A DNA stretch of 64,000 bases from Dehalococcoidia bacterium (GTDB taxonomy: Bacteria; Chloroflexota; Dehalococcoidia; UBA2979): positions 1,863 through 65,862 of the forward strand of contig JAQWLS010000009.1 of the NCBI GenBank assembly GCA_029247135.1, written 5' to 3'. The notes under the pieces were generated by a model. That model did not search any database. It had not been told where the DNA came from and saw only the letters and a list, made by a program, of their open reading frames with translations. Of this stretch, positions 1-64,000 are shown one piece after another. Both the position numbers and the translations under genes were made by a program. How positions within the stretch are numbered: the stretch's first letter is position 1; the number at the start of each line of letters is the position of its first letter.

Positions 1-127
1 CATGCTCTCGCGGAAAGCGCTCACGCTCGACAATCGTAACTGCGTACCCTGCATCTGCCAGGAATGTGGCCACTGCACTTCCACCTGGTCCACCACCAAT
101 TACTACAATGTCACACACGTCTGCCAC
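1..127 (-). CDS. FAD-dependent oxidoreductase, N-terminal fragment (runs off the window edge)
   Basis: Minus-strand translation from GTG at 127 reads VCDIVVIGGGPGGSAVATFLADAGYAVTIVERERFPREH, a Rossmann GxGxxG FAD/NAD-binding N-terminus. AGGAG lies 6 nt upstream of the GTG. Confidence 0.5.
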   Translation of the reverse strand, partial: MADVCDIVVIGGGPGGSAVATFLADAGYAVTIVERERFPREH

Positions 128-269
128 AAAACACTCCTATTTTTACTCTAAATCAAATAGGCTGAAATGAAAACTGACCTTGGAAACTATAAGCTTCCAA
201 GGCCAGCTTCATTTACCTGCTAGATAGCGTCCCACTCATCGTCGCGACGCTACTGTCAACGTGGCTAAA

Positions 270-2078
270 TTAGGACTTACTTGCCCACTTGAGATAGCCC
301 CATGCATCAGCATCGTAACCACCATTCCACGCAACGTTTGGCGACCTGAATCTATTTCCATTAGTTCGCACAACACAGTTAGACCAAGCCACATCAAGGA
401 ACTTCTTATTCCAAGCTTCCCAGTCTTCAATTTCACCATCTTTAGCTTTCTCGATCAGGTCCATCCACTCGAGCTCGTCCTTAACACCTGGGCGATCTCT
501 TAGTGCGACGCTACCGTCGCCAACTGGAGCATTCATTCGGCCATCATACGAGTCAGCATATAGAACCGTCAGTGCGGGACTTCCCTGCTTAATCCAGTTA
601 CCGAAACCGATCAGCATGTGCTCAAAGGTACCAGTGGTCTGCAGAGAAATCATTTCACTGTACTCACGGTTATTGATCTGTAGTTCAATACCCATCTGGG
701 CTAGATCCTGTTGAATCATCTGTGCCGTAGCTGGAGCATCCAACCTCTCAGGTAGTACATCAGCTTTCAGTACGTTGCCTTCAACACCACCAGCAGCAGA
801 AATAAGCTTCGCAGCCTCAGCAGGGTTATATGCAACTGTATCGAGCTCTGGCACAAAAGCAATAGAACTAGGCTGGAACTGAAGTCGTCCACCCTGATCG
901 AACTCACCAAAGTATTCCTTCTGAATTCGGTCCTGTTGCAGCAGGAGCATAAGACCCTGTCGCACTCGCTTGTCTAAAATATCGGCACGCAGTCGGAATA
1001 CTCGACCACCCATTCCACCGTATGTTTCATGCTCCCAGTCCCCATTGTCCGCAATCGCCTCAGCATGCTCAGGAAGCAAGGTTCCACCTGTGAAGAGGTC
1101 GATATCACCAGCTTCGAATGCGAGTCCTTGCGCACCAGAGTCCGCAAAAATCGTTGTTTCAATCTTATCCAGATATGGACCAGTATCACCCCAGTAATCT
1201 GCATTCTTCGTGAGTTCATAACCCACGTTAGGATCGTAATTACCAAACTTGAAAGGTCCTGTACCGTTCAGAACACCTTCTTTAACCTGCTCGAGGGTGT
1301 TCATATCACCAATATTTGCACCACGGAAAAAGTCATACATATATCCGGTTGGCTTTGACAACCTCACCACGACGGTCTTGTCATCTGGAGTCTCAACAGA
1401 CGTGAAGTTAGCTGACATGAGGTTATACGGGCTTCCTACCACGCCTTCATGCTCACCAGCCATCATTAGTTCATATGACGCCTTTACATCAGCGGCAGTC
1501 ATCGGCTTACCATCATGGAATTGAACGTCTTTATCAATCAATTTGAATATGACCGTAGTACCACCGTCGGTAACTTCCCAGCTCTGCGCAAGACTTGGAT
1601 AAACACTAAAGTCTGCGTCGTACAACTCGTATAAAGGAGCCTTCTGATCACGTGCAAGCTGACGCTTGCCTCTCATCTGTCCCACCTCGACCAATCGGTC
1701 GAATATTCGAGAGTTCTGATTCATGTATGTGTTGTTACCAGCAGTGTTAAACGGCATCCGCACGAAGTTTGGAGTCGAGTTGGTGCCCGCCTTAAGCGTT
1801 CCACCCATCTTGATGCCACTGTCAGTTGCAGAGGTGGTGGCCACCGAAGTTGCAACTACCTGCTGAGTCGCGGCTGCAGTCGCGGCACTACTGCTTGACG
1901 AGCTACTGCTTGACGCACTGCTGCCACCTGAGCTCGAGGCGGATGTAGTTTCATCATCACTGCCACAACCAATCAATGCCGCACCAGCAAGTCCTGCGCC
2001 ACCTAGAGCAGCTCCACGCATCAAACGACGTCTGGAGATACTTCGGCGATTCCAATAATCACTCATATAAACCCTCAA
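270..2078 (-). CDS. ABC transporter substrate-binding protein, family 5 (peptide/nickel type), lipoprotein
   Basis: 602-aa ORF. The N-terminus has a twin-arginine-like signal (SRRRLMRGAALGGAGLAGAALIGC) with a lipobox Cys, followed by a Ser/Ala-rich low-complexity linker. The SBP_bac_5-like body contains WGDTGPYLDKIE and related motifs. It sits downstream of the Dpp-type permeases; the start may be the internal Met at 2063. Confidence 0.8.
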   Translation of the reverse strand: MRVYMSDYWNRRSISRRRLMRGAALGGAGLAGAALIGCGSDDETTSASSSGGSSASSSSSSSSSAATAAATQQVVATSVATTSATDSGIKMGGTLKAGTNSTPNFVRMPFNTAGNNTYMNQNSRIFDRLVEVGQMRGKRQLARDQKAPLYELYDADFSVYPSLAQSWEVTDGGTTVIFKLIDKDVQFHDGKPMTAADVKASYELMMAGEHEGVVGSPYNLMSANFTSVETPDDKTVVVRLSKPTGYMYDFFRGANIGDMNTLEQVKEGVLNGTGPFKFGNYDPNVGYELTKNADYWGDTGPYLDKIETTIFADSGAQGLAFEAGDIDLFTGGTLLPEHAEAIADNGDWEHETYGGMGGRVFRLRADILDKRVRQGLMLLLQQDRIQKEYFGEFDQGGRLQFQPSSIAFVPELDTVAYNPAEAAKLISAAGGVEGNVLKADVLPERLDAPATAQMIQQDLAQMGIELQINNREYSEMISLQTTGTFEHMLIGFGNWIKQGSPALTVLYADSYDGRMNAPVGDGSVALRDRPGVKDELEWMDLIEKAKDGEIEDWEAWNKKFLDVAWSNCVVRTNGNRFRSPNVAWNGGYDADAWGYLKWASKS

Positions 2079-2134
2079 CTTTCTTTTCAGTCCTGATTGT
2101 ATTCAACACTATTTACAAAACGTATCCGATAAAG

Positions 2135-2168
2135 ATACCTAACAGACTTTTGAAGGTCTGTTAGGTAT
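2135..2168. promoter_or_regulatory. Perfect 13-bp stem / 8-nt loop hairpin in the intergenic region between permease copy 2 and the SBP gene
   Basis: Read directly: atACCTAACAGAC-ttttgaag-GTCTGTTAGGTat. A U/A-rich sequence follows on both strands. The half-site ACCTAACAG also occurs at 5224-5232 in the operon promoter region. Confidence 0.6.
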
Positions 2169-2203
2169 ATAACAAAGAATTTATTTGCCTAATTCCCCAA
2201 GGC

Positions 2204-3115
2204 CTAGCTATCTCGTCTTCGAATTGGATCAAGTCTCTCGGCCAACACATCACTCAAAAAATTCAGAGATAACAAAAGTATGGCTATAAGCGCTATCGGG
2301 CCAAGCACGTAGTGAGGTGCGAATCTTGTATACCTACCTCCGTCCAATAGTAGCTGACCTAAGGTGGCATTCGGAGGTGCCGTGCCAAGACCCAAGTAAT
2401 TCAAAGCTGCCATCGTCAACACAGACGCGACCACCGCTAACGGCAACGCTACTGCAAACGCACCAAATGTGTTCACCGAAACATGACGCCATAAAATACG
2501 TCGCTCGGTTGCGCCAAGACACCGAGCAGCCGTCACATAGTCCCGCTCACGCTCACGCAGCACTCCGGCCCGGGCTAACCGTGCCATTTCATCAACACTA
2601 TAAATAGCAATTGCAATTCCAAGTGGCACGACTCCGCGACCTAAGTAATCACCTAAAATTGTGACCACTAAAATCGCAATCAAAATGCCCGGAAACGCGA
2701 GCAGCGTATCTACGCCACGCATGATCAAGATATCAGTTAAGCCGCCTCGCCACCCAGCAAGATAACCGAGCGCAATACCAACTATCCAACCGGCTACGAC
2801 TGCGCCAACTCCAACTATTACAGTCCTTCCCAGGCCGGACGCATTTCGCGCAAGTAAATCACGAGATATATGATCCGTCCCCATTGGGTGTTCCCAAGAA
2901 GGTGATTGGTTTTTTGGCACATTCTCAATCCAATTTGGGTCAGTGCCCCAAAGGAGTGGAACCAATGTGCCAAATAATAATAGAGTTGTAAGTCCAAATA
3001 ATGAGATGAATCCTCTAGGTGTTTTACCGACGGCACGGATCTCTTTTAGGAAAGATTTGAGAGCAGTAGATCGTACCTCAGGCGCAAAAAGCGGATCTCC
3101 TACACTCGCCGACAT
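2204..3115 (-). CDS. ABC transporter permease, DppC/OppC-like, tandem paralog 2
   Basis: 303-aa polytopic membrane protein with the BPD_transp_1 EAA-like region (VDEMARLARAGVLRERERDYVTAARCLGA). It is near-identical over long runs to the adjacent upstream copy. Confidence 0.85.
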   Translation of the reverse strand: MSASVGDPLFAPEVRSTALKSFLKEIRAVGKTPRGFISLFGLTTLLLFGTLVPLLWGTDPNWIENVPKNQSPSWEHPMGTDHISRDLLARNASGLGRTVIVGVGAVVAGWIVGIALGYLAGWRGGLTDILIMRGVDTLLAFPGILIAILVVTILGDYLGRGVVPLGIAIAIYSVDEMARLARAGVLRERERDYVTAARCLGATERRILWRHVSVNTFGAFAVALPLAVVASVLTMAALNYLGLGTAPPNATLGQLLLDGGRYTRFAPHYVLGPIALIAILLLSLNFLSDVLAERLDPIRRRDS

Positions 3116-3207
3116 CCTAGGCTCCTTTTTTTACACCAAGATGAACTCTTAGGCCAAGTCTTACCATTATGTAATCTACGTAGGCCTTAGTTAGCTGGCC
3201 AGTGGCA

Positions 3208-4107
3208 TTAGCCATCTCGTCTTCGAATTGGATCGAGTCTCTCCGACATCACGTCACTCAAAAAATTCAGAGATAACAAAAGTATCGCTAGAAGCGTAAC
3301 CGGACCAAGCACATAGTGAGGCGCAAATCGCATATAGCGACCTCCATCCAGTAGAAGCTGACCTAAGGTGGCATTCGGAGGTGCGGTGCCAAGACCCAGG
3401 TAATTCAAAGCTGCCATCGTCAACACAGAAGCTACTACCGCGAGCGGCAGCGCTACTGCAAACGCGCCAAATGTGTTCACCGACACATGTCGCCATAAGA
3501 TACGTCGCTCAGTCGCACCAAGGCACCGAGCAGCTGTCACATAATCACGCTCACGCTCACGCAGCACTCCGGCCCGGGCGAGCCGTGCCATGCCTGACAC
3601 ATTAAAAATAGCAATGGAGATTCCAAGTGGTATGATCCCGCCTCCCAAAATCGTTAATACTACAATCGCAATCAAAATGCCAGGAAACGCCAGCAGCGTA
3701 TCTACTCCGCGCATGATGAAAATATCGGTTAGACCTCCTCGCCACCCAGCAAGATAGCCAAGTGCTATACCAACTATCCAACCTGAGATCACGGCCCCGA
3801 TTCCGACCACTACTGTTCGCCCCAAACCAGAGGCATTTCGCGCAAGCAAATCACGGGATATATGATCCGTGCCCATTGGGTGTTCCCAAGAAGGTGATTG
3901 ATTTTTTGTCACATTTTCAATCCAATTTGGATCAGCACCCCAGAGCAATGGGACTAGAATCGCAAATAAAAATAAAAGTGATAAGCCAAATAATGAAATA
4001 AATCCTCTAGCTGTCTTGCCAACGGCTCGTATTTCTTTTAGCAGGGCGCTCAGAGTTGACTGAGGTATCTCGGACGCAAACAGAGGATCGACTGTGTTAG
4101 CTGACAT
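3208..4107 (-). CDS. ABC transporter permease, DppC/OppC-like, tandem paralog 1
   Basis: 299-aa ORF. It shares the identical C-terminal roughly 85 aa and the 32-aa run KNQSPSWEHPMGTDHISRDLLARNASGLGRTV with 2204-3115. It differs mainly at the N-terminus and by a 4-aa indel in one TM loop. Confidence 0.85.
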   Translation of the reverse strand: MSANTVDPLFASEIPQSTLSALLKEIRAVGKTARGFISLFGLSLLFLFAILVPLLWGADPNWIENVTKNQSPSWEHPMGTDHISRDLLARNASGLGRTVVVGIGAVISGWIVGIALGYLAGWRGGLTDIFIMRGVDTLLAFPGILIAIVVLTILGGGIIPLGISIAIFNVSGMARLARAGVLRERERDYVTAARCLGATERRILWRHVSVNTFGAFAVALPLAVVASVLTMAALNYLGLGTAPPNATLGQLLLDGGRYMRFAPHYVLGPVTLLAILLLSLNFLSDVMSERLDPIRRRDG

Positions 4108-4108
4108 C

Positions 4109-5074
4109 TTACGCCTCCGCTTTTCCGCCGAGACGAATTCTCGGATCTAGCCCAACGTATAACAGGTCCGTTATTAAATTAACGACCAAAAATATAATAA
4201 CTAGTAGCAAAGTGATGCCCTGCATCATCACATAATCTCGCTCACGCACTGCGCTCACTAATGCACGGCCTACACCCGGCCAGGTAAACACTTGCTCAAT
4301 TACAAGAGTACCCGCCAATACACCCCCTACCTGTAACCCCATAATTGTGACGACGGGAATGAGACTCGGCTTCAAAGCATGTCGAATCATGACGGTACGT
4401 TCACGGAGACCCTTAGCGCGAGCCGTTCGGATGTAATCTTCGGTCAATGTATCTAAAATCGACTGCCGTGTATACCGAGAAATCTGAGCCGCAACAATAC
4501 TACCTAACGCTATCGTAGGAAGTGCCAGATGCTTAAGTGCATCTAACGGATCTTCAGTGAACGGTACCCTCCCAGATGCCGGTAATATCTTAAGTTGAAC
4601 AGCAAAAATCAAAAGATACAGAAGACCCGCGATAAATGACGGAATACCTATGTTGATTCCAGTCCATAAGGAAGCAATATAATCCCACACTCCGCCTCTG
4701 TTCACGGCCGCCAGTATTCCTAATACCACGCCCCACACAAAGCCGTAAGTTAATGCGAATAATGCTAATTCAATCGTTGCCGGGAAAGCACTGTATATGA
4801 TGTCAGCTGCTGGGATACCCTTGTTCATTGAAATACCAAAGTCGCCCTGTATAGCGTTCCCAAGCCAGCTGAAATACTGCACATGAAAGGGGTCATTCAG
4901 ACCCATACGCTCCCGAGCGAGTTCATATGCCTCTTGGCTAGTCTGATTCTCACCACTCGAAGCTAAAAGCGCCGGGTCGCCCGGTATCAGCCTCACGACC
5001 ATAAAAACTAGAAACGATGCCAGGATCATCACCGGTATCATCTGAGTGACTAAACGGTGCACGAAATACTGCAT
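4109..5074 (-). CDS. ABC transporter permease, DppB/OppB-like
   Basis: 321-aa ORF with six predicted TM segments and the EAA-like motif (ARAKGLRERTVMIRHALKPSL). It is the first gene of the minus-strand operon and overlaps the next gene by 1-2 nt. Confidence 0.85.
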   Translation of the reverse strand: MQYFVHRLVTQMIPVMILASFLVFMVVRLIPGDPALLASSGENQTSQEAYELARERMGLNDPFHVQYFSWLGNAIQGDFGISMNKGIPAADIIYSAFPATIELALFALTYGFVWGVVLGILAAVNRGGVWDYIASLWTGINIGIPSFIAGLLYLLIFAVQLKILPASGRVPFTEDPLDALKHLALPTIALGSIVAAQISRYTRQSILDTLTEDYIRTARAKGLRERTVMIRHALKPSLIPVVTIMGLQVGGVLAGTLVIEQVFTWPGVGRALVSAVRERDYVMMQGITLLLVIIFLVVNLITDLLYVGLDPRIRLGGKAEA

Positions 5075-5102
5075 AGCGCCTGAGCTCCATTCTTTAAATT
5101 AA

Positions 5103-5232
5103 CCGTCAATACATTCGCATCGAGCCGTCAATCAGAAGTAAAATTAATCTCGATAAAAGATACAGCATCTGTTTATCATGCTGCATAGAATGTAGGTCTT
5201 GTAGCGCGGACGTTCTGTTATCTACCTAACAG
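5103..5232. promoter_or_regulatory. Divergent promoter region with candidate operator repeats
   Basis: Direct repeat CCGTCAAT x2 (5103-5110, 5125-5132). Inverted repeat CAGCAT-n9-ATGCTG (5163-5183). Everted repeat CTGTTA-tct-ACCTAACAG (5215-5232) that shares the half-site of the 2135-2168 hairpin. The region is AT-rich and lies between the divergent permease and CoA-transferase starts. Confidence 0.4.
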
Positions 5233-5292
5233 TCACCACATTAATTTCATGAAACTATAATGACGATCATTAGAACGATGTAAAAGGTATTT

Positions 5293-7689
5293 ATGAGTCA
5301 CGCATTTTCGGACATTCGCGTATTAGATCTATCGACCAATTTATCAGGTGCATTCGCAGCTCGATTTTTTGGAGACTTCGGAGCCGAAGTAATACTTGCT
5401 GAAAATGAGGCAGGACACGCACTCCGCAAGTCCAAAGTACTCCATGCCTATGCCAATTGGAATAAAAAATCAATCCAGATCCAAGACGATGATGAGCTCG
5501 ATGCCTTGATAAAGAGCAGCGATATCATCATCACAACTGAAATTAATAAAAAAGATGAGCTCTTCGCTCGAGTCAGCGAGAAAAGACTTCGTAGCTCGGT
5601 TCACCTATCTGTCACCCCGCATGGTCTAGATGGCAATCTTGCGGGAGTCCCTGGGAATGGCCTAACGGCTTCAGCACGAACAGGGTTCTCACATATTAAC
5701 GTGTATGAAAATGAGCCACCTCTGCAATTACCAGTCAATCTGACGGGTTTCATTGCTGGAGTATGTGGATTTATCACATCTGCGGCGGTTGCACTACAAA
5801 TGAGAAGTTCGGGTCTTGGCGATCTAGTCGATGTAAGCGAAGTTGAATCTCTTTCTCTCGCGTCTGCACCATGGGCCATTCAAGCCATCTTTGAAAATCG
5901 AGGATGGGCGAGAGGCGTACTCGGTGGCAAAGCACGAGGTATCCCCGGACCTCTCTGGGAAGCCAAGGATGGCCTTATTAATTTTGGCTTGGGTGATTTT
6001 AGGAATTGGACTGAGTCCATGAGAGTACTAGGCGTGGAAGAATATGCTGAAAATACCGATCTCATTCCAGATATAGGACGTCATGGCAATCCACAACTTC
6101 TAGAAGTTGTGGCGGCCGTTACTAGAACTGTGCCAAGCAAGAATCGTAAAGATCTATTCCTTGCGCTTTGCAAATTGCGCTCAATCACGGGAATGGTTCA
6201 GGATATGTCGGATATCGAATCGTGCGATCATCTAAATGCGCGAGACTATTTTCGCACCACGAATATCGATGACAAATTGGTCAAATTTCCGGGTCCATCA
6301 GCGCACTTATCCCCTCTCAAGTGGGAGCTACGATCTGATGCACCTTCGCTTGATCAAGATCGTGATCAAATAGATATCAAGCGAAACTCTGTCGCAATCA
6401 AAAATCCTAGTTCAATAGCGATGTCATCGGATGGACCACTAGCTGGAAAAAAAGTGCTCGCATTCACGCACGCCTGGTCAGGCACGTTCGCAACTGAGCT
6501 GTTAGGCCTCCTGGGAGCTGACGTGGTTCAAATTGAGGCCCCACACCGGGTGGATGTTTGGAGAAGAGTAAGTAATAAGGTGCCTGAAGGTGTGCGAAAT
6601 ACCGATATCGATCAACACTTTCTGAATACGCAAGGTCTGTATAATTCAGCGAACTTAAATAAACGTGCAATAACACTGGACATGAGAACGCCGGAAGGAC
6701 AGGAAATATTTTGGCAGCTCGTACCCCATTTTGACATAGTTATGGACAATTTCACACCGCAAATTTTGCCGCGGTGGGGAATTACACTGGAAACGCTCGC
6801 TGAAAAACGCCCTGGTATCGTATTTGCGTCATTATCTGCTTACGGCGCTACCGGACCATATCAAGAATTTCCCGGAAATGGCGGCACGACTGAACCTATG
6901 TCCGGCCTGTCGTCAATTCATGGCTATGAAGGTGATCTGGGGATGAACACGGGAGGAATGATTCCCGATCCAATATCCGGATATTTCACAATTGCTTCAG
7001 TTATAGCCGCGCTACATGAGTCGAGCAAAACCGGAGAAGCGCAACGCATCGAAGGTTCGATGCTCGAATCTCTCACAGCAATTGTCGGCGATGCACTAGG
7101 TGAATATCAGCTCAGCGGTGAGGTTCCCAGACCGCATGGCAACAAACACCCTGAAATTGCCCCGCACGGTGTGTACCAAACCAAAAATAGTGAATGGATT
7201 GCGATTTCAGCCGATAATGAAATCGCCTGGGATAACCTCGCCAAGCTATTAGGACTTACTGAAGATTCACAATTCAAAAGCCGGCAACAACGAAAAGAAA
7301 ATGAATCTCTTCTAAACGAAATCATAGGTAAATGGGCCCAAAATCAATCAGCACAAGGCATGGAAAACCAACTAACTGAATTAGGCGTATGTGCTGCACG
7401 GGTAGCTGAACCTTACAAGATATATAGCGAACCTGATGCTAATTTCCTCTCGAGAGATTTTTTATCGTATATTAAGCATCCAGAGACAGGAGTCAACGTA
7501 CTCCCCGCACGTGCCTGGAAGTTTGAAAGTATTAAATCATCTGAAGTTCGTCCGGCCCCCTGTGTCGGTCAACATAGTAAAGAAGTGTTGCAGGAATATT
7601 TAAATATCACCGATGAGAAATATCAAGAACTGATTGAGAACACCGTAACCGGAACAATATACGACTACGAAAGGTACAAACAAATATGA
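5293..7689 (+). CDS. Fused tandem family-III CoA-transferase (two CaiB/BaiF domains in one 798-aa polypeptide)
   Basis: Domain 1 starts with the canonical MSHAFSDIRVLDLSTNLSGAFAARFFGDFGAEVI. Domain 2 restarts at about aa 385 with LAGKKVLAFTHAWSGTFATELLGLLGADVVQIEAP. The stop overlaps the next start (ATGA at 7686-7689). Confidence 0.8.
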   Translation: MSHAFSDIRVLDLSTNLSGAFAARFFGDFGAEVILAENEAGHALRKSKVLHAYANWNKKSIQIQDDDELDALIKSSDIIITTEINKKDELFARVSEKRLRSSVHLSVTPHGLDGNLAGVPGNGLTASARTGFSHINVYENEPPLQLPVNLTGFIAGVCGFITSAAVALQMRSSGLGDLVDVSEVESLSLASAPWAIQAIFENRGWARGVLGGKARGIPGPLWEAKDGLINFGLGDFRNWTESMRVLGVEEYAENTDLIPDIGRHGNPQLLEVVAAVTRTVPSKNRKDLFLALCKLRSITGMVQDMSDIESCDHLNARDYFRTTNIDDKLVKFPGPSAHLSPLKWELRSDAPSLDQDRDQIDIKRNSVAIKNPSSIAMSSDGPLAGKKVLAFTHAWSGTFATELLGLLGADVVQIEAPHRVDVWRRVSNKVPEGVRNTDIDQHFLNTQGLYNSANLNKRAITLDMRTPEGQEIFWQLVPHFDIVMDNFTPQILPRWGITLETLAEKRPGIVFASLSAYGATGPYQEFPGNGGTTEPMSGLSSIHGYEGDLGMNTGGMIPDPISGYFTIASVIAALHESSKTGEAQRIEGSMLESLTAIVGDALGEYQLSGEVPRPHGNKHPEIAPHGVYQTKNSEWIAISADNEIAWDNLAKLLGLTEDSQFKSRQQRKENESLLNEIIGKWAQNQSAQGMENQLTELGVCAARVAEPYKIYSEPDANFLSRDFLSYIKHPETGVNVLPARAWKFESIKSSEVRPAPCVGQHSKEVLQEYLNITDEKYQELIENTVTGTIYDYERYKQI

Positions 7690-10600
7690 GCTTCCAAAAA
7701 ATATTGATCGCTAACCGTGGTGAAATTGCGATACGCATAATGCGAGCCGCAAATGATCTTGGAATTCAAACAGTAGCTATATATTCAGAGGATGATTCGA
7801 CTTCATTACATAGAACTATTGCTGACGAGAGTTTTGCTCTTTCCGGTAGAGGTGTGCCGGCATATCTCGATATGGACACAATTATTGATGGTGCAAAAGA
7901 AATGAATTGTGATGCCGTCCACCCAGGTTACGGATTCTTAGCTGAGAATTCACAGTTTGCAAAAAAATGTGCCGAACAAAATCTAACTTTCATCGGACCC
8001 GAGGTTGAACATCTTGAATTGTTTGGAGATAAAGGACGTGCACGAGCGGCCGCCACAGCCGCTGGAGTCCCAATTCTTAAGGGTATTGACCATTCTGTTT
8101 CGCTTGAAGAGGCACAAGAATTTTACTCAAGTCTTGGGGCAGATGCGGGCATGATGATCAAGGCTGTTGCTGGTGGCGGAGGACGAGGATCGCGAGCTGT
8201 AACCGATGCACTTGAAATAGAAGAAGCCTATAAAAGATGCCAGTCGGAGGCAACCAGCGCCTTTGGTAATGGAGAACTCTATGTGGAAGAATTCATTCAA
8301 CAGGCAAGACATATTGAGGTTCAAATTCTTGGAGATAAAAACGGGAATATCATCAACCTTGGCGAACGTGAATGCAGTGTCCAACGACGATATCAAAAAA
8401 TAGTTGAAATTGCGCCTGCTCCCCATCTTCCCGAGCGGCTGCGTGACGACATTATCGAAGCCGCCCAACGTCTTGCCCAAAGTGTAAATTATTCGAATCT
8501 CGGCACCTTTGAATTTCTCGTGAACACCGACGCGTCTGACGGTGGCGATCCATTTTCATTCATTGAAGCAAATGCTCGGCTCCAGGTCGAACATACCGTC
8601 ACAGAGGCTGTGACCGGTGTAGATATTGTGCAAACCCAAATTGAACTAGCTGGCGGAACACTACTTGCAGAGCTCGGATTAGATGACCCGGATATCGGAG
8701 TACCTCGAGGGTTTGCTATCCAAGCTCGTATAAATATGGAGACACTCGGTGTGGACGGAACCGTGCGCCCAGCAGGAGGAACTCTCCGTTCGTACGATGC
8801 ACCAAATGGCCCAGGTGTCCGAACCGATGGGTTTGGATATGCGGGTTACACAACCAGTCCAATGTTCGATTCATTACTTGCAAAAGTAATTACACATTCA
8901 CCGTCTAATAAATTTAAGACTGCTGTACAGCGATCACTTCGTGCGCTTTCTGAATTTCGAATAGAAGGCGTAGCCACAAATATCCCCTTCTTGATGAATG
9001 TTCTAACAAACACGGACTTCATTGATGGATCGGTACATACACGATGGGTCGATGAAAAAATAGCTGACCTCGCAATAGCAGATACTGAGAGCCAACAAAA
9101 ACGCTGGATTGAAAGTGCAGAGGCACCAGTCCCTGTGGCCGCAGGTCAACAGGCAAGCCCGCTCACTGGGACCGCTCCAGTCATGGTAGACACATCAGAC
9201 CCTTTGGCACTTTTTAGTTATGACCGTCAGGTGAAAGAAGCTGAAAAAGTTGAGCTCCCGGCAGAGGATCCGGGAGCTAGTCTGATAGGCCCTGATGGAT
9301 CTATTGGAGTCGGCGCTCCAATTCAAGGAACGATCATTCAAATCTCCGTCAGCGAAGGAGATTCGATACGCATGGGCCAGGAAATGCTGATTATGGAAGC
9401 CATGAAAATGGAGCACGTAATTAAGGCTGATGTAAGCGGAATCGTTAAAAAAATCAATGTTGAACCGGGAGACATCATTGTCGAGGGTCATCCATTAATT
9501 TTTGTCGAAGAAGGTGAATTGGACGAAGCCAGTTTCGAAGAGGAAGAAGCCATAGACCTTGATTACATCCGACCTGATCTAGAAGAAGCCTACGCTAGGC
9601 ACGCATTCACCCTCGATGAGAATAGACCCGAAGCTGTAGCAAAACGATATGGACGTGGCTATCGAATGCCGCGTGAAAATATCGCGCAACTGGTTGATGA
9701 AGGAACATTCAAAGAATATGGACCGTTAGTGGTAGCACGGCAACACCAACGATTTAGCAGCGAGGAACTCAGAAAAAATACTCCGGCAGATGGTCTCGTA
9801 TCAGGTATCGGCTCAGTGAATGGAAAACACTTTTCCCCTGAGCAGGCTCGGACAATGGTTATATCCTATGACTACACCGTACTTGCTGGGACGCAAGGTG
9901 GGCGTAACCACTACAAACAAGATCGTATGTTCGAGCTCGCACAGAGATTTAAAATTCCACTAGTCTTTTTCACTGAAGGTGGGGGTGGACGTCCAGGGGA
10001 TGATCGGATCGGGCCTGGAGTGGCGTTCGATACCCATACATTCACACAATTCTCTCAGCTTAGTGGCTGGATTCCACTCGTAGGAATCACGAATGGGCGG
10101 TGCTTTGCAGGCAATACTGCACTCTTGGCCTGTTGTGATGTAATCATTGCGACTGAAGGATCTACGGTTGCTATGGGCGGGCCAGCGATGGTTGAAAGTG
10201 GCGGCCTAGGTGTATACACACCAGAAGAACTCGGTCCGATGTCATTCCAAGTGCCAAATGGAGTGGTTGACATTCTGGTTAAAGATGAAGAAGAAGCTGT
10301 GGATGTTGCTAAAAAATACCTATCGTATTTCCAAGGCCCGATAGATGAATGGGAGGCTCCCGATCAGCGGCCTCTTAGACATATTGTGCCAGAAAACCGA
10401 AAACAACTATATGACATGCGTGAAGTAATAAACACGATCGCCGATAAAGATTCAGTACTTGAAATACGGGAAAAGTTCGGTATCGGTATTATCACGGCCT
10501 TCATGCGAATTGAGGGTAAACCCATGGCGGTGATAGCTAATAATCCTCATCATATCGCTGGCGCAATTGACTCAGATGGAGCTGACAAGGGTGCTCGTTT

Positions 10601-11123
10601 TGTTCAGCTATGTGACGCATTTGATATTCCGATTTTAAGTTTGATGGATTGTCCAGGAATGATGGTAGGTCCGGATGTTGAATCTACTGCATTGGTCCGG
10701 CACTGCGTCCGTATGTTTAATGCCGGTGCAAATCTTACAACGCCGATGTTCCTCACAGTTGTTCGCAAGGCCTACGGACTAGGTGTACAAGCTATGTGTG
10801 GTGCTAGCTCCTTTGTAGGATTCTTCTCAGTCGCATGGCCCACAGCAGAATTTGCGGGTATGGCAATTGAAGGGTCTGTAAAACTCGGCTATCGCAAGGA
10901 GCTGGAAGCAATAGAAGATCCAGCTGAACGACTAGCTGAATATCAAGATCGAGTAGATCGTGCATACGAAAGCGCAAAGGCTGTTAACGCTAGCGCTGGT
11001 TATGGCATTGATGACGTAATCGATCCGGCAGATACACGATCGTGGCTTGTCATGGGACTAAATAGTGTCCCCACGCCGCCCGAGCGTACGGAAAAGAAAT
11101 ATCCCTTTATTGATACCTGGTAG
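7686..11123 (+). CDS. Single-chain biotin-dependent acyl-CoA carboxylase (biotin carboxylase + BCCP + carboxyltransferase, 1145 aa)
   Basis: The N-terminal BC domain has MSFQKILIANRGEIAIRIMRAA, the GGGGRG loop and the ATP-grasp. The biotinyl domain has the EAMKM motif (about nt 9395-9410). The C-terminal roughly 520 aa is an AccD/PccB-like carboxyltransferase (GGGGRPGDD..., CPGMMVGP...). The domain order is as in long-chain acyl-CoA carboxylase (LCC)-type enzymes. Confidence 0.85.
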   Translation: MSFQKILIANRGEIAIRIMRAANDLGIQTVAIYSEDDSTSLHRTIADESFALSGRGVPAYLDMDTIIDGAKEMNCDAVHPGYGFLAENSQFAKKCAEQNLTFIGPEVEHLELFGDKGRARAAATAAGVPILKGIDHSVSLEEAQEFYSSLGADAGMMIKAVAGGGGRGSRAVTDALEIEEAYKRCQSEATSAFGNGELYVEEFIQQARHIEVQILGDKNGNIINLGERECSVQRRYQKIVEIAPAPHLPERLRDDIIEAAQRLAQSVNYSNLGTFEFLVNTDASDGGDPFSFIEANARLQVEHTVTEAVTGVDIVQTQIELAGGTLLAELGLDDPDIGVPRGFAIQARINMETLGVDGTVRPAGGTLRSYDAPNGPGVRTDGFGYAGYTTSPMFDSLLAKVITHSPSNKFKTAVQRSLRALSEFRIEGVATNIPFLMNVLTNTDFIDGSVHTRWVDEKIADLAIADTESQQKRWIESAEAPVPVAAGQQASPLTGTAPVMVDTSDPLALFSYDRQVKEAEKVELPAEDPGASLIGPDGSIGVGAPIQGTIIQISVSEGDSIRMGQEMLIMEAMKMEHVIKADVSGIVKKINVEPGDIIVEGHPLIFVEEGELDEASFEEEEAIDLDYIRPDLEEAYARHAFTLDENRPEAVAKRYGRGYRMPRENIAQLVDEGTFKEYGPLVVARQHQRFSSEELRKNTPADGLVSGIGSVNGKHFSPEQARTMVISYDYTVLAGTQGGRNHYKQDRMFELAQRFKIPLVFFTEGGGGRPGDDRIGPGVAFDTHTFTQFSQLSGWIPLVGITNGRCFAGNTALLACCDVIIATEGSTVAMGGPAMVESGGLGVYTPEELGPMSFQVPNGVVDILVKDEEEAVDVAKKYLSYFQGPIDEWEAPDQRPLRHIVPENRKQLYDMREVINTIADKDSVLEIREKFGIGIITAFMRIEGKPMAVIANNPHHIAGAIDSDGADKGARFVQLCDAFDIPILSLMDCPGMMVGPDVESTALVRHCVRMFNAGANLTTPMFLTVVRKAYGLGVQAMCGASSFVGFFSVAWPTAEFAGMAIEGSVKLGYRKELEAIEDPAERLAEYQDRVDRAYESAKAVNASAGYGIDDVIDPADTRSWLVMGLNSVPTPPERTEKKYPFIDTW

Positions 11124-11142
11124 AGATTACCTAGTAGTCTCT

Positions 11143-12744
11143 TTAATCAAGGTATTGATAGGCTGGAATCGTAAGAAAATCGACGAACTCGTCGCTGAGA
11201 ACCAATCGATCTAATATTTCCGCCGCGTCATCAAAATGCTGATTTTGTTCGATATTGAGAATCGCAAGCTCTTGAGTCCGAAGCTCTGAATATAAATCCG
11301 AAGTAATAATTCGGCCATCATCGAGCGGCACAGCATGAATAATCCACTGCCAAAGCTGCGCGCGACTGATTTCAGCGGTTGCAGCATCCTCCATCAGATT
11401 ATTAATCGCAGCCGCCCCGTTGCCACTTAACCATTGATTTATATATTGCAGAGCTACCGAAATATTGAGCCGAACCCCCGCTTCAGTTGTGTCCCCCTCA
11501 GTGAGATTCGCTCCGCTCAGCGCTGCAGCATCAGCCAACACATCATCGCGTTGCCTATCCTTCTGATTATCGTTCTCCCCAAGTACCTGTTGAAACGAGG
11601 CTCGCGCAGTTGGTTCAAGATCAGGGTGTGCTATCCAAGTACCATCAAATCCATTTTGTGACTCTCTGTCTTTATCGGCCTTCACTGCCGCGAGTGCCAT
11701 CTCGTTCAACTCTGCATCTCTTCGGCTAGGAATAAATGCAGACATCCCGCCCATCGCATGAGCTCCGCGCCGATGGCAAGTCTTTACAAGTAAATCTGTA
11801 TATGCGCTCATAAACGGAACAGTCATCCCAATTTGAGCTCGGTCTGGAAGGGCAAACTCACGACGATTTCTAAATCTCTTAATCACACTAAAAATATAAT
11901 CCCAGCGACCCGCATTTAAGCCTGAGATATGCTCTCGTAACTCAAAAAGAATTTCGTCCATCTCATAGGCAGCCGTGATAGTTTCAATCAAAACAGTAGC
12001 CCGTATTGAACCACGACTGATACCTAATTTATCCTGACTGAAATTGAATACACTGTTCCATAACCTAGCCTCTAAATGCCCTTCTAACTTGGCTAAATAG
12101 AAATACGGACCAGTGTTTCGTGCGAGTCGCTCTTCAGCATTGTGAAATAAATAAAGTCCCGCATCGAAAAGTGCCGCCGAACATGGATTCCCATCTACGA
12201 ACAGATGCTTTTCCTCTAAGTGCCAACCACGAGGTCGAACAATGAGCGTGACGTCATCCTTAATCAGTTTGTAAGACTTACCGTTAGGTTCGTCCAAAAT
12301 CATGTCCCCACGAACTGCATCAGCAAGATTAATCTGAGCTTCAACCACATTTTCCCAAGTGGGTGAAAGTGAATCCTCCAGATCTGCCATAAACGCGTCT
12401 GCAGCAGAATTAAGTGCGTTAATCATCATTTTTCTATCGCACGGGCCTGTGATCTCAACCCAACGCTTCTCTAAATCTTCAGGGCAATCAGCTACAACCC
12501 AATCACTCTCACGAATACCAATAGTCTCACTCAAAAAATCAGGTAACTCACCAGTGTCAAACTCATGCTGACGTGTAATACGCGCCTCCAAAAGCTCAAG
12601 CCGAGCACTATTGAACTCGCGTTGCAAAGATGCAATGAATTTCAGGGCATCAACACTTAATATATTCTTCCATTTATCAGGAAAAATACCTCTAATCTCA
12701 ATTCCTTCAGCTATTTCTTGAATCAATGGACTTGAATTGGACAT
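11143..12744 (-). CDS. aceB: Malate synthase A
   Basis: 533-aa ORF of the length and architecture of malate synthase A, with conserved catalytic-region motifs. It is convergent with the carboxylase gene. Confidence 0.8.
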
Positions 12745-12847
12745 ATAGAACCTCGTGTACTTAAAGGGCAGATAATTTCAACCCGACAGAGAGTAACAAA
12801 TTTTACAAAGGCTGTCAGTTAGATAACTCGATTACCGAATAAACTAC

Positions 12848-13120
12848 TTAACCTCCACCAAGTGGCGGCACCAAATAGATATCACTATCAGCAGCAACGG
12901 TTTCTGTTAACCCCCTCGAATCCAGAATCGAACCATCGATGGCAACAGCAAGATCTGATCTCAAACCATCTGAGGTAATAATCTGTGCAGTCAGTTCCGG
13001 ACAGATAGCTTCAAGATTTCTGAAAACTTCCCTCAAAGTAGTTCCTGTCACCTCCACAGAATCACGCATTTCACAAAAAGTTCGTAACGCGTTAGGAAGG
13101 TGAATAATCGGCATAAACAC
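12848..13120 (-). CDS. MoaD/ThiS-like ubiquitin-fold sulfur-carrier protein (C-terminal GG)
   Basis: 90-aa ORF ending ...LVPPLGGG immediately before the stop. It lies 10 nt downstream of the XDH-family gene on the same strand. Confidence 0.65.
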   Translation of the reverse strand: MFMPIIHLPNALRTFCEMRDSVEVTGTTLREVFRNLEAICPELTAQIITSDGLRSDLAVAIDGSILDSRGLTETVAADSDIYLVPPLGGG

Positions 13121-13130
13121 TCAAAAATTC

Positions 13131-15446
13131 TTAGGACTCAAGCTCAGCTAACTCTCTGAGAATACTCTCAGGATTGGCCGGAAGGCTACTGACCCGAATA
13201 CCAACAGCATCATAGATTGCGTTCGCAATAGCTGCTAATGGAGGGACAATCGGCACCTCTCCGACTCCTCGAACTCCAAACGGATGTCCGGGATTTGGAA
13301 CTTCAACCAGCACCGTGTCGATCGCTGGAAGGTCATTTGCAACCGGCATTCGATAATCAAGAAAAGATGAATTAGCCATCGACCCATCATCGTTATATAC
13401 ATACTCCTCGTTCAGTGCCATACCTATACCCTGCACAGCGCCACCTTGTATCTGGCCCTCAACATACGCGGGATGAATTGCTCGCCCCACATCCTGAATA
13501 GCCGTATATCTAAGCACCGTCACCTTGCCAGTATCTCTATCGACATGGACATCAGCGATATGTGCGCCAAAACACGCGCCGACTTTACCAACATTCGTGG
13601 ATACGAGATCTGCCCGTCCCTGTACCATTCCACCAGTTGCTGGAAGTTTTGCGGCCGCATCCTTAAAGGTCATCACAAGATCGCCTGGTCCATGCAAAGA
13701 CGCATCTATCGGGCTGTAATTTACATCATCAACTGATACTTCCCATATTTTTGCGATCCGTTCCTCGAGCTGGTTGCTGATATCCACGGCAGCTTGGTAG
13801 ACCGCCCAGCCGGTGGCAAAAGTCGTCCGACTCCCACCAGTATTACCGGTATAACCGATTGTGTCGGTATCCCCCACAAGGGAATTAATATCTTCGTAGT
13901 TAATGCCAAGAGTGTCCGCAAATTGCATTGCCAGTGAAGCTCTCTGACCTCCGATATCCACTGAGCCCGTAATGAGCGTTACCTTGCCATCCTCATGAAC
14001 ATTGGCATATGCGCTTGACTCGCCCCCGCCATTTTGCCAAAAACCCATAGCGACCCCACGACCCACGTCTTTTTGAGTTATTTCCGCACGATAATGTGGG
14101 TGTTCACTTGTGGTGGTAATTACCTCACGAGATCCTACGGATCCATGCGTTGCACCATCACTTCTGCGGTCGCCTTCAACAGCGGCATTCATATCACGAA
14201 GCTCCATGGGATCAATATCAAGCATCTCAGCCAATTCATCCAACACAGCCTCAACCGCAAATTCTGAAGCAGGTGCGCCTGGAGCACGATATGCAGCCGT
14301 CTTCGGTCGATTGAGCACGATATCCAATCCAAGTATTCGCTGATGGGGAACAACATACGGACCTAGGGCACATCGTGCTCCGCCAGCCACAGGCGATCCC
14401 GGATAGGCGCCTGCCTCGTACTCTAATCGAATGTCGGCTGCTACTATTTTACCTTCACGCGTAGCACCGATTTTCACAAACGATCGGGTACCAGATGTGG
14501 GTCCTGTGGCCTCCAACACCTCAGTTCTATTCATGGTTACTTGGACAGGTCGACCAGATTTACGCGATAAAAGGGCCGCTATTGGTTCTAAATAGACAAC
14601 GGTCTTACCTCCGAAGCCTCCACCAATTTCAGCAGGAATAACTCGCAAGTCACCTAAACTTATACCAAGCACCCGACTCACATTCTGTCTGATGCCAAAG
14701 GCACCTTGCGTACTTGTCCAGAGTGTTATCTTTCCGTCCTGATTCCAAATCGCTGTGGCATTGTGGGTCTCTATATATCCCTGATGACTCATCGCGGTCT
14801 CGTATACTCGTTCCAGCACCACTTCAGCTTGAGAAAATCCCTCCTCAATATCACCGAATCCCATTTCAACGGTTCTGGCGATATTTGACGGCCTGCCATC
14901 GACTGGTTGAAATAAATCTTCTACAAGAGAATCAAGTCCATCATCGTGAAGAATTGGAGCGTCAGGTGCGAGAGCGTCATCAATAGTCACAACTGGCGGT
15001 AGTACTTCGTACTCTACCTCAATCAGATCAAGTGCATCCTCAGCTATATGCACGTCGGTAGCAGCTATCGCAGCAACCGGATGCCCCTTGAACAGGACCT
15101 TACGGCGCGCCATCAGCCTTTCAATGTCCCACTGTGCCGGCATTGGTCCACGCAAAGTCTGTAATATGGCTTCAACAGGCTCGGGGAAATCGTCACTGGT
15201 TACAACGGCCAGCACACCTGGAAGCGCCAGGGCTTTCGAAACATCAATATTCTTAATAATTGCATGCGCATGGGGGCTTCGCTTGACTCGGCCGACAATC
15301 ATATTTGGTAATCGCACGTCCGCACCGTATATGGCTCGACCCGTGACTTTATCAATTCCATCCGGTCGCACCGTATTTGTTCCTACTGACGAAATTTTTG
15401 GCTCTAACATAGTCATCTGCATTACTTCCTTAAAATACGATGGCAT
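13131..15446 (-). CDS. Xanthine dehydrogenase/aldehyde oxidase family molybdopterin-binding large subunit (CoxL-like), orphan
   Basis: 771-aa ORF with Ald_Xan_dh_C and C2-type motifs (GGGFGGK, EIGGGFGGKT, GQGxxT region). No FeS or FAD subunit genes are adjacent. Confidence 0.8.
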   Translation of the reverse strand: MPSYFKEVMQMTMLEPKISSVGTNTVRPDGIDKVTGRAIYGADVRLPNMIVGRVKRSPHAHAIIKNIDVSKALALPGVLAVVTSDDFPEPVEAILQTLRGPMPAQWDIERLMARRKVLFKGHPVAAIAATDVHIAEDALDLIEVEYEVLPPVVTIDDALAPDAPILHDDGLDSLVEDLFQPVDGRPSNIARTVEMGFGDIEEGFSQAEVVLERVYETAMSHQGYIETHNATAIWNQDGKITLWTSTQGAFGIRQNVSRVLGISLGDLRVIPAEIGGGFGGKTVVYLEPIAALLSRKSGRPVQVTMNRTEVLEATGPTSGTRSFVKIGATREGKIVAADIRLEYEAGAYPGSPVAGGARCALGPYVVPHQRILGLDIVLNRPKTAAYRAPGAPASEFAVEAVLDELAEMLDIDPMELRDMNAAVEGDRRSDGATHGSVGSREVITTTSEHPHYRAEITQKDVGRGVAMGFWQNGGGESSAYANVHEDGKVTLITGSVDIGGQRASLAMQFADTLGINYEDINSLVGDTDTIGYTGNTGGSRTTFATGWAVYQAAVDISNQLEERIAKIWEVSVDDVNYSPIDASLHGPGDLVMTFKDAAAKLPATGGMVQGRADLVSTNVGKVGACFGAHIADVHVDRDTGKVTVLRYTAIQDVGRAIHPAYVEGQIQGGAVQGIGMALNEEYVYNDDGSMANSSFLDYRMPVANDLPAIDTVLVEVPNPGHPFGVRGVGEVPIVPPLAAIANAIYDAVGIRVSSLPANPESILRELAELES

Positions 15447-15527
15447 CTCTGAATTTGTTTAATACACTTGGAATCATAGCAAATCATTTAATTTATTAGA
15501 GAGATTAGAAAATAATTTACTGTGGGA

Positions 15528-16487
15528 CTAAACCTGTTTCGAACAACGAAACCCGACGTTACTAGCTGTGCTATCAGGAGAAACGCCAACCCGAGCAGCT
15601 GGCCGATACCTTGCACAATAGCTGGCATGACACAAAAAAGATCCGCCTTTTTGTACTCTTAAGTTCCCTGTAGCTGGGCCCGTGGGGTCAACTGCAGGAG
15701 ATAGGCTTGAGTCTGCAAACCCGAACCAGTCAGCACACCACTCCCAAACATTACCGGTCATATTATGAAGACCATACCCATTTTTCGGAAAATGATCAGA
15801 GGGACAGGTCCCATACCACCCATCGTCTTCCGTATTACGTGTCGGGAAAACACCCTGCCACGTGTTAGATAGATACTTACCATCCGGATTTAACTCATCA
15901 CCCCACGGAAATAAAGCTCCATCTAATCCACCTCGCGCAGCGTATTCCCAAGAAGCTTCCGAAGGTAATTCTTTCCCTAACCAACTCGCATAGGCCACTG
16001 CATCAAACCAACTGACGTGCACGACAGGATGCTCCATGCGATCCCTCAGAGTGCTGTGTGGACCCTCAGGATGCTGCCAGGTAGCCTTAAAAACCTGTCG
16101 CCACCAAGGTGCATCGGCCACCCCTCGCGTGGGCTCGAAGTCATCAGGAAGCAATCCAGCAAAAACAAATGACCAATCTCGTTGTTCTGCCGTCGTGATA
16201 TATCCAGTCGTATCGATAAACGACATAAAATCACCGTTCGTCACGGTATAGGTATCCAATAAAAATTCCGAAACGGAAACAGACCGAACTGGACCTTCTC
16301 CATCAGCCGCATAAGACATGGGATCCTCTGAGCCCATACGAAACACTCCGCCAGATATTAGTGCCATCTGAGTTCGTGAATCTTCGGATGAACTTGAGCG
16401 ATTAATCACCTGCTGACTAGGTGAAATAATCTGATCGAAAACGCCTTCATCAAGATTTGGCACACAACATGGACACTTTTCAGCCAT
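15528..16487 (-). CDS. Formylglycine-generating enzyme (FGE/SUMF1) family protein
   Basis: The C-terminal FGE-sulfatase signature (GGSFLCHASYCARYRPAARVG, RVIRGGSW-like core) is present, with an N-terminal CPCC. No sulfatase gene is adjacent. Confidence 0.75.
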   Translation of the reverse strand: MAEKCPCCVPNLDEGVFDQIISPSQQVINRSSSSEDSRTQMALISGGVFRMGSEDPMSYAADGEGPVRSVSVSEFLLDTYTVTNGDFMSFIDTTGYITTAEQRDWSFVFAGLLPDDFEPTRGVADAPWWRQVFKATWQHPEGPHSTLRDRMEHPVVHVSWFDAVAYASWLGKELPSEASWEYAARGGLDGALFPWGDELNPDGKYLSNTWQGVFPTRNTEDDGWYGTCPSDHFPKNGYGLHNMTGNVWEWCADWFGFADSSLSPAVDPTGPATGNLRVQKGGSFLCHASYCARYRPAARVGVSPDSTASNVGFRCSKQV

Positions 16488-16626
16488 CAGTCATCAATCT
16501 TCTACGCATTCAATGATTATCCCACGAGTCAACCCGAGTATACGGTGACAAAGTCCATCAATTAGCCCTTACACTTACCCACACTAAACTAAACCTTCTA
16601 TACATATCAAGGACCTATCCAGCTAA

Positions 16627-17172
16627 ATGAACACAAATGATGACTTATACAAATTCCTGCTTTCGCTGGGCACCGATGAGGTAGCTCACACAGGCGGAGA
16701 TTTTTTACATCACCTGCAATCGGTTCAAAATTTGCTCGAGGACAACGGGGCGGATTTGGATATGAGCCGAGCCGGCCTGTTTCATTCAATCTATGGAACG
16801 CAGGGCTTTCAAGACTTTTCATTACCGCTGAGCGAACGAACCGTGATTAAAAATCTCATAGGTGAGCGCGCCGAATTTGTTGCGTTCTGCAATTGCGTGA
16901 TGAATCGTGCGACATTTGATGAAGCTCTAGCGCAGGCAGTAACCAACGGTGACTCTTTCACTATTGAAAACCGTGAGGACAAGAGTTCCATCGAGCTTGA
17001 TCGCAGTCAACTAATAGATTTAAGTGAGGTTCATCTCTTTGACTGGTTAGAACAGGTCAAACGAAGTGAAAGAGGCTGGAACTACAGACGAACTGCATAT
17101 AAAAATATGGCGCGACTTGTCGGCACACGTGCGACCGATCTCTATGAGCAGGTATTCGCTGACGAAACTTAA
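16627..17172 (+). CDS. Hypothetical protein
   Basis: 181-aa ORF with coding-like composition. No confident family was recognised. Confidence 0.4.
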   Translation: MNTNDDLYKFLLSLGTDEVAHTGGDFLHHLQSVQNLLEDNGADLDMSRAGLFHSIYGTQGFQDFSLPLSERTVIKNLIGERAEFVAFCNCVMNRATFDEALAQAVTNGDSFTIENREDKSSIELDRSQLIDLSEVHLFDWLEQVKRSERGWNYRRTAYKNMARLVGTRATDLYEQVFADET

Positions 17173-17196
17173 TCACATGTAGTAAGGGGCAGTAAT

Positions 17197-18042
17197 ATGA
17201 CAACCACACCTGGAACTGAAATAGTTGAACTCAGCACCGGAGTCTACGCAAGACTACACGCGGGCCTGACAAATGCTGGAATTATTATTGGAGATAACGG
17301 CGTCCTTGTGATCGACTCCCTACGGGTGCCTTCGTTCGCACGTGATCTTATTCAGGACGTACGTCACGTTACTGACAAACCCATACAATACGTGGTAGAC
17401 ACCCACTCCCACTGGGATCATGCCTGGGGTAACGAAGAATTTCCAGATGCAACCATAATCGCTCACTCCAACGCGCGGAAAGAAATGCTAGATGTTGAAT
17501 GGAATAGGCAATGGCGGGAAAAAGTAGTCTCAGCAGGTGATCCTTGGTCTGAAGAAGCAAAACTCGTCAACATAACTCCACCTGATCTAACCTTTGAAAA
17601 TACGATGCAACTTTATTTTGGGGGTAGGGAAATCAATCTCGTCTATCTAGGTAAAGCACACACGAGTGGCGATATATTTATCCATTTACCAGAAGAAAAA
17701 ATTCTCTTTACAGGTGACGTAGCCCAAGATGGCGGTATTCCTTTTCTCGGTGATAGCTATCCCTCGGACTGGTTATCTACTGACGACAGACTTATAGAAA
17801 TAGAATCTGATCGATTCGTGTCCGGCCATGGACCAATAGGAAACCATGCTGCTCTGGTAGACGCCCGAGATTTTATTCATGAACTGGTTGGTAACGTCAT
17901 GACCTCGATAGCAGAAAATGAGCCTCAAGACTCAGCATCAAATACGGTGGTGACAAAGATGCAATATCGTTTTGGTCATTGGAGAGGCTTTGAAAGCCTC
18001 GCTGACAAAGTACCTGAGGTGTATCACAAACTGAATGTTTAG
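17197..18042 (+). CDS. MBL-fold metallo-hydrolase
   Basis: The HxHxDH motif THSHWDHAWG and downstream His/Asp ligands (HTSGD, GHG) are present. Confidence 0.8.
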   Translation: MTTTPGTEIVELSTGVYARLHAGLTNAGIIIGDNGVLVIDSLRVPSFARDLIQDVRHVTDKPIQYVVDTHSHWDHAWGNEEFPDATIIAHSNARKEMLDVEWNRQWREKVVSAGDPWSEEAKLVNITPPDLTFENTMQLYFGGREINLVYLGKAHTSGDIFIHLPEEKILFTGDVAQDGGIPFLGDSYPSDWLSTDDRLIEIESDRFVSGHGPIGNHAALVDARDFIHELVGNVMTSIAENEPQDSASNTVVTKMQYRFGHWRGFESLADKVPEVYHKLNV

Positions 18043-18075
18043 AGAAATGTATAGTCAAATCGAGGTGAAATAATT

Positions 18076-18960
18076 ATGGATAATTTTGAAGACAAGGTAG
18101 CGGTAATCACTGGTGCCGCCTCAGGTATGGGACTGGCTTTTGCGAGGCGTTTTGGACAAGAGGGAATGAAGGTCGTGCTAACCGACGTAGAAGAAGATGC
18201 CCTTAATGCTGCCACTCAGGCGCTCAAGCAGGAAGAACTCGATGTGATTGGGGTTCAAGCGAATGTTGCCAACCTTGATGAAGTTCAGTCTCTTGCTGAC
18301 ACAGCTATGAAGGAGTTTGGTCGAGTTGACATACTTTGCAATAACGCGGGCGTTGCAGGAGACCTCGATTTTGTCGGGCAACGTAACCAGCCACTATGGG
18401 AACAGTCACCTGAACTTTGGAACTGGACGTTTGGAGTGAACGTAACGGGCGTTTTGAATGGAATTCGTACGTTCCTCCCTATTATGTTGTCACAGAATGA
18501 GCCTGGTCATGTAGTAAATACTGCTTCAATGGCAGGGCTCTTAGGAGGTTCAAGCGCAGGAATTTATGGTGCAACCAAACATGCAGTCGTCAGAATTACA
18601 GAAGCTCTCTATTTCCAACTAATGGAAGCGGAGTCAAAAATACACGCCTCCGTGTTATGCCCAGGCATTATAAATACACGTATTTTCTCTTCAGGTAGAA
18701 ATCGACCGGATATATTTTGGACTACCGACGAAAAACCCGACGAAAGTGACACTGGCGCACGTATCGACGCAGGTGATCAATTTTTCGCTCATGGCTTACC
18801 GCCTGAAAGCGTCGCGGATCAACTTCTCGAATCGATCAAAAATAATCAGTTTTGGGTATTGACTCCTGACGTACCACTTGAGCGAATATCAATTAGACAT
18901 CAACACATTATCGACCAAACAAACCCAAGTCAGTTGCCTCCTCTGACTCCAATAAATTGA
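18076..18960 (+). CDS. Short-chain dehydrogenase/reductase (SDR)
   Basis: The N-terminal TGAASGMG Rossmann motif, NNAG, and the catalytic YxxxK (YGATKHA) are present. Confidence 0.85.
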   Translation: MDNFEDKVAVITGAASGMGLAFARRFGQEGMKVVLTDVEEDALNAATQALKQEELDVIGVQANVANLDEVQSLADTAMKEFGRVDILCNNAGVAGDLDFVGQRNQPLWEQSPELWNWTFGVNVTGVLNGIRTFLPIMLSQNEPGHVVNTASMAGLLGGSSAGIYGATKHAVVRITEALYFQLMEAESKIHASVLCPGIINTRIFSSGRNRPDIFWTTDEKPDESDTGARIDAGDQFFAHGLPPESVADQLLESIKNNQFWVLTPDVPLERISIRHQHIIDQTNPSQLPPLTPIN

Positions 18961-19008
18961 AGTTTTAAAAAATACTGTCGACTATTTAAGGGTTTGACTG
19001 CCTGCTCA

Positions 19009-20637
19009 TCAAATTAGGTGGCTAGTTGATGCACCCGATAACCAAGTATCGATTATTGGTATTGCATTTAATTGATTAGGGTTCACATGGAAGGGATCCT
19101 GACCAAGAATCGTAAAGTCCGCCAACTTTCCAATTTCCAGACTTCCTATCTGATCATCAATACCTAACTGCCATGCTGCATCGATCGTGACGGCTCGCAA
19201 GGCGTCTTTAAGATCTAATTTTTCAGGCTCATTGATAACTTCACCCGTCACTGCCATTCGAGTCACTGCAGTCTGCACCAAATCCAAAGGATTTGGCGGA
19301 AACATCGGTGAATCAGCGTGCAAGGAAATTCGAATTCCCGCTTCCTGGGCAGTTCGAGCGGGCATTAAATATTGAGATCGCTCGTATCCGATAATTTCGT
19401 CCCGGAGTCGCTGACCATAATATTTAATGTGATTCATATGAAAACTTATTGAGATTCCCAAATCAGCTGCCCGGCTGATCTCGTCTTTCTCCATCAGAGC
19501 ACTATGCTCGATTCGATGACGATGCACTTTGTTAGGAGAATTCTTCAGCACTCGTTCAAACGTATCAAGGACCTCACGGGTTGCCCTGTCCCCCTGTGCA
19601 TGCACCAATATCTGGACGCCTCGATCATGAAGCCCGTTCACAAGTTGATAAAAATCATCTAACTCCCAATTAGCCCGACCAGTTGAGTTTGTCGCTATGC
19701 CCAGACCTTCGGTGGTCAATTCACTATTCAAATAGGGTTGATCCAACAACATGGTCCCTGTGTATGGAGAACCGTCATACCAGAGCTTCACTCCACTAAT
19801 ACCAAACATGTTATTTGAAGAGAATTTGGGTAAATTGTGATTATCAATATCCATGTGCCGTAAATACACGGCATTACGAATCCTAAGTCGATCGGCCTTG
19901 GTTTCATTCTCGTAGAGTGCGACTGTTTCCTCATCCCTGAAGAAGAGTCCCGCAGATCCGATTGTGGTGATACCTACCGACCTATATCGATCGTACTGTT
20001 TAGAAAGGTTATTAGATCGCGTCTTGACTGAGTCATCAAAAAATCTCAAAAATGGTCTCATCGCTGGAGATTCTTCAATCTTTCCAGTCAAACGACCAGT
20101 CTGATCTCGCACATATTCACCACCGAATCGAGCGGGTTCGCTTGACTCATCTATCCCCGCCTCGGAGAAAGCTAAGGAATTCACAAACAACGTATGCATA
20201 CTTTGAGTCATCACAGCAATGGGATTTTCTGGTGCAATCTGGTCAAGTTGATCCCGAGTCAGACCAGTCAAATCGGGGAAAATTACCGGGTCATAGCCAA
20301 AAGCGAATATCCATTCGCCGTTTGGAACTTTGCTAATGGATTTACGAAGAGCGTTCATCACCTCAACTGAGGTTTGGTGTGAAAAACCACTAATATCAAC
20401 CCATGAATACATTTGAGCACAAAGGTCGGGATGAGTGTGGGGCTCGATGAAACCAGGGAACACTGTGCAGTCTAAAAAACTATGTGTCGCCGTATCGGGT
20501 CCCTGCATAGATTGCAGATCAGTGCCCACTGCAAGAATTACTCCATCTTTTATTGCCACAGATGTAACTATCGAATCAGATAAATCCATAGTAATTATCT
20601 GCCTGGCACTAATAATCGTGTCCGCATAAATAGGCAT
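19009..20637 (-). CDS. Amidohydrolase family protein (Amidohydro_3-like metal-dependent hydrolase)
   Basis: 542-aa ORF with the HxH metal-binding motif (EPHTHPDL) near the N-terminus and conserved His/Asp further on. Confidence 0.7.
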   Translation of the reverse strand: MPIYADTIISARQIITMDLSDSIVTSVAIKDGVILAVGTDLQSMQGPDTATHSFLDCTVFPGFIEPHTHPDLCAQMYSWVDISGFSHQTSVEVMNALRKSISKVPNGEWIFAFGYDPVIFPDLTGLTRDQLDQIAPENPIAVMTQSMHTLFVNSLAFSEAGIDESSEPARFGGEYVRDQTGRLTGKIEESPAMRPFLRFFDDSVKTRSNNLSKQYDRYRSVGITTIGSAGLFFRDEETVALYENETKADRLRIRNAVYLRHMDIDNHNLPKFSSNNMFGISGVKLWYDGSPYTGTMLLDQPYLNSELTTEGLGIATNSTGRANWELDDFYQLVNGLHDRGVQILVHAQGDRATREVLDTFERVLKNSPNKVHRHRIEHSALMEKDEISRAADLGISISFHMNHIKYYGQRLRDEIIGYERSQYLMPARTAQEAGIRISLHADSPMFPPNPLDLVQTAVTRMAVTGEVINEPEKLDLKDALRAVTIDAAWQLGIDDQIGSLEIGKLADFTILGQDPFHVNPNQLNAIPIIDTWLSGASTSHLI

Positions 20638-20671
20638 AAATCTGAGTCCTAGTGGAAACTGAATGTAATAG

Positions 20672-20747
20672 TGGTGCGCCGAGAGGGATTCGAACCCCCG
20701 ACTTGCGGTTCCGAAGACCGCCGCTCTGTCCCCTGAGCTACCGGCGC
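20672..20747 (-). tRNA. tRNA-Arg (anticodon TCG)
   Basis: Hand-folded cloverleaf. Acceptor GCGCCGG/TCGGCGC, anticodon stem GCGGT/ACCGC with loop CTTCGGA, T-arm GGGGG-TTCGAAT-CCCTC, encoded CCA, 76 nt. Confidence 0.8.
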
Positions 20748-20758
20748 ATTGCTATATC

Positions 20759-20850
20759 TGGCGGAGAGAGAGGGATTCGAACCCTCGAATCAAGTTACCC
20801 CGATTACACGCTTTCCAGGCGAGCCCGTTCAACCACTCCGGCATCTCTCC
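20759..20850 (-). tRNA. tRNA-Ser (anticodon GGA)
   Basis: Type II tRNA with a long variable arm. Anticodon loop CTGGAAA, T-loop GGTTCGAATCC, encoded CCA, about 92 nt. Confidence 0.8.
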
Positions 20851-20893
20851 GTAAGATAAAACTTTAGTCTATCTCCTCGTACTGGTCATTTTC

Positions 20894-20985
20894 TGGCGGA
20901 GAGGATGGGATTCGAACCCATGAAGCGACATTCGCCGCTTACTCGTTTTCGAGACGAGCGCCTTCAACCACTCGGCCACCTCTCC
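20894..20985 (-). tRNA. tRNA-Ser (anticodon CGA)
   Basis: Type II tRNA. Anticodon stem CTCGT/ACGAG with loop CTCGAAA, long variable arm, GGTTCGAATCC T-loop, encoded CCA. Confidence 0.8.
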
Positions 20986-21044
20986 ACCAAGAAGTTTATC
21001 TCACCTCTAGACAATAAAAAGCTTTTTGTAAATTTATCAACCGC

Positions 21045-21242
21045 TTATTTGCGTGAATTGTAATCGGAAGCCAAATCTTCAAGGCTATCTGATAATTCGT
21101 CTTCAAAGGCTTGCTGCGCTTCCTTTAATCTCTGGGAGAGTTTAGACAGCTGGACAGATTGATCACCAGCCTGCAAATAGCGCATGATGAAAAAGCCGGA
21201 GCCAACGGCAAGAATAAGAAGCAATAATTTCTTGAGACTCAC
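21045..21242 (-). CDS. Small membrane-anchored protein (YtxH-like)
   Basis: 65-aa ORF with one N-terminal TM helix and a charged coiled C-terminus. It is paired with the upstream DUF948-like gene. Confidence 0.45.
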   Translation of the reverse strand: MSLKKLLLLILAVGSGFFIMRYLQAGDQSVQLSKLSQRLKEAQQAFEDELSDSLEDLASDYNSRK

Positions 21243-21581
21243 TTAATCGTCCTCACTTTTTGAACGGCGTATCCCCAAACCAGTCAGAATCGCTGTGGCT
21301 TTTCTGATTCCACGACCGACCGATACGATTCTGATAACCGGATGAACCGCGGAATCAGCAACAAACTCTGTTGCTGCTCTGACATTTTGAACCGATTTAT
21401 GTGCTTCATCTAGGGTTGGCTTGATCGGATCCAGCAACAATGAATTTGTCTGCCTAACTAAAGACCGCACCGCAAACCATAGACCCACCGCCGCAATAAC
21501 CAAAACAAGCATCAATATCAAGCCTAAAAGACCGTAGAGAATAATAACCACATCGCGAATAGTTTCTAGGTCTATGCCCAC
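21243..21581 (-). CDS. DUF948-like membrane protein
   Basis: 112-aa ORF with an N-terminal TM helix followed by a helical region. The architecture is that of DUF948 family proteins. Confidence 0.45.
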   Translation of the reverse strand: MGIDLETIRDVVIILYGLLGLILMLVLVIAAVGLWFAVRSLVRQTNSLLLDPIKPTLDEAHKSVQNVRAATEFVADSAVHPVIRIVSVGRGIRKATAILTGLGIRRSKSEDD

Positions 21582-21666
21582 TTGGCTTCACTCCTCTTCA
21601 ACTAATCTATCTCACCATCCGAGATACTCTGGGTTCATCATACATAGTTCAGAAATATAATTGGCA

Positions 21667-22734
21667 TTACGGCTCGATAATGCCACCACCGAGCACTTGG
21701 CTTCCATTATACAAAACTAAAATCTGACCTGGCGTAGGTCCCCGAGCCGGGGTATCGAACGAGAACACATTGACGTCCCCAATAGAAGTCAATCTGCCTC
21801 TGATCGGATCCGCATGATACCTAATTCGTGCCTCAAATTGATCACCCATTCCTGGAGGATCACCCACCCAAGAAGCCTGGCTAAACCTCGCAAAATCTTT
21901 GTAAAGATCGTCCTCATTGCCAATTACGACTACATTCCGGACCGGATCAATATCGGTGACGAAGTTTTTTTGCCCTGTTGCAATCCCAAGACCTCGTCTC
22001 TGTCCCACGGTATAACCAGCGACTCCAGTATGAGAGCCAACTGCTTGACCACTCGCGAGTTCGATAACACCCGGGTTCATCTCAACACCACGACTTTCTA
22101 GCACGACCCGGTAATCTCCACCAGGAACAAAACATATATCAACCGAATCGGGTTTATCCGCCACGGACATACCTAGCGAACGAGCTACTTCCCTAACTTG
22201 ATGTTTCTGGAGATTACCTAACGGGAACAAAGTTCTAGCGAGTTGGTCTTGACCAAGCATATACAACACGTAGGTCTGATCTTTCTCTGTGTCTGAGGCG
22301 CGATGCAATTCGTACAGTTGATTTTGATTTTCTCTAATACTTGCATAATGACCTGTAGCTAGATAATCACACTCAAATGCCTTGGCTTTTTCAAACAGGA
22401 CATCAAATTTCACGTATTGATTGCAATTCACGCAGGGATTAGGTGTGCGACCATTTTTATATGACTCGATAAACGGATCTAACACATTCGCTTCAAATTC
22501 CTTCTCCATATTGAGGGTGTAGTGTGGAATTCCGATAGCAGCAGCGGCTGACTTAGCATCACCGATATCCTCAATACCACAACAAGTACGTCCGGATCGA
22601 AGCGCCAATTCATCTGGTTCCGTATAAAGTCGTAATGTGACGCCAATAACGTCGTAACCCTGCTGCACAAGAAGCGCAGCCGCAACCGCGGAATCAACAC
22701 CACCCGACATTGCAACTAAAACGCGCTTACCCAC
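21667..22734 (-). CDS. mnmA: tRNA-specific 2-thiouridylase
   Basis: The PP-loop MGKRVLVAMSGGVDSAV and conserved catalytic Cys residues (CCG, CVNCN) are present. Confidence 0.9.
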   Translation of the reverse strand: MGKRVLVAMSGGVDSAVAAALLVQQGYDVIGVTLRLYTEPDELALRSGRTCCGIEDIGDAKSAAAAIGIPHYTLNMEKEFEANVLDPFIESYKNGRTPNPCVNCNQYVKFDVLFEKAKAFECDYLATGHYASIRENQNQLYELHRASDTEKDQTYVLYMLGQDQLARTLFPLGNLQKHQVREVARSLGMSVADKPDSVDICFVPGGDYRVVLESRGVEMNPGVIELASGQAVGSHTGVAGYTVGQRRGLGIATGQKNFVTDIDPVRNVVVIGNEDDLYKDFARFSQASWVGDPPGMGDQFEARIRYHADPIRGRLTSIGDVNVFSFDTPARGPTPGQILVLYNGSQVLGGGIIEP

Positions 22735-22860
22735 TGAAGAATTCCTTTATAACCTTATACTTGATTATGTTCAGTCTACGTCCGAAAATCTTACTCGCCT
22801 AGACTCATGACGCTAAAATTATTTCTATACACCCAAAAGTAGTGAGCTTTTAACAATACT

Positions 22861-23235
22861 ATGACACAAAATAATAAACCTTCCACTTTGCCACCTCCAA
22901 TCGATTTTGCGAGAGAGCTGGTGGACGTACTAACTGATCGACAAGCTGAAGACATCGTCCTGCTAGACATGACCCGACTCCAAGGATTCGCTGATTACTT
23001 CATCATTGCGACAGTAGACAATATTCGACTGGCGGGTGCCGTGGTTGACTCTCTGAGAGCAAGGCTTAAGGAAGCTGAACTTGCAGGTAAACATGAAGGA
23101 AACCCTGAAGACGGATGGCTATTAGTCACCTGTGGTCAAGGAATCGTAGTACATCTATTCTCGCCGGAACGGAGACGATTTTACGATCTGGAGGGCCTTT
23201 GGTCAGAAGCCTCAGAAATTCTTCGCGTCCAATGA
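22861..23235 (+). CDS. rsfS: Ribosome silencing factor (iojap family)
   Basis: 124-aa ORF with the DIVLLDM...DYFIIAT motif. Confidence 0.8.
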   Translation: MTQNNKPSTLPPPIDFARELVDVLTDRQAEDIVLLDMTRLQGFADYFIIATVDNIRLAGAVVDSLRARLKEAELAGKHEGNPEDGWLLVTCGQGIVVHLFSPERRRFYDLEGLWSEASEILRVQ

Positions 23236-23249
23236 ACGCTATTTTCTAG

Positions 23250-23702
23250 CTATTCGAAGACCCAAGAATCGACGTCACGCGACCAACTGATCACATCAGC
23301 ACCAGCTCCAAAGAAAATAGAGATCTCTCGCTCTGCCGATTCCGGTGAATCCGATCCGTGCACCACATTACGCCCAATTTCAAGACCGTAATCCCCTCGG
23401 ATAGTGCCAGGTGTAGCATCAACAGGCTTAGTCCCCCCCATTGTGCTTCTCGCCGCTGACACAGCATCAGTACCTTCAAACACCGCAGCTATGATTGGTG
23501 ACGAAGTAATATAGGCAACTAAGCCCTCAAAAAATGGTTTCCCAACGTGCTCGCCGTAATGATCTTCTGCAAGCTCTCTCGAAACTTGGAGTAACCGTAA
23601 TCCAGCTAAACGCAGACCACGTTTCTCAAATCTCGAAAGAATCTCAAATGATATCCCTCTTTGCATTCCGTCAGGCTTGATTAGAATTAACGTACGTTCC
23701 AT
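23250..23702 (-). CDS. ndk: Nucleoside diphosphate kinase
   Basis: 150-aa ORF with the TLILIKPDG and NVVHGSDS active-site His motifs. Confidence 0.9.
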
Positions 23703-23768
23703 AACTCTCCCTCAAATATTTTATTTAATCGCAATAAATCCTGTCTAACAGTATCCCTGCCAAGGGTC

Positions 23769-24487
23769 TTACGTGCCGGTTGGCTTAGTTATATGAGGGG
23801 GTCGCACATAGATAGCGTCTACTAGTCCGGCTGCCAAATAAATCGAAGGATCAGATTCAGCACACTTCAATGCCGATAAGGCTCTTACCGTGTCCTCATC
23901 TTCACGAAAAAAGCGGTCCACACTCAATCTCTCAGCTGAGAAAGACTTACTCACTGAGTCCGTCAAATCTCCCGTCAATAATGCCTGCGGTGGAATAATT
24001 TCGGCAATATCACTATGTGCGTTTACCTGCGGTAAGTTCAAGCTAGATATCAATCCGTCCTCATGGTGTTTGAAACTTTGCCAAACAATACCGGTAGAAC
24101 CAGCATCATGGATAACCGTCACCGCATTAGCCGATTGCCTTCGCTCTAGCACATCCCAGCTATCGGCCAATAAGCGGGAAACTGGTGCAATTGGTATATC
24201 CAAACCAAGCCCAATCCCTTGCACTGTTGCTATGCCTACTCGTAGAGCTGCGTATCGGCCTGGACCAGCTACCACAACAAGCCCCGTAATTTGATCTGTA
24301 AGTAAGTTCGACTTATCAAGAAATAAGTCAAGATTCAGTAGTAACTCTTCTGCTACTGACGATTCAATTCGCCATTTTTTGGTCGTAATAACATTATTCC
24401 TATTTGACTGCCACCATCAACTAACAATGCAAGAGAGACCACTGGGGTAGACGTGTCAACTGAAAGAATTACTCGTTTTTTATCCAT
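23769..24487 (-). pseudogene. tsaB: tsaB (tRNA t6A N6-threonylcarbamoyltransferase subunit), interrupted by a frameshift
   Basis: The N-terminal 44 codons (MDKKRVILSVDTSTPVVSLALL..., start ATG at 24487 overlapping the tsaE stop) run to a TAG at about 24353. The conserved remainder (…AEELL…GLVVVAGPGRYAALRVGIATVQG…) continues in a different frame down to 23769. The junction is near nt 24350-24370, close to an A6 run. Confidence 0.7.
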
Positions 24488-24956
24488 ATGTTTCTAATCT
24501 CTTAGCCATCTCTCCATATTTTTCACCCAATACTGTCACAGTAATCGAACGCTCGTCATTAATTTCGAGGGTTTTAAAGTCAACAAATATATGCTCCATC
24601 GGTAAAACTTCGATACCGCGTTCAGGCCACTCAATTACCAGAACACCTTCACTCGATTGAGCCACTAAATCAAGATCTTCGACATCAGTAACACTAGTAA
24701 GTCGGTACAAATCCGCATGGTAAAGAGGAATAACACCTTGATGAACAGTCATCAACACAAAAGTTGGACTATTTACTTGTGAGTCAACTTTCAGGGCCTC
24801 ACCAACTCCCTGAGTGAAAGCAGTCTTACCAGCACCTAGATCTCCATTTAAAAGGACCACATCACCTTTTTGAAACAATTTCCCCAACTTTTTCCCAAGT
24901 GAGCGTGTCTGTTTCACACCTTTCGTTTTGAATATAATTTCCCGCTTCGACGTCAT
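24480..24956 (-). CDS. tsaE: tRNA t6A biosynthesis ATPase TsaE
   Basis: 158-aa ORF with the P-loop GDLGAGKT and YjeE family motifs. Confidence 0.85.
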   Translation of the reverse strand: MTSKREIIFKTKGVKQTRSLGKKLGKLFQKGDVVLLNGDLGAGKTAFTQGVGEALKVDSQVNSPTFVLMTVHQGVIPLYHADLYRLTSVTDVEDLDLVAQSSEGVLVIEWPERGIEVLPMEHIFVDFKTLEINDERSITVTVLGEKYGEMAKRLETYG

Positions 24957-24959
24957 TTA

Positions 24960-25994
24960 CTAATTACCATGATCCCAACCGCGAATCGCTGGACTGTATA
25001 TCTCACCCTGAGAATCAAGTGCTCGGACTGCAGATTCATCAGCTAGTTGCTCAACAACTCGACCTACAACCGTCAACTCTATATCGCTCTCATACTCAAT
25101 ATCTTTTAGAAGTTCTTCACCAAAAATAAGAGCTAATTCATAGTCTTCTCCTCCACCTAATCCCAAATCTAAAGCCTTGGGTCTTCCAAGCAAAGCTATA
25201 GCTGCCGCTTCGAGTGGAATATCATCACAAATAATTTCAATATCTACTTGCGATGCACTCGCTATGTGACCCAAATCTTGCAAAAAACCATCCGAAATGT
25301 CGATAGCACATAGTGCACCAGAAATTAACGCTTTTCTACCTGAGGCAATACGTGCCTCCGGTCGACGGTGCCTTCGCACAAGTATTTCCGAGGACTGGTC
25401 GATTTCGTCAGAGCCCTTAATCAATGAAAGACCAGCTGCCGACGCACCAAGTCGCCCAGTGACAACGACAATGTCACCCAATTTGGCCGAATTCCTCCGC
25501 AATATCCGATTGTCTGAATAGTGTTCAACTTCACCTATTACGGTGATCGAGATCCCATTACTACTACCTTTAACTATATCGCCGCCGGCGACTTTTACTT
25601 CATGAAACAGACAGGCATCACTAATCCCCTTCACGAGACCATCGACGAAGGTAGGTGAAGTAAGTTCAGAGATAGTCAACGAAATTAATAACATTTTAGG
25701 AGTAGCTCCCATAGCAGCGATATCTGAAACCGAGGCCGCGACGGCTCGCCAACCAACATCTGATGATGTCATGGTCGAATCAGGACCCTCAAGCCAATGC
25801 ACCCCAGCCGTCATGGCATCAACACTCGCAACAATTAAATTTCCCGGACTTGATACAGCCCAAACCGCTGCATCATCGCCCGGTGGCACAACAATATCTT
25901 GAGCTGCAGCGACTCCTAATTGATCAATAATTCGACTAATAAGGTTAAACTCTCGAAAAGAAAATGATTCGTCTCGTGCACCTAAACTAACCAT
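24960..25994 (-). CDS. thiL: Thiamine-monophosphate kinase
   Basis: AIR-synthase-related fold. The GDDAAV motif lies near the N-terminus. 344 aa. Confidence 0.75.
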   Translation of the reverse strand: MVSLGARDESFSFREFNLISRIIDQLGVAAAQDIVVPPGDDAAVWAVSSPGNLIVASVDAMTAGVHWLEGPDSTMTSSDVGWRAVAASVSDIAAMGATPKMLLISLTISELTSPTFVDGLVKGISDACLFHEVKVAGGDIVKGSSNGISITVIGEVEHYSDNRILRRNSAKLGDIVVVTGRLGASAAGLSLIKGSDEIDQSSEILVRRHRRPEARIASGRKALISGALCAIDISDGFLQDLGHIASASQVDIEIICDDIPLEAAAIALLGRPKALDLGLGGGEDYELALIFGEELLKDIEYESDIELTVVGRVVEQLADESAVRALDSQGEIYSPAIRGWDHGN

Positions 25995-26049
25995 ATATGC
26001 AACTCACTCAACTTCTAACACGATTGATACACCGAGGAAATCACACAAA

Positions 26050-26775
26050 ATGAACATGAAACCCCGAATACTCATTTCGCGTGCTGAACATATCCCTTCA
26101 GAAAACTGGAACGACTACGCCACATGTGTTACTCAGGCAGGAGGCGTCGCCATTCCATATGATCTAGACACTTATTATACCCAAACTAAACTTCCGGAAT
26201 ACGACGGAATTGTTTTAACTGCAGGAATCGATGTTCAGCCTGGTCGATACGATGAGAAACCACATCCAAAAGTTACGGACTGGGATATAAGACGAGATGA
26301 TTTTGAATCAGCTCTAATTGATGATGCACTGCAAAAGAAAAAAGCACTCCTATGCATTTGCAGGGGCATTCAGCTGCTTAACGTCTGGGGTGGTGGGTCG
26401 CTCTTACAACATCTAACTGACCGTGAGCCCCACCGCGCTCGCAGAAATCCAATAAATCAGGATATTGAAAGTGGTTGGCACGATGTCTCAATAAAAAGTA
26501 ATAGCCTTCTTCATCAAATCACTGGACAAAATATAATTCGGGTCAACTCCAGGCATCATCAAGCCATAACTAAAAATTCGCTGGGCCAGAATATTACGGG
26601 TACTGGACTAACACCCGACGGAATTGTAGAAGCTATCGAAATTGCTAACACACACTGGACTCTTGGAATTCAATGGCATCCAGAACGGCCTGAAATGGCG
26701 GGAAATACAGACTACGACGACGGAGCAAAAAAAATTTGGAATGCCTTCGTTGAGGCGGCAAAGTCAACCAAATAA
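26050..26775 (+). CDS. Class I glutamine amidotransferase-like gamma-glutamyl hydrolase (peptidase C26, PuuD-like)
   Basis: The catalytic Cys context LLCICRGIQLL and the His/Glu region HQWHPE are present. Confidence 0.75.
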   Translation: MNMKPRILISRAEHIPSENWNDYATCVTQAGGVAIPYDLDTYYTQTKLPEYDGIVLTAGIDVQPGRYDEKPHPKVTDWDIRRDDFESALIDDALQKKKALLCICRGIQLLNVWGGGSLLQHLTDREPHRARRNPINQDIESGWHDVSIKSNSLLHQITGQNIIRVNSRHHQAITKNSLGQNITGTGLTPDGIVEAIEIANTHWTLGIQWHPERPEMAGNTDYDDGAKKIWNAFVEAAKSTK

Positions 26776-27281
26776 TGAAAAACAATGATACGTTCATATA
26801 TTTTGCATACGGTTCAAATCTTGATCCTGAAAGATTGTATTTAAACTGTCCGTCCGCACAATTTCTGTCTGCCGGCAAATTGTATGAATACACCCTAAAT
26901 TTCACAAAAACCAGTGAAATACGATGGAGGGGAGGTGTGGCTGATATCGTGGAAACTCCAAATGCCTCGATGTGGGGGGCAATCTGGCAAATAAATATTT
27001 CCGAGTCAGATGCGCTCGATCGCCAGGAAGGGGTACACGCCAATCCGCAAGGCTATCATCGACTGGATATAACCGTCGAAAGTGCCGACGGCAGAAGTAT
27101 CGAATGCCGAACCTACCAAGTTACCGTGAGGGAAGCCCTCAACATACCGCCCTCACCCGCGTACAAAGAAACTCTCGTGAGAGGTGCAAAATACTGTGAA
27201 CTGCCGGCCGATTATCAGACTTTGATAGCGAATATCAAAGACAACGGGCGAGCTGGTGGTGATCCAAGACTGGAGCCATAA
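26775..27281 (+). CDS. Gamma-glutamylcyclotransferase-like (AIG2/GGCT fold) protein
   Basis: N-terminal YFAYGSNL motif. The start overlaps the upstream stop (TAATGA). Confidence 0.6.
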   Translation: MKNNDTFIYFAYGSNLDPERLYLNCPSAQFLSAGKLYEYTLNFTKTSEIRWRGGVADIVETPNASMWGAIWQINISESDALDRQEGVHANPQGYHRLDITVESADGRSIECRTYQVTVREALNIPPSPAYKETLVRGAKYCELPADYQTLIANIKDNGRAGGDPRLEP

Positions 27282-27361
27282 ACCCATACTTTGGCCGACA
27301 ATTAAGGGCTTAATCTGCTAAAATGGATAGGCATGTGAGCGGTTTAAAAATCTGAGGTCCG

Positions 27362-29953
27362 ATGGTCACAACTACTGATACTAATAGTACCGACGGTACG
27401 GGCGTACGTCCTGTTCAAATAGTCAACGAAATGCGCAGCGCGTACCTGGACTACGCGATGTCCGTCATAGTGGCTCGTGCGCTCCCCGATGCGAGAGACG
27501 GTCTAAAGCCTGTTCAAAGACGCATACTTTTTGCTATGCAGGAGCTGGGTATTAATCCGAATTCCCCTTTTAAAAAGTCTGCGCGAATGGTTGGGGATGT
27601 GATGGGTAAGTACCACCCTCATGGTGACTCAGCTATTTACGAGGCCTTAGTCAGAATGGCTCAGCCCTTTTCTATGCGCTATCCGCTAATTACAGGTCAA
27701 GGAAACTTTGGTTCTGTCGATGGTGATCCACCTGCTGCTATGAGGTATACAGAAGCTCGACTGGCAACTATTTCATCGGAACTTCTTTCAGACCTCGACC
27801 GAAACACTGTGAACATGGTGCCTAACTTCGATGATTCTCTTATGCAACCTGAAGTATTACCTGCGCGACTCCCGAATTTACTCCTGAATGGGGCAAGTGG
27901 AATAGCGGTTGGCATGGCAACAAATATTCCACCGCACAACCTGAATGAGTTAACAGCCGCGATTGACCATCTAATCGCAAACCCCGATGCCACAGTAGAT
28001 AAACTGATGGAACAATTGCCAGGCCCAGACTTTCCAACGGCAGGAACCATCTTTGATCGATCAGAAATAAGACAAGCGTATGCGACTGGGCGTGGCAGAT
28101 TGGTAATGCACGCTCGAATCGCGCTCGAAGAGACAAGCTCTGGCCGATCGCAAATTATTGTGACTGAACTACCGTATCAAGTAAATAAAGCTGCGCTACT
28201 CGAACGAATAGCTGAACAAGTTAGAAGTAAAATAATTGAAGGCATAACAGATCTTCGAGATGAAAGTGATCGGAATGGTATGCGTGTCGTGATAGAGCTG
28301 GGCAGAAATGCCTCTTATCACGCTGTACGAAGTCAGCTCTTGAAACATTCAGCACTGCAGAGTGTCTTCCATGTAAATCTGGTTGCACTAGTTACGACAG
28401 AAGATACCGGACCATTAGAAGTTGAATTCGTTAAAGACGAAGCGACCTTTGATTCAGAGTGGGTTGAAGATACTATCCGAGACGCAAATACAGCTGACGT
28501 CACCGGACGGCCAGAAACGCTCTCACTTCGTGAATCACTTCAGGCATTCATCGACCACAGACGTCAGGTTGTCCAAAGGCGATCCATTTTCGATAGGCAT
28601 AAAGCGCGACAGCGAAGGCATATCTTGGCTGGGCTCCTTAAGGCGATAGAAAATCTCGATGAAATAATAGATGCCATTCGAAGTGCAGAATCAGCTGAGG
28701 TAGCAAAAGCAAGGTTGATGGATTCACCGCACAACCTAACCGATCGACAGGCACAGGCAGTACTCGACCTCCAGCTTCGTCGACTTGCTCAACTCGAATC
28801 CTCAAAAATACTTCAGGAATATGATGAACTGGTCGCATTCATAAATGAACTAAATGACCTGCTAGGGAGTCAGGAAAAAATTGATGATGTATTGAGGGCT
28901 GACAACGCTGAACTTCGGGAGAAATATGGTGACGATAGAAGAACTCAAATTATTGAATCACCAGTTACTGATATTTCTGCGGCTGATTTGATTCCGCATC
29001 AACAAGTAGTGGTCACCATGTCTGAGACCAATTACGTAAAGCGTGTTCCCCTGGAGACATATAGAACACAACATCGTGGAGGCAAGGGAGTCGCCGGACA
29101 GAGGCTACGTGATGAAGATAAAATAAAGCTCTTATTATCCTGCGACACACATGATAGGCTTTTGATTTTTGCGGCTTCAGGGAGAGTTTTTGCGCTTCCG
29201 GCTCATGAAATCAATGATTCTTCCAGAACAGCTCAGGGTGTTCACATTAGAAATCTAGTCGAGTTTGGCGAGGATCACGACGGCGATCAAGTTACGGCGG
29301 TCATTGCCATAAAAGATCAAGATCAATCCACCGAAGATCAGGCTGCTATGATTTTTGCCACTGAAAGAGGTGAAGTTAAACGCACTCTTCGCTCAAGATT
29401 TGATCAGGTTAGACGCAATGGAATTATAGCTATGAATTTAAAGCCTGATGATCGTCTTGTGTCGGTTTCTCCTGCATCAATTGACTCCACTGCAATTCTT
29501 GTATCTAGTGACGGATATGCTGTCAGATTTGAGTTGGAAAAACTCAGAGAAGCTTCGCGTACATCCGGCGGCGTCAAAGGAATTAAATTAAATGATGGTG
29601 CACGCCTAGTAGGCTTAGTCATTGATAGTGAAGGCGACGACATACTAGTCATGTCAAACGAAGGTAAGGGCAAGAGAACGCCAATATCTGATTATCCAGT
29701 GAAAGGAAGAGGAACTCGTGGCGTGCGGACATTTGGATCAACCAACGATGTTGATTTAATAGGGGCAGCAGCAGTGCGAGAGAACGACCAACTCATGATC
29801 ATCACCAAAAATGGCCAAATGCTTCGAACACGTGCTGGAGATGTTCGGCAGTCAAGTCGTGCAACAAAAGGAGTGATGACTCAGAAGCCGACTGACGGTG
29901 ATTCACTAGCTGCGTTTGCAATAGACATTGCCGATCGAGAAGAAGAAAACTAA
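27362..29953 (+). CDS. gyrA: DNA gyrase subunit A
   Basis: The N-terminus has the [21 protein letters not shown] motif and the active-site Tyr region [11 protein letters not shown]-terminal beta-pinwheel repeats are present. 863 aa. Confidence 0.95.
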
Positions 29954-30030
29954 TGGTCGGGGTGCCCGGATTTGAACCGGGGGCCTCTTCGTCCCGAACG
30001 AAGCACTCTGCCAGGCTGAGCTACACCCCG
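29954..30030 (-). tRNA. tRNA-Pro (anticodon CGG)
   Basis: Hand-folded. Acceptor CGGGGTG/CACCCCG, anticodon stem CTTCG/CGAAG with loop TTCGGGA, T-arm CCCGG-TTCAAAT-CCGGG, encoded CCA, 77 nt. Confidence 0.8.
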
Positions 30031-30057
30031 TAGTCACTGAAGACTATCAGATTGGCA

Positions 30058-31695
30058 CTACTCAATCGATTGATTAATAGACTCTAGATGCTCAGAAATC
30101 AAAGAAATTTGTTCTGCGAGATCCAGGTTTGCATCAACCTCAACTCCATTTGCAAGTTCGTCCGCATCAGGTCTCTCATATAGGGCTAGCTGTTTATTTA
30201 ATACATTCGGGGTGGCATCCGAAATATTACCTACTTCGTTCATTCTTCTAAGTACACGAGCTTTAGCTATTTCAACATCAATATCTATGGCTATTAGGGT
30301 TGAAAATGCCCCTGACTGACCAGCAATAGACATCGAAGCCAATCGCTGAGTATTTGTCAAATGGGTTGCGTCCATGACAACAGATTGGCCACGCGACATA
30401 AATAATTGGGCTTTTTCGAGCATCTTCGCATAAACCTGCTGGCTAATATCATCTGAATACTTGGATAATGAAAGCTCCTCGTCGACGGCAACACCAAACA
30501 TTTCCTTACGAATAGCATCACTATTGAGCCAAGCAAAGCCATACTTTGAGGCTAAGGTTGCGCCGATAAGCGATTTGCCGCTTCCGGAAACACCACACAT
30601 TACGACAGACATTACCTGACTCAATTTGGGTACATATTCGACCGCTAGTGAAAAATATGCCGAGGCTTCTAGCTCTGATTTCTGACGATCTTGTTCGCTG
30701 AGCCCTGAATCCTGCGCGGTTATCGATGCAATCTTTCCTCTAATAAATGCCCGAAACATCCTGTGCAACGGCTGCACCAGACTTAGCGTTTCATCGCCGG
30801 TTGCAATAATATAGCGACCAACAAGCTCATTAGCTAAATTCTCATAACCTAAAGCCGTCATATCCATAGCCAGAAAAGCTAGCTCATAGCCAACGTCTAA
30901 ATAGCGAAATTGAAACCAATCGTTAAATTCAATTCCATCAACTATGACTATTCCATCCGACCGACCAGCCGCAAGTTCTGAGAAAGAAGCTAAAAGATAA
31001 ACATGGTCACAATGCAAATCACCATGACCCTCAACAACTCGACCAGTCTGGAGTCTTTGCAACAAAACAGGTTCGTACTCGTCTAGCATCATCTCCACCG
31101 ATATCAGCAAGCGCTCATACGTCTCACGTGGCAAAGTGACGTCAATAAAATCTGCAATCTCAGCTAACTCTCTATCCCACCATTCCTTGACTTTTCTTGG
31201 CCCAGCAAATTCAATATCTGATTCTACTTTCTCGCAATTTTTGTGAAATTCGAAAAGACGCATCGCCAGACGCTCAGCTAGATTATCCAGAATTTTACTG
31301 CCAGTCTTAAGAGTCGATGCTAACGTAGCATCCTCGGGTAGGCGCCTCATCTTCACCGCCCACTCTAAAATATCTACTCCCATAGATTTATCAGGCGGAG
31401 GATCGACAAGTATTTGCCCCGAGCTCAAACGAACAACAGGCACAACCTCTAAGTAAACCGAAGGGGCCAGTCGAGTATTTAATACGACTTCCTGCTCACA
31501 AAACTTTTTCCGGCTTTCAAAAGATATCTGGTTAATAAATCCAAAATCGACTGGTTTCTTAGTCTTAAATACATAATCACCAGCGATATGCACATACGAG
31601 ATATGGGTCTCACGAAAAGCGATTTCCGCCACCTCATAGCTGTACGCGGATGGGCTGAGCAGAGCAGTTACATACTCAGGAAATTCTGACGACAT
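30058..31695 (-). CDS. Bifunctional protein: APH-like phosphotransferase domain + P-loop kinase (AAA_33/gluconokinase-like) domain
   Basis: The N-terminal domain carries the HGDLHCDHV catalytic-loop motif (Brenner-type). The C-terminal domain has the Walker A motif GVSGSGKS. 545 aa. Confidence 0.65.
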   Translation of the reverse strand: MSSEFPEYVTALLSPSAYSYEVAEIAFRETHISYVHIAGDYVFKTKKPVDFGFINQISFESRKKFCEQEVVLNTRLAPSVYLEVVPVVRLSSGQILVDPPPDKSMGVDILEWAVKMRRLPEDATLASTLKTGSKILDNLAERLAMRLFEFHKNCEKVESDIEFAGPRKVKEWWDRELAEIADFIDVTLPRETYERLLISVEMMLDEYEPVLLQRLQTGRVVEGHGDLHCDHVYLLASFSELAAGRSDGIVIVDGIEFNDWFQFRYLDVGYELAFLAMDMTALGYENLANELVGRYIIATGDETLSLVQPLHRMFRAFIRGKIASITAQDSGLSEQDRQKSELEASAYFSLAVEYVPKLSQVMSVVMCGVSGSGKSLIGATLASKYGFAWLNSDAIRKEMFGVAVDEELSLSKYSDDISQQVYAKMLEKAQLFMSRGQSVVMDATHLTNTQRLASMSIAGQSGAFSTLIAIDIDVEIAKARVLRRMNEVGNISDATPNVLNKQLALYERPDADELANGVEVDANLDLAEQISLISEHLESINQSIE

Positions 31696-31753
31696 TCATT
31701 GAAGCTAGCCGCGTCTTGGTAACAAGTCAAACCAAGACCGCTAGAATAGTGAT

Positions 31754-32242
31754 ATGGAAAATTCTCAACTCACCCACCTTGATTCATCTGGCTCAGCTCG
31801 CATGGTAGACGTATCCACCAAGGACATCACCACACGCGAAGCGACGGCTCAATCAAAAGTATTCCTAAAAAAAGAAACACTCGAATTAATTACACAAGGA
31901 AATATTCCAAAAGGAGATGTTTTCGCAAGTGCCCGAATCGCGGGAATTATGGCAGCAAAGGAAACTCACCGACTAATTCCATTGTGTCACCCACTTCCAA
32001 TAACAGCTGTAAACATTGACATTAATGCCGACAATTCTGCCAATGCGCACAGTATTATTATTGCGGCCACAGTGCGGGTAAATTCTCAAACTGGGGTCGA
32101 AATGGAAGCGCTCACTGCCGCGAGCATCGCCGCTTTGACCATATATGACATGTGCAAGGCGGTTGATCGTGGTATGACGATCTCAGATGTTAAATTATTA
32201 AAGAAATCTGGAGGGCGCTCCGGTAGTTATCAGTCAGAGTGA
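31754..32242 (+). CDS. moaC: Cyclic pyranopterin monophosphate synthase
   Basis: 162-aa ORF with the MoaC motifs [16 protein letters not shown] and PLCHPLP. Confidence 0.9.
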
Positions 32243-35200
32243 ACTAGCTCAACACCTAAAGAAATTGCTTCGCCGTCAAGTTCCCCAGACCACGAAGTCG
32301 CCTCTTCAGAGGAGTCTTCTTCATTAACTTGCAATGCCAGAGTTTCATCAGCTACATATTCTGAGTGCAAATTCATGGCTGATGAAATCAATTCCGTGCC
32401 AGACCAAGAAATCTTAATCCGATCCGATATATCGAATCCCGCGTCTCGACGCAGATTTTGTAATCGTCGCACTATCTCGCGCGCAAGGCCCTCAGCCACC
32501 AATGCGTCATCAAGTCTGATTTCGAGGAGCGCTAAATATCCGCCATCCTCCTGAGCTGACCACCCATCAGATGCTTCTACATCAACAAGAATATCTGTAG
32601 CTGTTAACTCATACTCCCCAAGAGTCACAGACCCACTCAATTTCATTGATTCAATAATCTGACCAGAGTTAGCGGCCTCGATCGCGCTTCTAACCGAAGA
32701 CACATCTTTGCCAAATCTTGGACCTAATGTCTGTAAATTAGGTTTGAGCATAAATTGAACACGATCTCCCGGCTCATCAAGCACCTCCACGGCCTTTACG
32801 TTCAGCTCCGCAGCAATGTCTTCTTTCCAGTTAGCTAACGCCTCGCGTTCCTGAGAGTTACGTGGAATTAAAACCACGGCCGCACAGGGCTGTCTGACTT
32901 TGACTTTTGCCTGTTCCCGAGCTGCCCGCCCCAGTGAAATCATTTTCTGAACCAAGGTGACCTGGCGCGACAAATCCTCGTCAATTAAATCTTCCGATGG
33001 AACCGGCCAATAATTTAAATGGACAGAATCAATATCGCTACCACTGTGCGATCGCTCCAAATTCTGATAAATAGTTTCAGCAATAAAGGGAGTAAAGGGT
33101 GCTAATAATTTACTCACGGTGGTTAGGCAATGATACAGAGTTGCCAGTGCAGCCCTGGAGTCTTCATCATCACCAGATTTCCAGAATCTTCGACGATTCC
33201 GTCTGACGTACCAATTCGAAAGCTGGTCTACGAACGATGCTATAGGATGTGCTGCCTGAGCAGGCTCATATGAATCCAAGGCAGAAGTGACTTTACCTAC
33301 TGTGATTTCGAGCTCAGAACGAATCCACCTATCGATTGGAACCTGCGAATTAAGTGAAGTGTAATCCGTAGGATTGAATGTGCCGGTATTTGCGTAGGTG
33401 ACAAAAAATGAGTATGTATTCCAAAGTGTTGACAAAAATTTTCTCGATGTTTCCTGCACTAAATCTGCAGAAAATCTTCTTGAATTGCCAGGAGGAGAAG
33501 CCGTATACATTGTCCAGCGCACCGCATCCGCTCCATAGTCATCCAAAACTGACCAAGGATTAATCACATTGCCAACGGACTTTGACATCTTTGAACCTTC
33601 ACCATCAAGAATATGGCCGAGGCAAATAACGTTTTCAAAGGATCTCTCTGCATGAGTATCGCCTGTACGGTGCAACAACGTTGCTAGAGCGTGTAGCGTA
33701 TAAAACCATCCCCTTGTCTGATCAACCGCCTCACAAATAAAATCAGCAGGAAACTCCTCAGTGAAAATATCTTTATTCTCAAAAGGATAATGATGCTGTG
33801 CATAAGGCATGGCACCTGAATCAAACCATGCGTCAGCCACCTCAGGAGTCCTATTCATTCGACCACTACACTGCATACAACCAATAACCACGTCATCCAC
33901 AAATGGTCGATGAGGATCTATTTCACCGTCAGGTCGCTTAATTGCCTCTCCTGTACCGTCTATCGCTCTTTCAAAAAGCTCATCAAATGATCCAATCGCA
34001 TCAATAGACCCACATTCCTCACAAGACCATATAGGTAAAGGAGTGCCCCAATAACGCTCTCGCGAAACTGCCCAGTCCACATTGTCCGAAAGCCACTCGC
34101 CAAATCGACCATCTTTTATATGATTAGGAACCCAACCAATTTCCTGATTAGAGGAAACGAGATCATCACGGACCGCAGTCGTGCGTATGTACCAAGATGG
34201 TTTTGCATAATAAAGAATCGGAGAATCACATCTCCAACAGAAAGGATATGTATGACGAATCTGCTCAGATTTAAATAAAAGACCTCTCTCACGCAGGTCC
34301 GCAGTAACGGCTTTGTCGGCCTCCTTGGCAAACAGTCCGTCTCCAGGTCCGCCTAGGACAATTCCATCTGGACGTACCGGTTGTAAAAACATCAAATCGT
34401 TAGCTCGACCGATTCCATAGTCCTCCGCTCCAAAAGCAGGTGCCACATGAAGAACACCTGTTCCTTCATCGGTAGTCACCTCATCTGATGCGACGACTTT
34501 ACGGCTCGGAAGATCGTCCAAAGACGCTGGTCTCACTGCGACGCCATCCACAAACATATATGGATCTGTATCCTCCCAAAGTTCAGCTGGCCATAGCTCC
34601 TCGTAATATGCGCCAAGTAGCCTGGCGCCCTTAAAACGCACTAAAACATTACCATCCGGTGCAAGATCGGATACTCGGTCTGTCGCGACGATAATTCGCT
34701 CGATGCCTATGTGTTGATCTTCTCTTTCAACCAAGGAGTACTCAGCATTCACAGAAATCGCTAACGCCGCTGACCCGGAGAGCGTCCAAGGTGTAGTCGT
34801 CCAAGCTAACAGGGACGTCTTGATTCCTTGACTGAGTTGCAGAAGCTCAACGGATTCATCGCTCAGGTTGCTAGACTCGCTAGGCACAACGAAACGAATA
34901 GTTACGCCAGGATCCGGTGTGTCCTCTTTGTAACCAAGAGAAATCTCATGACTCGAGAGAGAAGTTTGACATCTAGGGCAGTGCGGCGTCACCCTAAAAT
35001 CCTGGAACATTAAACCGTTATCCCACAAGCGCTTAAATATCCACCAGCATGACTCAACATAATTCGCGTCATAGGTCACATAGGGATCGCTCATATCAAC
35101 CCAATAGCCAATCCGATCCGTTAAACGTTCCCAGTCCTGCACATAGTTAAAAACAGATTCTCTACATCTTCGGTTGAATTCCTCAACTCCAAAAATCTCT

Positions 35201-35547
35201 ATTTCCTTCTTTTCTTTGAAACCAAGCTGCTTCTCAACCTCCAGTTCAACCGGAAGTCCATGAGTATCCCAACCACCTTTTCTTGGGACACGATACCCAC
35301 GCATCGTGCGATATCTTGGAATCAAATCTTTAAAAGCACGCGCGAGTACGTGATGAATTCCGGGATTTCCATTGGCAGTTGGTGGGCCCTCATAAAAAAT
35401 GAATTTATTATCAATGGGTCTTTCTTCGACTGATCGCCTAAAGACATCTAACTCTTTCCACAATGCTAGAATATCCTGCTCTTGCGCAGGAAAAGAAACT
35501 CGAGAATTGACTTCTTGAAACAATCCCAAACCTATGCCCCTAATCAA
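32230..35547 (-). CDS. ileS: Isoleucine--tRNA ligase
   Basis: The HIGH-type motif ([20 protein letters not shown]) and KMSKS are present. The length and editing domain are consistent with type 2 IleS. Confidence 0.95.
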
Positions 35548-35676
35548 TCACTTAGATACGTATTTTTTCTATAAAACGAAAAATCCACCTTAGTCTTTTC
35601 TTTGCATATGCCCACAATATCGTCAGGTTTTATCTCTCATTAGTGAAGTCCAACTGACACTATTCCACTCAAAACA

Positions 35677-36492
35677 CTAACAGTCTAATTCAACCTTATC
35701 TACAAAGGCTCGAACAGATGAATTCCAAACCAACGGATTTTCAAAATAAGCTGAATGACCCGCTACAGGAACCCCTACATATTGTGAACCAGGGGTTAGT
35801 TGATGTGATATTTGAATTAAATCAGGATGAACAACACGATCATAATTTCCACAAATCCAAAGTATAGGTAGCTGACTTTCACTCAACCTCTGAGCAGTTG
35901 TGCCTTTGTAATTAATCATTCTAGTTGTCGGCGCCAAAAAATCTTTTGGCCGTTTCGGATTCAACCCACGTAGCTGTCTGTATAAAAATTGTCTTTCAGG
36001 ATTTGTTTTAGCAAAATCGGGCGCCATCGCTCTCTGTAATAGCGAGCCCGCAAGCGTACCGTCTTGCTCTAATTGTGATTTTAAGACCCTATATGATTCG
36101 TCAACGCAACCACCATTCGTACCAGAATAAATCAATGATTTGATCATCTCAGGCTCTCGTGAAAATAATCCAAAAGCCGTACGTCCTCCCATGGAGTGAG
36201 CCACAAAATGAACATTATCGACTTGAAGGTGTTTCAATAGCGCTCGCGTATCAGACCCAAAAGCAATGCGTCCGGGTCCGTCCGTAATATCTGGGGAACG
36301 ACCGAACGCGCGATGATCGAATGTAATAACAGGATATCTGTCTGAGAAGGCTTGAATATTTTGCCACCAAACTGCAGCATTTCCGCCCGCGCCATGAGCC
36401 AGTAATATTGGTGATACGGTGCTCGTAGCTATGTCTGGTCCGTGGGTCTCATAATATAGAGAAAAGCCGTCAGCGAATTCTAGGCGGGGCAT
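35677..36492 (-). CDS. Alpha/beta-fold hydrolase
   Basis: The nucleophile elbow GxSxG (AHSMGG) is present. 271 aa. Confidence 0.7.
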   Translation of the reverse strand: MPRLEFADGFSLYYETHGPDIATSTVSPILLAHGAGGNAAVWWQNIQAFSDRYPVITFDHRAFGRSPDITDGPGRIAFGSDTRALLKHLQVDNVHFVAHSMGGRTAFGLFSREPEMIKSLIYSGTNGGCVDESYRVLKSQLEQDGTLAGSLLQRAMAPDFAKTNPERQFLYRQLRGLNPKRPKDFLAPTTRMINYKGTTAQRLSESQLPILWICGNYDRVVHPDLIQISHQLTPGSQYVGVPVAGHSAYFENPLVWNSSVRAFVDKVELDC

Positions 36493-37039
36493 ATTCTCTC
36501 AACTCCTCATCCCACGGCTCTCCAGTTGCCTTGGCTACGACATCTAGCATATCCTCAACGTCGCCTTTAAGTGCGTCATCAGGTTGTTCACCCAAGACGG
36601 CTAATGCATCTAAAAATAACGCACGGGCTTTTTCATAAAGCTCTTGAGGCGTCTCAGTCGGGGCCTGAAACGAAAATTTCGGACGCTCTAGCGCATTAGC
36701 TATGTACTCCGAACACCAACCAGCCGTATACAGAATATACGCGTCTACAGGATCAAATTTCACAGCCTGCTTCAAATAATCCAAACCTTCACCAAACTTA
36801 CGTTGTCTCGTAACTAACGTCTGGCCCAGATAAGAATACCCTGCTGCAAATTCAGGATGATCTGCAACAATTCCTCGGACCTGTTCAATCGCCGTCGAAA
36901 TATCACCGGCTGCATGCAGCTGCATAGCTCCGCGCAGTAGGGTATTTGGATCAAGATTTGTCATACCTATAACTCTAACCGGCATCACGTCTAAATTTTT
37001 TAAATTCGCAAAGCTAAAACTAAAATAATGCGCTAACAT
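36470..37039 (-). CDS. Tetratricopeptide-repeat protein
   Basis: TPR-like helical repeats (AAGYSYLGQTL..., YLKQAVKFDP...). The true start is probably an internal Met. Confidence 0.55.
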   Translation of the reverse strand: MLAHYFSFSFANLKNLDVMPVRVIGMTNLDPNTLLRGAMQLHAAGDISTAIEQVRGIVADHPEFAAGYSYLGQTLVTRQRKFGEGLDYLKQAVKFDPVDAYILYTAGWCSEYIANALERPKFSFQAPTETPQELYEKARALFLDALAVLGEQPDDALKGDVEDMLDVVAKATGEPWDEELREYAPPRIR

Positions 37040-37541
37040 GCCTTATTACTGGGGAGGTAAATTAAATATGACTGATGAGTTAGAACTAACACAGGATATG
37101 AAAGATGCGATTGACCGAGAAGGAGATCCTGTTCTGTACGAGGTCACAACGCTGGGGATTCGAACATTTGCTCGAGCCGTCGGCTATACAAATACCAAAT
37201 ATTATGACGAAGATGCAGCTCAGGCTGCTGGCCATGCGGCCTTGCCATCACCACCAGGCTATTTAGGTATGCCAGTGTGGAATCCAAACAAAGAACCATC
37301 AAGACAACCCACCTTCAATAATCCATTTACGCGAAATTTAAATGGTGGAACTCAAGTTCAGCCGATTCAACAGGTATATGCTGGAGACGTACTCAGTGCC
37401 GTCTCACGAATCACCAACCTGACCTTGAGTCCAAGTAAATCCCTGGGGAAAATGCTGATTCGCGAGACCGAAACTGTCTATACGCGACAATCAGATGGTG
37501 TGGTTGTAGCCAAAACTCAAGGGCAAGGAATTTCTTACTAG
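37038..37541 (+). CDS. Hotdog-fold protein (non-catalytic N-terminal-type partner of a MaoC dehydratase)
   Basis: 167-aa ORF immediately upstream of a MaoC-domain gene. The architecture is like split two-subunit hydratases of the HadA/HadB type. Confidence 0.5.
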   Translation: MPYYWGGKLNMTDELELTQDMKDAIDREGDPVLYEVTTLGIRTFARAVGYTNTKYYDEDAAQAAGHAALPSPPGYLGMPVWNPNKEPSRQPTFNNPFTRNLNGGTQVQPIQQVYAGDVLSAVSRITNLTLSPSKSLGKMLIRETETVYTRQSDGVVVAKTQGQGISY

Positions 37542-37571
37542 GATATTTATACGTTAGCGAAGGAGAAAAAC

Positions 37572-37997
37572 ATGGTATCTGCACAAAACTGGAATGAAGT
37601 AACCGAGGGGCAAGTATTCACGCTTACCGAGCCAATGGACTCCCAACGACTTGTCATATGGGCTGCGGCGTCCGGCGATTTTTACCAAATTCACTATGAC
37701 GATGACTTTGCAAAAGGAAATAATCTTCCTGACATCATTGTGCACGGGGCACTTAAAGGAATGCTCGTCGGACGACTACTCGACGAGATTTGTGGCGACA
37801 CGGGAAAAATTACGAACTTTGGAGTGTCCTACCGAGGGATGGATCCAGCGCGACAAGATTTAACAGTCCACGCAACCGTTACAAAAAAGTACGAAGAAAA
37901 TGGTGAACACCTGTTGGACCTCGAAGTAGGAGTAAAACAAGAGGACGGATCCACGGAAACTACTCCGGGAACAGCCACTATCTCTATACCTGCCTAG
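37572..37997 (+). CDS. MaoC-like (R)-specific enoyl-CoA hydratase, catalytic hotdog subunit
   Basis: 141-aa ORF with the MaoC core WAAASGDFYQIHYDDDFAKGNNLPDIIVHGALK (D/H catalytic dyad context). Confidence 0.7.
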   Translation: MVSAQNWNEVTEGQVFTLTEPMDSQRLVIWAAASGDFYQIHYDDDFAKGNNLPDIIVHGALKGMLVGRLLDEICGDTGKITNFGVSYRGMDPARQDLTVHATVTKKYEENGEHLLDLEVGVKQEDGSTETTPGTATISIPA

Positions 37998-38012
37998 TCA
38001 CAATTCGACAGT

Positions 38013-39440
38013 ATGAACAGGACGGATTTTGAACGAGGCGTACGACTTGCTGGATTGCAGGTTCCAGACTCGGATATCAAGCTTATCGGTAGTGATCCCG
38101 TCTACTACGCCCCTTTCCACCTTGGAGAGGGGGCCGCGATAGCTCACGCATTGATAGGGTCACAAATTGACCAGATATGGCAAGAGCAGGGACATAAGGC
38201 TCAGCAAATTGCGGTCGATGTCCGACACGCTGCTGCGTCACTCAATTCTTACCGGTGGCTGGAAATTAAGAATAAGTTAGCAACTGATAGTCTACCCGCA
38301 GCGAGAAATATGACCCGAATCTTTAGGTGCAAAGATGGCAGGTTCATCCACCTACATAAATCATTTCGCGACGGCCCATCTATTGCAGTCGAACTAGGAA
38401 TAGAGCAAGAGGCTGATGTTTCAACTATTGCTGAAGCGGTCTCACGCCGCAACTCTTTTGAGTTAGAGGCTGCACTAATTCGACAAGATCTCTCAGGAGC
38501 CGTCGTTAGAAATCCATCCGAATGGGTAAAACATCCGCAAGGAAAAGAGTTGCTTCGCAGACCTGTAGTTGAAATTACAAAAATTGGTGATGCCCCTCCT
38601 GAACCGATCAAAATTGGCTCGCGACCCCTTTCAGATCTGCGGGTCCTTGATCTCACGCGTGTATTAGCTGGCCCGACAAGCGCTCGTACATTAGCTGAAC
38701 ATGGCGCCAATGTTGTACATGTAGCATCGCCACACTTGCCTACAATCGACCTCTTTGAAATGGACACCGGCCATGGGAAACGTCAGATACACATTGACTT
38801 AAATACGGAAAATGACGTCGATACACTTACTGCAATGGCAAAGCACGCCGATGTCTTTAGTCAAGGTTTTCGCAAAGGTGCGCTAGATAGGCGTGGATTT
38901 GGCCCGCAGCAACTGGCTGCGTTGCGACCCGGCATCATCTATGTATCTGAAAATTGTTACGGACATCACGGACCATGGGCTAATCGGCCAGGCTGGGAAC
39001 AATTTGCACAAACAGTTTCTGGAGTTGCTGAACTTCAAGGTCAAATGAGTCCGTTGAGTCCGGACAGTGAGCACTCGATCGCTGCCGGTAGCGATCCTCA
39101 TACGCCTCGACTAGCGCCTGCGGCCATGAATGATTACGTAACTGCATCATTCGCCACCTATGGTGTGCTCGAAGCGCTACAACGACGAGCTGAAGAAGGC
39201 GGCTCATGGCACGTACAAGTCTCGCTTACCCAAACATCAATGTGGTTTACACGCCTAGGATTACTGCAAGATGTTAGCCAAGAACAAAACATAGGAGCGG
39301 TAGATGATTTTCTCGAGACCCATGACACCCCCTACGGTGAAATGCTGCATCTCGCCCCTGTACTACAAATGTCTGACACCCAGCCATATTGGGCCTTTGG
39401 TACCAGACCATTAGGGACTGACATAGCTGAATGGATCTAA
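38013..39440 (+). CDS. Family-III CoA-transferase (CaiB/BaiF)
   Basis: The LSDLRVLDLTRVLAGPTSARTLAEHGANVVHV motif is present. 475 aa. Confidence 0.8.
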   Translation: MNRTDFERGVRLAGLQVPDSDIKLIGSDPVYYAPFHLGEGAAIAHALIGSQIDQIWQEQGHKAQQIAVDVRHAAASLNSYRWLEIKNKLATDSLPAARNMTRIFRCKDGRFIHLHKSFRDGPSIAVELGIEQEADVSTIAEAVSRRNSFELEAALIRQDLSGAVVRNPSEWVKHPQGKELLRRPVVEITKIGDAPPEPIKIGSRPLSDLRVLDLTRVLAGPTSARTLAEHGANVVHVASPHLPTIDLFEMDTGHGKRQIHIDLNTENDVDTLTAMAKHADVFSQGFRKGALDRRGFGPQQLAALRPGIIYVSENCYGHHGPWANRPGWEQFAQTVSGVAELQGQMSPLSPDSEHSIAAGSDPHTPRLAPAAMNDYVTASFATYGVLEALQRRAEEGGSWHVQVSLTQTSMWFTRLGLLQDVSQEQNIGAVDDFLETHDTPYGEMLHLAPVLQMSDTQPYWAFGTRPLGTDIAEWI

Positions 39441-39514
39441 TATAACCACTACCCGCAAAATGGCATCTTGTCTTGAACGGGGAGTGGACCTATGGTTTGC
39501 GACATATATACAAA

Positions 39515-39568
39515 CTAGGTAAGAGGGTTCAGATATCTAAACCCTCTTACCTAGTAGTTTATATTTTC
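39515..39568. terminator. Bidirectional intrinsic terminator (15-bp perfect inverted repeat) between convergent genes
   Basis: Stems CTAGGTAAGAGGGTT (39515-39529) and AACCCTCTTACCTAG (39540-39554) with a 10-nt palindromic loop. It is flanked by T-rich runs on both strands (…tagtttatattttcg on the plus strand). Confidence 0.7.
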
Positions 39569-39570
39569 GA

Positions 39571-40590
39571 CTAGCCGCAAGTGGTCTGAACAATCAGACG
39601 CGTCACCAAATATGGGTCCATATTCGAAGCCGGACGACGATCCTCTAAATAGCCTTTTTGATCGACTTCAACCTGCCACGGTATTCGTATGGATGCACCT
39701 CTATCAGAAACGCCATAACTGAACTGATCTATTCGTTGCGTCTCATGAGCTCCAGTTAAACGATTTTCATTACCGGCTCCATAGTTAAGTATGTGCTCCT
39801 GTATATTTTTACCAAGCGCCTCACATGCATCAACAATTGGTTGATACGACTCCCTCATAGACTTAGTAGAGTAATTTGTGTGACAACCGGCACCATTCCA
39901 ATCACCCAATACAGGCTTTGGATCGATAGACACAACCACATCATATTCTTCTGCTACACGGTGTAAAAGCCAGCGAGATACCCATAACTGATCTGATACT
40001 TCCAGAGGCCCTAGTGGGCCAACTTGGAATTCCCATTGTCCTGGCATCACTTCAGCATTTGTTCCTGCTATACCAATTCCCGCCTCGATACAGGCTGAGG
40101 CGTGTGCCTCAGATATTTCTCGACCGAAAATATTATTGGCACCCACTGCACAATAGTACGGACCTTGTGGCCCAGGAAATCCACCCTCTGGAAACCCAAG
40201 TGGCTGTTGGCCATCCGCCTCAAACAGAGTGTATTCCTGTTCAATTCCAAACCATGCCTCTTCATCAGCAAATTTCTCCGCCACATCGGCACAGGCTGCT
40301 CGGGTATTAGTTGGATGAGGAGTCATATCAGGCAACAAAACTTCACACATCACTAATACGTCATTACCGCCCCTGATCGGATCAGGACAGCTGTAAACAG
40401 GCCTAAGAACACAATCAGAGTTTTCACCTGGCGCCTGATTAGTACTTGAACCATCAAATCCCCATATAGGAAAATCCGTCGTTCCATCTGCTAGCACTCG
40501 TGTTTTAGAACGCATAGATGGGCTTGGGTCAGTCCCATCAATCCAAATATATTCCGCCTTAAACGCCATAATCCCCACCTTTCGCTGCAC
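39571..40590 (-). CDS. glnII: Glutamine synthetase type II
   Basis: The AEYIWIDGT N-terminal motif and the ATP-binding signature KPVLGDWNGAGCHTNYST are present. About 330 aa; the start is probably the Met at 40569. Confidence 0.8.
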   Translation of the reverse strand: MQRKVGIMAFKAEYIWIDGTDPSPSMRSKTRVLADGTTDFPIWGFDGSSTNQAPGENSDCVLRPVYSCPDPIRGGNDVLVMCEVLLPDMTPHPTNTRAACADVAEKFADEEAWFGIEQEYTLFEADGQQPLGFPEGGFPGPQGPYYCAVGANNIFGREISEAHASACIEAGIGIAGTNAEVMPGQWEFQVGPLGPLEVSDQLWVSRWLLHRVAEEYDVVVSIDPKPVLGDWNGAGCHTNYSTKSMRESYQPIVDACEALGKNIQEHILNYGAGNENRLTGAHETQRIDQFSYGVSDRGASIRIPWQVEVDQKGYLEDRRPASNMDPYLVTRLIVQTTCG

Positions 40591-40716
40591 CTCCCCTAAA
40601 AGGAAGTTTGATTAACCAATTATTTCGCGACAATGTTTCGTCTGTATTATCAACTCAAGTCGTAAATATTAAAACAATTAAATCAATGAAACCAAGCAAA
40701 AGAAATTAAATATAAC

Positions 40717-41388
40717 TCACCTATAACGGTCTACAAAACGATATCCCACGTTGCGAACAGTTTCGACGAATTCTTCCTCTGATTCAATCTTTGCTCGAAT
40801 ACGACGAACATGTACATCAACCGTGCGAACACCTCCAAAATAGTCGTACCCCCAAACCTGATTTAGTAGCACTTCTCGGGTATACGGACGGCCAGGGCTA
40901 GACGCCAAAAAACGTAAAAGTGAATATTCTTTATACGTAAGATCTATTGGCTCGCCTGCAAGAGTCACCCGGTACCTATCTAAATCAATAATCAATGGCC
41001 CATGACGAAGCCGGTTATCAACGTCCGTGCCAAGACTTCTTGTTATCTGTTTCGAAATTCGTACGCGAAGCTCTTCCTGAGAAACAGGAGCCTCCACAAA
41101 ATCATCCACCTCAAGAGATCGAAGATCAGGATAAGAGCTCGACGTAACAATTAAAATAACCGATGGCGTTGCTAAAACTGCCTCGTCTCTCAAAAGCGCA
41201 GCTATACCTCCCATAGATAAGCCCATGTCCAAATCGATCAGTATCGATACTGGACGCCAAGATCGTGCCTCTTCCAAGCATTCCCGAGCAGTCGAAACAA
41301 CCTTAGACAATCGACCATCCGTGCGAGCTACTGCCTCCACATCAGCCACGTATTCCAAGTTGTTAGTTAAAGTGAGATAACCTTCCAT
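40717..41388 (-). CDS. OmpR-family winged-helix response regulator with an atypical receiver domain
   Basis: The C-terminal trans_reg_C domain (LLNQVWGYDYFGGVRTVDVHVRRIRAKIE) is present. The receiver domain lacks the N-terminal acidic DD pair, and the conserved Lys is replaced (DDFVEAP instead of DDY.xKP). No histidine kinase gene is adjacent. Confidence 0.7.
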   Translation of the reverse strand: MEGYLTLTNNLEYVADVEAVARTDGRLSKVVSTARECLEEARSWRPVSILIDLDMGLSMGGIAALLRDEAVLATPSVILIVTSSSYPDLRSLEVDDFVEAPVSQEELRVRISKQITRSLGTDVDNRLRHGPLIIDLDRYRVTLAGEPIDLTYKEYSLLRFLASSPGRPYTREVLLNQVWGYDYFGGVRTVDVHVRRIRAKIESEEEFVETVRNVGYRFVDRYR

Positions 41389-41681
41389 ACCAGCGAGTCT
41401 AACAGTCCGCCAGACTACACAATAAGAACATATGTGCTATTATCATACTTGATTAGTAATTTAACAAGCGCTGCACCCCGTCCTACTTCTCAAAACTAAG
41501 ACTGGTGAATGAGTTCACATAATTGCGTATAGAGGTGAAATATAGCTAACCTCATAAGTCGCGGTCTAAATATTCACATATTTAGAAAGTAAATGCGCAA
41601 AACTGCGTGAACAATCCAAGCATGAGTATGAATTGGTGCGGCAGAGTAGATTAGTAATCCGGCTCCGACGCACTTGGAGGG

Positions 41682-42329
41682 TTGGCTGTTGTGAAGGTAA
41701 TGTTTGTTGAAACTGTTGAGGGATCTGGCTCGATGGGAGACGTCAAAGACGTCAAGCCTGGGTATGCCAGAAACTATCTCTTACCAAAAGGTCTTGCTGT
41801 TCCAGCAACTCCACATGCGGTAGCGCGTGCTGAGGAGCTTCGAAGGCAAGAGCTTGAAAGACAGCAAGTGCTCGACGAGCACTACCATGAACTTGTTAAT
41901 CGGCTTACCGAAAAACCAATAATTATTGGAGTTCGGGTAGGTGAACAAGGCCGCCTCTACGGATCCGTCAATAATGCAGACATCGCTAAGAACGCTGGGG
42001 AGATTCTTGGTGAAGATCTGGACAGACGTAGAATACTTCTTGGAGAAGCTATTCGACAAGTCGGTGTCTATACTGTGCAACTTCGACTTTCTCCGAAAGT
42101 ACAACCACATATAACCGTGGTTGTAGTTGACGAGGAATCACCTGATGGTGTGGAAGCTGCTGCGCAATTGCTATTAAACCCTCCTGAAAACGTTGACCCT
42201 GCGATACCCGCAGATGATCAAACTTTTCAAGAAAACTCTGAAGAAGATTCAGGGGATAGCGTGCAGAGTATTGATACTGAAACAGAGTCTTCAAGCGCGT
42301 CGGAATCGGAATCTGAACAAGATATATAG
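41682..42329 (+). CDS. rplI: 50S ribosomal protein L9 with an acidic Ser/Glu-rich C-terminal extension
   Basis: The L9 N-domain GSMGDVKDVKPGYARNYLLPKGLAV is present. The true start is likely the GTG or ATG a few codons into the listed ORF. The tail reads ...DTETESSSASESESEQDI. Confidence 0.85.
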   Translation: MAVVKVMFVETVEGSGSMGDVKDVKPGYARNYLLPKGLAVPATPHAVARAEELRRQELERQQVLDEHYHELVNRLTEKPIIIGVRVGEQGRLYGSVNNADIAKNAGEILGEDLDRRRILLGEAIRQVGVYTVQLRLSPKVQPHITVVVVDEESPDGVEAAAQLLLNPPENVDPAIPADDQTFQENSEEDSGDSVQSIDTETESSSASESESEQDI

Positions 42330-42434
42330 TTAGGTTTATTGAAAAGATCATACTTAATGATCTTTCTGCCAGTGCTTAGAATGCTCTTGCGATAACTCAA
42401 TTCACCTGACGACGAAGGCTCCGAGGGCTTACAA

Positions 42435-43883
42435 ATGGTGAATTCAACAAGTGGCAGGCTATCTGCTTTTCCGCAACGGGATCGAACCGTCGAAAGCTCC
42501 ACTAACCGCTTACCGCCGCACGATATAAGTGCCGAAGAGGCTGTGATAGCAGCGATTTTACTGGATGACAGTGCCTTGGTCCGAGCATCCGCCATTGTTA
42601 ATACTGATGATTTCTTTGATGTATCGTGCAGAGCTGCATTTGAGGCAAGCCTATTATTAGAAGAACGTGCAGAAGAAATTACTGCGACCACTGTCAGTCA
42701 TGAACTAGAAAGATTGGGGCTTCTTGATTCCGTCGGCGGTGAGAGATTCTTAGCAGAAGTAATCGGTAAACACTTCACTGCTGAAGGAGTAGAGGCCCAT
42801 GCCCGAATAGTACGGCGAGATGGTCTGTATCGTCAGGCCATTGAAGGCTTCAATTTATTGCTCCAGAAAGCTTATGAAGGAGGCTCGAATCAAGAGTCTG
42901 TAATTGCAATGGCCGAAGAACTCCTCTTAAATATTAGAGGCGCAGTGGGTTCCGGTGATTTTAAGCACATCGGGCTCATATTAGAAGAAATGCTTGAAAA
43001 CGCGGACAACGATGAAAACTTGTCACTTCGAGCGGTGGCAAGTGGATTTCATGACCTGGATGCGCAACTTAATGGCGGGTTTCAAAGAGGCAATCTAATA
43101 GTAGTTGCGGCTCGGCCGGGACATGGAAAATCTGCTTTACTTCTAAATTTCGCGCGTCACTGCGCCGTGGAATCTACAGGGACAGTCGCTCTATTTTCAA
43201 TGGAAATGGCTGGAATCGAACTAGGAAAAAGGTTGCTCGCATCTGAATCTGGTATCGCCTCCCCAAAACTTGTTTATGACGATGATCATGCAATTGAACT
43301 AGCAAAAGTTATGGCTGCGCACGGACAACTCTCAGAAGCGTCAATTTATATTAATGAGCAAGGAGATCTTACTGTCGCCGAAATTCGGGCGGCAGCCAAA
43401 CGAATGAAAGCTGAACACGGATTAGATCTACTAATTGTGGACTACCTGCAGCTTGTGAGTAGTTCACAAAGATACGACTCTCCGGTGGCTAGTGTTACTC
43501 AAATATCACGAACTCTCAAACAAATTGCTCGCGAATTAGATGTTCCGGTGATAGCTGCAGCACAGCTAAACCGAGCGGTCGAGCAACGAAAACCTCACAT
43601 ACCAATTTTATCTGACTTGCGTGAATCAGGTTCGATCGAGCAGGACGCAGACATTGTTATGTTCATATATAGAGAATCGGAATACCACAAAAGCGAAGAT
43701 CCACAAGATTGGCCTCCAGATCTTGATCCACGACAGGCCAAAATAATTGTCGCAAAACATAGAAATGGAGCTACAGGGGTTATTGACTTGCACTGGGAAG
43801 AAACTTTGGCAACGTTCAAAGAATATGAACTCTATGCTGATTCTCCAACAGGACCAATAGAAAATGGCTTTGAGAGCTTCTAA
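42435..43883 (+). CDS. dnaB: Replicative DNA helicase
   Basis: The DnaB N-terminal motif (PPHDISAEEAVIAAILLD) and the RecA-like C-terminal domain are present, with Walker A (RPGHGKSALLLNFA), Walker B (LLIVDYLQL) and SGSIEQDADIVMF. No intein. Confidence 0.9.
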   Translation: MVNSTSGRLSAFPQRDRTVESSTNRLPPHDISAEEAVIAAILLDDSALVRASAIVNTDDFFDVSCRAAFEASLLLEERAEEITATTVSHELERLGLLDSVGGERFLAEVIGKHFTAEGVEAHARIVRRDGLYRQAIEGFNLLLQKAYEGGSNQESVIAMAEELLLNIRGAVGSGDFKHIGLILEEMLENADNDENLSLRAVASGFHDLDAQLNGGFQRGNLIVVAARPGHGKSALLLNFARHCAVESTGTVALFSMEMAGIELGKRLLASESGIASPKLVYDDDHAIELAKVMAAHGQLSEASIYINEQGDLTVAEIRAAAKRMKAEHGLDLLIVDYLQLVSSSQRYDSPVASVTQISRTLKQIARELDVPVIAAAQLNRAVEQRKPHIPILSDLRESGSIEQDADIVMFIYRESEYHKSEDPQDWPPDLDPRQAKIIVAKHRNGATGVIDLHWEETLATFKEYELYADSPTGPIENGFESF

Positions 43884-44643
43884 CACAGCTCAAAACATTA
43901 TGAATGATCCAAGTAAGTTCGATAAAAAAGTACTCTTTCATACTGGTCAAGCTGTTATACCCGTGCCTGTACAATTCTTCACCGAGATTCTCTTAAATAT
44001 AGAAGATGAAGCTGAACTAAGAGTTGCTCTTTATATTTGGTATGCAATCACGCGAAAAGTAGGTGGTCAACGCTTCATCCTCGAATCTGATATCACAAAT
44101 GACCCACTACTTGCGAACTGGTTTACACATAAAGGTGGCACTGAAAGGCTTTTAAGCTCAATTGACTTGACTCGAAAAAGAGGGCTGTTTATAGGAGCGG
44201 AGTTACCAAATAAAGACTTCGTACTCCTCCCCAACGATGAGGCGGGCCAGAGACTTCTCGATAGATTTATCATGGATTCAGAAGTACTACACGACCAAGT
44301 ACAGGCAACCACACCAGTCAGAAATCAAACTACGTCAGCACGATCGCCGGTTGCGATTAAGTACGAGCAGGAAATAGGGATCATAACTCCATCAATCGCG
44401 ACTACACTTCAGAATTCAGAGAGTCGCTACCCCATGAATTGGATACTTGAGGCAATCTCGGTGGCGGCTGAATCAAATGCTAGATCTTGGCGATATGTAC
44501 AAACAATTCTAGAAAATTGGCAGAAGAACGGACGAAATAATGGCAACCAGAAAACTACACGAATTCCTACCGAAAAATCAGGAAACCACAGAAGCCCCTA
44601 CGACGACCTCATTCGAAAAGGAAATGATCATATCAAATCGTGA
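43864..44643 (+). CDS. DnaD-domain replication initiation/membrane-attachment-like protein
   Basis: An N-terminal winged-helix-like region (LRVALYIWY) and a C-terminal DnaD-type motif (ARSWRYVQTILENW) are present. It overlaps the dnaB stop and the downstream loader gene. Confidence 0.6.
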   Translation: MALRASNTAQNIMNDPSKFDKKVLFHTGQAVIPVPVQFFTEILLNIEDEAELRVALYIWYAITRKVGGQRFILESDITNDPLLANWFTHKGGTERLLSSIDLTRKRGLFIGAELPNKDFVLLPNDEAGQRLLDRFIMDSEVLHDQVQATTPVRNQTTSARSPVAIKYEQEIGIITPSIATTLQNSESRYPMNWILEAISVAAESNARSWRYVQTILENWQKNGRNNGNQKTTRIPTEKSGNHRSPYDDLIRKGNDHIKS

Positions 44644-45925
44644 GCGAGTAGCTGTCTGCTTAGTTTGCGATGATATGGGATTTGTCAGAGTGACGAATAA
44701 TATTGAGGATTCCCGCTTTGGACAATCTTATCCGTGCAGCTGCACAATCACCGCTCGACATGAAAGAGCTGGGAAACAACTTCTGAATCAATCAGGTTTA
44801 GGATCTCTCCGTAGACTGAATTTCGAAAACCTCATTAGCCACGGAAGGACTCAAGACGCCAAAAATCGAGATCAGTACGAGCTAGCCGTCAAAGAAGCAA
44901 AAAAATATGCAAATGAGCCGAACAAGTGGCTCACAATTATTGGAGAACACGGAAGTGGTAAAACACATATAGCCGCAGCAATTGCAAATGCCTCTCTCAG
45001 CCTCGGACGACCAACTTTGTTCTTTTCAATTCCCGACTTGATGGAGCATCTCCGCCGAGAATCACTCGGGAGAGATTTTCCTGAATCTGAAACGATGACG
45101 GTCGATCGAATATTTAATATCCCGCTATTGATTATCGATGATTGTCACTCCAAAATAAATACAACCTGGGCACAAGAAAAATTCAACCAACTTCTTAATC
45201 ACCGATGGAATGCCCAGCTGCCGACAGTTTTCACCACGCCGACTCTGGACAAAAGCATAGGTACGCGCCTGAATATTAGACTCTCAGATAACGAATCTTC
45301 AGATATTTTAGATCTAGGAATTTGGGAAACAAGCACCTACAGCTCATTAGGTGCTATGACTGAACAAGTGATCAAACAATATACGTTCGATAATTTTCTC
45401 TCGGATGGTATTGGCCTGTCTCCCCAGCAAAGCAGTGAACTGATAGGGCTGGAATCCCGCTTGAGAGAGTGGTCAATCGAACCCGATGGTTGGATTGTAC
45501 TCACAGGTAAGCATGGCGTAGGAAAAACACATCTTGCCTCAGCCATTGCAAACGTTCGCTTACATCAAGGTGATCGTGTTGCGTTTACGACCGTACCCGA
45601 TCTTCTAGACCACCTCCGAGCATCATATAACCAAGACTCACAAGACTCGTACGACCAAGTATTCCGACGTTTATTGGAAGTCCAATTACTTATTCTGGAC
45701 GATCTAGGAGCTCATAAATCCTCCGATTGGGCTGAAGAGAAAATATATCAATTAATAAATCATCGATATCTTGCCCGCAGCTGGACCGTCATAACAATGA
45801 ACGGAAAACCGAGCGAACTAGAACCACGTCTAGCAAGTAGGCTAACTTTTACTGAACTCTCTGAGGTATATAGAGTAGACGCACAAGACTTCAGAACACT
45901 GCGACCCGAAACTGAAGCTAGTTAG
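44624..45925 (+). CDS. Helicase-loader-like protein with two tandem DnaC/DnaI (IstB-type) AAA+ domains and an N-terminal Cys cluster
   Basis: Walker A x2 (GEHGSGKTH and GKHGVGKTH). Walker B x2 (LLIIDDCHSK, degenerate, and canonical LLILDDLGAHKSSDWAEEKIYQLINHRY). The N-terminus reads CLVCDDMGF...SYPCSC. The start is taken at the ATG at 44624 (aaaggaa RBS); the ORF track allows 44540. Confidence 0.7.
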   Translation: MIISNRERVAVCLVCDDMGFVRVTNNIEDSRFGQSYPCSCTITARHERAGKQLLNQSGLGSLRRLNFENLISHGRTQDAKNRDQYELAVKEAKKYANEPNKWLTIIGEHGSGKTHIAAAIANASLSLGRPTLFFSIPDLMEHLRRESLGRDFPESETMTVDRIFNIPLLIIDDCHSKINTTWAQEKFNQLLNHRWNAQLPTVFTTPTLDKSIGTRLNIRLSDNESSDILDLGIWETSTYSSLGAMTEQVIKQYTFDNFLSDGIGLSPQQSSELIGLESRLREWSIEPDGWIVLTGKHGVGKTHLASAIANVRLHQGDRVAFTTVPDLLDHLRASYNQDSQDSYDQVFRRLLEVQLLILDDLGAHKSSDWAEEKIYQLINHRYLARSWTVITMNGKPSELEPRLASRLTFTELSEVYRVDAQDFRTLRPETEAS

Positions 45926-46359
45926 GGTTTTGGCTTTATACCCTCCTGCCATTCCGCACCGTCCAGGCTCCATTCCTTTTTCCAGACAGGGACCGTCTCT
46001 TTCACACGATCAACTGCTCGCAGAGCTGCCTCAAAAGCATCCGCCCGATGGGCGGCTGAAACAGCAACAATTAAAGATGTATCTCCTATGTCTAACGTAC
46101 CGACTCGGTGCTGAATCATAACCTCGTAGACCTCGCGCTCGCCAAAAAACGAAAGTATTTCATCTCGCACATGTGAAATCTGTGTGGCCGCCATTTCAAC
46201 ATAAGCCTCGTATTCTAAACGAACGACACTATGACCCTCATGATGGTTTCGCACAACACCCTCGAAAACGATAACTGCACCTGACTCGTCAGTCTGAATC
46301 GAAGACCGAATCAAACCGGTATCAAGAACATTCTCAGTAACTAAAGGAATTTCACTCAT
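45922..46359 (-). CDS. moaE: Molybdopterin synthase catalytic subunit
   Basis: 145-aa ORF with MoaE family motifs (GAVIVFEGVVRNHHEG..., RVKETVPVWKKE). Confidence 0.85.
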   Translation of the reverse strand: MSEIPLVTENVLDTGLIRSSIQTDESGAVIVFEGVVRNHHEGHSVVRLEYEAYVEMAATQISHVRDEILSFFGEREVYEVMIQHRVGTLDIGDTSLIVAVSAAHRADAFEAALRAVDRVKETVPVWKKEWSLDGAEWQEGIKPKP

Positions 46360-46613
46360 TACGATCCGCCAGCGATAGGTGGTACTAATGCCACAGAATC
46401 TCCGTCTGAAAGCTCTGATTCATCTGAGAGTATATATTCTTCGTTAACTGCGATAGCTACCCCGGACAAGTAAGGTTTCAATTTTGGATATTGTGTTTCC
46501 AAGGCCTCTCGTAATGAGGCAACTGAAACTAGATCTTGGTCAAGCTCTACTGTTAAAAGGTCACTCTCCATGACCTCTCTTAAACCCGCGAACAGCTGTA
46601 CCGAAATTTCCAT
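46359..46613 (-). CDS. moaD: Molybdopterin synthase sulfur-carrier subunit MoaD-like (ends GGS)
   Basis: 84-aa ThiS/MoaD fold ending ...VPPIAGGS-stop. The stop overlaps the moaE start (TAATG). Confidence 0.75.
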   Translation of the reverse strand: MEISVQLFAGLREVMESDLLTVELDQDLVSVASLREALETQYPKLKPYLSGVAIAVNEEYILSDESELSDGDSVALVPPIAGGS

Positions 46614-46645
46614 AACTTCCCAGAGCCTTCCTCACTTCAGTATAG

Positions 46646-47902
46646 CTAAATAAAAGCCCTAATAAGTGGTCGACGAATCAACACGAAACAAGCAACTGAA
46701 AAAATAATTAACCCAACTGCGGAAAATACTATCTGCAGCCCTAATATGGTGGCGAAAAAACCCAGAAAAAGTGCTCCTATTTGCATAAAACCCTGCGACA
46801 TAAATATAAAACTGTTAATTCGCCCTAATACTCGATTTTCAACTACTGACTGAACAATGCTAGAACTCAGTGCGTTAATAGCCATTAAACTAGCGCCGCA
46901 AAATAAGTTAAAAGAAAATACAAATATTAGAGTTCTCGACCAACTGTAGAAGAAAATACTTAGTCCTAGCATCGCTACAGCCAAAATAAGTGTGAGGCCT
47001 CTTGGAAACTTATGGCCTTTATTGGCCAAGGTTAAAGTTGATAAAGTAGCACCGACGTTCCAAGAAACAATCATTATTCCCCAATCAAATGCTGTGAAGC
47101 CAAGCATCTCATCTACCCATATCGCGATAAGCTGGCCCATCACACCAGATCCCAAAGCTATTGAAATCCAATTCAATGCCAGAATTAGACGAAGTATTTC
47201 TTGCTCCTTCAGAACACGAACGCCCTGAGAAACGTTCTCTAACAAGCTCACACCAGTCGATTCAGTATCAGCCGCCGTACGGCCAGTTTTGATCGCTAAG
47301 GCAACTACTAAGCCAACAGCTGGGCCAAGACCTGAAAATAGATAGGCTAAGGTATAGCTATGGTGCTCAATCAGCCACCCAGCAACCGGACCTGAGGCCA
47401 AAGCCCCAAAAGACATAACCGCAAAAAACAGACTAATCGCCATCGCCGAATACTGGGAATTTACAGAATTTCTTATGAGCGCAACTTTGTTCGGCTGATC
47501 TTGTGCTAGCACAATTCCAAAAGACCCGAAAAGTAAAATTGTAGCGAATAATCGAAATAAAGTTGGATCAGCACGTTCAAATAGATAGAGCACTGCGCTC
47601 ACGAGGACAATCAACAAAAGGGTTACACCTTGGTTAGTTCGCATCACTGTTCGCCTGGGAAAGCGATCCACCAAAGTCCCAGCAATGACTATATAGCCGA
47701 GAAAAATTAGTCCACGAAACGCGGCCGCAAGACCCAAGAACATTGCACTGAGGTTTTCTGGTGCACTCTGACTGATGTACCAAGACTGAGTAATAAACAT
47801 CATCGGCTGAGTAAATCCAATAAAAAGTTGCGCCGCAAGTAAAAGTCTAAAATCACGAAAATTAAAAACTGCTCTCAGCCGCTTGGTCGGTTCATTTATC
47901 AT
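46646..47902 (-). CDS. MFS transporter
   Basis: 418-aa ORF with about 12 predicted TM helices and the MFS loop motif (DRFPRRTVM). Confidence 0.7.
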   Translation of the reverse strand: MINEPTKRLRAVFNFRDFRLLLAAQLFIGFTQPMMFITQSWYISQSAPENLSAMFLGLAAAFRGLIFLGYIVIAGTLVDRFPRRTVMRTNQGVTLLLIVLVSAVLYLFERADPTLFRLFATILLFGSFGIVLAQDQPNKVALIRNSVNSQYSAMAISLFFAVMSFGALASGPVAGWLIEHHSYTLAYLFSGLGPAVGLVVALAIKTGRTAADTESTGVSLLENVSQGVRVLKEQEILRLILALNWISIALGSGVMGQLIAIWVDEMLGFTAFDWGIMIVSWNVGATLSTLTLANKGHKFPRGLTLILAVAMLGLSIFFYSWSRTLIFVFSFNLFCGASLMAINALSSSIVQSVVENRVLGRINSFIFMSQGFMQIGALFLGFFATILGLQIVFSAVGLIIFSVACFVLIRRPLIRAFI

Positions 47903-48059
47903 CGATACAAGTTATTCTCTCTAGCATCCAAGTAACGTAAAAATCCAGCTGCGACGCAAAATTGATCAATTGTTCAATTACAGTAACACCTGCTAAAAAC
48001 TTAGTCCCTAGAATAAATACAAAAGAAAAAACAAAAATCCATAAACTGAGAGAATTGCT

Positions 48060-49265
48060 TTGGTGCAACTCACTAACACAGGACCTACACTTCAAGCCCT
48101 AATCATGTTCGGTGGCATGGGTGGAAAACCTGCGGAAACATTAATGCGAGAGGCTCTAGAAGCCGCAGCAACTGATCTAGCTCAAATATGCCATCAAAGT
48201 GGAGAATTCACTGATATCACTATTCTTGCTGACTCGCCGATCGACGCTCTGGACGAGAAAATCCTGTCCCAGCAACTATCTGATCCCAACGCCGCTTTCG
48301 GAAATCTTATTAATCAATTTTCACAATCCCTCAAGCAAAAAACTACAAATACCGACGGTTACGTATACTTTGGAGCCGGAAGTGGGCCCCTACTCGACTC
48401 CAAAGATATCCAAATAATGACCAAATCCCTGAATAAAGCTAAACCGAATAGCTGCATCACCAACAATCGTTATTCCGCCGATTTTTTTGGTATAAGACCA
48501 ACTAATCTCCTAGAGTCACTCCAACCACCACCAATAAGTGACAACGTTGTACCTATTCGATTGAGCGACGAAAGCGGAACCTCTGTGATTGAAATACCTC
48601 GATCTGCCAAAACTCAATTCAATATTGACGTCCCTTCTGACTTGGCAACACTATCGCTAATAAGGAAATCTGGACCGAAACTAGAAGCATTTATTGCACA
48701 AAAAAACGAAGTTCTCAATCCAGCAGCTCGCGCCCAATGGCACGCATCTCAGCACTTCCTCAAAAGAGACTCAGAGGTTTTTATTTATGGCAGAACTTCC
48801 TCCCGGGTTTGGTCATACCTTGAAACTGAGACTGCTTGCAAAATAAGAATAATATCTGAAGAACGGGGGCTCAAAAGTGCCCGCAAAGGGCACCAAGCCC
48901 GTTCAATTCTCGCCTATTTAATACAGGCGTACGGACCACAAGAAGTTTTCTGTAAATTGCTTCCCCAGTTTTGTTCGGCTGCATTCGTCGACTTAATACC
49001 AATCATTGAACATATGGAACTTGCCTGCAGCAGAAGCGATCGGTTTTCAGCTGACTTGTTCCAGCACGATAACATCGAAAATGAATTACTTAGAGAAATA
49101 ATCGTTGCAATTACCGAGTCACCTATACCAATAGCGTTAGGAGGGCACTCATTAGTAAGTTCGAGTCTGGAGATACTAAATCAATTAGTATGGGATGTAG
49201 CAGATAATTTGATTCCAAACCCAATGAAGGATTCATACTCGTCTACTTCCAAGACAGAACTGTAG
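48060..49265 (+). CDS. Hypothetical protein (possible nucleotidyltransferase-like N-terminus)
   Basis: 401-aa ORF. The N-terminus ALIMFGGMGGKP weakly resembles the glycine-rich loop of MobA/NTP-transferase folds. There is no confident family assignment. Confidence 0.35.
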   Translation: MVQLTNTGPTLQALIMFGGMGGKPAETLMREALEAAATDLAQICHQSGEFTDITILADSPIDALDEKILSQQLSDPNAAFGNLINQFSQSLKQKTTNTDGYVYFGAGSGPLLDSKDIQIMTKSLNKAKPNSCITNNRYSADFFGIRPTNLLESLQPPPISDNVVPIRLSDESGTSVIEIPRSAKTQFNIDVPSDLATLSLIRKSGPKLEAFIAQKNEVLNPAARAQWHASQHFLKRDSEVFIYGRTSSRVWSYLETETACKIRIISEERGLKSARKGHQARSILAYLIQAYGPQEVFCKLLPQFCSAAFVDLIPIIEHMELACSRSDRFSADLFQHDNIENELLREIIVAITESPIPIALGGHSLVSSSLEILNQLVWDVADNLIPNPMKDSYSSTSKTEL

Positions 49266-49277
49266 AAAGTCTAAATC

Positions 49278-50519
49278 ATGTCAGCACTCCTCAACACAGA
49301 TCCTGAAATCGCAAATGCCATCTATCAAGAAGAATCTAGGCAAAGTACAGTGTTAGAAATGATTGCGTCAGAAAATTATGCGTCAAAAGCAGTATTAGAA
49401 GCCGTTGGATCAGTATTGACTAATAAATATTCTGAAGGGTATCCAGGTGCTCGTTATTACAACGGAAATTATGTAGTAGATGAAGTGGAGAGGTTAGCCA
49501 GATCAAGGGCTAAGGATCTTTTTGGTGCCGATCACGCGAATCTACAGCCGCACTCAGGTGCACAAGCAAATCTAGCTGCGTATCTTGCTCTACTAAATCC
49601 AGGAGATACGGTGATGGGATTGAAGTTGGACTCAGGTGGACACTTAACTCATGGATCGCCAGTCAACGCATCAGGGAAAATATATAATTTTGTATCCTAC
49701 GAAGTCGACAAAGAATCACACCTAGTTGATTATGAATCAATGTTGGCCCAGGCAAAAAACACCCGTCCGAAATTAATTATTGTGGGTGCCACAGCATACC
49801 CGCGAGTCTGGGACTTTGAGCGTGCGCGCCATATCGCCAATGAGATCGGAGCGGTGCTCCTAGCTGACATAGCCCACATATCCGGACTAGTCGCTGCTAA
49901 AGTACACCCCACTCCAGTTGGACATGCCCAAGTCATAACATCTTCAACTCATAAAACACTTCGAGGGCCGCGTGGAGGAATAATTCTCTGTGATGAGGAT
50001 TATCGAAAAAGAATTAATTCTGGCGTTTTTCCGGGAACCCAAGGAGGGCCAATGATGCATGTGATTGCGGGAAAAGCCGTAATGCTCAAAGAAGCCAACA
50101 CGACTGAATTCAAAAACTACGCGCAACAAGTAGTCCTTAACGCGAAGCACCTAGCAACACATCTAATCGACGGTGGCTTCAATTTAGTGACAGGTGGAAC
50201 TGACAACCATTTACTACTTTTAGATATCCGGGATCGCGGAATAACTGGTCGAGAAGCCGCAAATGCACTCGAAAAAGCAGGGATCGTATGTAACTTTAAT
50301 TCTGTTCCGTTTGATGATAGACCTGTGCGAGAAGGTGGAGGAATTAGACTTGGCACCCCGGCAATAACCTCACGAGGGCTCAAAACTGAACATATGAGCC
50401 TTGTAGCCAACTGGATTACACGAGCGCTTCATGACGTTAACAACGAAGATGAACTTAAAGTAATTAGTCAAGAAATTACAACACTCCTCAATGAATTCGC
50501 TACGCCCGGAATAGCTTAG
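49278..50519 (+). CDS. glyA: Serine hydroxymethyltransferase
   Basis: The IASENY motif and the PLP-Lys region (TTHKTLRGPRGG) are present. 413 aa. Confidence 0.95.
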   Translation: MSALLNTDPEIANAIYQEESRQSTVLEMIASENYASKAVLEAVGSVLTNKYSEGYPGARYYNGNYVVDEVERLARSRAKDLFGADHANLQPHSGAQANLAAYLALLNPGDTVMGLKLDSGGHLTHGSPVNASGKIYNFVSYEVDKESHLVDYESMLAQAKNTRPKLIIVGATAYPRVWDFERARHIANEIGAVLLADIAHISGLVAAKVHPTPVGHAQVITSSTHKTLRGPRGGIILCDEDYRKRINSGVFPGTQGGPMMHVIAGKAVMLKEANTTEFKNYAQQVVLNAKHLATHLIDGGFNLVTGGTDNHLLLLDIRDRGITGREAANALEKAGIVCNFNSVPFDDRPVREGGGIRLGTPAITSRGLKTEHMSLVANWITRALHDVNNEDELKVISQEITTLLNEFATPGIA

Positions 50520-52098
50520 ATCGCCATCTCTGGATTGGTTGGAAAAGCTGAGAATCCAGTTGAGTTGTGACAGCCAAATAAATTAAGGCTGCGATACCCA
50601 ACTGAGATATTAATTTAAATATCACTTGTATATCTACCAAGAAATGATCGAACAACCGAATAAATAGAATCATCGCAGCCAATCCCAGGCAAATAGACCC
50701 AATAGATCTTGCAAATTTCTGCTTTAGAATAAATTGATTTTGCTTGTCCAAGATAATAGCTAATAGAATAGCTTCGACCAAACCAGATATCGAAAGCGCA
50801 ACTGTCAGGCCAGTCAGACCAAAATGACCAACTTGGACAAGTAAAAGTGCTAGTACAAAATTCAGAGCCACCGCGATTACAGCGATTAAGACAGGTATGC
50901 GAGTATTAGACAGTGCGTAAAAACCTCGACTTAAAACCTCAACAAGAGCATACCCCACGGAACCAATCGCCAAAATTCGCACTGCTTGAGCAACCATCCG
51001 CGTTGCCTCGCTGTCAAATGCTCCATACTCCAACAGCACTCGGATGATTCCATCAGCTAAAAATACCAAACCCACCGCCATGGGTGCTACAAGCCAAAGA
51101 GTCATTCGAAAAGCCATAAATAACTCTTGACTGAACTGAACGGTGTCATCCTGAGATATGTCATCCACTAAAGTAGGAAATATAGCCGTCGCAATAGACA
51201 TTCCAGCTAACCCCACGGGAAGCATCATTATCATGAACGCGAACATGATTACGTTAATAGATGCATCTGAAATCAAAGACGCAAACAATATCAAAATGAA
51301 AAGATTTAGTTGTGCTGCGGCCAAGCCTAAAACTCTCGGTGCTGCCAATTTAAATACTGATTGAACAAACATATTTCTAAGATCTAAACTAGGTGACCAA
51401 CGCATCCTTAAAAAGATCACGCTAGGGATTTGAACCGTCAAATGCAAAGCTGCTCCCAAAATAACCCCGTACGCCAGACCCTCAATTCCCCAAAGATCAA
51501 CCAACCATAGCCCGCCGAAAATAATACCCACGTTATAAATTCCAGGGGCAATTGCCGAGGTAACGAAATGTTGACGAGCATTCAATATCCCCGTCAATAC
51601 CCCAGATACACAAAAGATAATCGGAGTAATCAACATCAACCGCGTTAATCGGATCGCCATCTCCATTAATTCAGCGCTTGAGTCCGAGTCATCACCAAGG
51701 CCTGGCGCGACCAAAGGCACTAACCAAGGTGCGGAAATAAAGCTCACAATAGATAGAAACAACGTTACTAGAAACAATAGGTTCAGCACGGATGAAGCTA
51801 TCCGCCAAGCATGCTTTTCTCCTTCTTGAGTCCATACCTTGGTAAAAACAGGAATTAACGCTGCGGAAAGCGTTGCTCCCGCTATAAGCTGGAAAAGACT
51901 ATCGGGAATACGAAACGCAACAAAATAGGCTGAAAGCGCCGGATTATCTACGCCAAACTCTTGACTAATCACAACCTGTCGCAAAAGTCCTAACACGCGT
52001 GAAAGTACATACCCCCCGGCAACTATGGCAGTAATAATCGCAATATTACTGCGACGGGAAATAACTTGTTCGCTTTTGTCTGCCAAAATTATCGCCAA
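50500..52098 (-). CDS. murJ: Lipid II flippase MurJ
   Basis: 532-aa polytopic MviN/MurJ family protein (GLLRQVVISQEFG, AFRIPDSLFQL). Confidence 0.8.
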   Translation of the reverse strand: MAIILADKSEQVISRRSNIAIITAIVAGGYVLSRVLGLLRQVVISQEFGVDNPALSAYFVAFRIPDSLFQLIAGATLSAALIPVFTKVWTQEGEKHAWRIASSVLNLLFLVTLFLSIVSFISAPWLVPLVAPGLGDDSDSSAELMEMAIRLTRLMLITPIIFCVSGVLTGILNARQHFVTSAIAPGIYNVGIIFGGLWLVDLWGIEGLAYGVILGAALHLTVQIPSVIFLRMRWSPSLDLRNMFVQSVFKLAAPRVLGLAAAQLNLFILILFASLISDASINVIMFAFMIMMLPVGLAGMSIATAIFPTLVDDISQDDTVQFSQELFMAFRMTLWLVAPMAVGLVFLADGIIRVLLEYGAFDSEATRMVAQAVRILAIGSVGYALVEVLSRGFYALSNTRIPVLIAVIAVALNFVLALLLVQVGHFGLTGLTVALSISGLVEAILLAIILDKQNQFILKQKFARSIGSICLGLAAMILFIRLFDHFLVDIQVIFKLISQLGIAALIYLAVTTQLDSQLFQPIQRWRSKLFRA

Positions 52099-52195
52099 TC
52101 AGAATTATCTGGACGTCTGTAGGAATCCATAAGCAACAGACTAAGGCATCAGGAGTTAAGCTTACTAAACTTAAAAAATAAGGATTAATCTTTAG

Positions 52196-53248
52196 ATGCC
52201 AAACTTAAAAAATCTATTTGGGTCGCAAATTGGAATAGACCTCGGGACTTCCACTATAAAAGTAAGTTCTCCCAATGGAAATATTCTCTACCAGCAACCA
52301 ACGGTTGTCGCCATTAGCAGACGAGACAATATCGTCATTGCAGTGGGTGAAGAGGCGCAATCAATGATCGGTCGAGCTCCCGAAACAATATCGGTAATTA
52401 GACCAATGAAGGATGGTGCGATTGCAGATTACTTAATCACACAAGCGCTACTGCAACATTGTCTAAAACAAACGATCGGGCCAGTATTAGTAAAGCCTGA
52501 GGCTATGATTGCGGCTCCGGTAGGTATCACACCTGTCCACAGAGATAGCGTGAGAGAAGCAGCGGAAGCTGCGGGAGCTAGACAGCCCACTCATATCATT
52601 CCGGAACCCCTCGCAGCAGCAATTGGTGCCGAAGTGCCCATAGGATCTGCAGACGGTGCGATGGTTGTTGATATAGGTGGCGGAAGAGCTGAAGCTGCCG
52701 TGATATCAATGTTTGGGATGGTAGCTAAGGGTTCAATACGGGTAGGCGGAGATAAATTAGATCAGGCGATTCAACGCTATCTGGTGGCTCACCATGAACT
52801 AGTCATTGGCGAACGAACTGCCGAACAAATAAAAATTCAAATAGGGTCCGCAATCACCACAGATTCCCCAAACAAGATTCGAGTGAGAGGAAAACATGTC
52901 ACGGGACAACCCAAGGTGATAATAATTAACTCCAACGAGATAGCGATGGCACTTAGAGACTCGCTCACGCAAATAACTCAACTAATAAGAACAGTTCTCG
53001 AACAGACAGAACCTGAACTTTCGTCGGACATTATTCAAAGAGGAGTCTTAGTCACAGGTGGCACTGCGAAACTAAGTGGAATAGATATATTTCTTAGGGA
53101 AATCTTACACATTGCATGCTATGTAGTTGATGAACCTGATAAAGCCGTAGTACGCGGAGCTGCCGCAGCCGTAGAATATGCACCTGCAATAGAAAGAACG
53201 ATGCTCAGCCCGACGGATGAGCTATATATAACATCCAGACAGATGTAG
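52196..53248 (+). CDS. mreB: Rod shape-determining actin-like protein MreB
   Basis: Actin-fold motifs IGIDLGTSTIKV, DIGGG and VVTGGTAKL are present. Confidence 0.8.
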   Translation: MPNLKNLFGSQIGIDLGTSTIKVSSPNGNILYQQPTVVAISRRDNIVIAVGEEAQSMIGRAPETISVIRPMKDGAIADYLITQALLQHCLKQTIGPVLVKPEAMIAAPVGITPVHRDSVREAAEAAGARQPTHIIPEPLAAAIGAEVPIGSADGAMVVDIGGGRAEAAVISMFGMVAKGSIRVGGDKLDQAIQRYLVAHHELVIGERTAEQIKIQIGSAITTDSPNKIRVRGKHVTGQPKVIIINSNEIAMALRDSLTQITQLIRTVLEQTEPELSSDIIQRGVLVTGGTAKLSGIDIFLREILHIACYVVDEPDKAVVRGAAAAVEYAPAIERTMLSPTDELYITSRQM

Positions 53249-53268
53249 TAGCACACTACGACAAATCT

Positions 53269-54294
53269 TTAAGATTCAGATAATATTCCCCGTTGAAGCA
53301 AAGATTCAGCGATCTGAATCGCATTTGTAGCAGCGCCTTTTCGTAAGTTATCACTAACACACCAGAACACTACACCATTGTCTACAGAGGGATCAAAGCG
53401 GAGTCTCGAAACAAAAGTATCGTCACAATCTGCTGCCTCAAGTGGCGTAACGTAATTAGTTTGATCGTCATCAAACACTAAGCCGTCTTGTAAGCTAAGT
53501 GCATTTCCCAAATCTACTAAAGACACTTCTGAAGCAAATTCTACATGTACCACCTCTGAATGCCCATAAAGCACTGGAACACGAACACAGGTAGCCGCAA
53601 AGGGTAGATCGTAATCATGAAGGATTTTGCGTGTTTCGTTTCGCATCTTAAGTTCCTCTTTTGTGAAACCATCCTCTCCAAAGTCATCTACATGCGGTAA
53701 CACATTTTGAGCAATTTGGACGGGGTATGCCTCAGGTGTTGAAATGTCACTCCCCTGACTAAGAGAACTATTCTGGTCTATCAATTCTTGAACGGCTGCG
53801 GCTCCCGTCCCCGATACCGCTTGATATGTTGCCGCAGTCACTCTCTTGATCGAACTAACTTGTTGCATGGCATTCAACGCCATCACTAACGGCGTAGTCG
53901 TACAGTTCGGAATAGAAATTATCCAGTTATGCGCGTCGAGATCGTTGCCGTTAACTTCAGGAATTACAAGCGGAACATCTTCGTCCATTCTGAAAGCACT
54001 ACCATCGTCGATCATTATTATTTCACGTTCACGACACCAGGCGCCCCATACTTTCGAGACCTCTGAAGATGCGGAACAAAAAACAAGATCAACTCCTTCA
54101 AGAGCTTCTTCGTTTGTCTCAAGAACCGTTAGCACCTCATTCCCATATTTGACCTGCTTACCAGCTGACCTTGAAGAAGCGAGAAGTCTTAAATTACGAA
54201 TAGGAAAATTCCGCTCAAACGCAACACGCATAAATACTTCACCCACAGCGCCAGTAGCACCGATTACTGCGACATCTAATCCTATTTTTTTCAA
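53269..54294 (-). CDS. asd: Aspartate-semialdehyde dehydrogenase
   Basis: NAD-binding GATGAVG and the catalytic Cys (NCTT) region are present. 341 aa. Confidence 0.9.
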   Translation of the reverse strand: MKKIGLDVAVIGATGAVGEVFMRVAFERNFPIRNLRLLASSRSAGKQVKYGNEVLTVLETNEEALEGVDLVFCSASSEVSKVWGAWCREREIIMIDDGSAFRMDEDVPLVIPEVNGNDLDAHNWIISIPNCTTTPLVMALNAMQQVSSIKRVTAATYQAVSGTGAAAVQELIDQNSSLSQGSDISTPEAYPVQIAQNVLPHVDDFGEDGFTKEELKMRNETRKILHDYDLPFAATCVRVPVLYGHSEVVHVEFASEVSLVDLGNALSLQDGLVFDDDQTNYVTPLEAADCDDTFVSRLRFDPSVDNGVVFWCVSDNLRKGAATNAIQIAESLLQRGILSES

Positions 54295-54503
54295 ACTACT
54301 ACTCCGTACTACATCAATTACTAAAAAAATCCACGTTTATTATTCATTAAATTCGTTTACCACGTCTATACAAAATACTCGCACAGCTCTAATTGTTAAT
54401 AATCAAAGTCCTTCCGTCAAGAACATCTTCGCAAAACAAAAATATCAATTTGAACTAAGATTAAAATTATATAAATAAAACAGCTACAAGATTGTGTTAA
54501 TAC

Positions 54504-55163
54504 ATGGTAGACGAGGACCAAATTTTAGACCTGGAAACGCAACACGTCGAACAACCCAGTGAATCTCGCTTAGGGCCAAAACGCGTTAATGCGACTGAAA
54601 AGAAATGGTGGTGGCCTTGGTCAGCCCAAAATCCATCCGAAAGCTTCATGGCGCAGAAAAATCATTTTCTCACACTAGCTGAAGAAACGTCTGGAGCACT
54701 GAAAAAGGCGCGCGAAAATCTTGGGCTCACATTAGCTGATGTAGAGTCACAGACTTTTGTCAATGGCCAATTTCTCGACACAATCGAAAAGGGTCAATGG
54801 GAAAGACTCCCGGCACGCGTATACGCTCAAGGCGCAGCCTTGAGTTATGCAAATGCAGTAGGACTCGAAAATCCGGCTCAGCACGCCCAAAATATATCAA
54901 ACGTCTTAAGGATGCCAGAGCATCTAAACCCCAGCACAGGTCTTATGAAAAAATCCTCAAAACAACTAAACACCTTTCGAATCGAGCTAATGGTGCTAAT
55001 CGGGATAATTGTATTACTGATAGCAGTCGGTATATATATACAAAACTCAGGGCTCATATCAGATATCTTCAATGATACGGAAGAAGAAGCCAGAATATTC
55101 ACGGGCACCGCCCTAGCTTCAGGATCAAAATACGTATTGCACCTCCGTGCACCACGTCCGTAA
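54504..55163 (+). CDS. Helix-turn-helix domain membrane protein (RodZ-like)
   Basis: XRE-type HTH (LKKARENLGLTLADVESQT) followed by a single TM helix. It lies near mreB. Confidence 0.5.
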   Translation: MVDEDQILDLETQHVEQPSESRLGPKRVNATEKKWWWPWSAQNPSESFMAQKNHFLTLAEETSGALKKARENLGLTLADVESQTFVNGQFLDTIEKGQWERLPARVYAQGAALSYANAVGLENPAQHAQNISNVLRMPEHLNPSTGLMKKSSKQLNTFRIELMVLIGIIVLLIAVGIYIQNSGLISDIFNDTEEEARIFTGTALASGSKYVLHLRAPRP

Positions 55164-55181
55164 TCATTGTAAACTCTAGCA

Positions 55182-56234
55182 ATGAATGAGACAGTAGCAG
55201 ACCTAATAGATCAAGACGATATACTCATCGATCAAAGGAATCGGCCGCTCCGAGATCTTCGTATTTCCCTAACTGATAAATGCAATTTTCGCTGCCCATA
55301 CTGCATGCCAAAAGAAATATTTAAAGCGGGTTATAAATTCTTAGATCGCCAGTCGATTCTATCCGCCTCTGAAATCATCCGGTTGGCACTAATTTTTAAA
55401 GATCTCGGAATTAGTAAAATTCGCCTCACTGGAGGAGAACCAACTCTTCGAAATGACCTTCTAACAATTATCTCTGAACTCGCTAAAATTCCTGAACTTG
55501 AAATAGCCATGACAACAAATGGCACTCGACTAGAAGAGCTCGCGGTCCCACTCCGCGACGCTGGCTTAAATAGAATCACCGTATCTCTTGATGCAGTTGA
55601 TTCGGCAACGTTTGAAAAAATGAACGATGTATCTGTGCCTCTGGAAAAAGTGCTTAATGGCATCGACTCCGCACGGAAAGCAGGATTCAATCCAATCAAA
55701 ATCAATACGGTTGTGCGTAAAAATTGGAATGACCAGGTCATTATCCAGTTGGTTGATCACTTTAGAAATACCAGCGACATTGTTAGATTCATAGAATTCA
55801 TGGATGTGGGATCGACAAACGGATGGAACATGTCAGATACCGTCCCGACTAAAGAACTATTAGCCACTATAAACAATCATTCTCCTATAGTTCCTACTGA
55901 AATTAACTATGTGGGAGAGGTCGCCAAAAGATATCAATTCGTTGACGGGTCAGGTGAAATCGGCTTTATCACATCCGTAACTCAACCTTTTTGTGGAACC
56001 TGCACGAGAGCACGTATTTCTGCTGATGGCAAGCTATACACATGTCTTTTTTCAACGGCTGCATCTATTGACCTTGCTAGCCTTCTGAGAACAGAAAAAG
56101 ATGATGACTTAATTTTAGAAAAAATAGGTATGATATGGAAAAATCGAAATGATCGATATTCTGAAATTAGATCACAAATAGATTCGAACGAAGAACAAGA
56201 AAATAAAATTGAAATGTCCTACATCGGCGGTTGA
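55182..56234 (+). CDS. moaA: GTP 3',8-cyclase (radical SAM)
   Basis: CNFRCPYCMP radical-SAM cluster and C-terminal second-cluster Cys residues (CGTCTRAR) are present. Confidence 0.9.
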   Translation: MNETVADLIDQDDILIDQRNRPLRDLRISLTDKCNFRCPYCMPKEIFKAGYKFLDRQSILSASEIIRLALIFKDLGISKIRLTGGEPTLRNDLLTIISELAKIPELEIAMTTNGTRLEELAVPLRDAGLNRITVSLDAVDSATFEKMNDVSVPLEKVLNGIDSARKAGFNPIKINTVVRKNWNDQVIIQLVDHFRNTSDIVRFIEFMDVGSTNGWNMSDTVPTKELLATINNHSPIVPTEINYVGEVAKRYQFVDGSGEIGFITSVTQPFCGTCTRARISADGKLYTCLFSTAASIDLASLLRTEKDDDLILEKIGMIWKNRNDRYSEIRSQIDSNEEQENKIEMSYIGG

Positions 56235-56235
56235 T

Positions 56236-56928
56236 TTACATCTCGCTAATAAACATTGCTAAAAACCCAACCATATTAAACAACGCATGAATCCCAATAG
56301 ACGCCCAAAGTGACTTTTGGCGAGCAAATATAATCGAAAAAATAATTCCAATTCCGAAGATTGGTATTACTACACCTATATCCAAGTGAGTAATTGAAAA
56401 CAAAGCGGCACTCAAAGAATGAGCAATCCAATTCGGCCAATTAGACGCAAATCCCTGAAAGATGACGCCTCGGTAGAGTAGTTCTTCGGCCACAGGTGCG
56501 CCACAGATAGTAGTGACAGCCAACAACATCCATGCGATGAAAGAACGTCCTTCAGCGCCCGGGAGAGGAATCGCGTTTCCACGCTTAAATGAGCTCAGAT
56601 CCAAACCTAGCGTAACTTCCAGTGCAACAATCAATAGCAGATAACTGATTAAAACTAGGTATGAAAGTCCCAAGCCTAGAAATATAACTTGAATATTTGG
56701 AGTCTTGTCTAACCTAAGCGCCCTAAAAATATTTCCACGGCGGCGAGCAAATACTAAAACCATGACAACAATTGAACACTGCCAACCTAAACTGGCGACC
56801 CAAATATTCACGTCACTAAGAGAGGCTGAAAAACTCGAGGCAAAAACTACACCGACAACAAATATTAGACCTACGGTAGAAACAACGAGTGCCCCAAACG
56901 CATCGCTTAATCGAAAATAATTAGTCAC
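56236..56928 (-). CDS. CPBP-family intramembrane metalloprotease (CAAX protease homolog)
   Basis: EExxYR (EELLYRGVIF), FxxxH (FSITHL) and the downstream His motif (IGIHALFN) are present. Confidence 0.75.
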   Translation of the reverse strand: MTNYFRLSDAFGALVVSTVGLIFVVGVVFASSFSASLSDVNIWVASLGWQCSIVVMVLVFARRRGNIFRALRLDKTPNIQVIFLGLGLSYLVLISYLLLIVALEVTLGLDLSSFKRGNAIPLPGAEGRSFIAWMLLAVTTICGAPVAEELLYRGVIFQGFASNWPNWIAHSLSAALFSITHLDIGVVIPIFGIGIIFSIIFARQKSLWASIGIHALFNMVGFLAMFISEM

Positions 56929-56955
56929 AGAACTAAGCTATACCATCGACCACAA

Positions 56956-58161
56956 TTACGATGATAGGCCTCCAAGCTCGTCCGCTACTGTTGACATATC
57001 TTTATCACCACGACCGCTGAGATTCACAACCACCACATCAGAACTTAAAATTTCATTTTCTAACCTAAGGCGCTTCAAGGCACCAAGAGCATGAGATGGC
57101 TCAAGAGCTGGAATAATACCTTCTAATTTCGAAAGTTCTTGAAATGCTCGAAGTGCTTCTTCGTCAGTCGCAGAATAATACTCGGCTTTTTCTGAAACTT
57201 TCAGCCAAGCATGTTCCGGTCCAACACCCGGATAATCGAGACCTGCTGACACCGAATGAACCGGCGAAATCTGACCGTTCCCATCCTGTAAAAGATACGT
57301 GCGAGTTCCATGTAGTACACCAGGACGACCAAGCGAAAGTGTCGCAGCATTTTCTTTATCCAATCCTAAACCAGCCGCCTCCACACCAATCAATCTGACT
57401 TGATCATCCAGAAATGCATGAAATATTCCGATTGCGTTAGAGCCGCCACCGACACAAGCCATTACGACCGAAGGCAATTTTCCATGTGAATCAAGAATTT
57501 GACTACGTGCTTCTCTGCCTATAACTCCTTGTAAATCTCTCACCATTGTTGGGTAGGGATGCGGTCCAATTGCCGAACCAATAATGTAATAAGTATCTCT
57601 AACAGTCGTAACCCAATCACGTATCGCCTCACTTGTAGCATCCTTTAGAGTTCGTGAACCAGCGCTTACGCCAATTACTTCGGCTCCCAAAACTTTCATT
57701 TTGAACACATTAAGTGCTTGACGAGCCATGTCCACTTCACCCATGTAAACAACACAATCCAAGTCTAATAATGCGCAAGCTGTGGCTGTAGCAACGCCAT
57801 GTTGTCCAGCTCCAGTTTCCGCAATTACGCGCTTCTTACCCATGCGTTTGGCCAGTAAAGCCTGAGCAAGCACAGCGTTAATTTTATGTGCGCCAGTATG
57901 GCAAAGATCTTCTCTCTTCAAGTATATTGTTGTATCCAATGACTCGGAAAGTCGCCCTGCGAAAGTAAGTGGCGTCGGACGTCCGACATAGTCTCGGAGC
58001 AAGTCATCAACATCTGCCAGAAAGCTCTCGTCAGCCATCGCCTCGAGATACGCTGATTCAAGTTGCTGTAGCGCCGGCATCAATGTCTCCGGTACATACT
58101 GACCGCCGAAGCTTCCAAAATATCCAGCCCTGGCGGACGACTCAATCTTTGACCCAGTCAT
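56956..58161 (-). CDS. trpB: Tryptophan synthase beta chain
   Basis: [16 protein letters not shown] and the PLP-Lys HTGAHKIN motif are present. 401 aa (TrpB1-type). Confidence 0.95.
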
Positions 58162-58180
58162 GCTATTTCTCCTGCCCTAC

Positions 58181-58930
58181 TTAATTTTCTTTGGTATTTT
58201 CGATGAAACTTGCCACCTTTTTATAATCTTTTACACCATTAGTTTCCGTGCCACTTGAAACATCTACAGCCCAGGGCTTTACCTTTTGAACGACATCCCT
58301 AATATTACCTGGCGTCAAGCCACCAGCTAATATGAGAGGAATCCTATTTGCTGTTCTCTCAGCTATGTCGAGAGGAATTTGCTTACCCGTCCCTCCAGCA
58401 GATTTTTCCGATTTAGCGTCAAGCATTAGAGCCAACGAGCGTCCAACCGGTACATCAACTAAAGGATCTGACGCATCATCCTCAGGATGAATATGAAGTA
58501 CCTGTATCACCTGTCGATTTACTAGTAACGAAAAATCCCATGATTCATTTCCAGACAATTGAACTAAATCAATCCCAGTTTCCTCGACAGTATTATTAAT
58601 TTCATCCGCACTTTGATCAGCAAACACACCCACTACTAAAGGGCGCTTGTAACCAAGATACGACTCAATTCTCTCAGCACCATACCTATACCAAAGTTCC
58701 AAATCAGTAACGCGTTTAGAGTCTGAGCGCTTGGGAGGGGGTAACTCTAATTCGAACGAATCTAATGAAGGACCAAGTTCACGCACCATCGCACGAGCTT
58801 CAGGGATACCTACCTTTCGAGGTGATTCCGCAAAAATAATCCCGACAAAATCAGCACCCAATTGGGCAGCCACGGCGACATCCATAGCGGTTCGATTGCC
58901 ACATATCTTTATCAAAGGTGATTTATTCAT
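58181..58930 (-). CDS. trpF: Phosphoribosylanthranilate isomerase
   Basis: IKICGNRTAMDVAVAAQLGADFVGIIF is present. It is longer than typical (249 aa). Confidence 0.85.
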   Translation of the reverse strand: MNKSPLIKICGNRTAMDVAVAAQLGADFVGIIFAESPRKVGIPEARAMVRELGPSLDSFELELPPPKRSDSKRVTDLELWYRYGAERIESYLGYKRPLVVGVFADQSADEINNTVEETGIDLVQLSGNESWDFSLLVNRQVIQVLHIHPEDDASDPLVDVPVGRSLALMLDAKSEKSAGGTGKQIPLDIAERTANRIPLILAGGLTPGNIRDVVQKVKPWAVDVSSGTETNGVKDYKKVASFIENTKEN

Positions 58931-58934
58931 GAAA

Positions 58935-59801
58935 TTAATTATCTGCCAGCATTAACTGATGTGCAAAATCTGTCACTTCCCTTGACCGAACAAGTGATTC
59001 ACCAACAAGCAATGCGTCAGCACCAGCCTTCAGCATTCGATCCGCATCTAGTCTAGATTTAATAGCACTCTCAGCAACTAAAATCTTATCGCTAGGACAC
59101 AAGCTTGAAAGATGTTCAAAAGTAGATAAATCCTCCGTGAAATCCTTCAAATTACGGTTATTGATTCCAATAATCTTCGCATCAACTCGCAGGGCGACTT
59201 CCAACTCCTGCTCCGTGTGAATTTCTACTAAGGCCTCCATACCAAGGCTCCTAGTCTGATCCAGCAAAAATTTCAAATACTCCTCGTCAAGAATCGCAAC
59301 GATTAGAAGTAACGCATCGGCACCCATCAATCGTGACTCTAGTACTTGAAAATAGTCGAAAATAAAGTCCTTCCTGAGAACAGCGGGGCTGTTCCTTTCC
59401 GCTGAAAATAAATTAGACACATCAACAAGATCGCTAATTGAGCCCTTGAAGTACTTTTCTTCGGTCAACACACTCACGGCCGCACACCCAACATCATGAT
59501 ACAAACTAGCTTGCTCGCTAGATATTAAATTAATATTAAAGTCACCCTTACTCGGTGAAGCACGCTTGATCTCGCCAATCAGTCTGAGTTTTGCTGACTC
59601 GGGAGTATTTTTCGATCCTCTGAGTAAACGATCACCAAAATTTTGGGGCGATCTTGACTTTTGATCACTAGAAGCAAAAACTAACTCCAAATCCTTCACT
59701 GCAAAATGAGATTTTTGAGCTTGCAAGAAATTCTTTCGATCTTCAACAATATTATCTAAAATAGTGTCCGTTAAACGCGTATTACTGTTAGTAGCTGACA
59801 T
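58935..59801 (-). CDS. trpC: Indole-3-glycerol phosphate synthase
   Basis: LIGEIKRASPSKG and the NNRNL motif are present. Confidence 0.9.
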   Translation of the reverse strand: MSATNSNTRLTDTILDNIVEDRKNFLQAQKSHFAVKDLELVFASSDQKSRSPQNFGDRLLRGSKNTPESAKLRLIGEIKRASPSKGDFNINLISSEQASLYHDVGCAAVSVLTEEKYFKGSISDLVDVSNLFSAERNSPAVLRKDFIFDYFQVLESRLMGADALLLIVAILDEEYLKFLLDQTRSLGMEALVEIHTEQELEVALRVDAKIIGINNRNLKDFTEDLSTFEHLSSLCPSDKILVAESAIKSRLDADRMLKAGADALLVGESLVRSREVTDFAHQLMLADN

Positions 59802-59825
59802 AATTCAAATCCGCTCACTACGATT

Positions 59826-60881
59826 CTATTTCCGAGTCGCCTCAATAAATGCCGCAACCTTAGCGGCCACATCTCCCGATTCAATCAAGCTAATCGCCTG
59901 TTCGCATCCAGATCTTATGGATGAAGCCAACCCTGTCACATACAGACCCGCTCCTGCCTGAGCAGCCACTAGATTCCTAATCGCTAAAGGACCGTTTCCA
60001 GCAAGTACCGATCTCCAAATTTCTGCATTTTCGTCAGACGTTCCACCAACAAGTTCATCTTCACTATGTCTAGGAAGACCAAGCTCTTCTGGGGAGAGTT
60101 CGAATTTTTCGACCTTATCTTCCTTTACCTCAAAAATCGTTGATTCACCGGTAACCGAAATATCATCTACGCCATCATGGCCAACAACGACAAGAGCATG
60201 TCGCATATCAAACAGACATAAAACCTGAGAGAGTTTTTGCCCAAGATCGATATTCGCCGCGCCGAGTACATGGCAATTAGCACCGGCTGGATTGGTCAAA
60301 GGACCAAGTATATTAAAAGCAGTTCTGAAACCCAGCGATGGACGAATAGGAGCTGCGAACCGCATCGCCGGATGAAATACAGGCGCAAACATAAAACCAA
60401 TTCCCGTTAGATCGAGACAAGTATTTACTTTCTCGGGCGAGATAGCAATCTCTGCACCTAACGACTCCAGAAAGTCTGCCGCTCCAGATTTTGAAGTCAT
60501 AGCACGATTACCATGCTTGGCGACCTTAGCTCCCCCTGCCGCAGCCACAAACGCAGCTGCGGTGGAGGCATTAAATCGCTTCTTACCTGAACCTCCTGTC
60601 CCCGCAGTATCAAGAAGTGGGCGAAAATTATTATCCACTTTTAAACTAAATTCACGCATCGCAGTCGCCATTCCGGCAAGCTCATCAACGGTTTCTCCTT
60701 TAATTCTCATAGCAGTCACAAATGCTCCGAATTGAGATTCTGTCGCAATCGGCCCATCAGTCTGATCTGTCCCAGCTCGCATAATATCTCGCATTACGTC
60801 GGTCGCCTCTTCGCGGTCAAGGTCCCGCCCCTCATCTACCAAAGCGATCAATGATTCTTTAATATTCATCAAGTCTCCCAC
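59826..60881 (-). CDS. trpD: Anthranilate phosphoribosyltransferase
   Basis: LDTAGTGGSGKKRFNASTAAAFVAAAGGAKVAKHGNRAMTSKSGAAD is present. Confidence 0.95.
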   Translation of the reverse strand: MGDLMNIKESLIALVDEGRDLDREEATDVMRDIMRAGTDQTDGPIATESQFGAFVTAMRIKGETVDELAGMATAMREFSLKVDNNFRPLLDTAGTGGSGKKRFNASTAAAFVAAAGGAKVAKHGNRAMTSKSGAADFLESLGAEIAISPEKVNTCLDLTGIGFMFAPVFHPAMRFAAPIRPSLGFRTAFNILGPLTNPAGANCHVLGAANIDLGQKLSQVLCLFDMRHALVVVGHDGVDDISVTGESTIFEVKEDKVEKFELSPEELGLPRHSEDELVGGTSDENAEIWRSVLAGNGPLAIRNLVAAQAGAGLYVTGLASSIRSGCEQAISLIESGDVAAKVAAFIEATRK

Positions 60882-60902
60882 TCAATTATTCAAAAAATAT
60901 GC

Positions 60903-61481
60903 CTACCATGTAGCTGAACGAAGATCTAAGAAATTAGCCAAAAGAGTGCGTCCATACTCTGTCATAATGGATTCTGGATGAAATTGCACGCCTTCAATAG
61001 CAAACTGTTGGTGCCTAATCCCCATTATCACACCACTTTCTGCTCTCGAGGTGACTACTAACTCCTCAGGTAAACTCTTTTGTTTTACTGCAAGCGAATG
61101 ATATCTAATAGCGTCGAATCCATTGGGAATGCCTGAGTAGATGTACTCTCCATCGTGTGTTATTTTGCTTATTTTTCCATGCATAATTTCGCCCGCCTGA
61201 ACTACCTCTCCACCAAACGCTTGTGCAATAGACTGGTGACCCAGACAAACCCCAAGTACGGGTGAGATTCCACTGAAGGCTCTGATAAGATCCACCGATA
61301 TACCAGCCTCAATGGGTGTACAAGGACCAGGAGAAATAACGAGATGATCGGGTTCAATTTCGAGTGCATCAGCAACTGATAACTGATCGTTTCGAAACAC
61401 CTCAACCTCTTCACCTAACTCAGTAAAATACTGAAAAAGATTAAAGGTGAAGGAATCGTAGTTATCAATGAGTAGTAACAT
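60903..61481 (-). CDS. trpG: Anthranilate synthase component II (glutamine amidotransferase)
   Basis: LLIDNYDSFTFNL, the catalytic Cys (GVCLGHQ) and the HPE triad are present. Confidence 0.9.
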   Translation of the reverse strand: MLLLIDNYDSFTFNLFQYFTELGEEVEVFRNDQLSVADALEIEPDHLVISPGPCTPIEAGISVDLIRAFSGISPVLGVCLGHQSIAQAFGGEVVQAGEIMHGKISKITHDGEYIYSGIPNGFDAIRYHSLAVKQKSLPEELVVTSRAESGVIMGIRHQQFAIEGVQFHPESIMTEYGRTLLANFLDLRSATW

Positions 61482-61519
61482 AAATTATCCCATCCAAAAC
61501 TGAATCACCCATACTTCCA

Positions 61520-62449
61520 CTACCCCTGCGATGCTCTTTCAGCAATTTGTATTTTTGATTCAAGTTCAGTAAGTTGATCGAGTTGAATTTCATAGTTGCG
61601 TATCACCTTCGTCAATTGATCGAGAACACTAATTGGCAAGTTGCTAGCATCAGTCCCCCAAGAAAGTAATGCCTGCTCATCTTGCATCTTGATCCAAGAG
61701 TCAGTCAAAATCGCAACCTTCGACAGCAAGCTACGAACAGAACTCTCCATGTTCCTCGATTCGGCACCAGCTAGTAATTCACGTGTCCGTCTCCACTGCT
61801 GGACGTTAAACGGTTCCGGACGAAAATTATCCTCTGTAATCATCTTTGTAGCCGCACAAATAAGGTAATCTTCGAATTCGACAGCTAGTGCAAGAATTTC
61901 TAACGCACTTATCTTTTCCAAACTTAGTAAATCTAGGCGATGCTTCGGTGATATTCGATCGAAAGCAGCTAGTAGATTACCTCGCGCTTCAGTCAACTGT
62001 GCACAAATATCATTTTTGGATAATGATCTAACTTGCTGATCAGTTCCACCCACACACGCCTCTGATAACCATCTCTGTATCGAGTTATTCAAAACTATGC
62101 CATCTGGAATAGCGCTAGGTGACGACCAGCCTGCATCAACGTATACATCCGAAACAATTTTCGGCTCGCCCACCCAATCTATACACGTAAATATATTGAC
62201 CACTACGTGCTCATTCCCATGTCCAGTCATATATATTGTGTCATAAAAATCATAAGGTCCTGGTGTTATTGAAAGATCTTCTTTCAATAACAGCTCAAGG
62301 GATTCCTCAGCAGTGAGAGAGTCTGGAACAAGAACAAATGGCATTGTCCACTCCTCAGCAAATGGGCCTTTCTCATGCTTCACAAGCAGTACCTTTTGAT
62401 CGTCGCGTACCAAAAGTGCCATCGAGCCTATAAGCTGTTGCTCAGTCAT
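61520..62449 (-). CDS. Hypothetical protein embedded in the trp operon (degenerate NUDIX-like N-terminus, helical C-terminus)
   Basis: 309-aa ORF between trpE and trpG on the same strand. The N-terminal ~110 aa has a Nudix-like beta-grasp pattern but lacks a clean REx2EE box. Confidence 0.45.
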   Translation of the reverse strand: MTEQQLIGSMALLVRDDQKVLLVKHEKGPFAEEWTMPFVLVPDSLTAEESLELLLKEDLSITPGPYDFYDTIYMTGHGNEHVVVNIFTCIDWVGEPKIVSDVYVDAGWSSPSAIPDGIVLNNSIQRWLSEACVGGTDQQVRSLSKNDICAQLTEARGNLLAAFDRISPKHRLDLLSLEKISALEILALAVEFEDYLICAATKMITEDNFRPEPFNVQQWRRTRELLAGAESRNMESSVRSLLSKVAILTDSWIKMQDEQALLSWGTDASNLPISVLDQLTKVIRNYEIQLDQLTELESKIQIAERASQG

Positions 62450-62474
62450 TTATCGATCTTCCAAAATCATGCGC

Positions 62475-63974
62475 CTAGTAACCTAGTGCTTGTGCAGGTC
62501 TATCACTCTGCCTGCCTTCAGCGTCATCGAGTGCCCTCAATAACGCCCCAGCTTTATGCCAACATTCCTCATACTCGCGCTCAGGATCGCTGTCATAAAC
62601 TATGCCAGCGCCAGCCTGAACATGAGCCTTACCGTCCTGCATAACAATAGTTCGAATTGCAATACATGTTTCGATATTGCCGGACATATCAAAAAAACCA
62701 ACAGCCCCAGAATAGGAGCCTCGACGGTCAGGTTCTAATTCATTGATAATTTCCATAGCGCGTACCTTCGGGGCTCCAGAAACCGTTCCGGCTGGAAAAG
62801 CCGAGCGCAAAGCGTCGTACGCCGTGATCTCATCACGAAGTTGACCAGTCACATGTGATACTAGATGCATCACATGAGAGTAATATTCGACATCAAATTG
62901 CTGAGTAACCTGAACAGATCCCGGCGTCGCTACTCGACCAACATCATTTCTACCGAGATCTAAAAGCATCACATGTTCTGCAAGTTCTTTAGCATCATTA
63001 CTCAGCTCTTCTGCGAGAGCTATGTCCTCCGCTTTGGAAGATCCTCGAGGACGTGTACCTGCAATCGGGTGAACTTCAACTAATCCGTCTTCGATATTCA
63101 CTAGTAGCTCAGGTGATGATCCAACTAAATAAGTATCTTTAAATCGTAGAAAAAATAAATAGGGAGACGGATTAATAGCACGTAAGCTTCTATATACTTC
63201 GAAAGGTGGAACACCTGTATTCCTCGACAATCGCATTGAAAGCACCACTTGAATAACATCGCCGTCAATAATATATTGTTTCGCCCGCGCAACAGCATCT
63301 ATGTATTCATCCTTTGACCAATTCTGCTCAACAGGTGACTCGACGATGTGGGTTGGGCTATACGGAAGGTTTCCAAGCGGCATAGTTAAATTTTCTATCA
63401 ATCGATCTATTTCACCAATCGCCCGGTCATAGTTAGACCGCCGATCGCCCTCGAGCCGAACATGAGATACAACCTTAATAGTGTTTCGTACATGATCAAA
63501 AACCAAAAGATTTTTAATGAACATAACCTTTGAATCTGGCATTGCAATGACGAAAGGTTTATTTGATTCCACACGTGGTTCAAAATGACTGACACATTCG
63601 TACGCCAAGTAGCCAACTGCTCCACCATGAAATTTTGGCAAATCATCAACTGGCGCCGCACGCCACTCAGACAACTCATCTTGAATTGCAATAAGCGGAT
63701 CGCCTGACTCAGTTTCTGATGAAACTACCTTGTACGGATCAGTACCAATGAAAGAATATCTACCGTGGCGCTCGCCGCCCTCTACTGACTCCAAAAGGAA
63801 CGCGTATTCGTGATCTTGCGCAACTTTTAGATAAGCTGACACAGGGGTTTCCAAGTCCGCTCGCACCTCTCGAAAAATTGGCACAACCGTATATGGATCA
63901 GTCAGTTCAAGAACATCATCTAGTGTTGGAAAATAAAGATTCATGTGGGACGAATTATCTTTCGGCATATTCAT
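62475..63974 (-). CDS. trpE: Anthranilate synthase component I
   Basis: LLESVEGGERHGRYSFIG and the chorismate-binding C-terminal domain (GAGIVYDSDPEREYEEC) are present. Confidence 0.95.
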   Translation of the reverse strand: MNMPKDNSSHMNLYFPTLDDVLELTDPYTVVPIFREVRADLETPVSAYLKVAQDHEYAFLLESVEGGERHGRYSFIGTDPYKVVSSETESGDPLIAIQDELSEWRAAPVDDLPKFHGGAVGYLAYECVSHFEPRVESNKPFVIAMPDSKVMFIKNLLVFDHVRNTIKVVSHVRLEGDRRSNYDRAIGEIDRLIENLTMPLGNLPYSPTHIVESPVEQNWSKDEYIDAVARAKQYIIDGDVIQVVLSMRLSRNTGVPPFEVYRSLRAINPSPYLFFLRFKDTYLVGSSPELLVNIEDGLVEVHPIAGTRPRGSSKAEDIALAEELSNDAKELAEHVMLLDLGRNDVGRVATPGSVQVTQQFDVEYYSHVMHLVSHVTGQLRDEITAYDALRSAFPAGTVSGAPKVRAMEIINELEPDRRGSYSGAVGFFDMSGNIETCIAIRTIVMQDGKAHVQAGAGIVYDSDPEREYEECWHKAGALLRALDDAEGRQSDRPAQALGY

Positions 63975-64000
63975 CTGCCACCTCGCGGACCATAAGATAA

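Follow-up and report, generated by a model that had tools for sequence, protein, structure and literature searches.

A two-domain CoA-transferase gene and the gene of a predicted LCC-family carboxylase recur as a pair in uncultured ocean bacteria

Frc/Oxc, which acts on oxalate, and ScpC/ScpB of the Escherichia coli sbm operon are pairs of a CoA-transferase and a (de)carboxylase that allow CoA to be recycled. Both pairs decarboxylate and operate without ATP or a biotin carboxylase, and ScpC is not a family-III transferase. SmtAB of Chloroflexus, which Friedmann et al. are said to have described in 2006, reportedly consists of two subunits. The succinyl-CoA:(R)-benzylsuccinate CoA-transferase BbsEF (9FN0/9FOL) is likewise made of separate polypeptides, BbsE and BbsF, and belongs to the anaerobic toluene pathway. 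[quoted passage not shown] Long-chain acyl-CoA carboxylases (LCCs) are described, in the part of PMC6491548 that cites Tran 2015, as homohexamers that accept C2–C16 acyl-CoAs and prefer long-chain ones. Genomes of SAR202 contain expanded CaiB paralogues, for which an ATP-free loading of carboxylates onto CoA has been proposed (PMC5395668). Here we describe a locus from a marine Chloroflexi genome in which the gene of a two-domain transferase, CaiB2, overlaps that of a single-chain carboxylase.

Layout of the locus

The window, by which we mean the whole stretch of DNA analysed, comprises 64,000 nt of a Dehalococcoidia bacterium (GCA_029247135.1, contig JAQWLS010000009.1, positions 1,863–65,862 of the forward strand). 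The ORF map reproduced exactly the coordinates given in a preliminary description for the genes of a transferase, a carboxylase and a malate synthase, and Pfam bore out the architectures proposed there for the fused transferase and the BC-BCCP-CT carboxylase. The features are as follows.

270–5074, minus strand: ABC importer, a family-5 solute-binding protein and three permeases (Pfam SBP_bac_5, BPD_transp_1)
5075–5292, unstranded: intergenic, separating the divergently oriented genes of the ABC transporter and the transferase (ORF map)
5293–7689, plus strand: two-domain fused family-III CoA-transferase CaiB2, 798 aa (PF02515, two stretches)
5293–6354, plus strand: N-terminal CaiB domain, residues 1–354; Gly152 (codon 5746–5748) replaces the catalytic Asp
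6355–6432, plus strand: inter-domain linker, residues ~355–380, variable in length and sequence in the family alignment (A1)
6433–7686, plus strand: C-terminal CaiB domain, residues 381–798; catalytic Asp559 (codon 6967–6969, GAT)
7686–7689, plus strand: ATGA start/stop overlap, read straight from the sequence
7686–11123, plus strand: predicted single-chain LCC-family acyl-CoA carboxylase, 1145 aa (Pfam order, scores to 4rcn and 5fif)
7686–9065, plus strand: BC domain of the carboxylase
9312–9500, plus strand: BCCP domain of the carboxylase; biotinyl-Lys574 (codon 9405–9407)
9645–11066, plus strand: CT domain of the carboxylase
11143–12744, minus strand: malate synthase A, 533 aa (TIGR01344), a convergent neighbour outside the conserved module

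The ATGA at 7686–7689 contains both the carboxylase start and the transferase stop. This is the overlap on which co-translation had been proposed, and it indicates translational coupling of the two genes. Promoters presumably lie in the intergenic region at 5075–5292; a consensus scan gave no signal above chance.

Domains and active sites of the two enzymes

CaiB2 matched PF02515 (CoA_transf_3) in two stretches at 420 bits (cut-off 23.3) and has in its C-half the catalytic Asp, the residue on which anhydride/thioester intermediates form; these two features together place it in family III (CaiB/BaiF/Frc). Each half alone also matched family-III structures, with a best E value of 1e-15 for the N-half and of 2.5e-49 for the C-half. 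Its tandem type III domains, joined by a poorly conserved linker in one chain, assign it to the two-domain class; no NCBIfam model matched it. Matches in a plasmid collection, drawn mainly from cultured bacteria, were all below 30% identity. One relative, at locus L133, may carry the two halves as separate genes.

The two halves differ at the catalytic position. In the C-half, Asp559 aligned with the catalytic Asp of SUGCT and of BbsF and was conserved in all 83 members of the CaiB2 family. Opposite the SUGCT Asp, the N-half has Gly152, a position occupied in the 83 members by Gly (80), Ser (2) or Ala (1) and never by Asp. Judged from these alignments, the N-half is predicted not to be a competent transferase domain, and CaiB2 to have one working active site, in its C-terminal half. 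The N-half has its closest likeness in 9fn0_A, a BbsE-type subunit without the Asp, and the C-half in 9fn0_B, the catalytic subunit of BbsF type. An SmtA/SmtB-like fusion had been suggested earlier, and the likeness to a two-subunit enzyme stands, with a BbsE-like and a BbsF-like half; since the catalytic Asp has been lost from the N-half, however, the two fused subunits are not equivalent. Along with 9fn0_B (BbsF), the best solved relatives of the C-half were SUGCT and YfdE. Its characterized nearest relatives all use succinyl-CoA with dicarboxylates (benzylsuccinate, glutarate, mesaconate), or oxalate, and a dicarboxylate is a possible CoA acceptor of CaiB2.

An AF2 model (pLDDT 86, pTM 0.92) predicted the whole chain as a single compact unit, in which each half forms a complete family-III monomer fold, a fold that in this family assembles as an interlocked dimer, with a TM score of 0.85–0.90 to BbsF and SUGCT (0.90 to BbsF). 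Outside the CaiB2 family, the closest sequences to the N-half were the N-halves of other two-domain proteins of ~800 aa; most matches, at 24–31% identity, were to proteins of 780–860 aa and aligned within their first ~370 residues. This kinship indicates, at the level of sequence, a shared ancient fusion.

Despite the absent Asp, the N-half is strongly conserved, with many invariant columns in the family alignment, far beyond the need of a mere scaffold. CaiB2 might perform a second chemical step, for example an elimination that acts on DMSP or another zwitterionic osmolyte, or a substitution at the carboxylated thioester; the short acyl-CoA formed in this way would then be processed, or supplied, by the carboxylase. 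DddD and PtmU4, the characterized two-domain type III enzymes, are bifunctional or non-canonical (PMC6006322); as they do more than transfer CoA, CaiB2 could act on the carboxylase product rather than supply its substrate. In addition, the CaiB2 family is confined to marine and uncultured taxa, and DddD was reported as the top Swiss-Prot match of SAR202 CaiB paralogues (PMC5395668). We nevertheless consider a second step unlikely. Genes of the dddT/dddB/dddC/dddR type (the BCCT transporter DddT, DddB/DddC dehydrogenases, a LysR regulator) were found neither in the window flanks nor among recurrent neighbours, a PtmA3-like acyl-CoA synthetase was absent within two genes, and the annotated neighbours included no AMP-binding enzyme as in the PtmU4-type thioacid cassette. 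A ThiS/MoaD-like ORF at 12848–13120 was present only in close relatives.

In the carboxylase, the Pfam domains follow the order Biotin_carb_N, CPSase_L_D2, Biotin_carb_C, Biotin_lipoyl and Carboxyl_trans. Homology to 4rcn extended over the full length (1046 bits), the score against 5fif was 555 bits, and the EAMKME biotinylation motif at K574 was identical in 33 of 38 full-length relatives. The CT domain was 54% identical to that of 4rcn, the solved M. avium LCC, over 505 residues without gaps, and scored 607 bits against LCC, compared with 200–233 bits for 12S/PCC-beta, 150 bits for MCC-beta and 134 bits for GCC-beta. With BC, BCCP and CT in one ~120-kDa chain, the full-length homology and the biotin motif, the enzyme is assigned by sequence to the LCC (long-chain acyl-CoA carboxylase) family, and its CT domain groups by score with alpha-carboxylating enzymes. 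An MCC/GCC-type, gamma-carboxylating CT, which the preliminary description had named as pointing to another kind of pathway, was rejected on bit scores below those of both 12S/PCC-beta and LCC. We likewise rejected an ACC or PCC of an assimilation cycle, given the match to 4rcn.

Recurrence of the pair and its neighbours

The coupling of transferase and carboxylase is not peculiar to this genome but recurs across phyla. Among 79 assessable related genome loci, 34 have the carboxylase directly downstream of CaiB2 on the same strand, and in 31 of these the spacing is −4 to +56 nt. These loci come from Dehalococcoidia, Pseudomonadales/Azotimanducaceae and other Gammaproteobacteria, with a single locus each from Planctomycetia and Alphaproteobacteria; the sources of paired loci, whether Dehalococcoidia, marine Gammaproteobacteria or others, are all uncultured. 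Counting in reverse, from loci with a carboxylase at least 60% identical to the window enzyme, the fused transferase adjoined it in 25 of 57 assessable loci (24 directly upstream, 1 directly downstream). Pairing is facultative: in about half of the loci with the fused transferase, no carboxylase lies within 10 kb, and a similar share of the loci of carboxylase orthologues lack the fused transferase within 6 kb. Relative to the window proteins, the carboxylase had a median identity of 67% and the transferase one of 49%, and this far better conservation of the carboxylase suggests that its function is independent of this particular partner.

Both families are expanded in these lineages, and a single locus can contain several paralogues of CaiB and of LCC. 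Together with the roughly half of loci in which the association is missing, this could mean adjacency without a biochemical link, in which members of two paralogue-rich families are merely co-located or co-regulated. Such an arrangement seems to us highly improbable, since 34 genome loci and 24 metagenome loci from several phyla agree in gene order, strand and a spacing of −4 to 56 nt; where the fused gene is absent, other family-III genes often adjoin the carboxylase, in several loci as a pair of single-domain genes in its place.

A third partner was sought among 42 linked loci, and no other gene family occurred with the pair in more than 9 of them. In 8 linked loci, ABC importer families of the SBP_bac_5/permease type lie beside the pair or beside the transferase of the pair, which makes the importer a recurrent but not universal neighbour in Chloroflexota. 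The best solved relatives of the solute-binding protein in the window are AgaA (opine) and NikA (metallophore), at only ~70 bits. Recurrent neighbours were Opp-type ABC importers in Chloroflexota and TonB-dependent receptors in Gammaproteobacteria, and also SDR, enoyl-CoA hydratase, acyl-CoA dehydrogenase, luciferase-like monooxygenase, P450 and amidohydrolase genes. These neighbours agree with uptake and CoA-dependent catabolism. Among enzymes that act on substituted malonyl-CoA, neither epimerase nor mutase was seen in the flanks.

With the pair as the sole conserved unit and no conserved third enzyme, the two proteins could form a closed loop in which the substituted malonyl-CoA donates its CoA to the next free acid. 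On balance, ATP would drive the carboxylation of the free acid, which would become a derivative of malonate or another dicarboxylate, and CoA would be needed only in catalytic amounts, much as in the loop of formyl-CoA transferase and oxalyl-CoA decarboxylase run in the carboxylating direction. The characterized nearest relatives of the C-half all swap CoA between dicarboxylates, and PtmA3/PtmU4 provides a two-domain type III enzyme that works with catalytic CoA (PMC6006322). Against this, a physiological need for free alkylmalonate is not evident, and the ECH, ACAD and SDR neighbours suggest further processing of the CoA ester over its release; we think the loop quite unlikely.

Malate synthase A is genuine, as had been claimed (TIGR01344, 724 bits; cut-off 594.5), and its gene is convergent with that of the carboxylase, the stop codons being 19 nt apart. 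The preliminary description had joined all three genes into a functional block for glyoxylate/dicarboxylate assimilation related to the 3-hydroxypropionate and methylaspartate cycles, comprising a fused SmtAB-like succinyl-CoA:dicarboxylate CoA-transferase, the carboxylase and malate synthase. The use of succinyl-CoA with dicarboxylates by the nearest C-half relatives speaks for such a route, as do the parts of the 3-hydroxypropionate cycle proposed in SAR202 genomes (PMC5395668). However, malate synthase was adjacent only where the transferase was at least 90% identical, and on one further contig (carboxylase 85% identical): it was found in loci L006–L008, L086–L089, L091, L092 and L160 and was absent in every more distant locus, and it is an incidental neighbour of the pair. 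CaiB2 also fell far below the cut-offs of the equivalog models for Mct (TIGR04253, 31.6 bits against 725) and for the succinyl-CoA:mesaconate CoA-transferase (NF041294, 176 bits against 700). A scan that covered the window ORFs of 120 aa or more, save for a few lying across longer ones, detected no isocitrate lyase and no malyl/citramalyl-CoA lyase of the HpcH/CitE type, the latter in agreement with the earlier account. Given in addition a carboxylase of LCC type and the presence of the pair in heterotrophic Gammaproteobacteria beside TonB-dependent receptors, we consider the assimilation route very unlikely.

A second locus at 37–39.4 kb had been linked to the same route. Its genes do exist, as a MaoC-type hotdog pair (37038–37997) and a family-III gene (38013–39440), but they show no linkage to the pair, from which ~26 kb divide them; most of the genes in between are unrelated, and many have housekeeping roles (mnmA, ndk, tsaE, gyrA, ileS, moaC). 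The family-III protein encoded there is atypical: residues ~200–445 of 475 match, covering about the first 60% of the fold.

Proposed function and comparison with known systems

The reading that we favour, if by a modest measure of confidence, is that 5293–11123 is a two-gene operon for activating an imported carboxylic acid as its CoA ester without ATP and then carboxylating it at the alpha-carbon at the expense of ATP, as an entry into catabolism. CaiB2 would be an intramolecular pseudo-heterodimer with Asp559 in the C-terminal half as its single catalytic centre; the Asp-less N-half would probably be an obligatory partner 'subunit' and part of the substrate or CoA site. In the reaction order that we infer, CaiB2 would first move CoA, without using ATP, to the imported free acid from a thioester that is most likely succinyl-CoA or acetyl-CoA. 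The acyl-CoA would then be alpha-carboxylated with ATP and bicarbonate through biotinyl-Lys574, and the substituted malonyl-CoA would feed a CoA-dependent catabolism of marine dissolved organic acids. It is also conceivable, although rather unlikely, that CaiB2 and the carboxylase, an LCC-type enzyme, act as a single machine, perhaps in a physical complex, with chemistry new to both families. This could be a CoA-catalytic carboxylation, which would amount to ATP-driven carboxylation of a free marine organic acid, or an N-half-aided second reaction on the carboxylated thioester like those of DddD and PtmU4, with function added by the conserved Asp-less half.

BbsEF is the best match of CaiB2 in both sequence and fold. 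The C-half resembles its catalytic subunit (172 bits, TM 0.90, 30% identity) and the N-half its partner subunit (18% identity), which in pairwise alignment also lacks the Asp at the catalytic position; in CaiB2, unlike BbsE/BbsF, the two are one chain. SmtAB, Mct of Chloroflexus and the succinyl-CoA:mesaconate CoA-transferase have the family-III fold in common with CaiB2, but Mct structures ranked only ~40th in the fold search, at 18% identity, and no partners of the 3-hydroxypropionate or methylaspartate cycles were found in the window. DddD and PtmU4, going by their descriptions, share with CaiB2 the tandem CaiB-like domains, the ~800-aa chain and the poorly conserved linker (PMC6006322, PMC7174347); the gene context differs, with a biotin carboxylase present and ddd genes and a PtmA3-type ligase absent. 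The ~120-kDa chain, BC-BCCP-CT order and biotin motif of the carboxylase are those of M. avium LCC (4rcn) and of the Deinococcus-type single-chain carboxylase (5FIF/5H80). What sets it apart from the solved LCC is an orthologue group that is 62–69% identical to the window enzyme across phyla of uncultured marine bacteria, compared with only 52–58% for other LCC paralogues in the same loci, and that is often preceded by a two-domain CoA-transferase. CaiB2 and the carboxylase follow the pairing logic of Frc/Oxc and ScpC/ScpB, in which a transferase is joined by an enzyme that carboxylates or decarboxylates a CoA ester, and many uncultured ocean bacteria carry CaiB2 and the carboxylase together.

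Layout of the locus

Family searches and ORF calls across the window reproduced the three ORFs of the preliminary description, at the same coordinates and with agreeing family matches. The transferase and carboxylase genes, which we refer to as the pair, lie among the following features.

270–5074, minus strand: ABC importer cluster, upstream of the pair and divergent from it
5293–7689, plus strand: two-domain CoA-transferase gene, 798 aa (Pfam CoA_transf_3, 420 bits, in two stretches)
7686–11123, plus strand: single-chain carboxylase gene, 1145 aa (Pfam domains)
11143–12744, minus strand: malate synthase A gene (malate synthase A equivalog, 724 bits; cut-off 594.5)
12848–13120, minus strand: ThiS/MoaD-family ORF, 90 aa, with a C-terminal GGG, between the malate synthase and molybdenum hydroxylase genes
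13131–15446: lone molybdenum hydroxylase large-subunit gene
37038–39440, plus strand: MaoC hotdog gene pair (HadA/HadB-like) and a gene for a family-III protein (475 aa)

The transferase stop and the carboxylase start are contained in a single ATGA tetranucleotide (7686–7689). The malate synthase gene is convergent with the carboxylase gene, with stop codons 19 nt apart. Beyond it, at higher coordinates, lie the ThiS/MoaD-like ORF and genes for the large subunit of molybdenum hydroxylase, for proteins of the FGE-sulfatase family and the metallo-beta-lactamase fold, and for an SDR and an amidohydrolase. The hydroxylase gene has no adjacent CoxM/CoxS-type partners; moaC, moaE and moaA are found at 31754, 45922 and 55182, respectively. 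A scan of 4900–13300 for promoter and terminator consensus sequences returned nothing exceeding shuffled expectation. The nearest genome records are uncultured marine Chloroflexota and Dehalococcoidia metagenome-assembled genomes (MAGs), in which the transferase is 90–93% and the carboxylase 95–99% identical.

From about 20 kb onward the window is mostly occupied by housekeeping genes (tRNAs, mnmA, ndk, tsaE, gyrA, ileS, dnaB, glyA, murJ and mreB), together with a trp operon and scattered molybdenum-cofactor genes. An Rfam search found tRNAs only, comprising a minus-strand cluster at 20672–20985 (Arg-TCG, Ser-GGA and Ser-CGA) and a single tRNA-Pro(CGG) at 29954–30030, also on the minus strand. 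A glutamine-synthetase-like ORF (39571–40590, minus strand, 339 aa) matches less than half of the Pfam catalytic-domain profile and may encode a truncated or divergent protein. Pfam gave no match at E ≤ 1e-5 for the ORFs at 48060–49265 (plus strand, 401 aa) and 61520–62449 (minus strand, 309 aa), the latter of which lies inside the trp operon, between trpE-like and trpG-like genes.

A fused transferase with one catalytic aspartate

Each half of the transferase matches solved family-III CoA-transferases on its own. The C-half (residues ~381–798) aligns over its full length with BbsF, a subunit of succinyl-CoA:(R)-benzylsuccinate CoA-transferase, and with SUGCT, YfdE and Frc, and retains the catalytic aspartate as D559. 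The N-half aligns best with the BbsE subunit and SUGCT, and carries Gly152 in place of the aspartate. Among 83 family members from related loci, this N-half position is glycine in 80, serine in two, alanine in one and aspartate in none, and the C-half aspartate is invariant; five more distant two-domain proteins from the same loci show the same asymmetry. An AlphaFold2 model built from a 20-sequence alignment reached a mean pLDDT of 86 and a pTM of 0.92, so that the relative placement of the two halves is predicted with confidence. When this model was searched with Foldseek, only family-III chains of about 400 residues were matched, the best being BbsF (target-normalised TM score of 0.90, 30% identity), with the BbsE chain listed at 18% identity. 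On this evidence, we read the transferase as an intramolecular pseudo-heterodimer with a single active site.

The N-half contains dozens of invariant positions, including an NWNK motif, the counterpart of the NxNK(R/K)S stretch seen in the C-half and in SUGCT. Two-domain type III transferases have precedents: DddD, a DMSP CoA-transferase/lyase, was named the sole earlier characterised member when PtmU4, which turns acyl-CoAs into thioacids, was described (PMC6006322), and the two CaiB domains of DddD are also described elsewhere (PMC7174347). A non-canonical second reaction of the DddD or PtmU4 kind deserves weight as a rival reading, and it would fit the unusually strong conservation of the N-half. 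We also considered a PtmU4-type sulfur-carrier link through the GGG-ended ThiS/MoaD-like ORF and rejected it as part of the module, because outside close relatives, where the molybdenum hydroxylase accompanies it, this ORF does not occur.

A sensitive search of 1.84 billion representative proteins with the N-half alone returned just 26 representatives at E ≤ 1e-30. Weaker matches were mostly proteins of 780–860 aa that aligned in their own N-terminal halves at 24–31% identity; the fusion is therefore old and common to the wider two-domain class, and the family of the window protein itself is small. In a plasmid collection drawn mainly from cultured bacteria, tblastn found two-domain proteins only at less than 30% identity, annotated merely as 'CoA transferase'. 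MAGs or metagenomes were the source of all of the best 120 proteins in the metagenome search and of the best 80 among 233 genome loci; these include Dehalococcoidia and other Chloroflexota, Pseudomonadales (including Ca. Azotimanducaceae) and other marine Gammaproteobacteria, with single bins from Planctomycetia, Alphaproteobacteria and Myxococcota.

The carboxylase and recurrence of the pair

The carboxylase has the Pfam domain order Biotin_carb_N, ATP-grasp, Biotin_carb_C, biotinyl domain and Carboxyl_trans, with an EAMKME biotinylation motif at K574. [quoted passage not shown] The carboxyltransferase domain aligns with 4rcn over 505 ungapped residues at 54% identity, and after LCC scores best against 12S transcarboxylase/PCC-beta (200–233 bits), then MCC-beta (150) and GCC-beta (134). 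Given the 4rcn match and this ranking, the enzyme is a member of the LCC family, in the alpha-carboxylating lineage. LCC-type single-chain carboxylases were described in 2015, and to our knowledge neither a physiological substrate nor a role has yet been established for them. LCCs are homohexamers accepting C2–C16 acyl-CoAs, according to a passage in PMC6491548 that cites Tran et al. 2015.

We asked how often the two genes occur together. In four contexts of diverse homologues, the carboxylase was directly downstream in two, two tandem carboxylases lay 2 kb off in one, and the fourth had no carboxylase within 10 kb. Among the best 80 of 233 genome loci, 79 were assessable, and 34 of these carried the carboxylase directly downstream on the same strand (64–99% identical to that of the window). 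The intergenic gap was between −4 and +56 nt for 31 of these, and a further four loci had a carboxylase within 10 kb. In a neighbour-joining tree, carboxylase-linked transferases formed a basal grade of the family and unlinked transferases derived, mostly gammaproteobacterial clades, in the contexts of which are found a LarA-like protein, an amidohydrolase, an enoyl-CoA hydratase and a methyltransferase. One such gammaproteobacterial clade without a nearby carboxylase (loci L049, L054–L056, L060, L063, L065, L068, L073, L076, L079 and L081) has the transferase gene directly after the gene for the LarA-like protein (lactate racemase family), with the other three around it, which suggests a different substrate context for these paralogues.

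For the reverse test we scanned metagenomes with the carboxylase, which returned 80 loci, 57 of them assessable at ≥ 60% identity. The fused transferase was directly upstream in 24 of the 57 and directly downstream in one. It is absent from L093–L096 and L125, where the carboxylase is 82–83% identical, a stand-alone carboxyltransferase gene (473 aa) lies 5′ of it, and a pair of single-domain family-III genes that overlap each other (407 and 401 aa) lies 3′ in convergent orientation (for example, L094:2524–10079; in L093 the contig ends within the second, leaving 362 aa). L099 and L103 have the upstream carboxyltransferase gene and lack the family-III pair, and some other carboxylase loci have one family-III gene nearby. 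At L133:3571–5992, on a 4.6-Mb complete-genome contig (WLWI01000001.1), the two halves of the transferase seem to be encoded by distinct ORFs, of 370 aa (N-half) and 416 aa (C-half), immediately before the carboxylase gene; this is either a natural two-subunit split or a frameshift. When all neighbouring ORFs were clustered in search of a third partner, no further family reached more than 9 of the 42 linked loci. From the genome-locus counts, the reverse test and this clustering, the pair is a recurrent but facultative two-gene module, and given the rarity of both families we judge the association far from random.

Carboxylase matches of about 5.1 kb at seven metagenome loci had raised the suspicion of an intein or other insertion; they were explained by a separate carboxyltransferase gene preceding a carboxylase gene that is itself intact. 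Two to three LCC-type paralogues, 52–58% identical to the carboxylase of the window, lie in tandem or close to the transferase in L001 (14412–21254), L016, L035, L046, L106 and L162, and by this arrangement the carboxylase family has diversified locally.

Malate synthase is adjacent where the transferase is at least 90% identical (L006–L008, L086–L089, L092 and L160, the last by its carboxylase) and in L091, a contig whose carboxylase is 85% identical. No other locus has it, not even those of Dehalococcoidia with a transferase 59–70% identical. Because its adjacency is limited to close relatives, malate synthase is a lineage-specific neighbour outside the module, and the ThiS/MoaD-like ORF and molybdenum hydroxylase share its narrow distribution. 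This bears on the glyoxylate/3-hydroxypropionate-type route that the preliminary description had proposed from these genes, which we consider the least supported reading: the malate synthase linkage is not conserved, the transferase falls short of the relevant equivalog models, no lyase was found, and the carboxylase is of LCC type. The HpcH/CitE lyase already noted as missing was indeed absent among the scanned window ORFs of at least 120 aa, as was isocitrate lyase. The second CoA-transferase/MaoC locus cited for that route exists at 37–39.4 kb; it lies about 26 kb off, beyond unrelated genes, and its family-III protein is atypical, since only residues ~200–445 of 475 match. In this protein, about 200 residues of unassigned nature precede a family-III region corresponding to the first ~60% of the fold.

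Transport, candidate reactions and known systems

An Opp/Nik-type ABC importer adjoins the pair in several Chloroflexota lineages. That of the window consists of a family-5 solute-binding protein (270–2078) with three permeases, of which one is OppB-like and two are OppC-like (2204–3115 and 3208–4107); the window contains no importer ATPase gene. Solved proteins show only distant similarity to the binding protein, the top matches being AgaA (agropinic-acid-binding) and NikA (nickel/metallophore-binding) at about 70 bits. This is a weak hint that the ligand may not be a peptide but a carboxylate of the opine-like or chelating kind. In Gammaproteobacteria the pair comes after genes for a TonB-dependent receptor, a TPR protein and an FG-GAP/ASPIC protein. 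Recurrent around carboxylase orthologues are SDRs (16 loci), enoyl-CoA hydratases (9) and Amidohydro_3 proteins (9), along with luciferase-like monooxygenases, acyl-CoA dehydrogenase, P450, enolase-superfamily proteins and MFS transporters. Landry et al. (PMC5395668) tied this gene set to SAR202 bacteria oxidising recalcitrant dissolved organic matter, and proposed that the CaiB paralogues load carboxylates onto CoA at no ATP cost.

The best-supported scheme, in which we infer the reaction order, donor and substrate, is import followed by CoA transfer and alpha-carboxylation. An exogenous carboxylic acid would be imported, the one active site of the transferase would load it with CoA taken from a donor thioester (succinyl-CoA in the closest characterised relatives), and the LCC-type enzyme would then carboxylate the alpha-carbon at the expense of ATP. 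Making a CoA ester and then carboxylating it fits the gene order, the coupling and the finding that at some loci other family-III genes stand in for the fused one. Weight is also due to a rival scheme, a closed loop whose carboxylated product gives its CoA to the next substrate molecule.

The pair offers a testable route to the physiological substrate of LCC, through the acid that the transferase activates; the conserved, translationally coupled partner must make or consume the CoA ester of the carboxylase, which provides a direct experimental handle. Both genes are widespread in SAR202-type Chloroflexota and oligotrophic marine Gammaproteobacteria, groups thought to degrade recalcitrant deep-ocean dissolved organic carbon, and the substrate is therefore of ecological interest.

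The families of both proteins are already in the literature, as is the class of two-domain type III transferases. In the literature searched, we found no description of a conserved operon joining a two-domain transferase to an LCC-type carboxylase, or of the distinct subfamily, recovered here only from MAG and metagenome records, with an Asp-less, highly conserved N-half. The transferase would be a clear case of two domains fused into a pseudo-heterodimer in which one active site is dead, and the pair a third functional context for two-domain CoA-transferases.

Follow-up and report, generated by a model that had tools for sequence, protein, structure and literature searches.

Two kinds of family-III CoA-transferase stand closest to the enzyme described here. 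One is the split kind, represented by benzylsuccinate CoA-transferase (BbsEF), and we take SmtAB to be a further split two-subunit family-III CoA-transferase. Plasmid 2 of Aromatoleum aromaticum EbN1 also carries an adjacent pair of CoA-transferase genes beside UbiD/UbiX genes, presumably encoding a phthalate-type transferase. The other kind is DddD, which turns DMSP into 3-hydroxypropionyl-CoA and dimethyl sulfide. The ddd genes are typically found with a gene for a LysR-family regulator, one for a BCCT-family transporter and downstream dehydrogenase genes. Alcolombri and colleagues are said to have placed, in 2014, the essential Asp of DddD in the C-terminal domain only. DddD, of ~93 kDa, is a class III CoA-transferase (PMC12309256) whose single chain contains two CaiB domains in tandem (PMC7174347). 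Family-III enzymes handle both the CoA donor and the acceptor at one Asp-containing site (PMC9196870). SAR202 has an expanded set of CoA-transferases, which has been connected with turnover of refractory dissolved organic matter (PMC5395668).

The window, the whole 64,000-nucleotide stretch of DNA analysed here, is from a marine Dehalococcoidia bacterium that is probably SAR202-like. It encodes a fused family-III CoA-transferase directly followed by a biotin carboxylase (Table 1). A Pfam scan matched PF02515 (CoA_transf_3) twice in the transferase at a cut-off of 23.3 bits, and the N-half and C-half were also scanned singly against the 366-position profile. The N-half match covers aa 6-356 (profile 2-365, 132.7 bits, E 2.3e-38) and the C-half match aa 383-762 (profile 1-366, 292 bits, E 7.6e-87). 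Both halves therefore belong to family III, taken as a whole-domain match to the PF02515 profile (CaiB/BaiF/Frc). The sequence-only reading had proposed two complete family-III domains on one polypeptide, and coverage of nearly all of PF02515 by each half bears this out. The motif with which it had the second domain restart near aa 385 is present as L383-A-G-K-K-V-L-A-F391 ... G397.

The two halves are ~25% identical to each other. Motif alignment indicates that the N-half retains the N-terminal Rossmann motif and the N-x-N-K motif. Its small domain bears the family signature GDF(H/R)NWxxAM, which was the search pattern used for finding related loci. Conservation, as the mean frequency of the majority residue, is 0.71 for the N-half, 0.74 for the C-half and 0.29 for the linker, the N-half being under selection and the linker free to vary. 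Within the N-half the Rossmann region (aa 21-60) is very conserved (0.85-0.87). This could reflect retained nucleotide or CoA binding, for a purpose that is unexplained.

Table 1. Features of the transferase-carboxylase locus, in window coordinates.
Feature	Position	Strand	Basis
Divergent ABC-transporter genes (family-5 solute-binding protein, three permease-type)	270..5074	-	Pfam
Divergent intergenic region, 218 bp, between ABC-transporter genes and transferase; probably holds promoter(s)	5075..5292	.	Sequence
Fused family-III CoA-transferase gene, 798 aa	5293..7689	+	Uninterrupted ORF, translation, two PF02515 matches, homologues
N-half, aa 1-356, BbsE-like, without nucleophile	5293..6360	+	Pfam 132.7 bits; best PDB match 9fn0_A
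Gly152 codon GGT, at the Asp-nucleophile column of catalytic family-III enzymes	5746..5748	+	SUGCT alignment; codon checked
Inter-domain linker, aa 357-381, ~25 residues	6361..6435	+	Lowest conservation in the protein
C-half, aa 382-798, BbsF-like putative catalytic domain, DNF motif and Asp	6436..7686	+	Pfam 292 bits; 9fn0_B; Foldseek
Asp559 codon GAT, predicted catalytic nucleophile	6967..6969	+	Alignment to BbsF Asp178; codon checked
Single-chain biotin carboxylase (BC-BCCP-CT), 1145 aa, LCC homologue	7686..11123	+	Pfam domains; PDB 4rcn
Lys574 codon, EAMKME biotin-attachment motif of carboxylase	9405..9407	+	Motif search and codon check

A tandem gene of this kind could in principle arise from an assembly or sequencing artefact that merged two neighbouring genes. 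Split pairs with a 4-bp overlap occur elsewhere, and an A7 run (6446-6452) lies by the junction at ~nt 6445. The invariant residues on both sides of this run share one frame, with G381-P382-L383 upstream and V388/L389 downstream. The linker is a coding stretch of 25 residues with no stop/start overlap. In addition, the same single ORF of ~800 aa is found in at least 118 homologue clusters from several phyla, at 46-93% identity, and complete (closed) long-read MAG chromosomes are among the related loci. With invariant flanks in frame and the same fusion recurring across homologue clusters and long-read chromosomes, sequence comparison, as far as it reaches, excludes a frameshift artefact, and the merging of two genes is hardly credible. 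The frameshift that the sequence-only reading had raised as a possibility at ~6430-6450 is thus contradicted.

The two halves differ at the catalytic position. The conserved catalytic Asp, equivalent to Asp169 of Frc/CaiB, is present in the C-half only, as Asp559. It aligns with BbsF Asp178 and with the corresponding Asp in SUGCT, in YfdE and in a Frc-like enzyme, and the title of PDB entry 9fol refers to BbsF Asp178 as a 'D178-CoA adduct'. In the family alignment the Asp559 column is D in all 119 members, while the Gly152 column of the N-half is G in 114 of the 119. The N-half also lacks a (D/E)NF motif, the region being its least conserved part (0.44-0.51). We found the same distribution in a divergent fused set made up of the query and 74 representatives: the nucleophile column of the C-half is D in 75/75, that of the N-half in 3/75. 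The Asp is likewise in the C-half and not in the N-half of more distant fusions known from Bosea and Variovorax. Asp is absent from the first partner and present in the second in BbsE/BbsF and in the split pairs of Aromatoleum EbN1 and Variovorax.

It had been suggested that the halves diverged into two sites specialised for donor and acceptor. With Asp in the C-half only, Gly152 in the N-half and (D/E)NF lost, that suggestion does not stand. The opposite extreme, in which one half lacks the whole active-site region and is a mere scaffold, is also not borne out in full, as the N-half is of full length and its conservation is 0.71 against 0.74. As the split two-subunit enzymes show the same Asp pattern and gene order, the enzyme appears to be a covalent alpha-beta pseudo-heterodimer in which there is a single active site and not a pair of specialised ones. 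Going by the known family geometry, the small domain of the N-half should contribute to this single site.

That both halves are catalytic, the N-half relying on a residue that is not the canonical Asp, we consider highly improbable. Full length, strong conservation and retention of the Rossmann and N-x-N-K motifs would fit an active N-half, as would a nearly invariant Glu141 and the Glu found at the N-half nucleophile column in 15 of the 75 divergent fused representatives. However, the nucleophile position in this protein is Gly152, and the (D/E)NF motif is gone from a poorly conserved region. BbsE also lacks the canonical Asp, and the CoA adduct in the PDB title sits on the Asp of BbsF. Glu141 was rejected as a replacement nucleophile because an acidic residue occupies its column in catalytic halves too.

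Structure prediction is consistent with one pseudo-heterodimer. The AlphaFold2 model is one compact body (pLDDT 94.8, pTM 0.95), in which aa 361-386 have no regular secondary structure. Foldseek superposed both domains on family-III chains of solved structure, the target-normalised TM-score reaching 0.93. The best PDB match of the N-half is 9fn0_A, the BbsE chain, aligned at 18%. The best match of the C-half is 9fn0_B, the BbsF chain (E 2.4e-49), with a target-normalised Foldseek TM-score of 0.93 to BbsF at ~30% identity. The expectation that a covalent tandem should form an obligate pseudo-heterodimer gains support from the BbsE-like and BbsF-like halves, their split-pair order and the compact model. 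From the predicted fold we infer that the two halves pair within one chain; two chains could also form a domain-swapped dimer.

The downstream enzyme is of the LCC type. BC, BCCP and CT lie in one chain of ~1100 aa that carries a biotinyl-lysine motif and is homologous to PDB 4rcn, 'long-chain acyl-CoA carboxylase' (1046 bits). The original LCC paper (Tran et al. 2015) reportedly assigned no physiological substrates to these enzymes. The ATG of the carboxylase overlaps the stop codon of the transferase (ATGA), and from this sequence the two genes appear to be translationally coupled.

Related loci were compared. In 29 of 72, the fused transferase is followed directly by the carboxylase gene in the same orientation, and a further 10 have the carboxylase within 10 kb. 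The 29 paired loci represent Dehalococcoidia, Gammaproteobacteria, Alphaproteobacteria, Planctomycetia and Anaerolineae. The remaining 33 of these 72 fused genes, for all of which enough downstream sequence was available, lack a carboxylase over the same 10 kb; the pairing therefore belongs to a subfamily and not to the fused architecture. Across 33 cassette loci the carboxylase is the only conserved neighbour, and ORF clustering of 85 loci gave no other widely conserved one.

LCC-like carboxylases have other partners elsewhere. An AMP-binding acyl-CoA ligase adjoins the carboxylase in six of the eight loci inspected from cultured bacteria. Neither ligase nor transferase adjoins the LCC of P. 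aeruginosa. In Haematobacter, a distant fused family-III transferase adjoins an LCC-like carboxylase, and a transporter with a family-5 SBP is near the pair. None of the 85 loci with a fused transferase has an AMP-binding ligase within 10 kb. Carboxylases linked to a transferase are 64-99% identical to that of the window, the ligase-linked ones 44-52%.

Given this context, the transferase most likely supplies acyl-CoA to the adjoining biotin carboxylase. Our overall best explanation, which we hold to be reasonably probable, is a covalent alpha-beta transferase with one site that activates an acid for the downstream LCC-type carboxylase. A BbsE-like subunit without nucleophile would form the N-terminal part and a BbsF-like catalytic subunit the C-terminal part, and the halves would fold as one intramolecular pseudo-dimer. 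The single active site would be formed by the Rossmann domain of the C-half (Asp559, DNF) and the small domain of the N-half, the symmetry-related second site being catalytically dead. Following the family mechanism, Asp559 would attack the donor acyl-CoA to give anhydride and thioester intermediates, and CoA would then be handed to a free carboxylic acid. The acyl-CoA product may be the substrate of the carboxylase. The transferase would thereby do without ATP what the AMP-binding ligase does beside LCC-type carboxylases elsewhere.

Gene adjacency leaves the order of the reactions free, and the transferase could instead come second, acting on what the carboxylase has made. In one version the transferase would resemble Mct or ThnP and shift CoA within a dicarboxylyl-CoA product. 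In the other the product would serve as CoA donor for the next acid, so that the net reaction is acid + bicarbonate + ATP -> dicarboxylate. Family III includes intramolecular CoA-transferases (PMC9196870), among them ThnP (PMC11659651). The translational coupling would suit a transferase acting after the carboxylase, as would the lack of any further CoA-metabolising gene with a consistent link to the pair and of a nearby ligase to make the first acyl-CoA. Still, this order of events is pure inference, and the equivalence of the transferase's slot with that of the AMP-binding ligases favours plain activation ahead of the carboxylase. We regard it as rather unlikely; its recycling version fits alongside the main explanation and does not oppose it. 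Carried further, transferase and LCC-type carboxylase would form a self-contained module that carboxylates free organic acids, in which the CoA of the carboxylated product is passed to the next acid and so recycled, with one ATP, spent by the carboxylase, driving the whole. This proposal is doubtful. If true, the module would be a route of SAR202-type Chloroflexota and marine Gammaproteobacteria for branched or recalcitrant acids of dissolved organic matter, and it would point to the physiological substrates of LCC enzymes.

The neighbourhood also bears on whether the protein is a bifunctional CoA-transferase/lyase like DddD, in which CoA transfer is followed by elimination of a leaving group. 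It has the same architecture of two CaiB domains as that ~93-kDa enzyme, and a subset of SAR202 CoA-transferases have DddD as best Swiss-Prot hit, with possible lyase functions (Landry et al., PMC5395668). DddD may be the top curated hit only because it is the sole curated fused member, and an NCBIfam search of the protein gave no DddD model among the matches. The adjoining genes scanned include no BCCT-type transporter and no alcohol/aldehyde dehydrogenase; the carboxylase alone is widely conserved as a neighbour. A DddD-type activity is therefore very unlikely, and activation of an acid for the carboxylase is still our preferred reading.

Upstream of the transferase, an AAAGG lies 7-11 nt ahead of the ATG. 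A promoter scan of 5075..5292 gave one weak match per strand, fewer than in shuffled sequence, so these matches are not evidence of function. Overall, the promoter and terminator scan gave no more sites than in shuffled sequence. The same ABC-transporter clusters adjoin the cassette only in some Chloroflexota loci (L005-7, L012, L027, L034), and an association is possible, not established. Malate synthase and molybdenum hydroxylase genes, convergent to the cassette, were rejected as pathway partners, being found in only four loci, all close relatives. Some cassette loci of Gammaproteobacteria have large uncharacterised ORFs, with FG-GAP-repeat and TPR-like genes, alongside; neither these nor the ABC-transporter genes indicate a substrate.

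The fused architecture is not new. DddD has it, as do many database proteins named only 'CoA transferase'. Neither is the one-active-site alpha-beta logic, which by sequence comparison matches BbsEF. What is added is the genomic context, a fused transferase subfamily tied to LCC-type carboxylases. A limited literature search found nothing on Rv1866, on the CoA-transferase/LCC pairing or on fusion among family-III enzymes more generally. For fused and split family-III enzymes, a rule would be that the Asp is always in the second partner and almost never in the first, and annotators could then stop scoring such proteins as double enzymes. The transferase/carboxylase pair is a conserved operon of an uncharacterised subfamily and directly testable. 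The cassette is present in abundant uncultured marine lineages, among them SAR202-like Dehalococcoidia and Pseudomonadales/Azotimanducaceae.

Like BbsEF, the enzyme consists of two diverged family-III parts, with the N-half closest to BbsE and the C-half closest to BbsF. The nucleophile is found only in the BbsF-type partner, Asp178 of BbsF corresponding to Asp559 and Tyr171 of BbsE to Gly152. The alpha-then-beta gene order of split pairs is also the order of the halves. Unlike the BbsEF type with its separate subunits, there is one ORF with a coding linker, and sequence identity is low (C-half ~30% by Foldseek, 9fn0_A 18%). The context is a biotin carboxylase, in contrast to the beta-oxidation (bbs) or UbiD-decarboxylase operon of the split pairs. 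Compared by description only, DddD is a marine bacterial tandem-CaiB single chain of ~800-840 aa, a layout that our 798-aa protein shares. However, DddD is a transferase/lyase and no lyase function is indicated here, and in place of the ddd gene context the neighbours are an ABC transporter, LCC-type carboxylase, malate synthase and molybdenum hydroxylase. Frc/YfdW, CaiB, YfdE and SUGCT have the fold and Asp-based mechanism in common with our enzyme, and SUGCT and YfdE can be aligned with the C-half over the full length, with the Asp conserved. They are symmetric interlocked homodimers with two equivalent sites, whereas the fused enzyme is one chain with one possible active site. Other LCC loci share with the window the logic of an acyl-CoA-forming enzyme beside an LCC-type carboxylase, the activating enzyme being an ATP-dependent ligase there and a CoA-transferase here.

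The gene encodes a genuine fusion of the alpha and beta partners of a family-III CoA-transferase, well conserved and with one active site predicted. Pfam matches CoA_transf_3 (PF02515) twice in its unbroken ORF, and each half, when scanned separately, spans nearly the whole 366-position profile, which confirms the sequence-only reading of two complete family-III domains in one chain. The motif at which that reading had the second domain restart is present as L383-AGKKVLAF-391. Identity between the two halves is about 25%. The linker that joins them (aa 357-381) is coding but variable; its mean majority-residue frequency is 0.29.

Features of the window discussed in the text (nucleotide positions unless marked aa)
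Feature	Position	Strand	Description
Divergent ABC-transporter gene set	270..5074	-	one gene for a family-5 solute-binding protein; three genes of permease type, including two paralogues
Fused family-III CoA-transferase gene	5293..7689	+	unbroken ORF, 798 aa
N-half PF02515 match	aa 6-356		132.7 bits, E 2.3e-38
C-half PF02515 match	aa 383-762		292 bits, E 7.6e-87
Single-chain carboxylase gene	7686..11123	+	1145 aa; biotin carboxylase, BCCP and carboxyltransferase domains (Pfam)
Malate synthase, molybdenum hydroxylase (xanthine-dehydrogenase family) large subunit, FGE-sulfatase-domain protein	11143..16487	-	convergent to the transferase-carboxylase pair
Partial family-III ORF	38013..39440	+	475 aa; aa 206-427 match positions 1-217 of the Pfam profile

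An A7 run (6446-6452) lies close to the domain junction, and the fusion might have been a frameshift artefact joining two genes. A search of ~5.8 billion protein clusters gave 606 matches; 118 of the top 120 have 780-860 aa and can be aligned over their full length at 46-93% identity. Scanning species-representative genomes, we found the fusion as one ORF in MAGs of Dehalococcoidia, of Pseudomonadales/Azotimanducaceae and further Gammaproteobacteria, and of Alphaproteobacteria, Planctomycetia, Nitrospirales and Chloroflexia. Many genomes with the single ORF are closed long-read chromosomes. The invariant residues flanking the A7 run, G381-P382-L383 and V388, L389, share one frame. At the level of sequence comparison, the 118 full-length homologues, the closed chromosomes and the in-frame invariants rule out the artefact.

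The nearest relatives (90-93% identity) come from marine Chloroflexota/Dehalococcoidia MAGs, so the host is an organism of this kind, probably SAR202-like. Among the 149 best representative clusters newly listed for the N-half, 74 have lengths of 700-900 aa, so the fused architecture is common and diverse; database proteins with it are annotated merely as 'CoA transferase'. Some related loci encode at least two fused transferases within 10 kb: L003 (2121-4523 and 10001-12445), L020, L038, L039 and L043. The extra copy in L003, L018, L020 and L034 is just 23-27% identical to the window protein, indicating old paralogy inside the fused architecture.

The C-half aligns full-length with BbsF of the benzylsuccinate CoA-transferase BbsEF (9fn0_B, E 2.4e-49), SUGCT, YfdE and a Frc-like enzyme, with Asp559 aligned to the catalytic Asp of each. 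Counting residues in the alignment, its BbsF counterpart is Asp178, the residue to which the title of PDB 9fol ('D178-CoA adduct') refers. The best solved relative of the N-half is the other chain, BbsE (9fn0_A), and the Asp column holds Gly152 in the N-half and Tyr171 in BbsE. Across 119 family members Asp559 is invariant, while position 152 is Gly in 114 and Asp in only one. The suggestion that both halves work, each specialised for donor or acceptor, is thus not upheld. A joint alignment extends the pattern to distant fused proteins from the cultured bacteria Bosea and Variovorax and to two split pairs, one of overlapping genes on Aromatoleum EbN1 plasmid 2 and one from Variovorax: G, S, Y or F stands in the N-half or first partner, D in the second. 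We further aligned the query with 74 divergent fused representatives, whose identity to the N-half is 24-47%; the column holds D in the C-half of 75/75 sequences and in the N-half of 3/75. Fifteen of these 75 N-halves have Glu in the column, which might mark a second, Glu-based site in some fused subfamilies or might reflect a local misalignment of a few residues. N-type partners have lost the (D/E)N(F/M) motif and kept the N-terminal Rossmann and N-x-(N/S/G)-K motifs.

We rejected the N-half as a mere scaffold, its conservation (0.71, ~35 invariant positions) being nearly that of the C-half (0.74). By family-III geometry, the large domain of the C-half, with Asp559 and the DNF motif, would make up the one live site together with the small domain of the N-half, which carries the family signature GDF(H/R)NWxxAM and invariant R215, G227, W239, M243 and R263. 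The mirror site, N-half large domain with C-half small domain, has no nucleophile, and the DNF-equivalent region is the least conserved part of the N-half (0.44-0.51). AlphaFold2 modelling of the whole chain with the 119-sequence alignment gave a mean pLDDT of 94.8 and a pTM of 0.95, values that imply a fixed arrangement of the halves in one compact body; the halves would interlock intramolecularly. Foldseek ranked BbsF first (target-normalised TM-score 0.93), followed by SUGCT, Frc and YfdE, and also matched BbsE (0.84); no solved chain of ~800 residues was found among the PDB/Foldseek matches. The proposed pseudo-heterodimer stands as a predicted compact chain of a BbsE-like half without the nucleophile and a BbsF-like half with it.

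[quoted passage not shown] In related loci, 72 fused-transferase genes are followed by 3.5 kb or more of sequence; 29 of them have an LCC-type carboxylase directly downstream on the same strand, seven of the 29 with the same 4-bp overlap, and a further 10 have one within 10 kb. The pair spans several phyla and is present in every close relative with downstream sequence; the related loci compared show no other broadly conserved neighbours. Of the new findings, this conserved, translationally coupled pairing is the most useful. Several related loci, namely L001 (14412-21254), L015, L034, L043 and L045, contain two or three LCC-type paralogues, either next to one another or on top of the transferase-linked gene.

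We also looked at eight loci with an LCC-like carboxylase, all from plasmids or chromids of bacteria in culture. An AMP-binding acyl-CoA ligase adjoins the carboxylase in six: Tistrella (3 bp apart), Paracoccus, Deinococcus radiodurans (4-bp overlap), Rhodococcus opacus PD630 (2 bp apart), Pseudosulfitobacter and Acuticoccus. In Haematobacter a distant fused transferase (757 aa, 28% identity) takes the ligase's place, at a locus that also has a family-5 SBP ABC transporter; P. aeruginosa has neither beside the carboxylase. No such ligase lies within 10 kb in 85 loci with the fused transferase. Most simply read, the transferase would be an ATP-independent alternative source of the carboxylase's acyl-CoA substrate. 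The ligase adjacency may help find physiological substrates of LCC enzymes.

Elsewhere in the window, no ATPase gene of the ABC-transporter set is visible up to the window edge, and the genes convergent to the pair are common only to the closest relatives (at most four loci per gene cluster). The 475-aa ORF has only the N-terminal part of the family-III large domain, its PDB matches all falling on chain residues ~1-280, and for its ~200 leading residues no similarity was detected to aa 571-798 of the fused protein, the small-domain/C-terminal part. The ORF may encode a relative that has been rearranged or truncated.

Like the window protein, heteromeric BbsEF-type transferases have one catalytic and one non-catalytic partner, although here the two are fused. 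DddD, the DMSP CoA-transferase/lyase, is also a single ~93-kDa chain carrying two CaiB domains (PMC7174347, PMC12309256), a likeness taken from its description, and it was the best match of some SAR202 CoA-transferases (Landry et al., PMC5395668). The gene context of the window transferase has no ddd-type neighbours, which argues against DddD orthology. The fused layout is already known, and the window protein is a new, uncharacterised member of that architecture.

Follow-up and report, generated by a model that had tools for sequence, protein, structure and literature searches.

What is a gene for a small protein ending in Gly-Gly-Gly doing directly behind a molybdenum hydroxylase gene that has no partner subunit genes beside it? 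The locus lies in a 64,000-nucleotide stretch of a Dehalococcoidia genome, which was analysed as a whole (hereafter, the window). A sequence-only reading described it as a 771-amino acid (aa) large subunit of the xanthine dehydrogenase (XDH) family, here called L, followed after 10 nucleotides (nt) on the same strand by a 90-aa open reading frame (ORF) that ends GGG-stop, and took the small protein, which we call the carrier, for a sulfur carrier linked to L or else for an unrecognised redox partner. The ORF list contains exactly this arrangement (Table 1).

Both starts probably lie downstream of those that give the longest ORFs. Homologs of L are ~760 aa long, so Met11 at position 15416 is probably the true start of L, giving about 761 aa. 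The carrier ORF has 90 aa from a GTG at 13120, which yields the 10-nt gap, and 88 aa from an ATG at 13114; because its homologs have 87–88 aa and begin with MP, the ATG is probably the real start, with a spacer of 16 nt. A scan for terminators found none in this spacer, so L and the carrier are probably co-transcribed; the 103 nt that separate the carrier from the malate synthase gene likewise gave none. An Rfam scan for a molybdenum cofactor (Moco) riboswitch found only four tRNAs.

Table 1 Features of the L–carrier locus and molybdenum cofactor genes elsewhere in the window
Feature	Position	Strand	Basis
CysO/MoaD-type beta-grasp sulfur-carrier-like protein (carrier)	12848..13114/13120	-	Pfam ThiS, AF2, Foldseek, synteny
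L–carrier spacer, 16 nt	13115..13130	-	Between L stop TAA (13131-13133) and carrier ATG
Mo-binding large subunit of an uncharacterised XDH/CO-dehydrogenase-family enzyme (L)	13131..15446	-	Pfam, structure and NCBIfam matches
moaC	31754..32242	+	Pfam
MoaE, large subunit of molybdopterin synthase	45922..46359	-	Pfam MoaE, E 9e-31
Housekeeping moaD, 84 aa, ends AGGS	46359..46613	-	ORF overlapping moaE start
moaA	55182..56234	+	Pfam

L is a complete molybdenum-binding subunit

L is a complete XDH-family Mo subunit in which all three Pfam domains are present: Ald_Xan_dh_C, MoCoBD_1 and MoCoBD_2 match at 101.5, 214.7 and 211 bits, all above their cut-offs (E values of 1e-29 to 1e-63). Residues Q247, R387 and E730 and the GGGFGGK motif (G275–K281) are invariant in the family alignment. 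The catalytic Glu near the C terminus (GVGE), the Gln of the active site (STQG) and the cofactor loop GGGFG(G)K all align with their equivalents in 4-hydroxybenzoyl-CoA reductase (4-HBCR) and CO dehydrogenase (CODH); the alpha subunit of the former (1rm6) and CoxL (1n5w, 1zxi) likewise have the three-domain architecture and conserve both residues as well as GGGFG. The closest solved structure is 1rm6_A (317 bits), and relatives with 51–85% identity occur in many phyla.

Despite these likenesses, L was assigned to neither enzyme. The best NCBIfam models are those for 4-HBCR alpha and XdhA, all far under their own cut-offs, and the identification as 4-HBCR alpha was rejected at 455.8 bits against an equivalog cut-off of 994.55 (TIGR03194). 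L was also rejected as a form I aerobic CODH (CoxL): the CODH loop AYRCSFR holds the Cu-binding Cys, whereas the loop of L reads AAYRAPGAP, with Ala at that position in the alignment to 1zxi_B, and the NCBIfam CODH models reach 306–325 bits versus cut-offs of 950–991.

The small protein is of the sulfur-carrier type

Structure prediction, structural search and family profiles agree on the small protein, as the sequence-only reading had anticipated. Pfam ThiS (PF02597) matches it at 32.6 bits (cut-off 22.5), and its AF2 model (pLDDT 84, pTM 0.71) is a beta-grasp. Foldseek ranks CysO first (4n6e_B and 3dwg_C, TM 0.87–0.88), followed by SAMP1 and 1v8c, with MoaD (1fm0_D) at TM 0.69 and a probability of 1.00 for CysO, SAMP1, MoaD and Urm1 alike. 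The carrier family profile matches CysO with E values of 1e-18 and 1e-16, and P. furiosus MoaD with 21 bits. All 29 of 29 diverse family members match the moaD_arch and SAMP1 models; the moaD model TIGR01682 is matched by eight of them and is absent from the window carrier's own matches at E 0.01. The carrier is thus a sulfur-carrier-type protein of the CysO/SAMP1/archaeal-MoaD branch of the ThiS/MoaD superfamily.

In the window the protein ends exactly at GGG (LVPPLGGG-stop). The [GAS]GG motif, part of the canonical carrier motif hhPxhxGG, is invariant across phyla, and the only invariant positions in the carrier alignment are M1, P7, P39, G87 and G88. The family alignment shows no conserved cysteine or other ligand residue, which speaks against the suggested redox partner. 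Among 167 homologs, 42 end at GG and the rest (about 75%) carry nonconserved tails of 1–62 residues. An invariant GG followed by variable tails is the pattern of trimmed precursors, as in processed carriers and ubiquitin-like precursors.

These precursor-like tails, together with SAMP1 being the best NCBIfam model (NF041918), would also suit a ubiquitin-like modifier of the SAMP or TtuB type, conjugated to L or to other proteins for regulation. We regard this as very remote: the SAMP1 model gives 33.4–33.6 bits and does not reach its cut-off of 60, the carrier family has no evident conserved lysine, and neither an E1 nor a JAMM deconjugase is linked to the gene (see below).

L and the carrier are paired across phyla

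Related loci were analysed by six-frame HMM scans and a GC3-filtered ORF caller. Among 80 related loci, 46 have a carrier gene immediately downstream of L, in every case on the same strand, and these 46 span at least ten phyla. The groups include Chloroflexota, Poribacteria, Planctomycetota, Latescibacterota and Acidobacteriota, as well as Binataceae, Nitrospinota, Entotheonellaceae, Armatimonadota and one deltaproteobacterial metagenome-assembled genome. Sampling the carrier family independently gave the same result, with 8 of 8 carriers sitting behind an L of the same subfamily (995–1443 bits on the subfamily HMM, compared with 256 bits for E. coli PaoC). The pairing is therefore far beyond chance, and the small ORF is conserved beside orthologous XDH genes, as a dedicated role had implied.

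The pairing also bears on the simplest account of the locus, in which the carrier is merely the organism's MoaD lying incidentally beside a molybdoenzyme gene. Pfam does place the carrier in ThiS/MoaD, and a canonical moaD/moaE pair, moaA and moaC all occur elsewhere in the window, where the sequence-only reading had located them. But because a distinct moaD overlaps moaE, 33 kb away and 31% identical to the carrier over 68 residues, the carrier is an extra paralog, separate from the moaD–moaE pair. Since the synteny of L and carrier recurs in both directions of sampling, the incidental account is refuted, and we give it next to no weight.

Carrier-bearing loci are scattered over the whole tree of L, which indicates that the carrier is ancestral and has been lost repeatedly. 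The two genes diverge in concert (Spearman 0.49 over 946 pairs), with the carrier evolving much faster: the median identity to the window copy is 34% for the carrier and 54% for L. No column of the L alignment separates carrier-bearing from carrier-less genes (at least 85% versus at most 40%), and L, as far as its alignment indicates, carries no mark of dependence on the carrier.

Neighbours other than the genes for the FAD and FeS subunits vary between phyla, although genes for double-domain family III CoA-transferases often occur nearby. A link of L to the window's 1145-aa carboxylase was considered and dropped, as the carboxylase had no match when all window proteins were compared with the loci by BLAST. 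Near L in other loci, ORFs of ~1140 aa appeared methionine synthase-like by eye, and those of 1048–1082 aa correspond to the class I aminoacyl-tRNA synthetase of the window.

The lone subunit probably reflects a local rearrangement

The sequence-only reading called L an orphan. Within the window this holds: Pfam annotation of nearly every ORF of 110 aa or more (antisense shadows excluded) found no FeS or FAD subunit gene, and a six-frame HMM scan with FAD- and FeS-subunit profiles found none either. As a property of the enzyme it does not hold. FAD and FeS genes adjoin L in 40 of the 80 related loci, in 33 of the 46 loci with a carrier and in six of the eight sampled contexts; the usual operon order is FAD subunit, [2Fe-2S] subunit, L, carrier. 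In locus L004, whose L is 77% identical to that of the window, the FAD and FeS genes lie divergently upstream. Because the family operon usually contains these genes and L004 retains them, the lone L is best read as a rearrangement in the window's lineage and not as a trait of the enzyme family, and the window L most likely works with FAD and FeS subunits encoded elsewhere. L and the carrier occur together without FAD and FeS genes in 13 loci plus the window, and the FAD–FeS–L set occurs without the carrier in seven.

Partners for sulfur chemistry are rarely linked

A carrier that is adenylated and thiocarboxylated would need an E1-like MoeB/ThiF, which the sequence-only reading suggested seeking elsewhere. 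E. coli MoeB served as the query for E1, and E. coli PaoD as that for XdhC. No E1 was found in the 80 loci (±10 kb), in the eight further contexts or in the whole window, apart from one weak match (E 4.6e-4). A regular-expression scan for the JAMM motif near the carrier gave 17 matches, none convincing, and in the eight contexts with Pfam annotation there was no annotated gene for PALP (the PLP-dependent family of CysM), JAB peptidase or the ThiF family. No linked cysteine desulfurase was found. MoaE, or a moaD–moaE pair, occurs near the carrier in 1 of the 80 loci. An XdhC-like gene is nearby in two; in L079 it directly follows the carrier, and XdhC and carrier may for this reason cooperate rather than replace each other.

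The scarcity of linked E1, JAMM and MoaE genes accords with a carrier that performs no sulfur chemistry and acts instead as an accessory subunit or as an assembly chaperone specific to L. Such a chaperone could bind apo-L, for example through a flexible GG tail inserted as MoaD inserts its tail into MoaE, and preserve the ability of L to accept the cofactor or to assemble into the complex. The link of the carrier to L is closer than that to the FAD and FeS genes, and the carrier sits where xdhC and paoD sit, directly after the Mo-subunit gene (as in E. coli paoABCD). Tails beyond the GG in about 75% of homologs would be tolerable if C-terminal activation were unneeded, and beta-grasp proteins are often adaptors (PMC1949818). 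We nevertheless consider this role rather unlikely. An invariant GG within hhPxhxGG followed by nonconserved tails is characteristic of activated carriers and not of adaptors, and the closest relatives of the protein are proven thiocarboxylate carriers. For an obligate interface, the fast evolution of the carrier would be odd, as would the lack of any L column that tracks it. Moreover, the analogous AorD and AorE are missing from the purified enzyme that they accompany (see below).

Comparison with known systems

The closest precedent for the L-linked carrier is the MoaD linked to tungsten aldehyde:ferredoxin oxidoreductase (AOR), AorD. MoaD genes strictly adjacent to tungsten AOR genes have been predicted to serve the AOR cofactor (Iyer, Burroughs & Aravind 2006, PMC1779556), and the MoaD-like AorD and AorE of Aromatoleum aromaticum are absent from purified AOR (Arndt et al. 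2019, PMC6365974). In both cases an extra MoaD-type gene stands strictly beside the pterin-cofactor subunit gene of one oxidoreductase family, is distinct from the housekeeping moaD and is scattered over phyla, with cofactor maturation as the predicted role. The two also differ. The fold of AOR is unrelated to that of the XDH/CODH-family Mo hydroxylase that partners the L-linked carrier, AOR neighbourhoods often hold MoeB, MoaE and MoaA (PMC1779556) whereas L–carrier loci do not, and the L-linked carrier is nearer to CysO than to MoaD. Because its partner belongs to the XDH and not the AOR family, the L-linked carrier is an analogue of the AOR-linked class and not a member of it.

CysO, from M. 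tuberculosis (3dwg) and Amycolatopsis orientalis (4n6e, with BexX), is the best structural and profile match of the carrier, and the two have in common an N-terminal IP..LR..tgG motif and a C-terminal ILPAxxGG. The gene for CysO lies with those for CysM, Mec+ and MoeZ, and the protein passes sulfide to metabolites; the L-linked carrier has, apart from L, only the FAD and FeS subunits as conserved partners. As no CysM, Mec+ JAMM peptidase or MoeZ was found as an operon partner in the contexts analysed, we rejected an assignment as the CysO of cysteine biosynthesis.

Another reading is a carrier that donates or accepts sulfur at the level of the substrate in the enzyme's own pathway. Sulfide from a carrier thiocarboxylate could replace the labile Mo-OH and lead to thiolation, or it could feed a downstream step of C–S bond formation. 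CysO, the nearest relative with a characterised function, acts in this way with CysM and with BexX, giving sulfur to metabolites rather than to cofactors, and the association of the carrier with one L subfamily is one-to-one. We judge this role to be quite improbable, given that no conserved CysM-like PLP enzyme or other sulfur acceptor adjoins the carrier, that L retains the standard hydroxylase residues Q247 and E730 and that Mo-dependent thiolation has no known precedent.

The MoaD–MoaE pair resembles the L-linked carrier in superfamily, C-terminal GG and its tie to a Mo-pterin enzyme. The similarity of the carrier to bacterial MoaD is weaker (TM about 0.69, with TIGR01682 matched by eight of 29 members), and no MoaE is adjacent to the carrier. 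The carrier was rejected as the MoaD of molybdopterin synthase: the moaE partner is the other gene, and MoaE is almost always missing from carrier loci.

XdhC/PaoD, like the carrier, is encoded by an accessory gene directly after that of the Mo subunit and is presumed to act on the cofactor. With a cysteine desulfurase (NifS4) it forms the known Moco sulfuration and insertion route of the bacterial XO family, and its fold is unrelated to that of the carrier. In the open-access literature we found no description of a sulfur carrier or MoaD tied to XDH-family, CoxL or molybdenum hydroxylase genes.

A proposed role in cofactor maturation

Conserved synteny with L points to an undescribed, enzyme-specific step of maturation or sulfur delivery. 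With a probability of roughly 0.5, we propose that the protein is a CysO-like sulfur carrier devoted to the enzyme of L, that it is activated in trans and that it serves to mature the Mo cofactor of this enzyme. It would be the ancestral, dedicated fourth gene of one widespread XDH-family operon (FAD, [2Fe-2S], L, carrier); in the window's SAR202-like Dehalococcoidia lineage, the FAD and FeS genes would have moved off while L and the carrier stayed together. We infer the activation, the thiocarboxylate and the sulfur acceptor as follows. The C-terminal Gly-Gly would be exposed, in most homologs by trimming of a short tail, and adenylated by a MoeB/MoeZ-type E1 encoded elsewhere; the carrier would then become a thiocarboxylate, and its sulfur would be used for the Mo cofactor bound for L. 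The sulfur might end up as the dithiolene sulfurs of molybdopterin or as the terminal Mo=S ligand needed only by XO-family enzymes, and a joint transcript with L would tie the supply of sulfur to production of the apo-enzyme.

Several observations count against cofactor maturation. Linked E1 and convincing JAMM genes are missing, MoaD–MoaE occurs in one locus and XdhC in two, and no L column tracks the presence of the carrier. The genome already has moaD–moaE, which leaves no obvious need for another carrier in molybdopterin synthesis. The known route to the Mo=S ligand uses XdhC and a cysteine desulfurase, and MoaD-type carriers go entirely unmentioned in a 2026 review of this ligand (PMC13653126). 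Moreover, about three-quarters of the homologs need a peptidase to expose the GG.

The terminal Mo=S ligand is essential for the activity of XO-family enzymes. The route to this ligand runs through XdhC and a cysteine desulfurase, and we know of no other by which bacteria install it. A carrier bound to one XDH subfamily in at least ten phyla is a testable candidate for a new route of cofactor maturation or sulfur delivery. A bolder and more doubtful version is that the thiocarboxylated CysO-like carrier, replacing or feeding the XdhC route, gives L's Mo its terminal sulfido ligand, and possibly re-sulfurates desulfo enzyme in vivo; in its most radical form, carrier sulfur would be inserted into the substrate, with the enzyme thiolating instead of hydroxylating.

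With the L-linked carrier, the AOR-linked MoaD proteins (AorD and AorE) gain a second, independent example, and the two by analogy suggest that enzyme-dedicated sulfur carriers may be a general feature of pterin enzymes. In practical terms, heterologous expression of L-type enzymes may fail without the fourth gene. The L subfamily is abundant in uncultured lineages, including SAR202-type Dehalococcoidia of the dark ocean and the sponge symbionts Poribacteria, Entotheonella and Latescibacterota; CoxL-like genes in such lineages are as a rule interpreted as encoding CO or xanthine dehydrogenases (PMC5395668).

The gene pair and the identity of L

In the ORF listing, the gene for the ThiS/MoaD-type protein (the carrier) comes after that for the XDH-family molybdenum-binding large subunit (L). 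The three Pfam domains of L are the set typical of xanthine oxidase family molybdenum-binding subunits, and the small protein scores 32.6 bits against the ThiS/MoaD cut-off of 22.5. Because its homologs are 87–88 aa long and begin MP..., the carrier gene likely starts at ATG 13114, leaving a spacer of 16 nt from the TAA of L; L itself probably starts at Met11, since its homologs have ~760 aa. A terminator scan found no terminator-like site between L and the carrier gene, nor between the carrier gene and the malate synthase gene. The FGE-sulfatase/EgtB-like gene (sulfoxide-synthase fold) lies 81 nt upstream of L, and L001, the closest relative, is alone in having an ORF of similar size at this place, so a functional link to L is unlikely.

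Features of the window, with positions in window coordinates
Feature	Position	Strand	Remarks
Family III CoA-transferase	5293..7689		798 aa; two-domain
Biotin carboxylase	7686..11123		1145 aa; single-chain; BC, BCCP and carboxyltransferase domains
Malate synthase A	11143..12744	-	Directly downstream of carrier gene
Carrier gene	12848..13120	-	90-aa ORF ending LVPPLGGG-stop; Pfam ThiS/MoaD
L	13131..15446	-	771-aa ORF; Pfam Ald_Xan_dh_C, MoCoBD_1, MoCoBD_2
FGE-sulfatase/EgtB-like gene	15528-16487	-	
Three-tRNA cluster	20675-20985		Two of the three genes 89 nt
Fourth tRNA	29957-30030		Just past gyrA
moaC	31754..32242		Housekeeping cofactor gene
Replication gene cluster	42435-45925		
moaE	45922..46359		Housekeeping cofactor gene
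moaD	46359..46613		Housekeeping; overlaps start of moaE
ORF	48060-49265		401 aa; no Pfam match
moaA	55182..56234		Housekeeping cofactor gene
ORF	61520-62449		309 aa; no Pfam match; within tryptophan biosynthesis gene row

The closest solved structure to L is the 4-hydroxybenzoyl-CoA reductase alpha subunit (317 bits), followed by CO dehydrogenases, and L falls far under the cut-off of each NCBIfam equivalog model. The catalytic Glu (E730), Gln (Q247) and GGGFGGK loop are invariant in the L family, and the CO dehydrogenase loop AYRCSFR reads AYRAPGA in L. L is therefore a catalytically intact molybdenum hydroxylase of unassigned substrate; CO dehydrogenase is ruled out by the Ala in place of the Cu-binding Cys and by the equivalog scores.

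Pairing of L and the carrier across phyla

Scanning the L alignment against one genome per species gave 80 loci (L 51–85% identical) from Chloroflexota, Poribacteria, Entotheonellaceae, Latescibacterota, Planctomycetota, Acidobacteriota, Binataceae, Nitrospinota, Armatimonadota and one deltaproteobacterial MAG, in which gene arrangements were called by six-frame HMM scans. The carrier lies directly downstream of L on the same strand in 46 loci and upstream in two (L013 and L018). Genes for the FAD (FAD_binding_5 and CO_deh_flav_C) and FeS (Fer2 and Fer2_2) subunits are present in 40, nearly all directly upstream of L. The order FAD-FeS-L-carrier occurs in 33 loci, FAD-FeS-L with no carrier in seven, and L alone in about 25, mostly Dehalococcoidia paralog clades; a further 13, plus the window, have L and carrier only, and in three of these 13 L sits at a contig edge, with FAD/FeS genes possible further upstream.

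The sequence-only reading had called L an orphan. No [2Fe-2S] or FAD subunit was found in the 64-kb window, either by Pfam on essentially all ORFs ≥110 aa (antisense shadows of longer genes left out) or by six-frame scans with subunit profiles, but the family is normally a three-subunit enzyme with a fourth gene added, and in the window's lineage the FAD and FeS genes probably just lie apart from L; orphan is therefore not an apt description. In L004, whose L is 77% identical to that of the window, these genes lie divergently upstream. Carrier-bearing loci are scattered over the whole neighbour-joining tree of L, which makes the carrier ancestral, with repeated losses. Divergence of L and carrier is correlated (Spearman 0.49, 946 pairs), the carrier evolving faster.

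Some genomes hold tandem L paralogs as FAD-FeS-L1-L2-carrier (L014 7474-12522, L016 6659-12541 and L087 1366-6267), with one FAD/FeS pair common to both and the carrier after the second L. The lone L genes, if active, must share subunits encoded elsewhere, since there is no FAD, FeS or carrier gene within 10 kb (L006, L007, L009, L015, L017, L019, L022, L026, L032, L035, L037, L038, L040-L043, L046, L047, L050, L054, L058, L067, L076, L077 and L080).

A profile search with the small protein returned 4,692 sequence clusters at E ≤1e-8, a set that probably contains CysO-like proteins too. We looked up eight members, picked mostly for long contigs (P0042, P0169, P0207, P0223, P0179, P0285 and P0247) or, for P0047, as the most distant match. 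All eight have an XDH-family L upstream: six in FAD-FeS-L-carrier operons (one with two tandem L genes, three with one extra ORF before the carrier), one as L-carrier only and one, with one inserted ORF, on a contig that ends inside L, so that any upstream genes would fall beyond it. Their L proteins score 995–1,443 bits on the subfamily HMM, compared with 256 for E. coli PaoC. One carrier subfamily is associated with one L subfamily. The neighbourhood seen in the window recurs beside orthologous XDH-family genes in both directions of search, and coincidental adjacency is effectively refuted.

Fold and C terminus of the small protein

An AlphaFold2 model (45-sequence alignment; pLDDT 84, pTM 0.71) was compared with the PDB by Foldseek and matched CysO of Amycolatopsis orientalis (4n6e_B, TM-score 0.88) and M. 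tuberculosis (3dwg_C, 0.87), the Thermus MoaD-related protein 1v8c (0.84), SAMP1 (about 0.78) and E. coli MoaD (0.69). When a profile was built from 29 diverse members of the family, its matches to the two CysO sequences had E-values of 1e-18 and 1e-16, against a score of just 21 bits for P. furiosus MoaD. All 29 matched the NCBIfam moaD_arch and SAMP1 models and only eight the bacterial moaD model; the window protein scores 33.6 bits (SAMP1) and 23.5 bits (moaD_arch), both under the curated cut-offs. The small protein therefore belongs to the CysO/SAMP1/archaeal-MoaD branch of proven thiocarboxylate carriers, and is an equivalog of no named family.

The only residues that stay invariant from phylum to phylum are M1, P7, P39 and the terminal G87-G88. 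No Cys is conserved, which rules out an FeS redox partner and leaves the earlier suggestion of an unrecognised small redox partner unsupported. The C-terminal motif h-h-P-x-h-[GAS]-G-G is universal, and what follows it varies: among 167 proteins, GG is the very end in 42, one residue follows in 47, and the others carry non-conserved tails of 2–62 residues. The window protein ends at GG(G) and needs no trimming. An invariant GG with variable tails is the pattern of ubiquitin-like precursors, and sulfur carriers that undergo processing, QbsE and HcyS among them, show it too; action as a ubiquitin-like modifier we consider very improbable. The pattern speaks for the carboxylate of a free Gly-Gly as the functional group and for a putative peptidase that would be required to expose it in most lineages.

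A candidate dedicated sulfur carrier

We favour, at a probability of about 0.5, a dedicated sulfur carrier, activated in trans, for maturation of the molybdenum cofactor of L, because of the CysO-type fold, the invariant and often masked GG, the two-way synteny and the independence from moaD-moaE. It is the cofactor-binding subunit in particular with which the synteny holds. That the small protein is an assembly subunit or chaperone with no chemical role is a less likely reading, and a substrate-level sulfur donor less likely again. As a dedicated carrier, it could act as a MoaD isoform supplying the dithiolene sulfurs, as SAMP1-type proteins can, or it could supply the terminal Mo=S, which only XO-family enzymes are known to require; both fit alike.

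Maturation partners were sought within ±10 kb in the 80 loci, in the eight annotated contexts and in the whole window. This search gave no MoeB/ThiF-like activating enzyme (E1) save one weak match (E 4.6e-4), no convincing JAMM peptidase, MoaD-MoaE nearby in only one locus (L065) and an XdhC-like gene in two (L043 and L079). Six-frame scans of the window with E. coli MoeB and PaoD, and Pfam of its ORFs, likewise found no E1-like enzyme or XdhC. A missing linked E1 is weak evidence because moaD rarely adjoins moeB even in canonical operons (Iyer et al., PMC1779556). No column of the L alignment splits carrier-linked from carrier-less L, and an Rfam scan found no Moco riboswitch in the window. 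In L079 (3005-4140), a Planctomycetaceae contig, the carrier gene is directly followed by an ORF resembling XdhC/PaoD, which matches E. coli PaoD at E 1.2e-8; this is the sole locus with both candidate maturation factors together.

The ORF and Pfam survey found the moaD/moaE pair, moaA and moaC elsewhere in the window, as first read. Housekeeping MoaD and the L-linked protein share only 31% identity over 68 residues, which makes the latter an additional paralog. Housekeeping MoaD may need C-terminal trimming too, as it ends AGGS, one residue beyond Gly-Gly.

The closest parallel is offered by MoaD genes that strictly adjoin tungsten AOR genes, a class with a predicted role in W cofactor synthesis (Iyer et al., PMC1779556). 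In Aromatoleum, the purified enzyme lacks the MoaD-like products of aorD and aorE (PMC6365974). The XDH family goes unmentioned in that paper, as do MoaD-type carriers in a 2026 review on the sulfido ligand of Mo (PMC13653126). We found no description of a MoaD-type carrier associated with the XDH family in the open-access literature, so what is new here is a candidate enzyme-dedicated sulfur carrier, on an XDH-family enzyme instead of AOR and drawn from the CysO branch.

Other genes of the window

The CoA-transferase and biotin carboxylase genes share a 4-nt overlap, and malate synthase A is convergent to both. Double CoA-transferase homologs lie near L in nine other loci, a hint that this enzyme family may operate in a setting of CoA-thioester metabolism. 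By its gene content and database matches, the window comes from a SAR202-like marine Dehalococcoidia genome, and this group is known to have expanded XDH/CODH paralog and CoA-transferase families (PMC5395668). The two 89-nt tRNAs, given their length, probably have a long variable arm. The replication cluster encodes a DnaB helicase, a DnaD/DnaB_2-domain protein and then a protein of 461 aa in which two AAA+ stretches resemble IstB/DnaC, apparently a duplicated helicase loader.

Follow-up and report, generated by a model that had tools for sequence, protein, structure and literature searches.

The probable helicase loader of Chloroflexota is a variant of the known DnaC/DnaI loaders that carries two AAA+ modules in each chain. 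We analysed a 64,000-nt window from a Dehalococcoidia bacterium (GCA_029247135.1, contig JAQWLS010000009.1, positions 1,863 to 65,862 of the forward strand); all feature coordinates are positions within this window, with 1 as its first letter. In the ORF list, rplI, dnaB, a DnaD-domain ORF and the loader ORF all lie on the + strand in one orientation. This gene string probably constitutes a chromosomal helicase-loading unit, in which the loader would be a covalent asymmetric AAA+ pair with a DnaD-like partner. Its architecture, motif states, phylum-wide conservation and synteny were observed directly. An initial annotation of the sequence had placed a DnaD-domain protein and a Cys-cluster polypeptide with two AAA+ modules after rplI-dnaB, and this was confirmed by Pfam and NCBIfam matches and by the ORF coordinates. 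The features of the locus are as follows:

41682 to 42329, + strand: rplI, encoding ribosomal protein L9 (Pfam Ribosomal_L9_N and Ribosomal_L9_C), which opens the conserved gene string.
42435 to 43883, + strand: dnaB, encoding the replicative helicase, the presumed client of the loader (Pfam DnaB, E 2.5e-22; DnaB_C, E 1.7e-86).
43900 to 44643, + strand: dnaD-like gene; the ORF opens at 43864 and the likely start is M13 at 43900.
43969 to 44277, + strand: winged-helix-like N-terminal domain of the DnaD-like protein, model residues 24-126 (AlphaFold2).
44362 to 44541, + strand: DDBH2 (DnaD C-terminal) domain with Y211-x3-I215-x3-W219 (Pfam, aa 167-226).
44540 to 44643, + strand: out-of-frame overlap of 104 nt between the 3' end of the dnaD-like gene and the 5' end of the loader gene (ORF coordinates).
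44540 to 45925, + strand: tandem-AAA+ helicase-loader gene, 461 aa (IstB_IS21 in two stretches; PRK08116, 207 bits).
44540 to 44569, + strand: short N-terminal motif MATRKLHEFL (family form M-E/K-x-L/I-x-E/D-I-L), followed by a variable low-confidence linker.
44651 to 44749, + strand: conserved four-Cys cluster C40, C43, C66 and C68, a putative zinc ribbon and helicase-binding domain.
44801 to 45325, + strand: AAA+ module 1, aa 88-262 (Walker A GSGKTH 138-143; Walker B DD 200-201; Arg pair R243/R247).
45362 to 45904, + strand: AAA+ module 2, aa 275-455 (K329; D387/D388; N421; R430/R434; R452).

Within the initiator AAA+ clade, the loader belongs to the DnaI/DnaC type, with PRK08116 as its closest curated model. 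The Pfam family IstB_IS21 matched it in two separate stretches (E 1.3e-30), and among the curated models the window protein passed the cut-off of PRK08116 alone (207 bits against 189 in NCBIfam, summed over the two stretches). The equivalogs for DnaC (NF005931, 105.8 against 357) and DnaI (NF006505, 104 bits against 228) remained below their cut-offs. A sequence profile of the loader family searched against the PDB retrieved E. coli DnaC (6qel, E 4.6e-25), DnaI (4m4w, E 2.8e-24) and Aquifex DnaC (3ec2, E 9e-22), and the alignment with DnaI extended from the C-x2-C motif across the AAA+ domain. In the AlphaFold2 model of the loader (pLDDT 85.6, pTM 0.66), each predicted module matched the folds of DnaC (3ecc, TM 0.79; 6qem_G, TM 0.62) and DnaI (2w58, TM 0.75). 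The best sequence and fold matches per module are to the DnaC proteins of E. coli and Aquifex aeolicus. DnaA and IstB were also among the matches per module, and single modules superposed on DnaC, DnaI or DnaA at an rmsd of 2.5-3.3 Å. A type II two-ring AAA+ protein (p97/NSF/ClpB) was considered and rejected, as the two-module matches reached only TM ~0.3 with an rmsd of 12-19 Å.

The loader start was placed at 44540 because the N-terminal motif M-x-x-L-x-E-[IF]-L is kept even in homologues of only 35-45% identity. Of the two lengths given in the initial annotation, 433 and 461 aa, the longer therefore stands, and the shorter was discarded. Residues 11-34 form a linker with pLDDT below 50. It is followed by the Cys pattern C40-x2-C43 ... 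C66-x-C68, which had been noted before as a CxxC…CxC N-terminus; each Cys is kept in 131-135 of the 135 homologues. The family profile aligned C-x2-C and one later Cys to the N-terminal region of DnaI chain 4m4w_J, which weakly suggests that the Cys-cluster domain may be homologous to the DnaI zinc domain. No Pfam family, DnaI_N included, matched the N-terminal domain of the loader. The putative zinc ribbon would be the helicase-binding domain.

Residue roles were assigned after E. coli DnaC (PMC8213410), and equivalents of its K112, Walker B acidic pair, N203, R216/R220, R237 and ssDNA-binding tetrad could be identified. Two AAA+ modules per chain, rather than one, were found in all 135 homologues over which motif conservation was counted. 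The Walker A Lys and a Trp equivalent to DnaC Y179 are each present in 135/135 proteins in both modules, the Walker B DD in 132-135/135 across both, and the Arg-finger equivalents R247 and R434 in 126/135 and 129/135, respectively. Residues equivalent to the ssDNA-binding tetrad are also kept in both modules. Module 2 of the window protein has the full motif set, including the sensor I residue N421, aligned with DnaC N203, and the sensor II residue R452. In module 1 the sensor I position, likewise aligned with N203, is occupied by Pro234, and there is no sensor II Arg. In E. coli DnaC, the substitutions N203A and R237D each kill the ATPase (PMC8213410).

The initial annotation had described module 1 as a likely inactive copy with a degenerate Walker B ('DDCH', aa 200-203) and module 2 as canonical ('DDLG', aa 387-390). 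Both strings stand in the sequence as stated. The Walker B argument was rejected because D200 is present in 135/135 and D201 in 132/135 homologues; the hhhhDD core of module 1 is intact and only the two following residues differ. Module 1 is nevertheless probably catalytically impaired in the window's lineage, judging from Pro234 together with the missing sensor II Arg. It also diverges faster, with 52% identity to P0005 within the window's clade against 74% for module 2. Ser, Thr and Asp act as sensor I in other AAA+ proteins, and loss of the Asn alone is therefore no proof of inactivity. Across the family, the sensor I Asn was found in module 1 only in 47 proteins, in module 2 only in 38, in neither in 45 and in both in 5; thus, 85/135 proteins have it in exactly one module. 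Which module keeps it differs by lineage, and Anaerolineae-type proteins lack it in module 2 rather than in module 1. The sensor II motif of module 1 was present in 38/47 proteins with the Asn in module 1 only, against 2/83 in the two groups without a module 1 Asn.

The two halves of the window loader align with 34% identity over 167 aa (E 7e-32), far above chance, in line with the internal duplication that had been proposed for this protein. The mean identity between module 1 and module 2 is 0.445, against ~0.30 for either module compared with five single-module phage/plasmid relatives. As the modules are closer to each other than to these relatives, an old internal duplication of the AAA+ unit is indicated. 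The nearest neighbour of a module was a module of the same type in 269/270 cases, and a neighbour-joining bipartition separated module 1 from module 2 for 269/270. Bootstrap support for a clean split was poor (1/30 full, 5/30 within three taxa). Intramolecular identity between the modules rises to 0.65 in Anaerolineae, and partial gene conversion between modules is possible in some lineages. At the DNA level the loader gene contains only one internal repeat, 32 nt covering the two Walker A motifs with 84% identity, from which it follows that the duplication is old and not an assembly expansion.

The tandem two-ATPase chain is the standard loader architecture across Chloroflexota and is not confined to a single genome. 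More than 120 full-length homologue clusters, with 35-89% identity and named Dehalococcoidia, Chloroflexota or Anaerolineales, share the tandem form. In species-representative genomes 569 relatives of the loader were found, and the best 80 of these 569 all span both modules. The records of these 80 are titled Dehalococcoidia, Anaerolineae, Chloroflexia, Ardenticatenaceae, Caldilineaceae, Tepidiformaceae and Promineifilaceae. Synteny was counted at these 80 species-level loci. The gene immediately upstream of the loader is dnaD-like in 78/80, dnaB lies upstream in 72/80, and the order dnaB, dnaD-like, loader is kept in 70/80. An rplI match upstream of dnaB was found in 52/80, and all four genes are present in 50/80. 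As counter-evidence, four loci lack an adjacent dnaB although 3.6 kb or more of upstream sequence is available. The overlap of the dnaD-like and loader genes measures 44-155 nt in 54 of the 56 related loci with a placeable start, with a mode of 80-86, and each of these lengths is 2 mod 3. Among 50,697 phage records, 72,556 plasmid records and the BFVD viral structure set, no tandem form turned up. We found no paper describing this arrangement of a DnaD-like protein and a tandem-ATPase loader in Chloroflexota.

In the DnaD-like protein, the DDBH2 domain contains YxxxIxxxW, a motif defined in PMC2978336. Pfam DnaB_2 matched aa 167-226 with 39.1 bits against a cut-off of 22, and TIGR01446 (DnaD_dom) matched as well. 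The family profile matched B. subtilis DnaD (8ojj, E 3e-9). In alignment A2 of the DnaD-like proteins, Y211 is invariant and I215 and W219 are kept in at least 90%; the Met13 column is also invariant, and M13 (nt 43900) is therefore the most likely start. The N-terminal domain was modelled by AlphaFold2 with a pLDDT of 85-97 and a helix-helix-helix-hairpin-helix layout. A Foldseek search with this domain gave weak, non-significant matches (best E 0.016), all of them winged-helix proteins; DnaD-N was not among them, and neither Pfam nor the PDB sequence profile gave a match over the N-terminal region. The pairing of a DnaD-like with a DnaI-like protein, which had been claimed to mirror that of Firmicutes, is real, and the same gene pair occurs in Bacillus phage IEBH.

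Like DnaI of B. subtilis and Geobacillus, the Chloroflexota loader has a Cys-containing and putatively zinc-binding domain N-terminal to an initiator-clade AAA+ module, and like the Bacillus DnaI and DnaD pair it has a partner with a DDBH2 domain and the YxxxIxxxW motif. It differs from Bacillus DnaI in having two AAA+ modules per chain instead of one. Unlike in Bacillus, moreover, the dnaD-like and loader genes are joined into the helicase operon with a long conserved overlap, and no separate Bacillus-type DnaB co-loader was seen in the window operon, which has only one DnaD/DnaB-family gene. DnaC has a helical non-zinc N-domain and a single AAA+ module and forms a 6:6 complex, whereas the loader described here has the module twice, one copy being without the sensor residues. 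The PRK08116-type loaders of Firmicute phages and plasmids share the MKxLxDF-type start, then C-x2-C ... C-x-C, then AAA+; a single-module 'ATP-binding protein' of Anaerococcus prevotii pAPRE01 begins with MKNLKDFV, the same motif as in the Chloroflexota loader. However, these relatives have one AAA+ module and 263-300 aa, and they reside on mobile elements and not beside a chromosomal dnaB.

Hydrolysis-poor nucleotide-binding modules alternate or pair with catalytic ones in the RFC clamp loader, in ORC-Cdc6 and in the D1-D2 rings of p97/NSF. The principle is the same as that proposed here, but those systems rely on distinct subunits or on stacked rings from other AAA+ clades, and p97/Cdc48 superposes on the loader model only with an rmsd of ~17 Å.

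Other explanations of the locus were weighed against a helicase-loading unit built on an asymmetric pair. With the same loader identity, six tandem chains could bind each DnaB hexamer through six zinc domains, and the twelve AAA+ modules would then form two layers or a longer ssDNA filament. We regard this as unlikely, though it has points in its favour: E. coli DnaB and DnaC form a 6:6 complex in which each helicase subunit is matched by one helicase-binding domain (PMC8213410); both modules keep the ssDNA-tetrad equivalents and therefore could both line a DNA filament; and IstB, one of the structural relatives of the modules, offers a loose precedent with its decamer clamping DNA between two pentamers. 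Three observations speak against two layers, none of them decisively. The inter-module linker is short, the stacked-ring superposition mentioned above also has a TM of only ~0.3, and an Asn in one module only (85/135) is easier to reconcile with alternating sites in one ring or spiral than with two equivalent layers.

It is considerably less probable that the dnaD-like/loader pair was domesticated from a phage or plasmid replication module and serves a non-oriC role, such as replication restart or mobile-element control, with chromosomal loading taking another route. The closest single-module relatives do sit in replication modules of mobile elements. In Bacillus phage IEBH the loader gene follows the DnaD-like gene (gp08/gp09, annotated 'DnaD-like' and 'DnaC-like helicase loader') with a small overlap of 20 nt, and on Firmicute plasmids the 'ATP-binding protein' gene adjoins a replication initiator gene. 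Brezellec 2016 termed the dna[CI] gene of Chloroflexi a domestication event, but in the same survey 15/15 Chloroflexi genomes had dna[CI], with this as their only dna[CI] gene, and lacked dciA (PMC5109545). The pair is fixed beside the chromosomal rplI-dnaB in classes across the phylum, housekeeping genes flank it in the window (MoaE, ThiS-family and MFS genes), and a phage origin is in any case compatible with a present role in chromosomal loading. That the second module is an IS21 IstB remnant, or the tandem an artefact of assembly or gene calling (fused genes or an expanded repeat), is refuted. Both stretches carry the Pfam label IstB_IS21, a name that stands for this AAA+ family in general, and IS21 IstB belongs to the same AAA+ clade. 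The IS21-helper equivalog, however, scored 132.6 against a cut-off of 200, no IstA or transposase gene was found among the ORFs and neighbouring genes of the window loader, and the gene sits in a replication operon. Over 8780 nt, an independent ENA assembly matches with 99.4% identity and without gaps, and the identical architecture recurs in the orthologous clusters and the 80 genome loci; the low identity of the halves and the single DNA repeat likewise oppose an artefact.

For the helicase-loading unit, binding partners, stoichiometry and ATPase asymmetry are what we infer. Because the P-loop, Walker B DD, R-x3-R and ssDNA tetrad are kept in both modules, both would bind ATP and contact ssDNA, and each may donate an arginine (the Arg-coupler/Arg-finger pair) to the neighbouring site. 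In the window's lineage, the sensor I Asn and sensor II Arg are confined to module 2; module 1 would be the nucleotide-binding, hydrolysis-impaired partner, and the chain would thus be a covalent asymmetric AAA+ pair. Three such chains could supply six AAA+ modules as an open spiral on the DnaB hexamer, in which every second ATP site would be catalytic. By analogy with Bacillus, the DnaD-like protein may serve as the adaptor on the origin/DnaA side. As a tentative extension, for which the odds are somewhat against us, Chloroflexota may load DnaB by a trimer of covalent AAA+ pairs, with three zinc domains and six modules per hexamer and alternate sites catalytic. The catalytic module would be module 1 in the Anaerolineae type and module 2 in the Dehalococcoidia type, and the ~80-nt overlap would enforce coupled synthesis. 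If this is true, one ancient duplication would have been followed by reciprocal subfunctionalisation of its two products, and the conserved overlap would couple the synthesis of the adaptor to that of the loader.

Four open reading frames lie head-to-tail in this part of the window, all on the + strand:

41682-42329, + strand, rplI, ribosomal protein L9 (domain match)
42435-43883, + strand, dnaB, DnaB helicase (DnaB_C, E 1.7e-86)
43864-44643, + strand, dnaD-like ORF with a single Pfam DnaB_2/DnaD domain (aa 167-226, 39.1 bits, cut-off 22; TIGR01446 DnaD_dom)
44540-45925, + strand, loader gene, 461 aa, with IstB_IS21 matched in two separate stretches

An alignment of the two loader halves gave 34% identity across 167 residues (E 7e-32), and a C40-x2-C43 ... 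C66-x-C68 pattern precedes these halves. The initial annotation, which had described the four genes, the tandem AAA+ modules and the Cys cluster, was thus correct on these points. Among the curated NCBIfam models, PRK08116 was the only one passed (207 bits against a cut-off of 189, as the sum of two stretches); the loader stayed below the cut-offs of DnaC (105.8/357), DnaI (104/228) and the IS21 helper (132.6/200). We conclude that the pair is a DnaI/DnaC-type loader with a DnaD-family protein. Loader homologues with just 35-45% identity share a motif at the extreme N-terminus (MATRKLHEFL in the window, MKxLxEIL or MExIxEILK in others), and because such distant homologues keep it, the start at 44540, giving 461 aa, is the real one. 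For the DnaD-like protein, Met13 (nt 43900) is the most likely start, as this Met occupies an invariant column of the family alignment.

Around this gene string lie a glutamine-synthetase-like gene, an OmpR-type regulator, MoaE, a ThiS-family gene, an MFS transporter and SHMT. The OmpR-type regulator (40717-41388, - strand) matched only Trans_reg_C (aa 145-218), and its N-terminal 140 residues gave no Response_reg match at E <= 1e-4; this N-terminal part may represent a receiver domain that is degenerate or atypical. A 401-aa ORF 5' of glyA (48060-49265, + strand) had no Pfam match at E <= 1e-4. A promoter and terminator scan gave no enrichment over shuffles.

Two other readings of the duplicated AAA+ unit had been raised from the start, namely an IstB remnant accompanied by IstA and an assembly collapse or expansion. 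The IS21 remnant was ruled out by the low IS21 helper score and by a search of the flanking genes, among which IstA was absent. The region is also present, gap-free and at 99.4% identity over 8780 nt, in an independently assembled ENA contig, and the only DNA-level repeat inside the loader gene is 32 nt across both Walker A motifs, at 84% identity. This contig, the 34% identity between the halves and the many tandem homologues described below rule out both an assembly error and a fused gene call.

A search of a 5.8-billion-protein collection revealed more than 120 clusters of tandem-loader homologues with 35-89% identity, nearly all of 400-480 aa with about 90% query coverage. Where the databases name them, they are called 'ATP-binding protein' (Dehalococcoidia, Chloroflexota, Anaerolineales) or 'DnaC', names that mask the tandem architecture. 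Scanning a single genome for each GTDB species gave 569 relatives, and the best 80 of these all cover both modules; their record titles include Dehalococcoidia, Anaerolineae, Chloroflexia, Ardenticatenaceae, Caldilineaceae, Tepidiformaceae, Promineifilaceae, Dehalogenimonas and Anaerolinea thermophila. The finding is real and broader than initially supposed: the tandem-loader architecture is a property of the phylum Chloroflexota. The genes dnaB, dnaD-like and loader form a conserved unit, in this order at 70 of the 80 loci, with the dnaD-like gene immediately 5' of the loader at 78 and all four genes including rplI present at 50. A dnaB match was missing at eight loci, four of which are truncated by the contig end.

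Several of the 80 loci deserve separate mention. By tblastn, L009 and L043 are the only ones without a dnaD-like gene between dnaB and the loader, and the gap there is too short to hold one; these loci may be naturally adaptor-free, or the adaptor may be encoded at another place. L001, titled Acidimicrobiia bacterium and the closest species-level match to the window (47% identity), carries the tandem loader in the full dnaB-dnaD-like-loader string, and L009, titled Proteobacteria bacterium, has rplI-dnaB-tandem loader with the dnaD-like gene undetected; both titles likely reflect mislabelled or contaminated bins. The dnaB tblastn match falls into two pieces about 0.5-1.3 kb apart, in the C-terminal domain, in L043 (1780-4380), L047 (3292-5211) and L056 (2358-5093), suggesting inteins in DnaB. 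In L067 (2965-5284), two dnaB pieces about 100 nt apart overlap in query coverage, which suggests a second partial copy and not an intein.

In E. coli DnaC, the roles of K112 (Walker A), E170 (Walker B), N203 (sensor I), R216 (Arg-coupler), R220 (Arg-finger) and R237 (sensor II) have been assigned, together with the ssDNA-binding tetrad K143/F146/S177/Y179, and mutation of any of K112, E170, N203, R220 or R237 abolishes the ATPase activity (Puri et al. 2021, PMC8213410). We compared the corresponding positions in 135 proteins. Both modules keep the nucleotide-binding, arginine-donating and ssDNA-contact residues. The Walker A Lys is present in 135/135 for module 1 (aa 88-262) and module 2 (aa 275-455) alike, and the two Walker B acidic positions are Asp in 135 and 132 proteins in module 1 and in 134 and 134 in module 2. 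The R-x3-R pair is found at R243 (123) and R247 (126) in module 1 and at R430 (105) and R434 (129) in module 2. The equivalents of the ssDNA tetrad are R172 (133) and R360 (135), T208 (131) and S/T395 (130), and W210 and W397 (135/135 each).

The sensor residues have been lost from one module in a lineage-specific manner. In the window, N421 of module 2 aligns with DnaC N203 and the module 1 equivalent is Pro234; the 'AQDFR' motif of module 2, with R452, is not matched in module 1, which reads 'LGIWETS'. Of the 135 proteins, 47 have the sensor I Asn in module 1 alone, 38 in module 2 alone and 5 in both modules; the other 45 lack it in both. Of the 47 proteins whose Asn is confined to module 1, 38 also have the module 1 sensor II motif; of the 83 without a module 1 Asn, 81 lack this motif. 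In other AAA+ proteins Ser, Thr or Asp can serve as sensor I, so a missing Asn is not proof of inactivity. Because Pro234 and the missing sensor II Arg occur together, however, module 1 of the window is likely impaired, judging from its sequence. Module 1 had initially been called inactive through a degenerate Walker B (DDCH). That reason was wrong, as the acidic pair is kept and 'DDCH' departs from the family only in the two residues after it, and only within the small clade of the window, but the conclusion is probably right for this lineage. The same clade is the most asymmetric, with an intramolecular identity of 0.30-0.33 compared with up to 0.65 in Anaerolineae, and the window loader shares 52% identity in module 1 and 74% in module 2 with one homologue (P0005).

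The AlphaFold2 model of the loader (pLDDT 85.6, pTM 0.66) shows low-confidence residues 1-34, a small Cys-bearing beta element, a long helix and two alpha/beta modules. The loader carries an N-terminal putative binding domain ahead of its two AAA+ modules. Each module resembles Aquifex DnaC (TM 0.79), DnaI (0.75) and E. coli DnaC in the DnaBC complex (0.62) and also superposes on DnaA and IstB; the rmsd of the DnaC, DnaI, DnaA and IstB matches is 2.5-4 Å, whereas two-ring ATPases such as p97 superpose only at about 17 Å. Starting at the C-x2-C motif, the family profile can be aligned with DnaI (4m4w). A Pfam scan of the first 104 aa at E up to 10 gave zero matches, DnaI_N included, and for this reason we regard homology of the N-domain with the DnaI zinc domain as no more than plausible. 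Residues 1-10 (window 44540-44569) carry a motif kept across the family, M-E/K-x-L/I-x-E/D-I-L-K/R. After it comes a linker of about 25 residues, variable in sequence and of low confidence in the model. A single-module relative from an Anaerococcus plasmid starts similarly (MKNLKDFV). This short motif may be a docking peptide.

In the family alignment of the DnaD-like protein, Tyr is invariant and Ile and Trp are highly conserved, giving YxxxIxxxW, which Marston et al. 2010 (PMC2978336) defined as the signature of DNA binding. The profile matched B. subtilis DnaD (8ojj) at E 3e-9, limited to DDBH2. The N-domain is winged-helix-like and confident in the AF2 model (pLDDT 81.7); a Pfam scan of it at E up to 10 gave zero matches, and Foldseek of the model against the PDB found nothing at E <= 0.001, with non-significant winged-helix matches only. 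Many orthologues share a C-terminal motif, Y-x-x-G-K-Y-G-H-L-V-x-R (alignment A2). The tail in the window (44590-44640) reads SPYDDLIRKG, and a terminal helix is predicted there with low confidence. The dnaD-like and loader genes overlap out of frame by 104 nt (44540-44643). Among the related loci of the best 80 with a placeable loader start, 56 in number, the overlap is 44-155 nt with a mode of 80-86, all lengths being 2 mod 3 (54/56 loci), and the conserved motif of either protein sits over a variable stretch of the other. This unusually long, conserved overlap suggests translational coupling of the two genes.

To examine the origin of the modules, the 135 full-length proteins were split into 270 modules and neighbour-joining was done in numpy. 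The nearest neighbour was of the same module type in 269 cases, and one bipartition parts 269/270 modules by type, with weak bootstrap support for a single clean split. Five single-module relatives were included for comparison: Bacillus phage IEBH gp09 and plasmid genes of Anaerococcus, Aerococcus, Alicyclobacillus and 'Ca. Chlorohelix'. With these five as outgroups the tree lacked robustness (12/50 bootstraps, with a numerical warning), so the origin argument uses the identities alone. Fusion of two different loader paralogues is disfavoured by them: modules 1 and 2 share a mean identity of 0.445, and the single-module relatives share about 0.30 with either. These values therefore favour an internal duplication, probably older than most of the Chloroflexota radiation. 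All of the five relatives except that of 'Ca. Chlorohelix' have a clear C-x2-C ... C-x-C N-terminus, and in phage IEBH (L083 558-2109, gp08-gp09) a 'DnaD-like' gene is followed, with a 20-nt overlap, by a 'DnaC-like helicase loader' gene. The pair and its order match the window, though the phage loader has only one AAA+ module. Because of these likenesses, the Chloroflexota pair looks as if a copy of a mobile-element DnaD/DnaC module had become fixed, with its AAA+ unit doubled afterwards. The tandem form was absent from 50,697 phage records, 72,556 plasmid records and the BFVD viral structure set, which held single-module relatives only.

The gene family is already known from databases and was counted as dna[CI] in a survey in which each of 15 Chloroflexi genomes had one dna[CI] gene (Herpetosiphon three) and none had dciA, and which treated this as a single domestication event (Brezellec et al. 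2016, PMC5109545). No remark on the duplication was found in its main text or supplement. Neither a tandem or duplicated DnaC/DnaI loader nor a Chloroflexi DnaD was found in the literature searched; most subscription journals lay outside its coverage, so this absence is not proof. That literature appears to lack a description of the tandem architecture, its operon across the phylum, the sensor loss that is swapped between modules and the long, conserved overlap of the two genes.

By analogy with Bacillus, the DnaD-like protein would bridge DnaA/origin and the loader. The putative zinc domain of the loader would bind DnaB, and the AAA+ modules would build an ATP-dependent spiral on ssDNA, keeping the helicase ring open. 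Since an AAA+ site combines the P-loop and sensors of one module with the arginine of its neighbour, a complete and a sensor-less module in one chain would make catalytic and structural sites alternate. Three loader chains per DnaB hexamer would be the simplest stoichiometry; the main alternative is six chains, i.e., twelve modules per hexamer.

Bacterial helicase loading is known chiefly from E. coli DnaC, Bacillus DnaI and lately DciA, each with a single functional unit per loader chain. Chloroflexota include abundant marine, subsurface and dechlorinating bacteria, and the entire phylum appears to rely on a helicase loader in which two AAA+ modules are fused and one is partly degenerate. Because the loader and DnaD-like proteins are small and soluble-looking and cultured hosts (Anaerolinea, Dehalococcoides, Chloroflexus) are available, the predictions are directly testable. 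As a natural experiment, the tandem loader bears on the number of loader ATP sites required, on the way in which an asymmetric loader opens a helicase ring of six-fold symmetry and on the helicase-to-loader stoichiometries that are possible. The DnaD-plus-DnaI logic now reaches outside Firmicutes, with a concrete example of a phage-type DnaD/DnaC module fixed beside the chromosomal dnaB.
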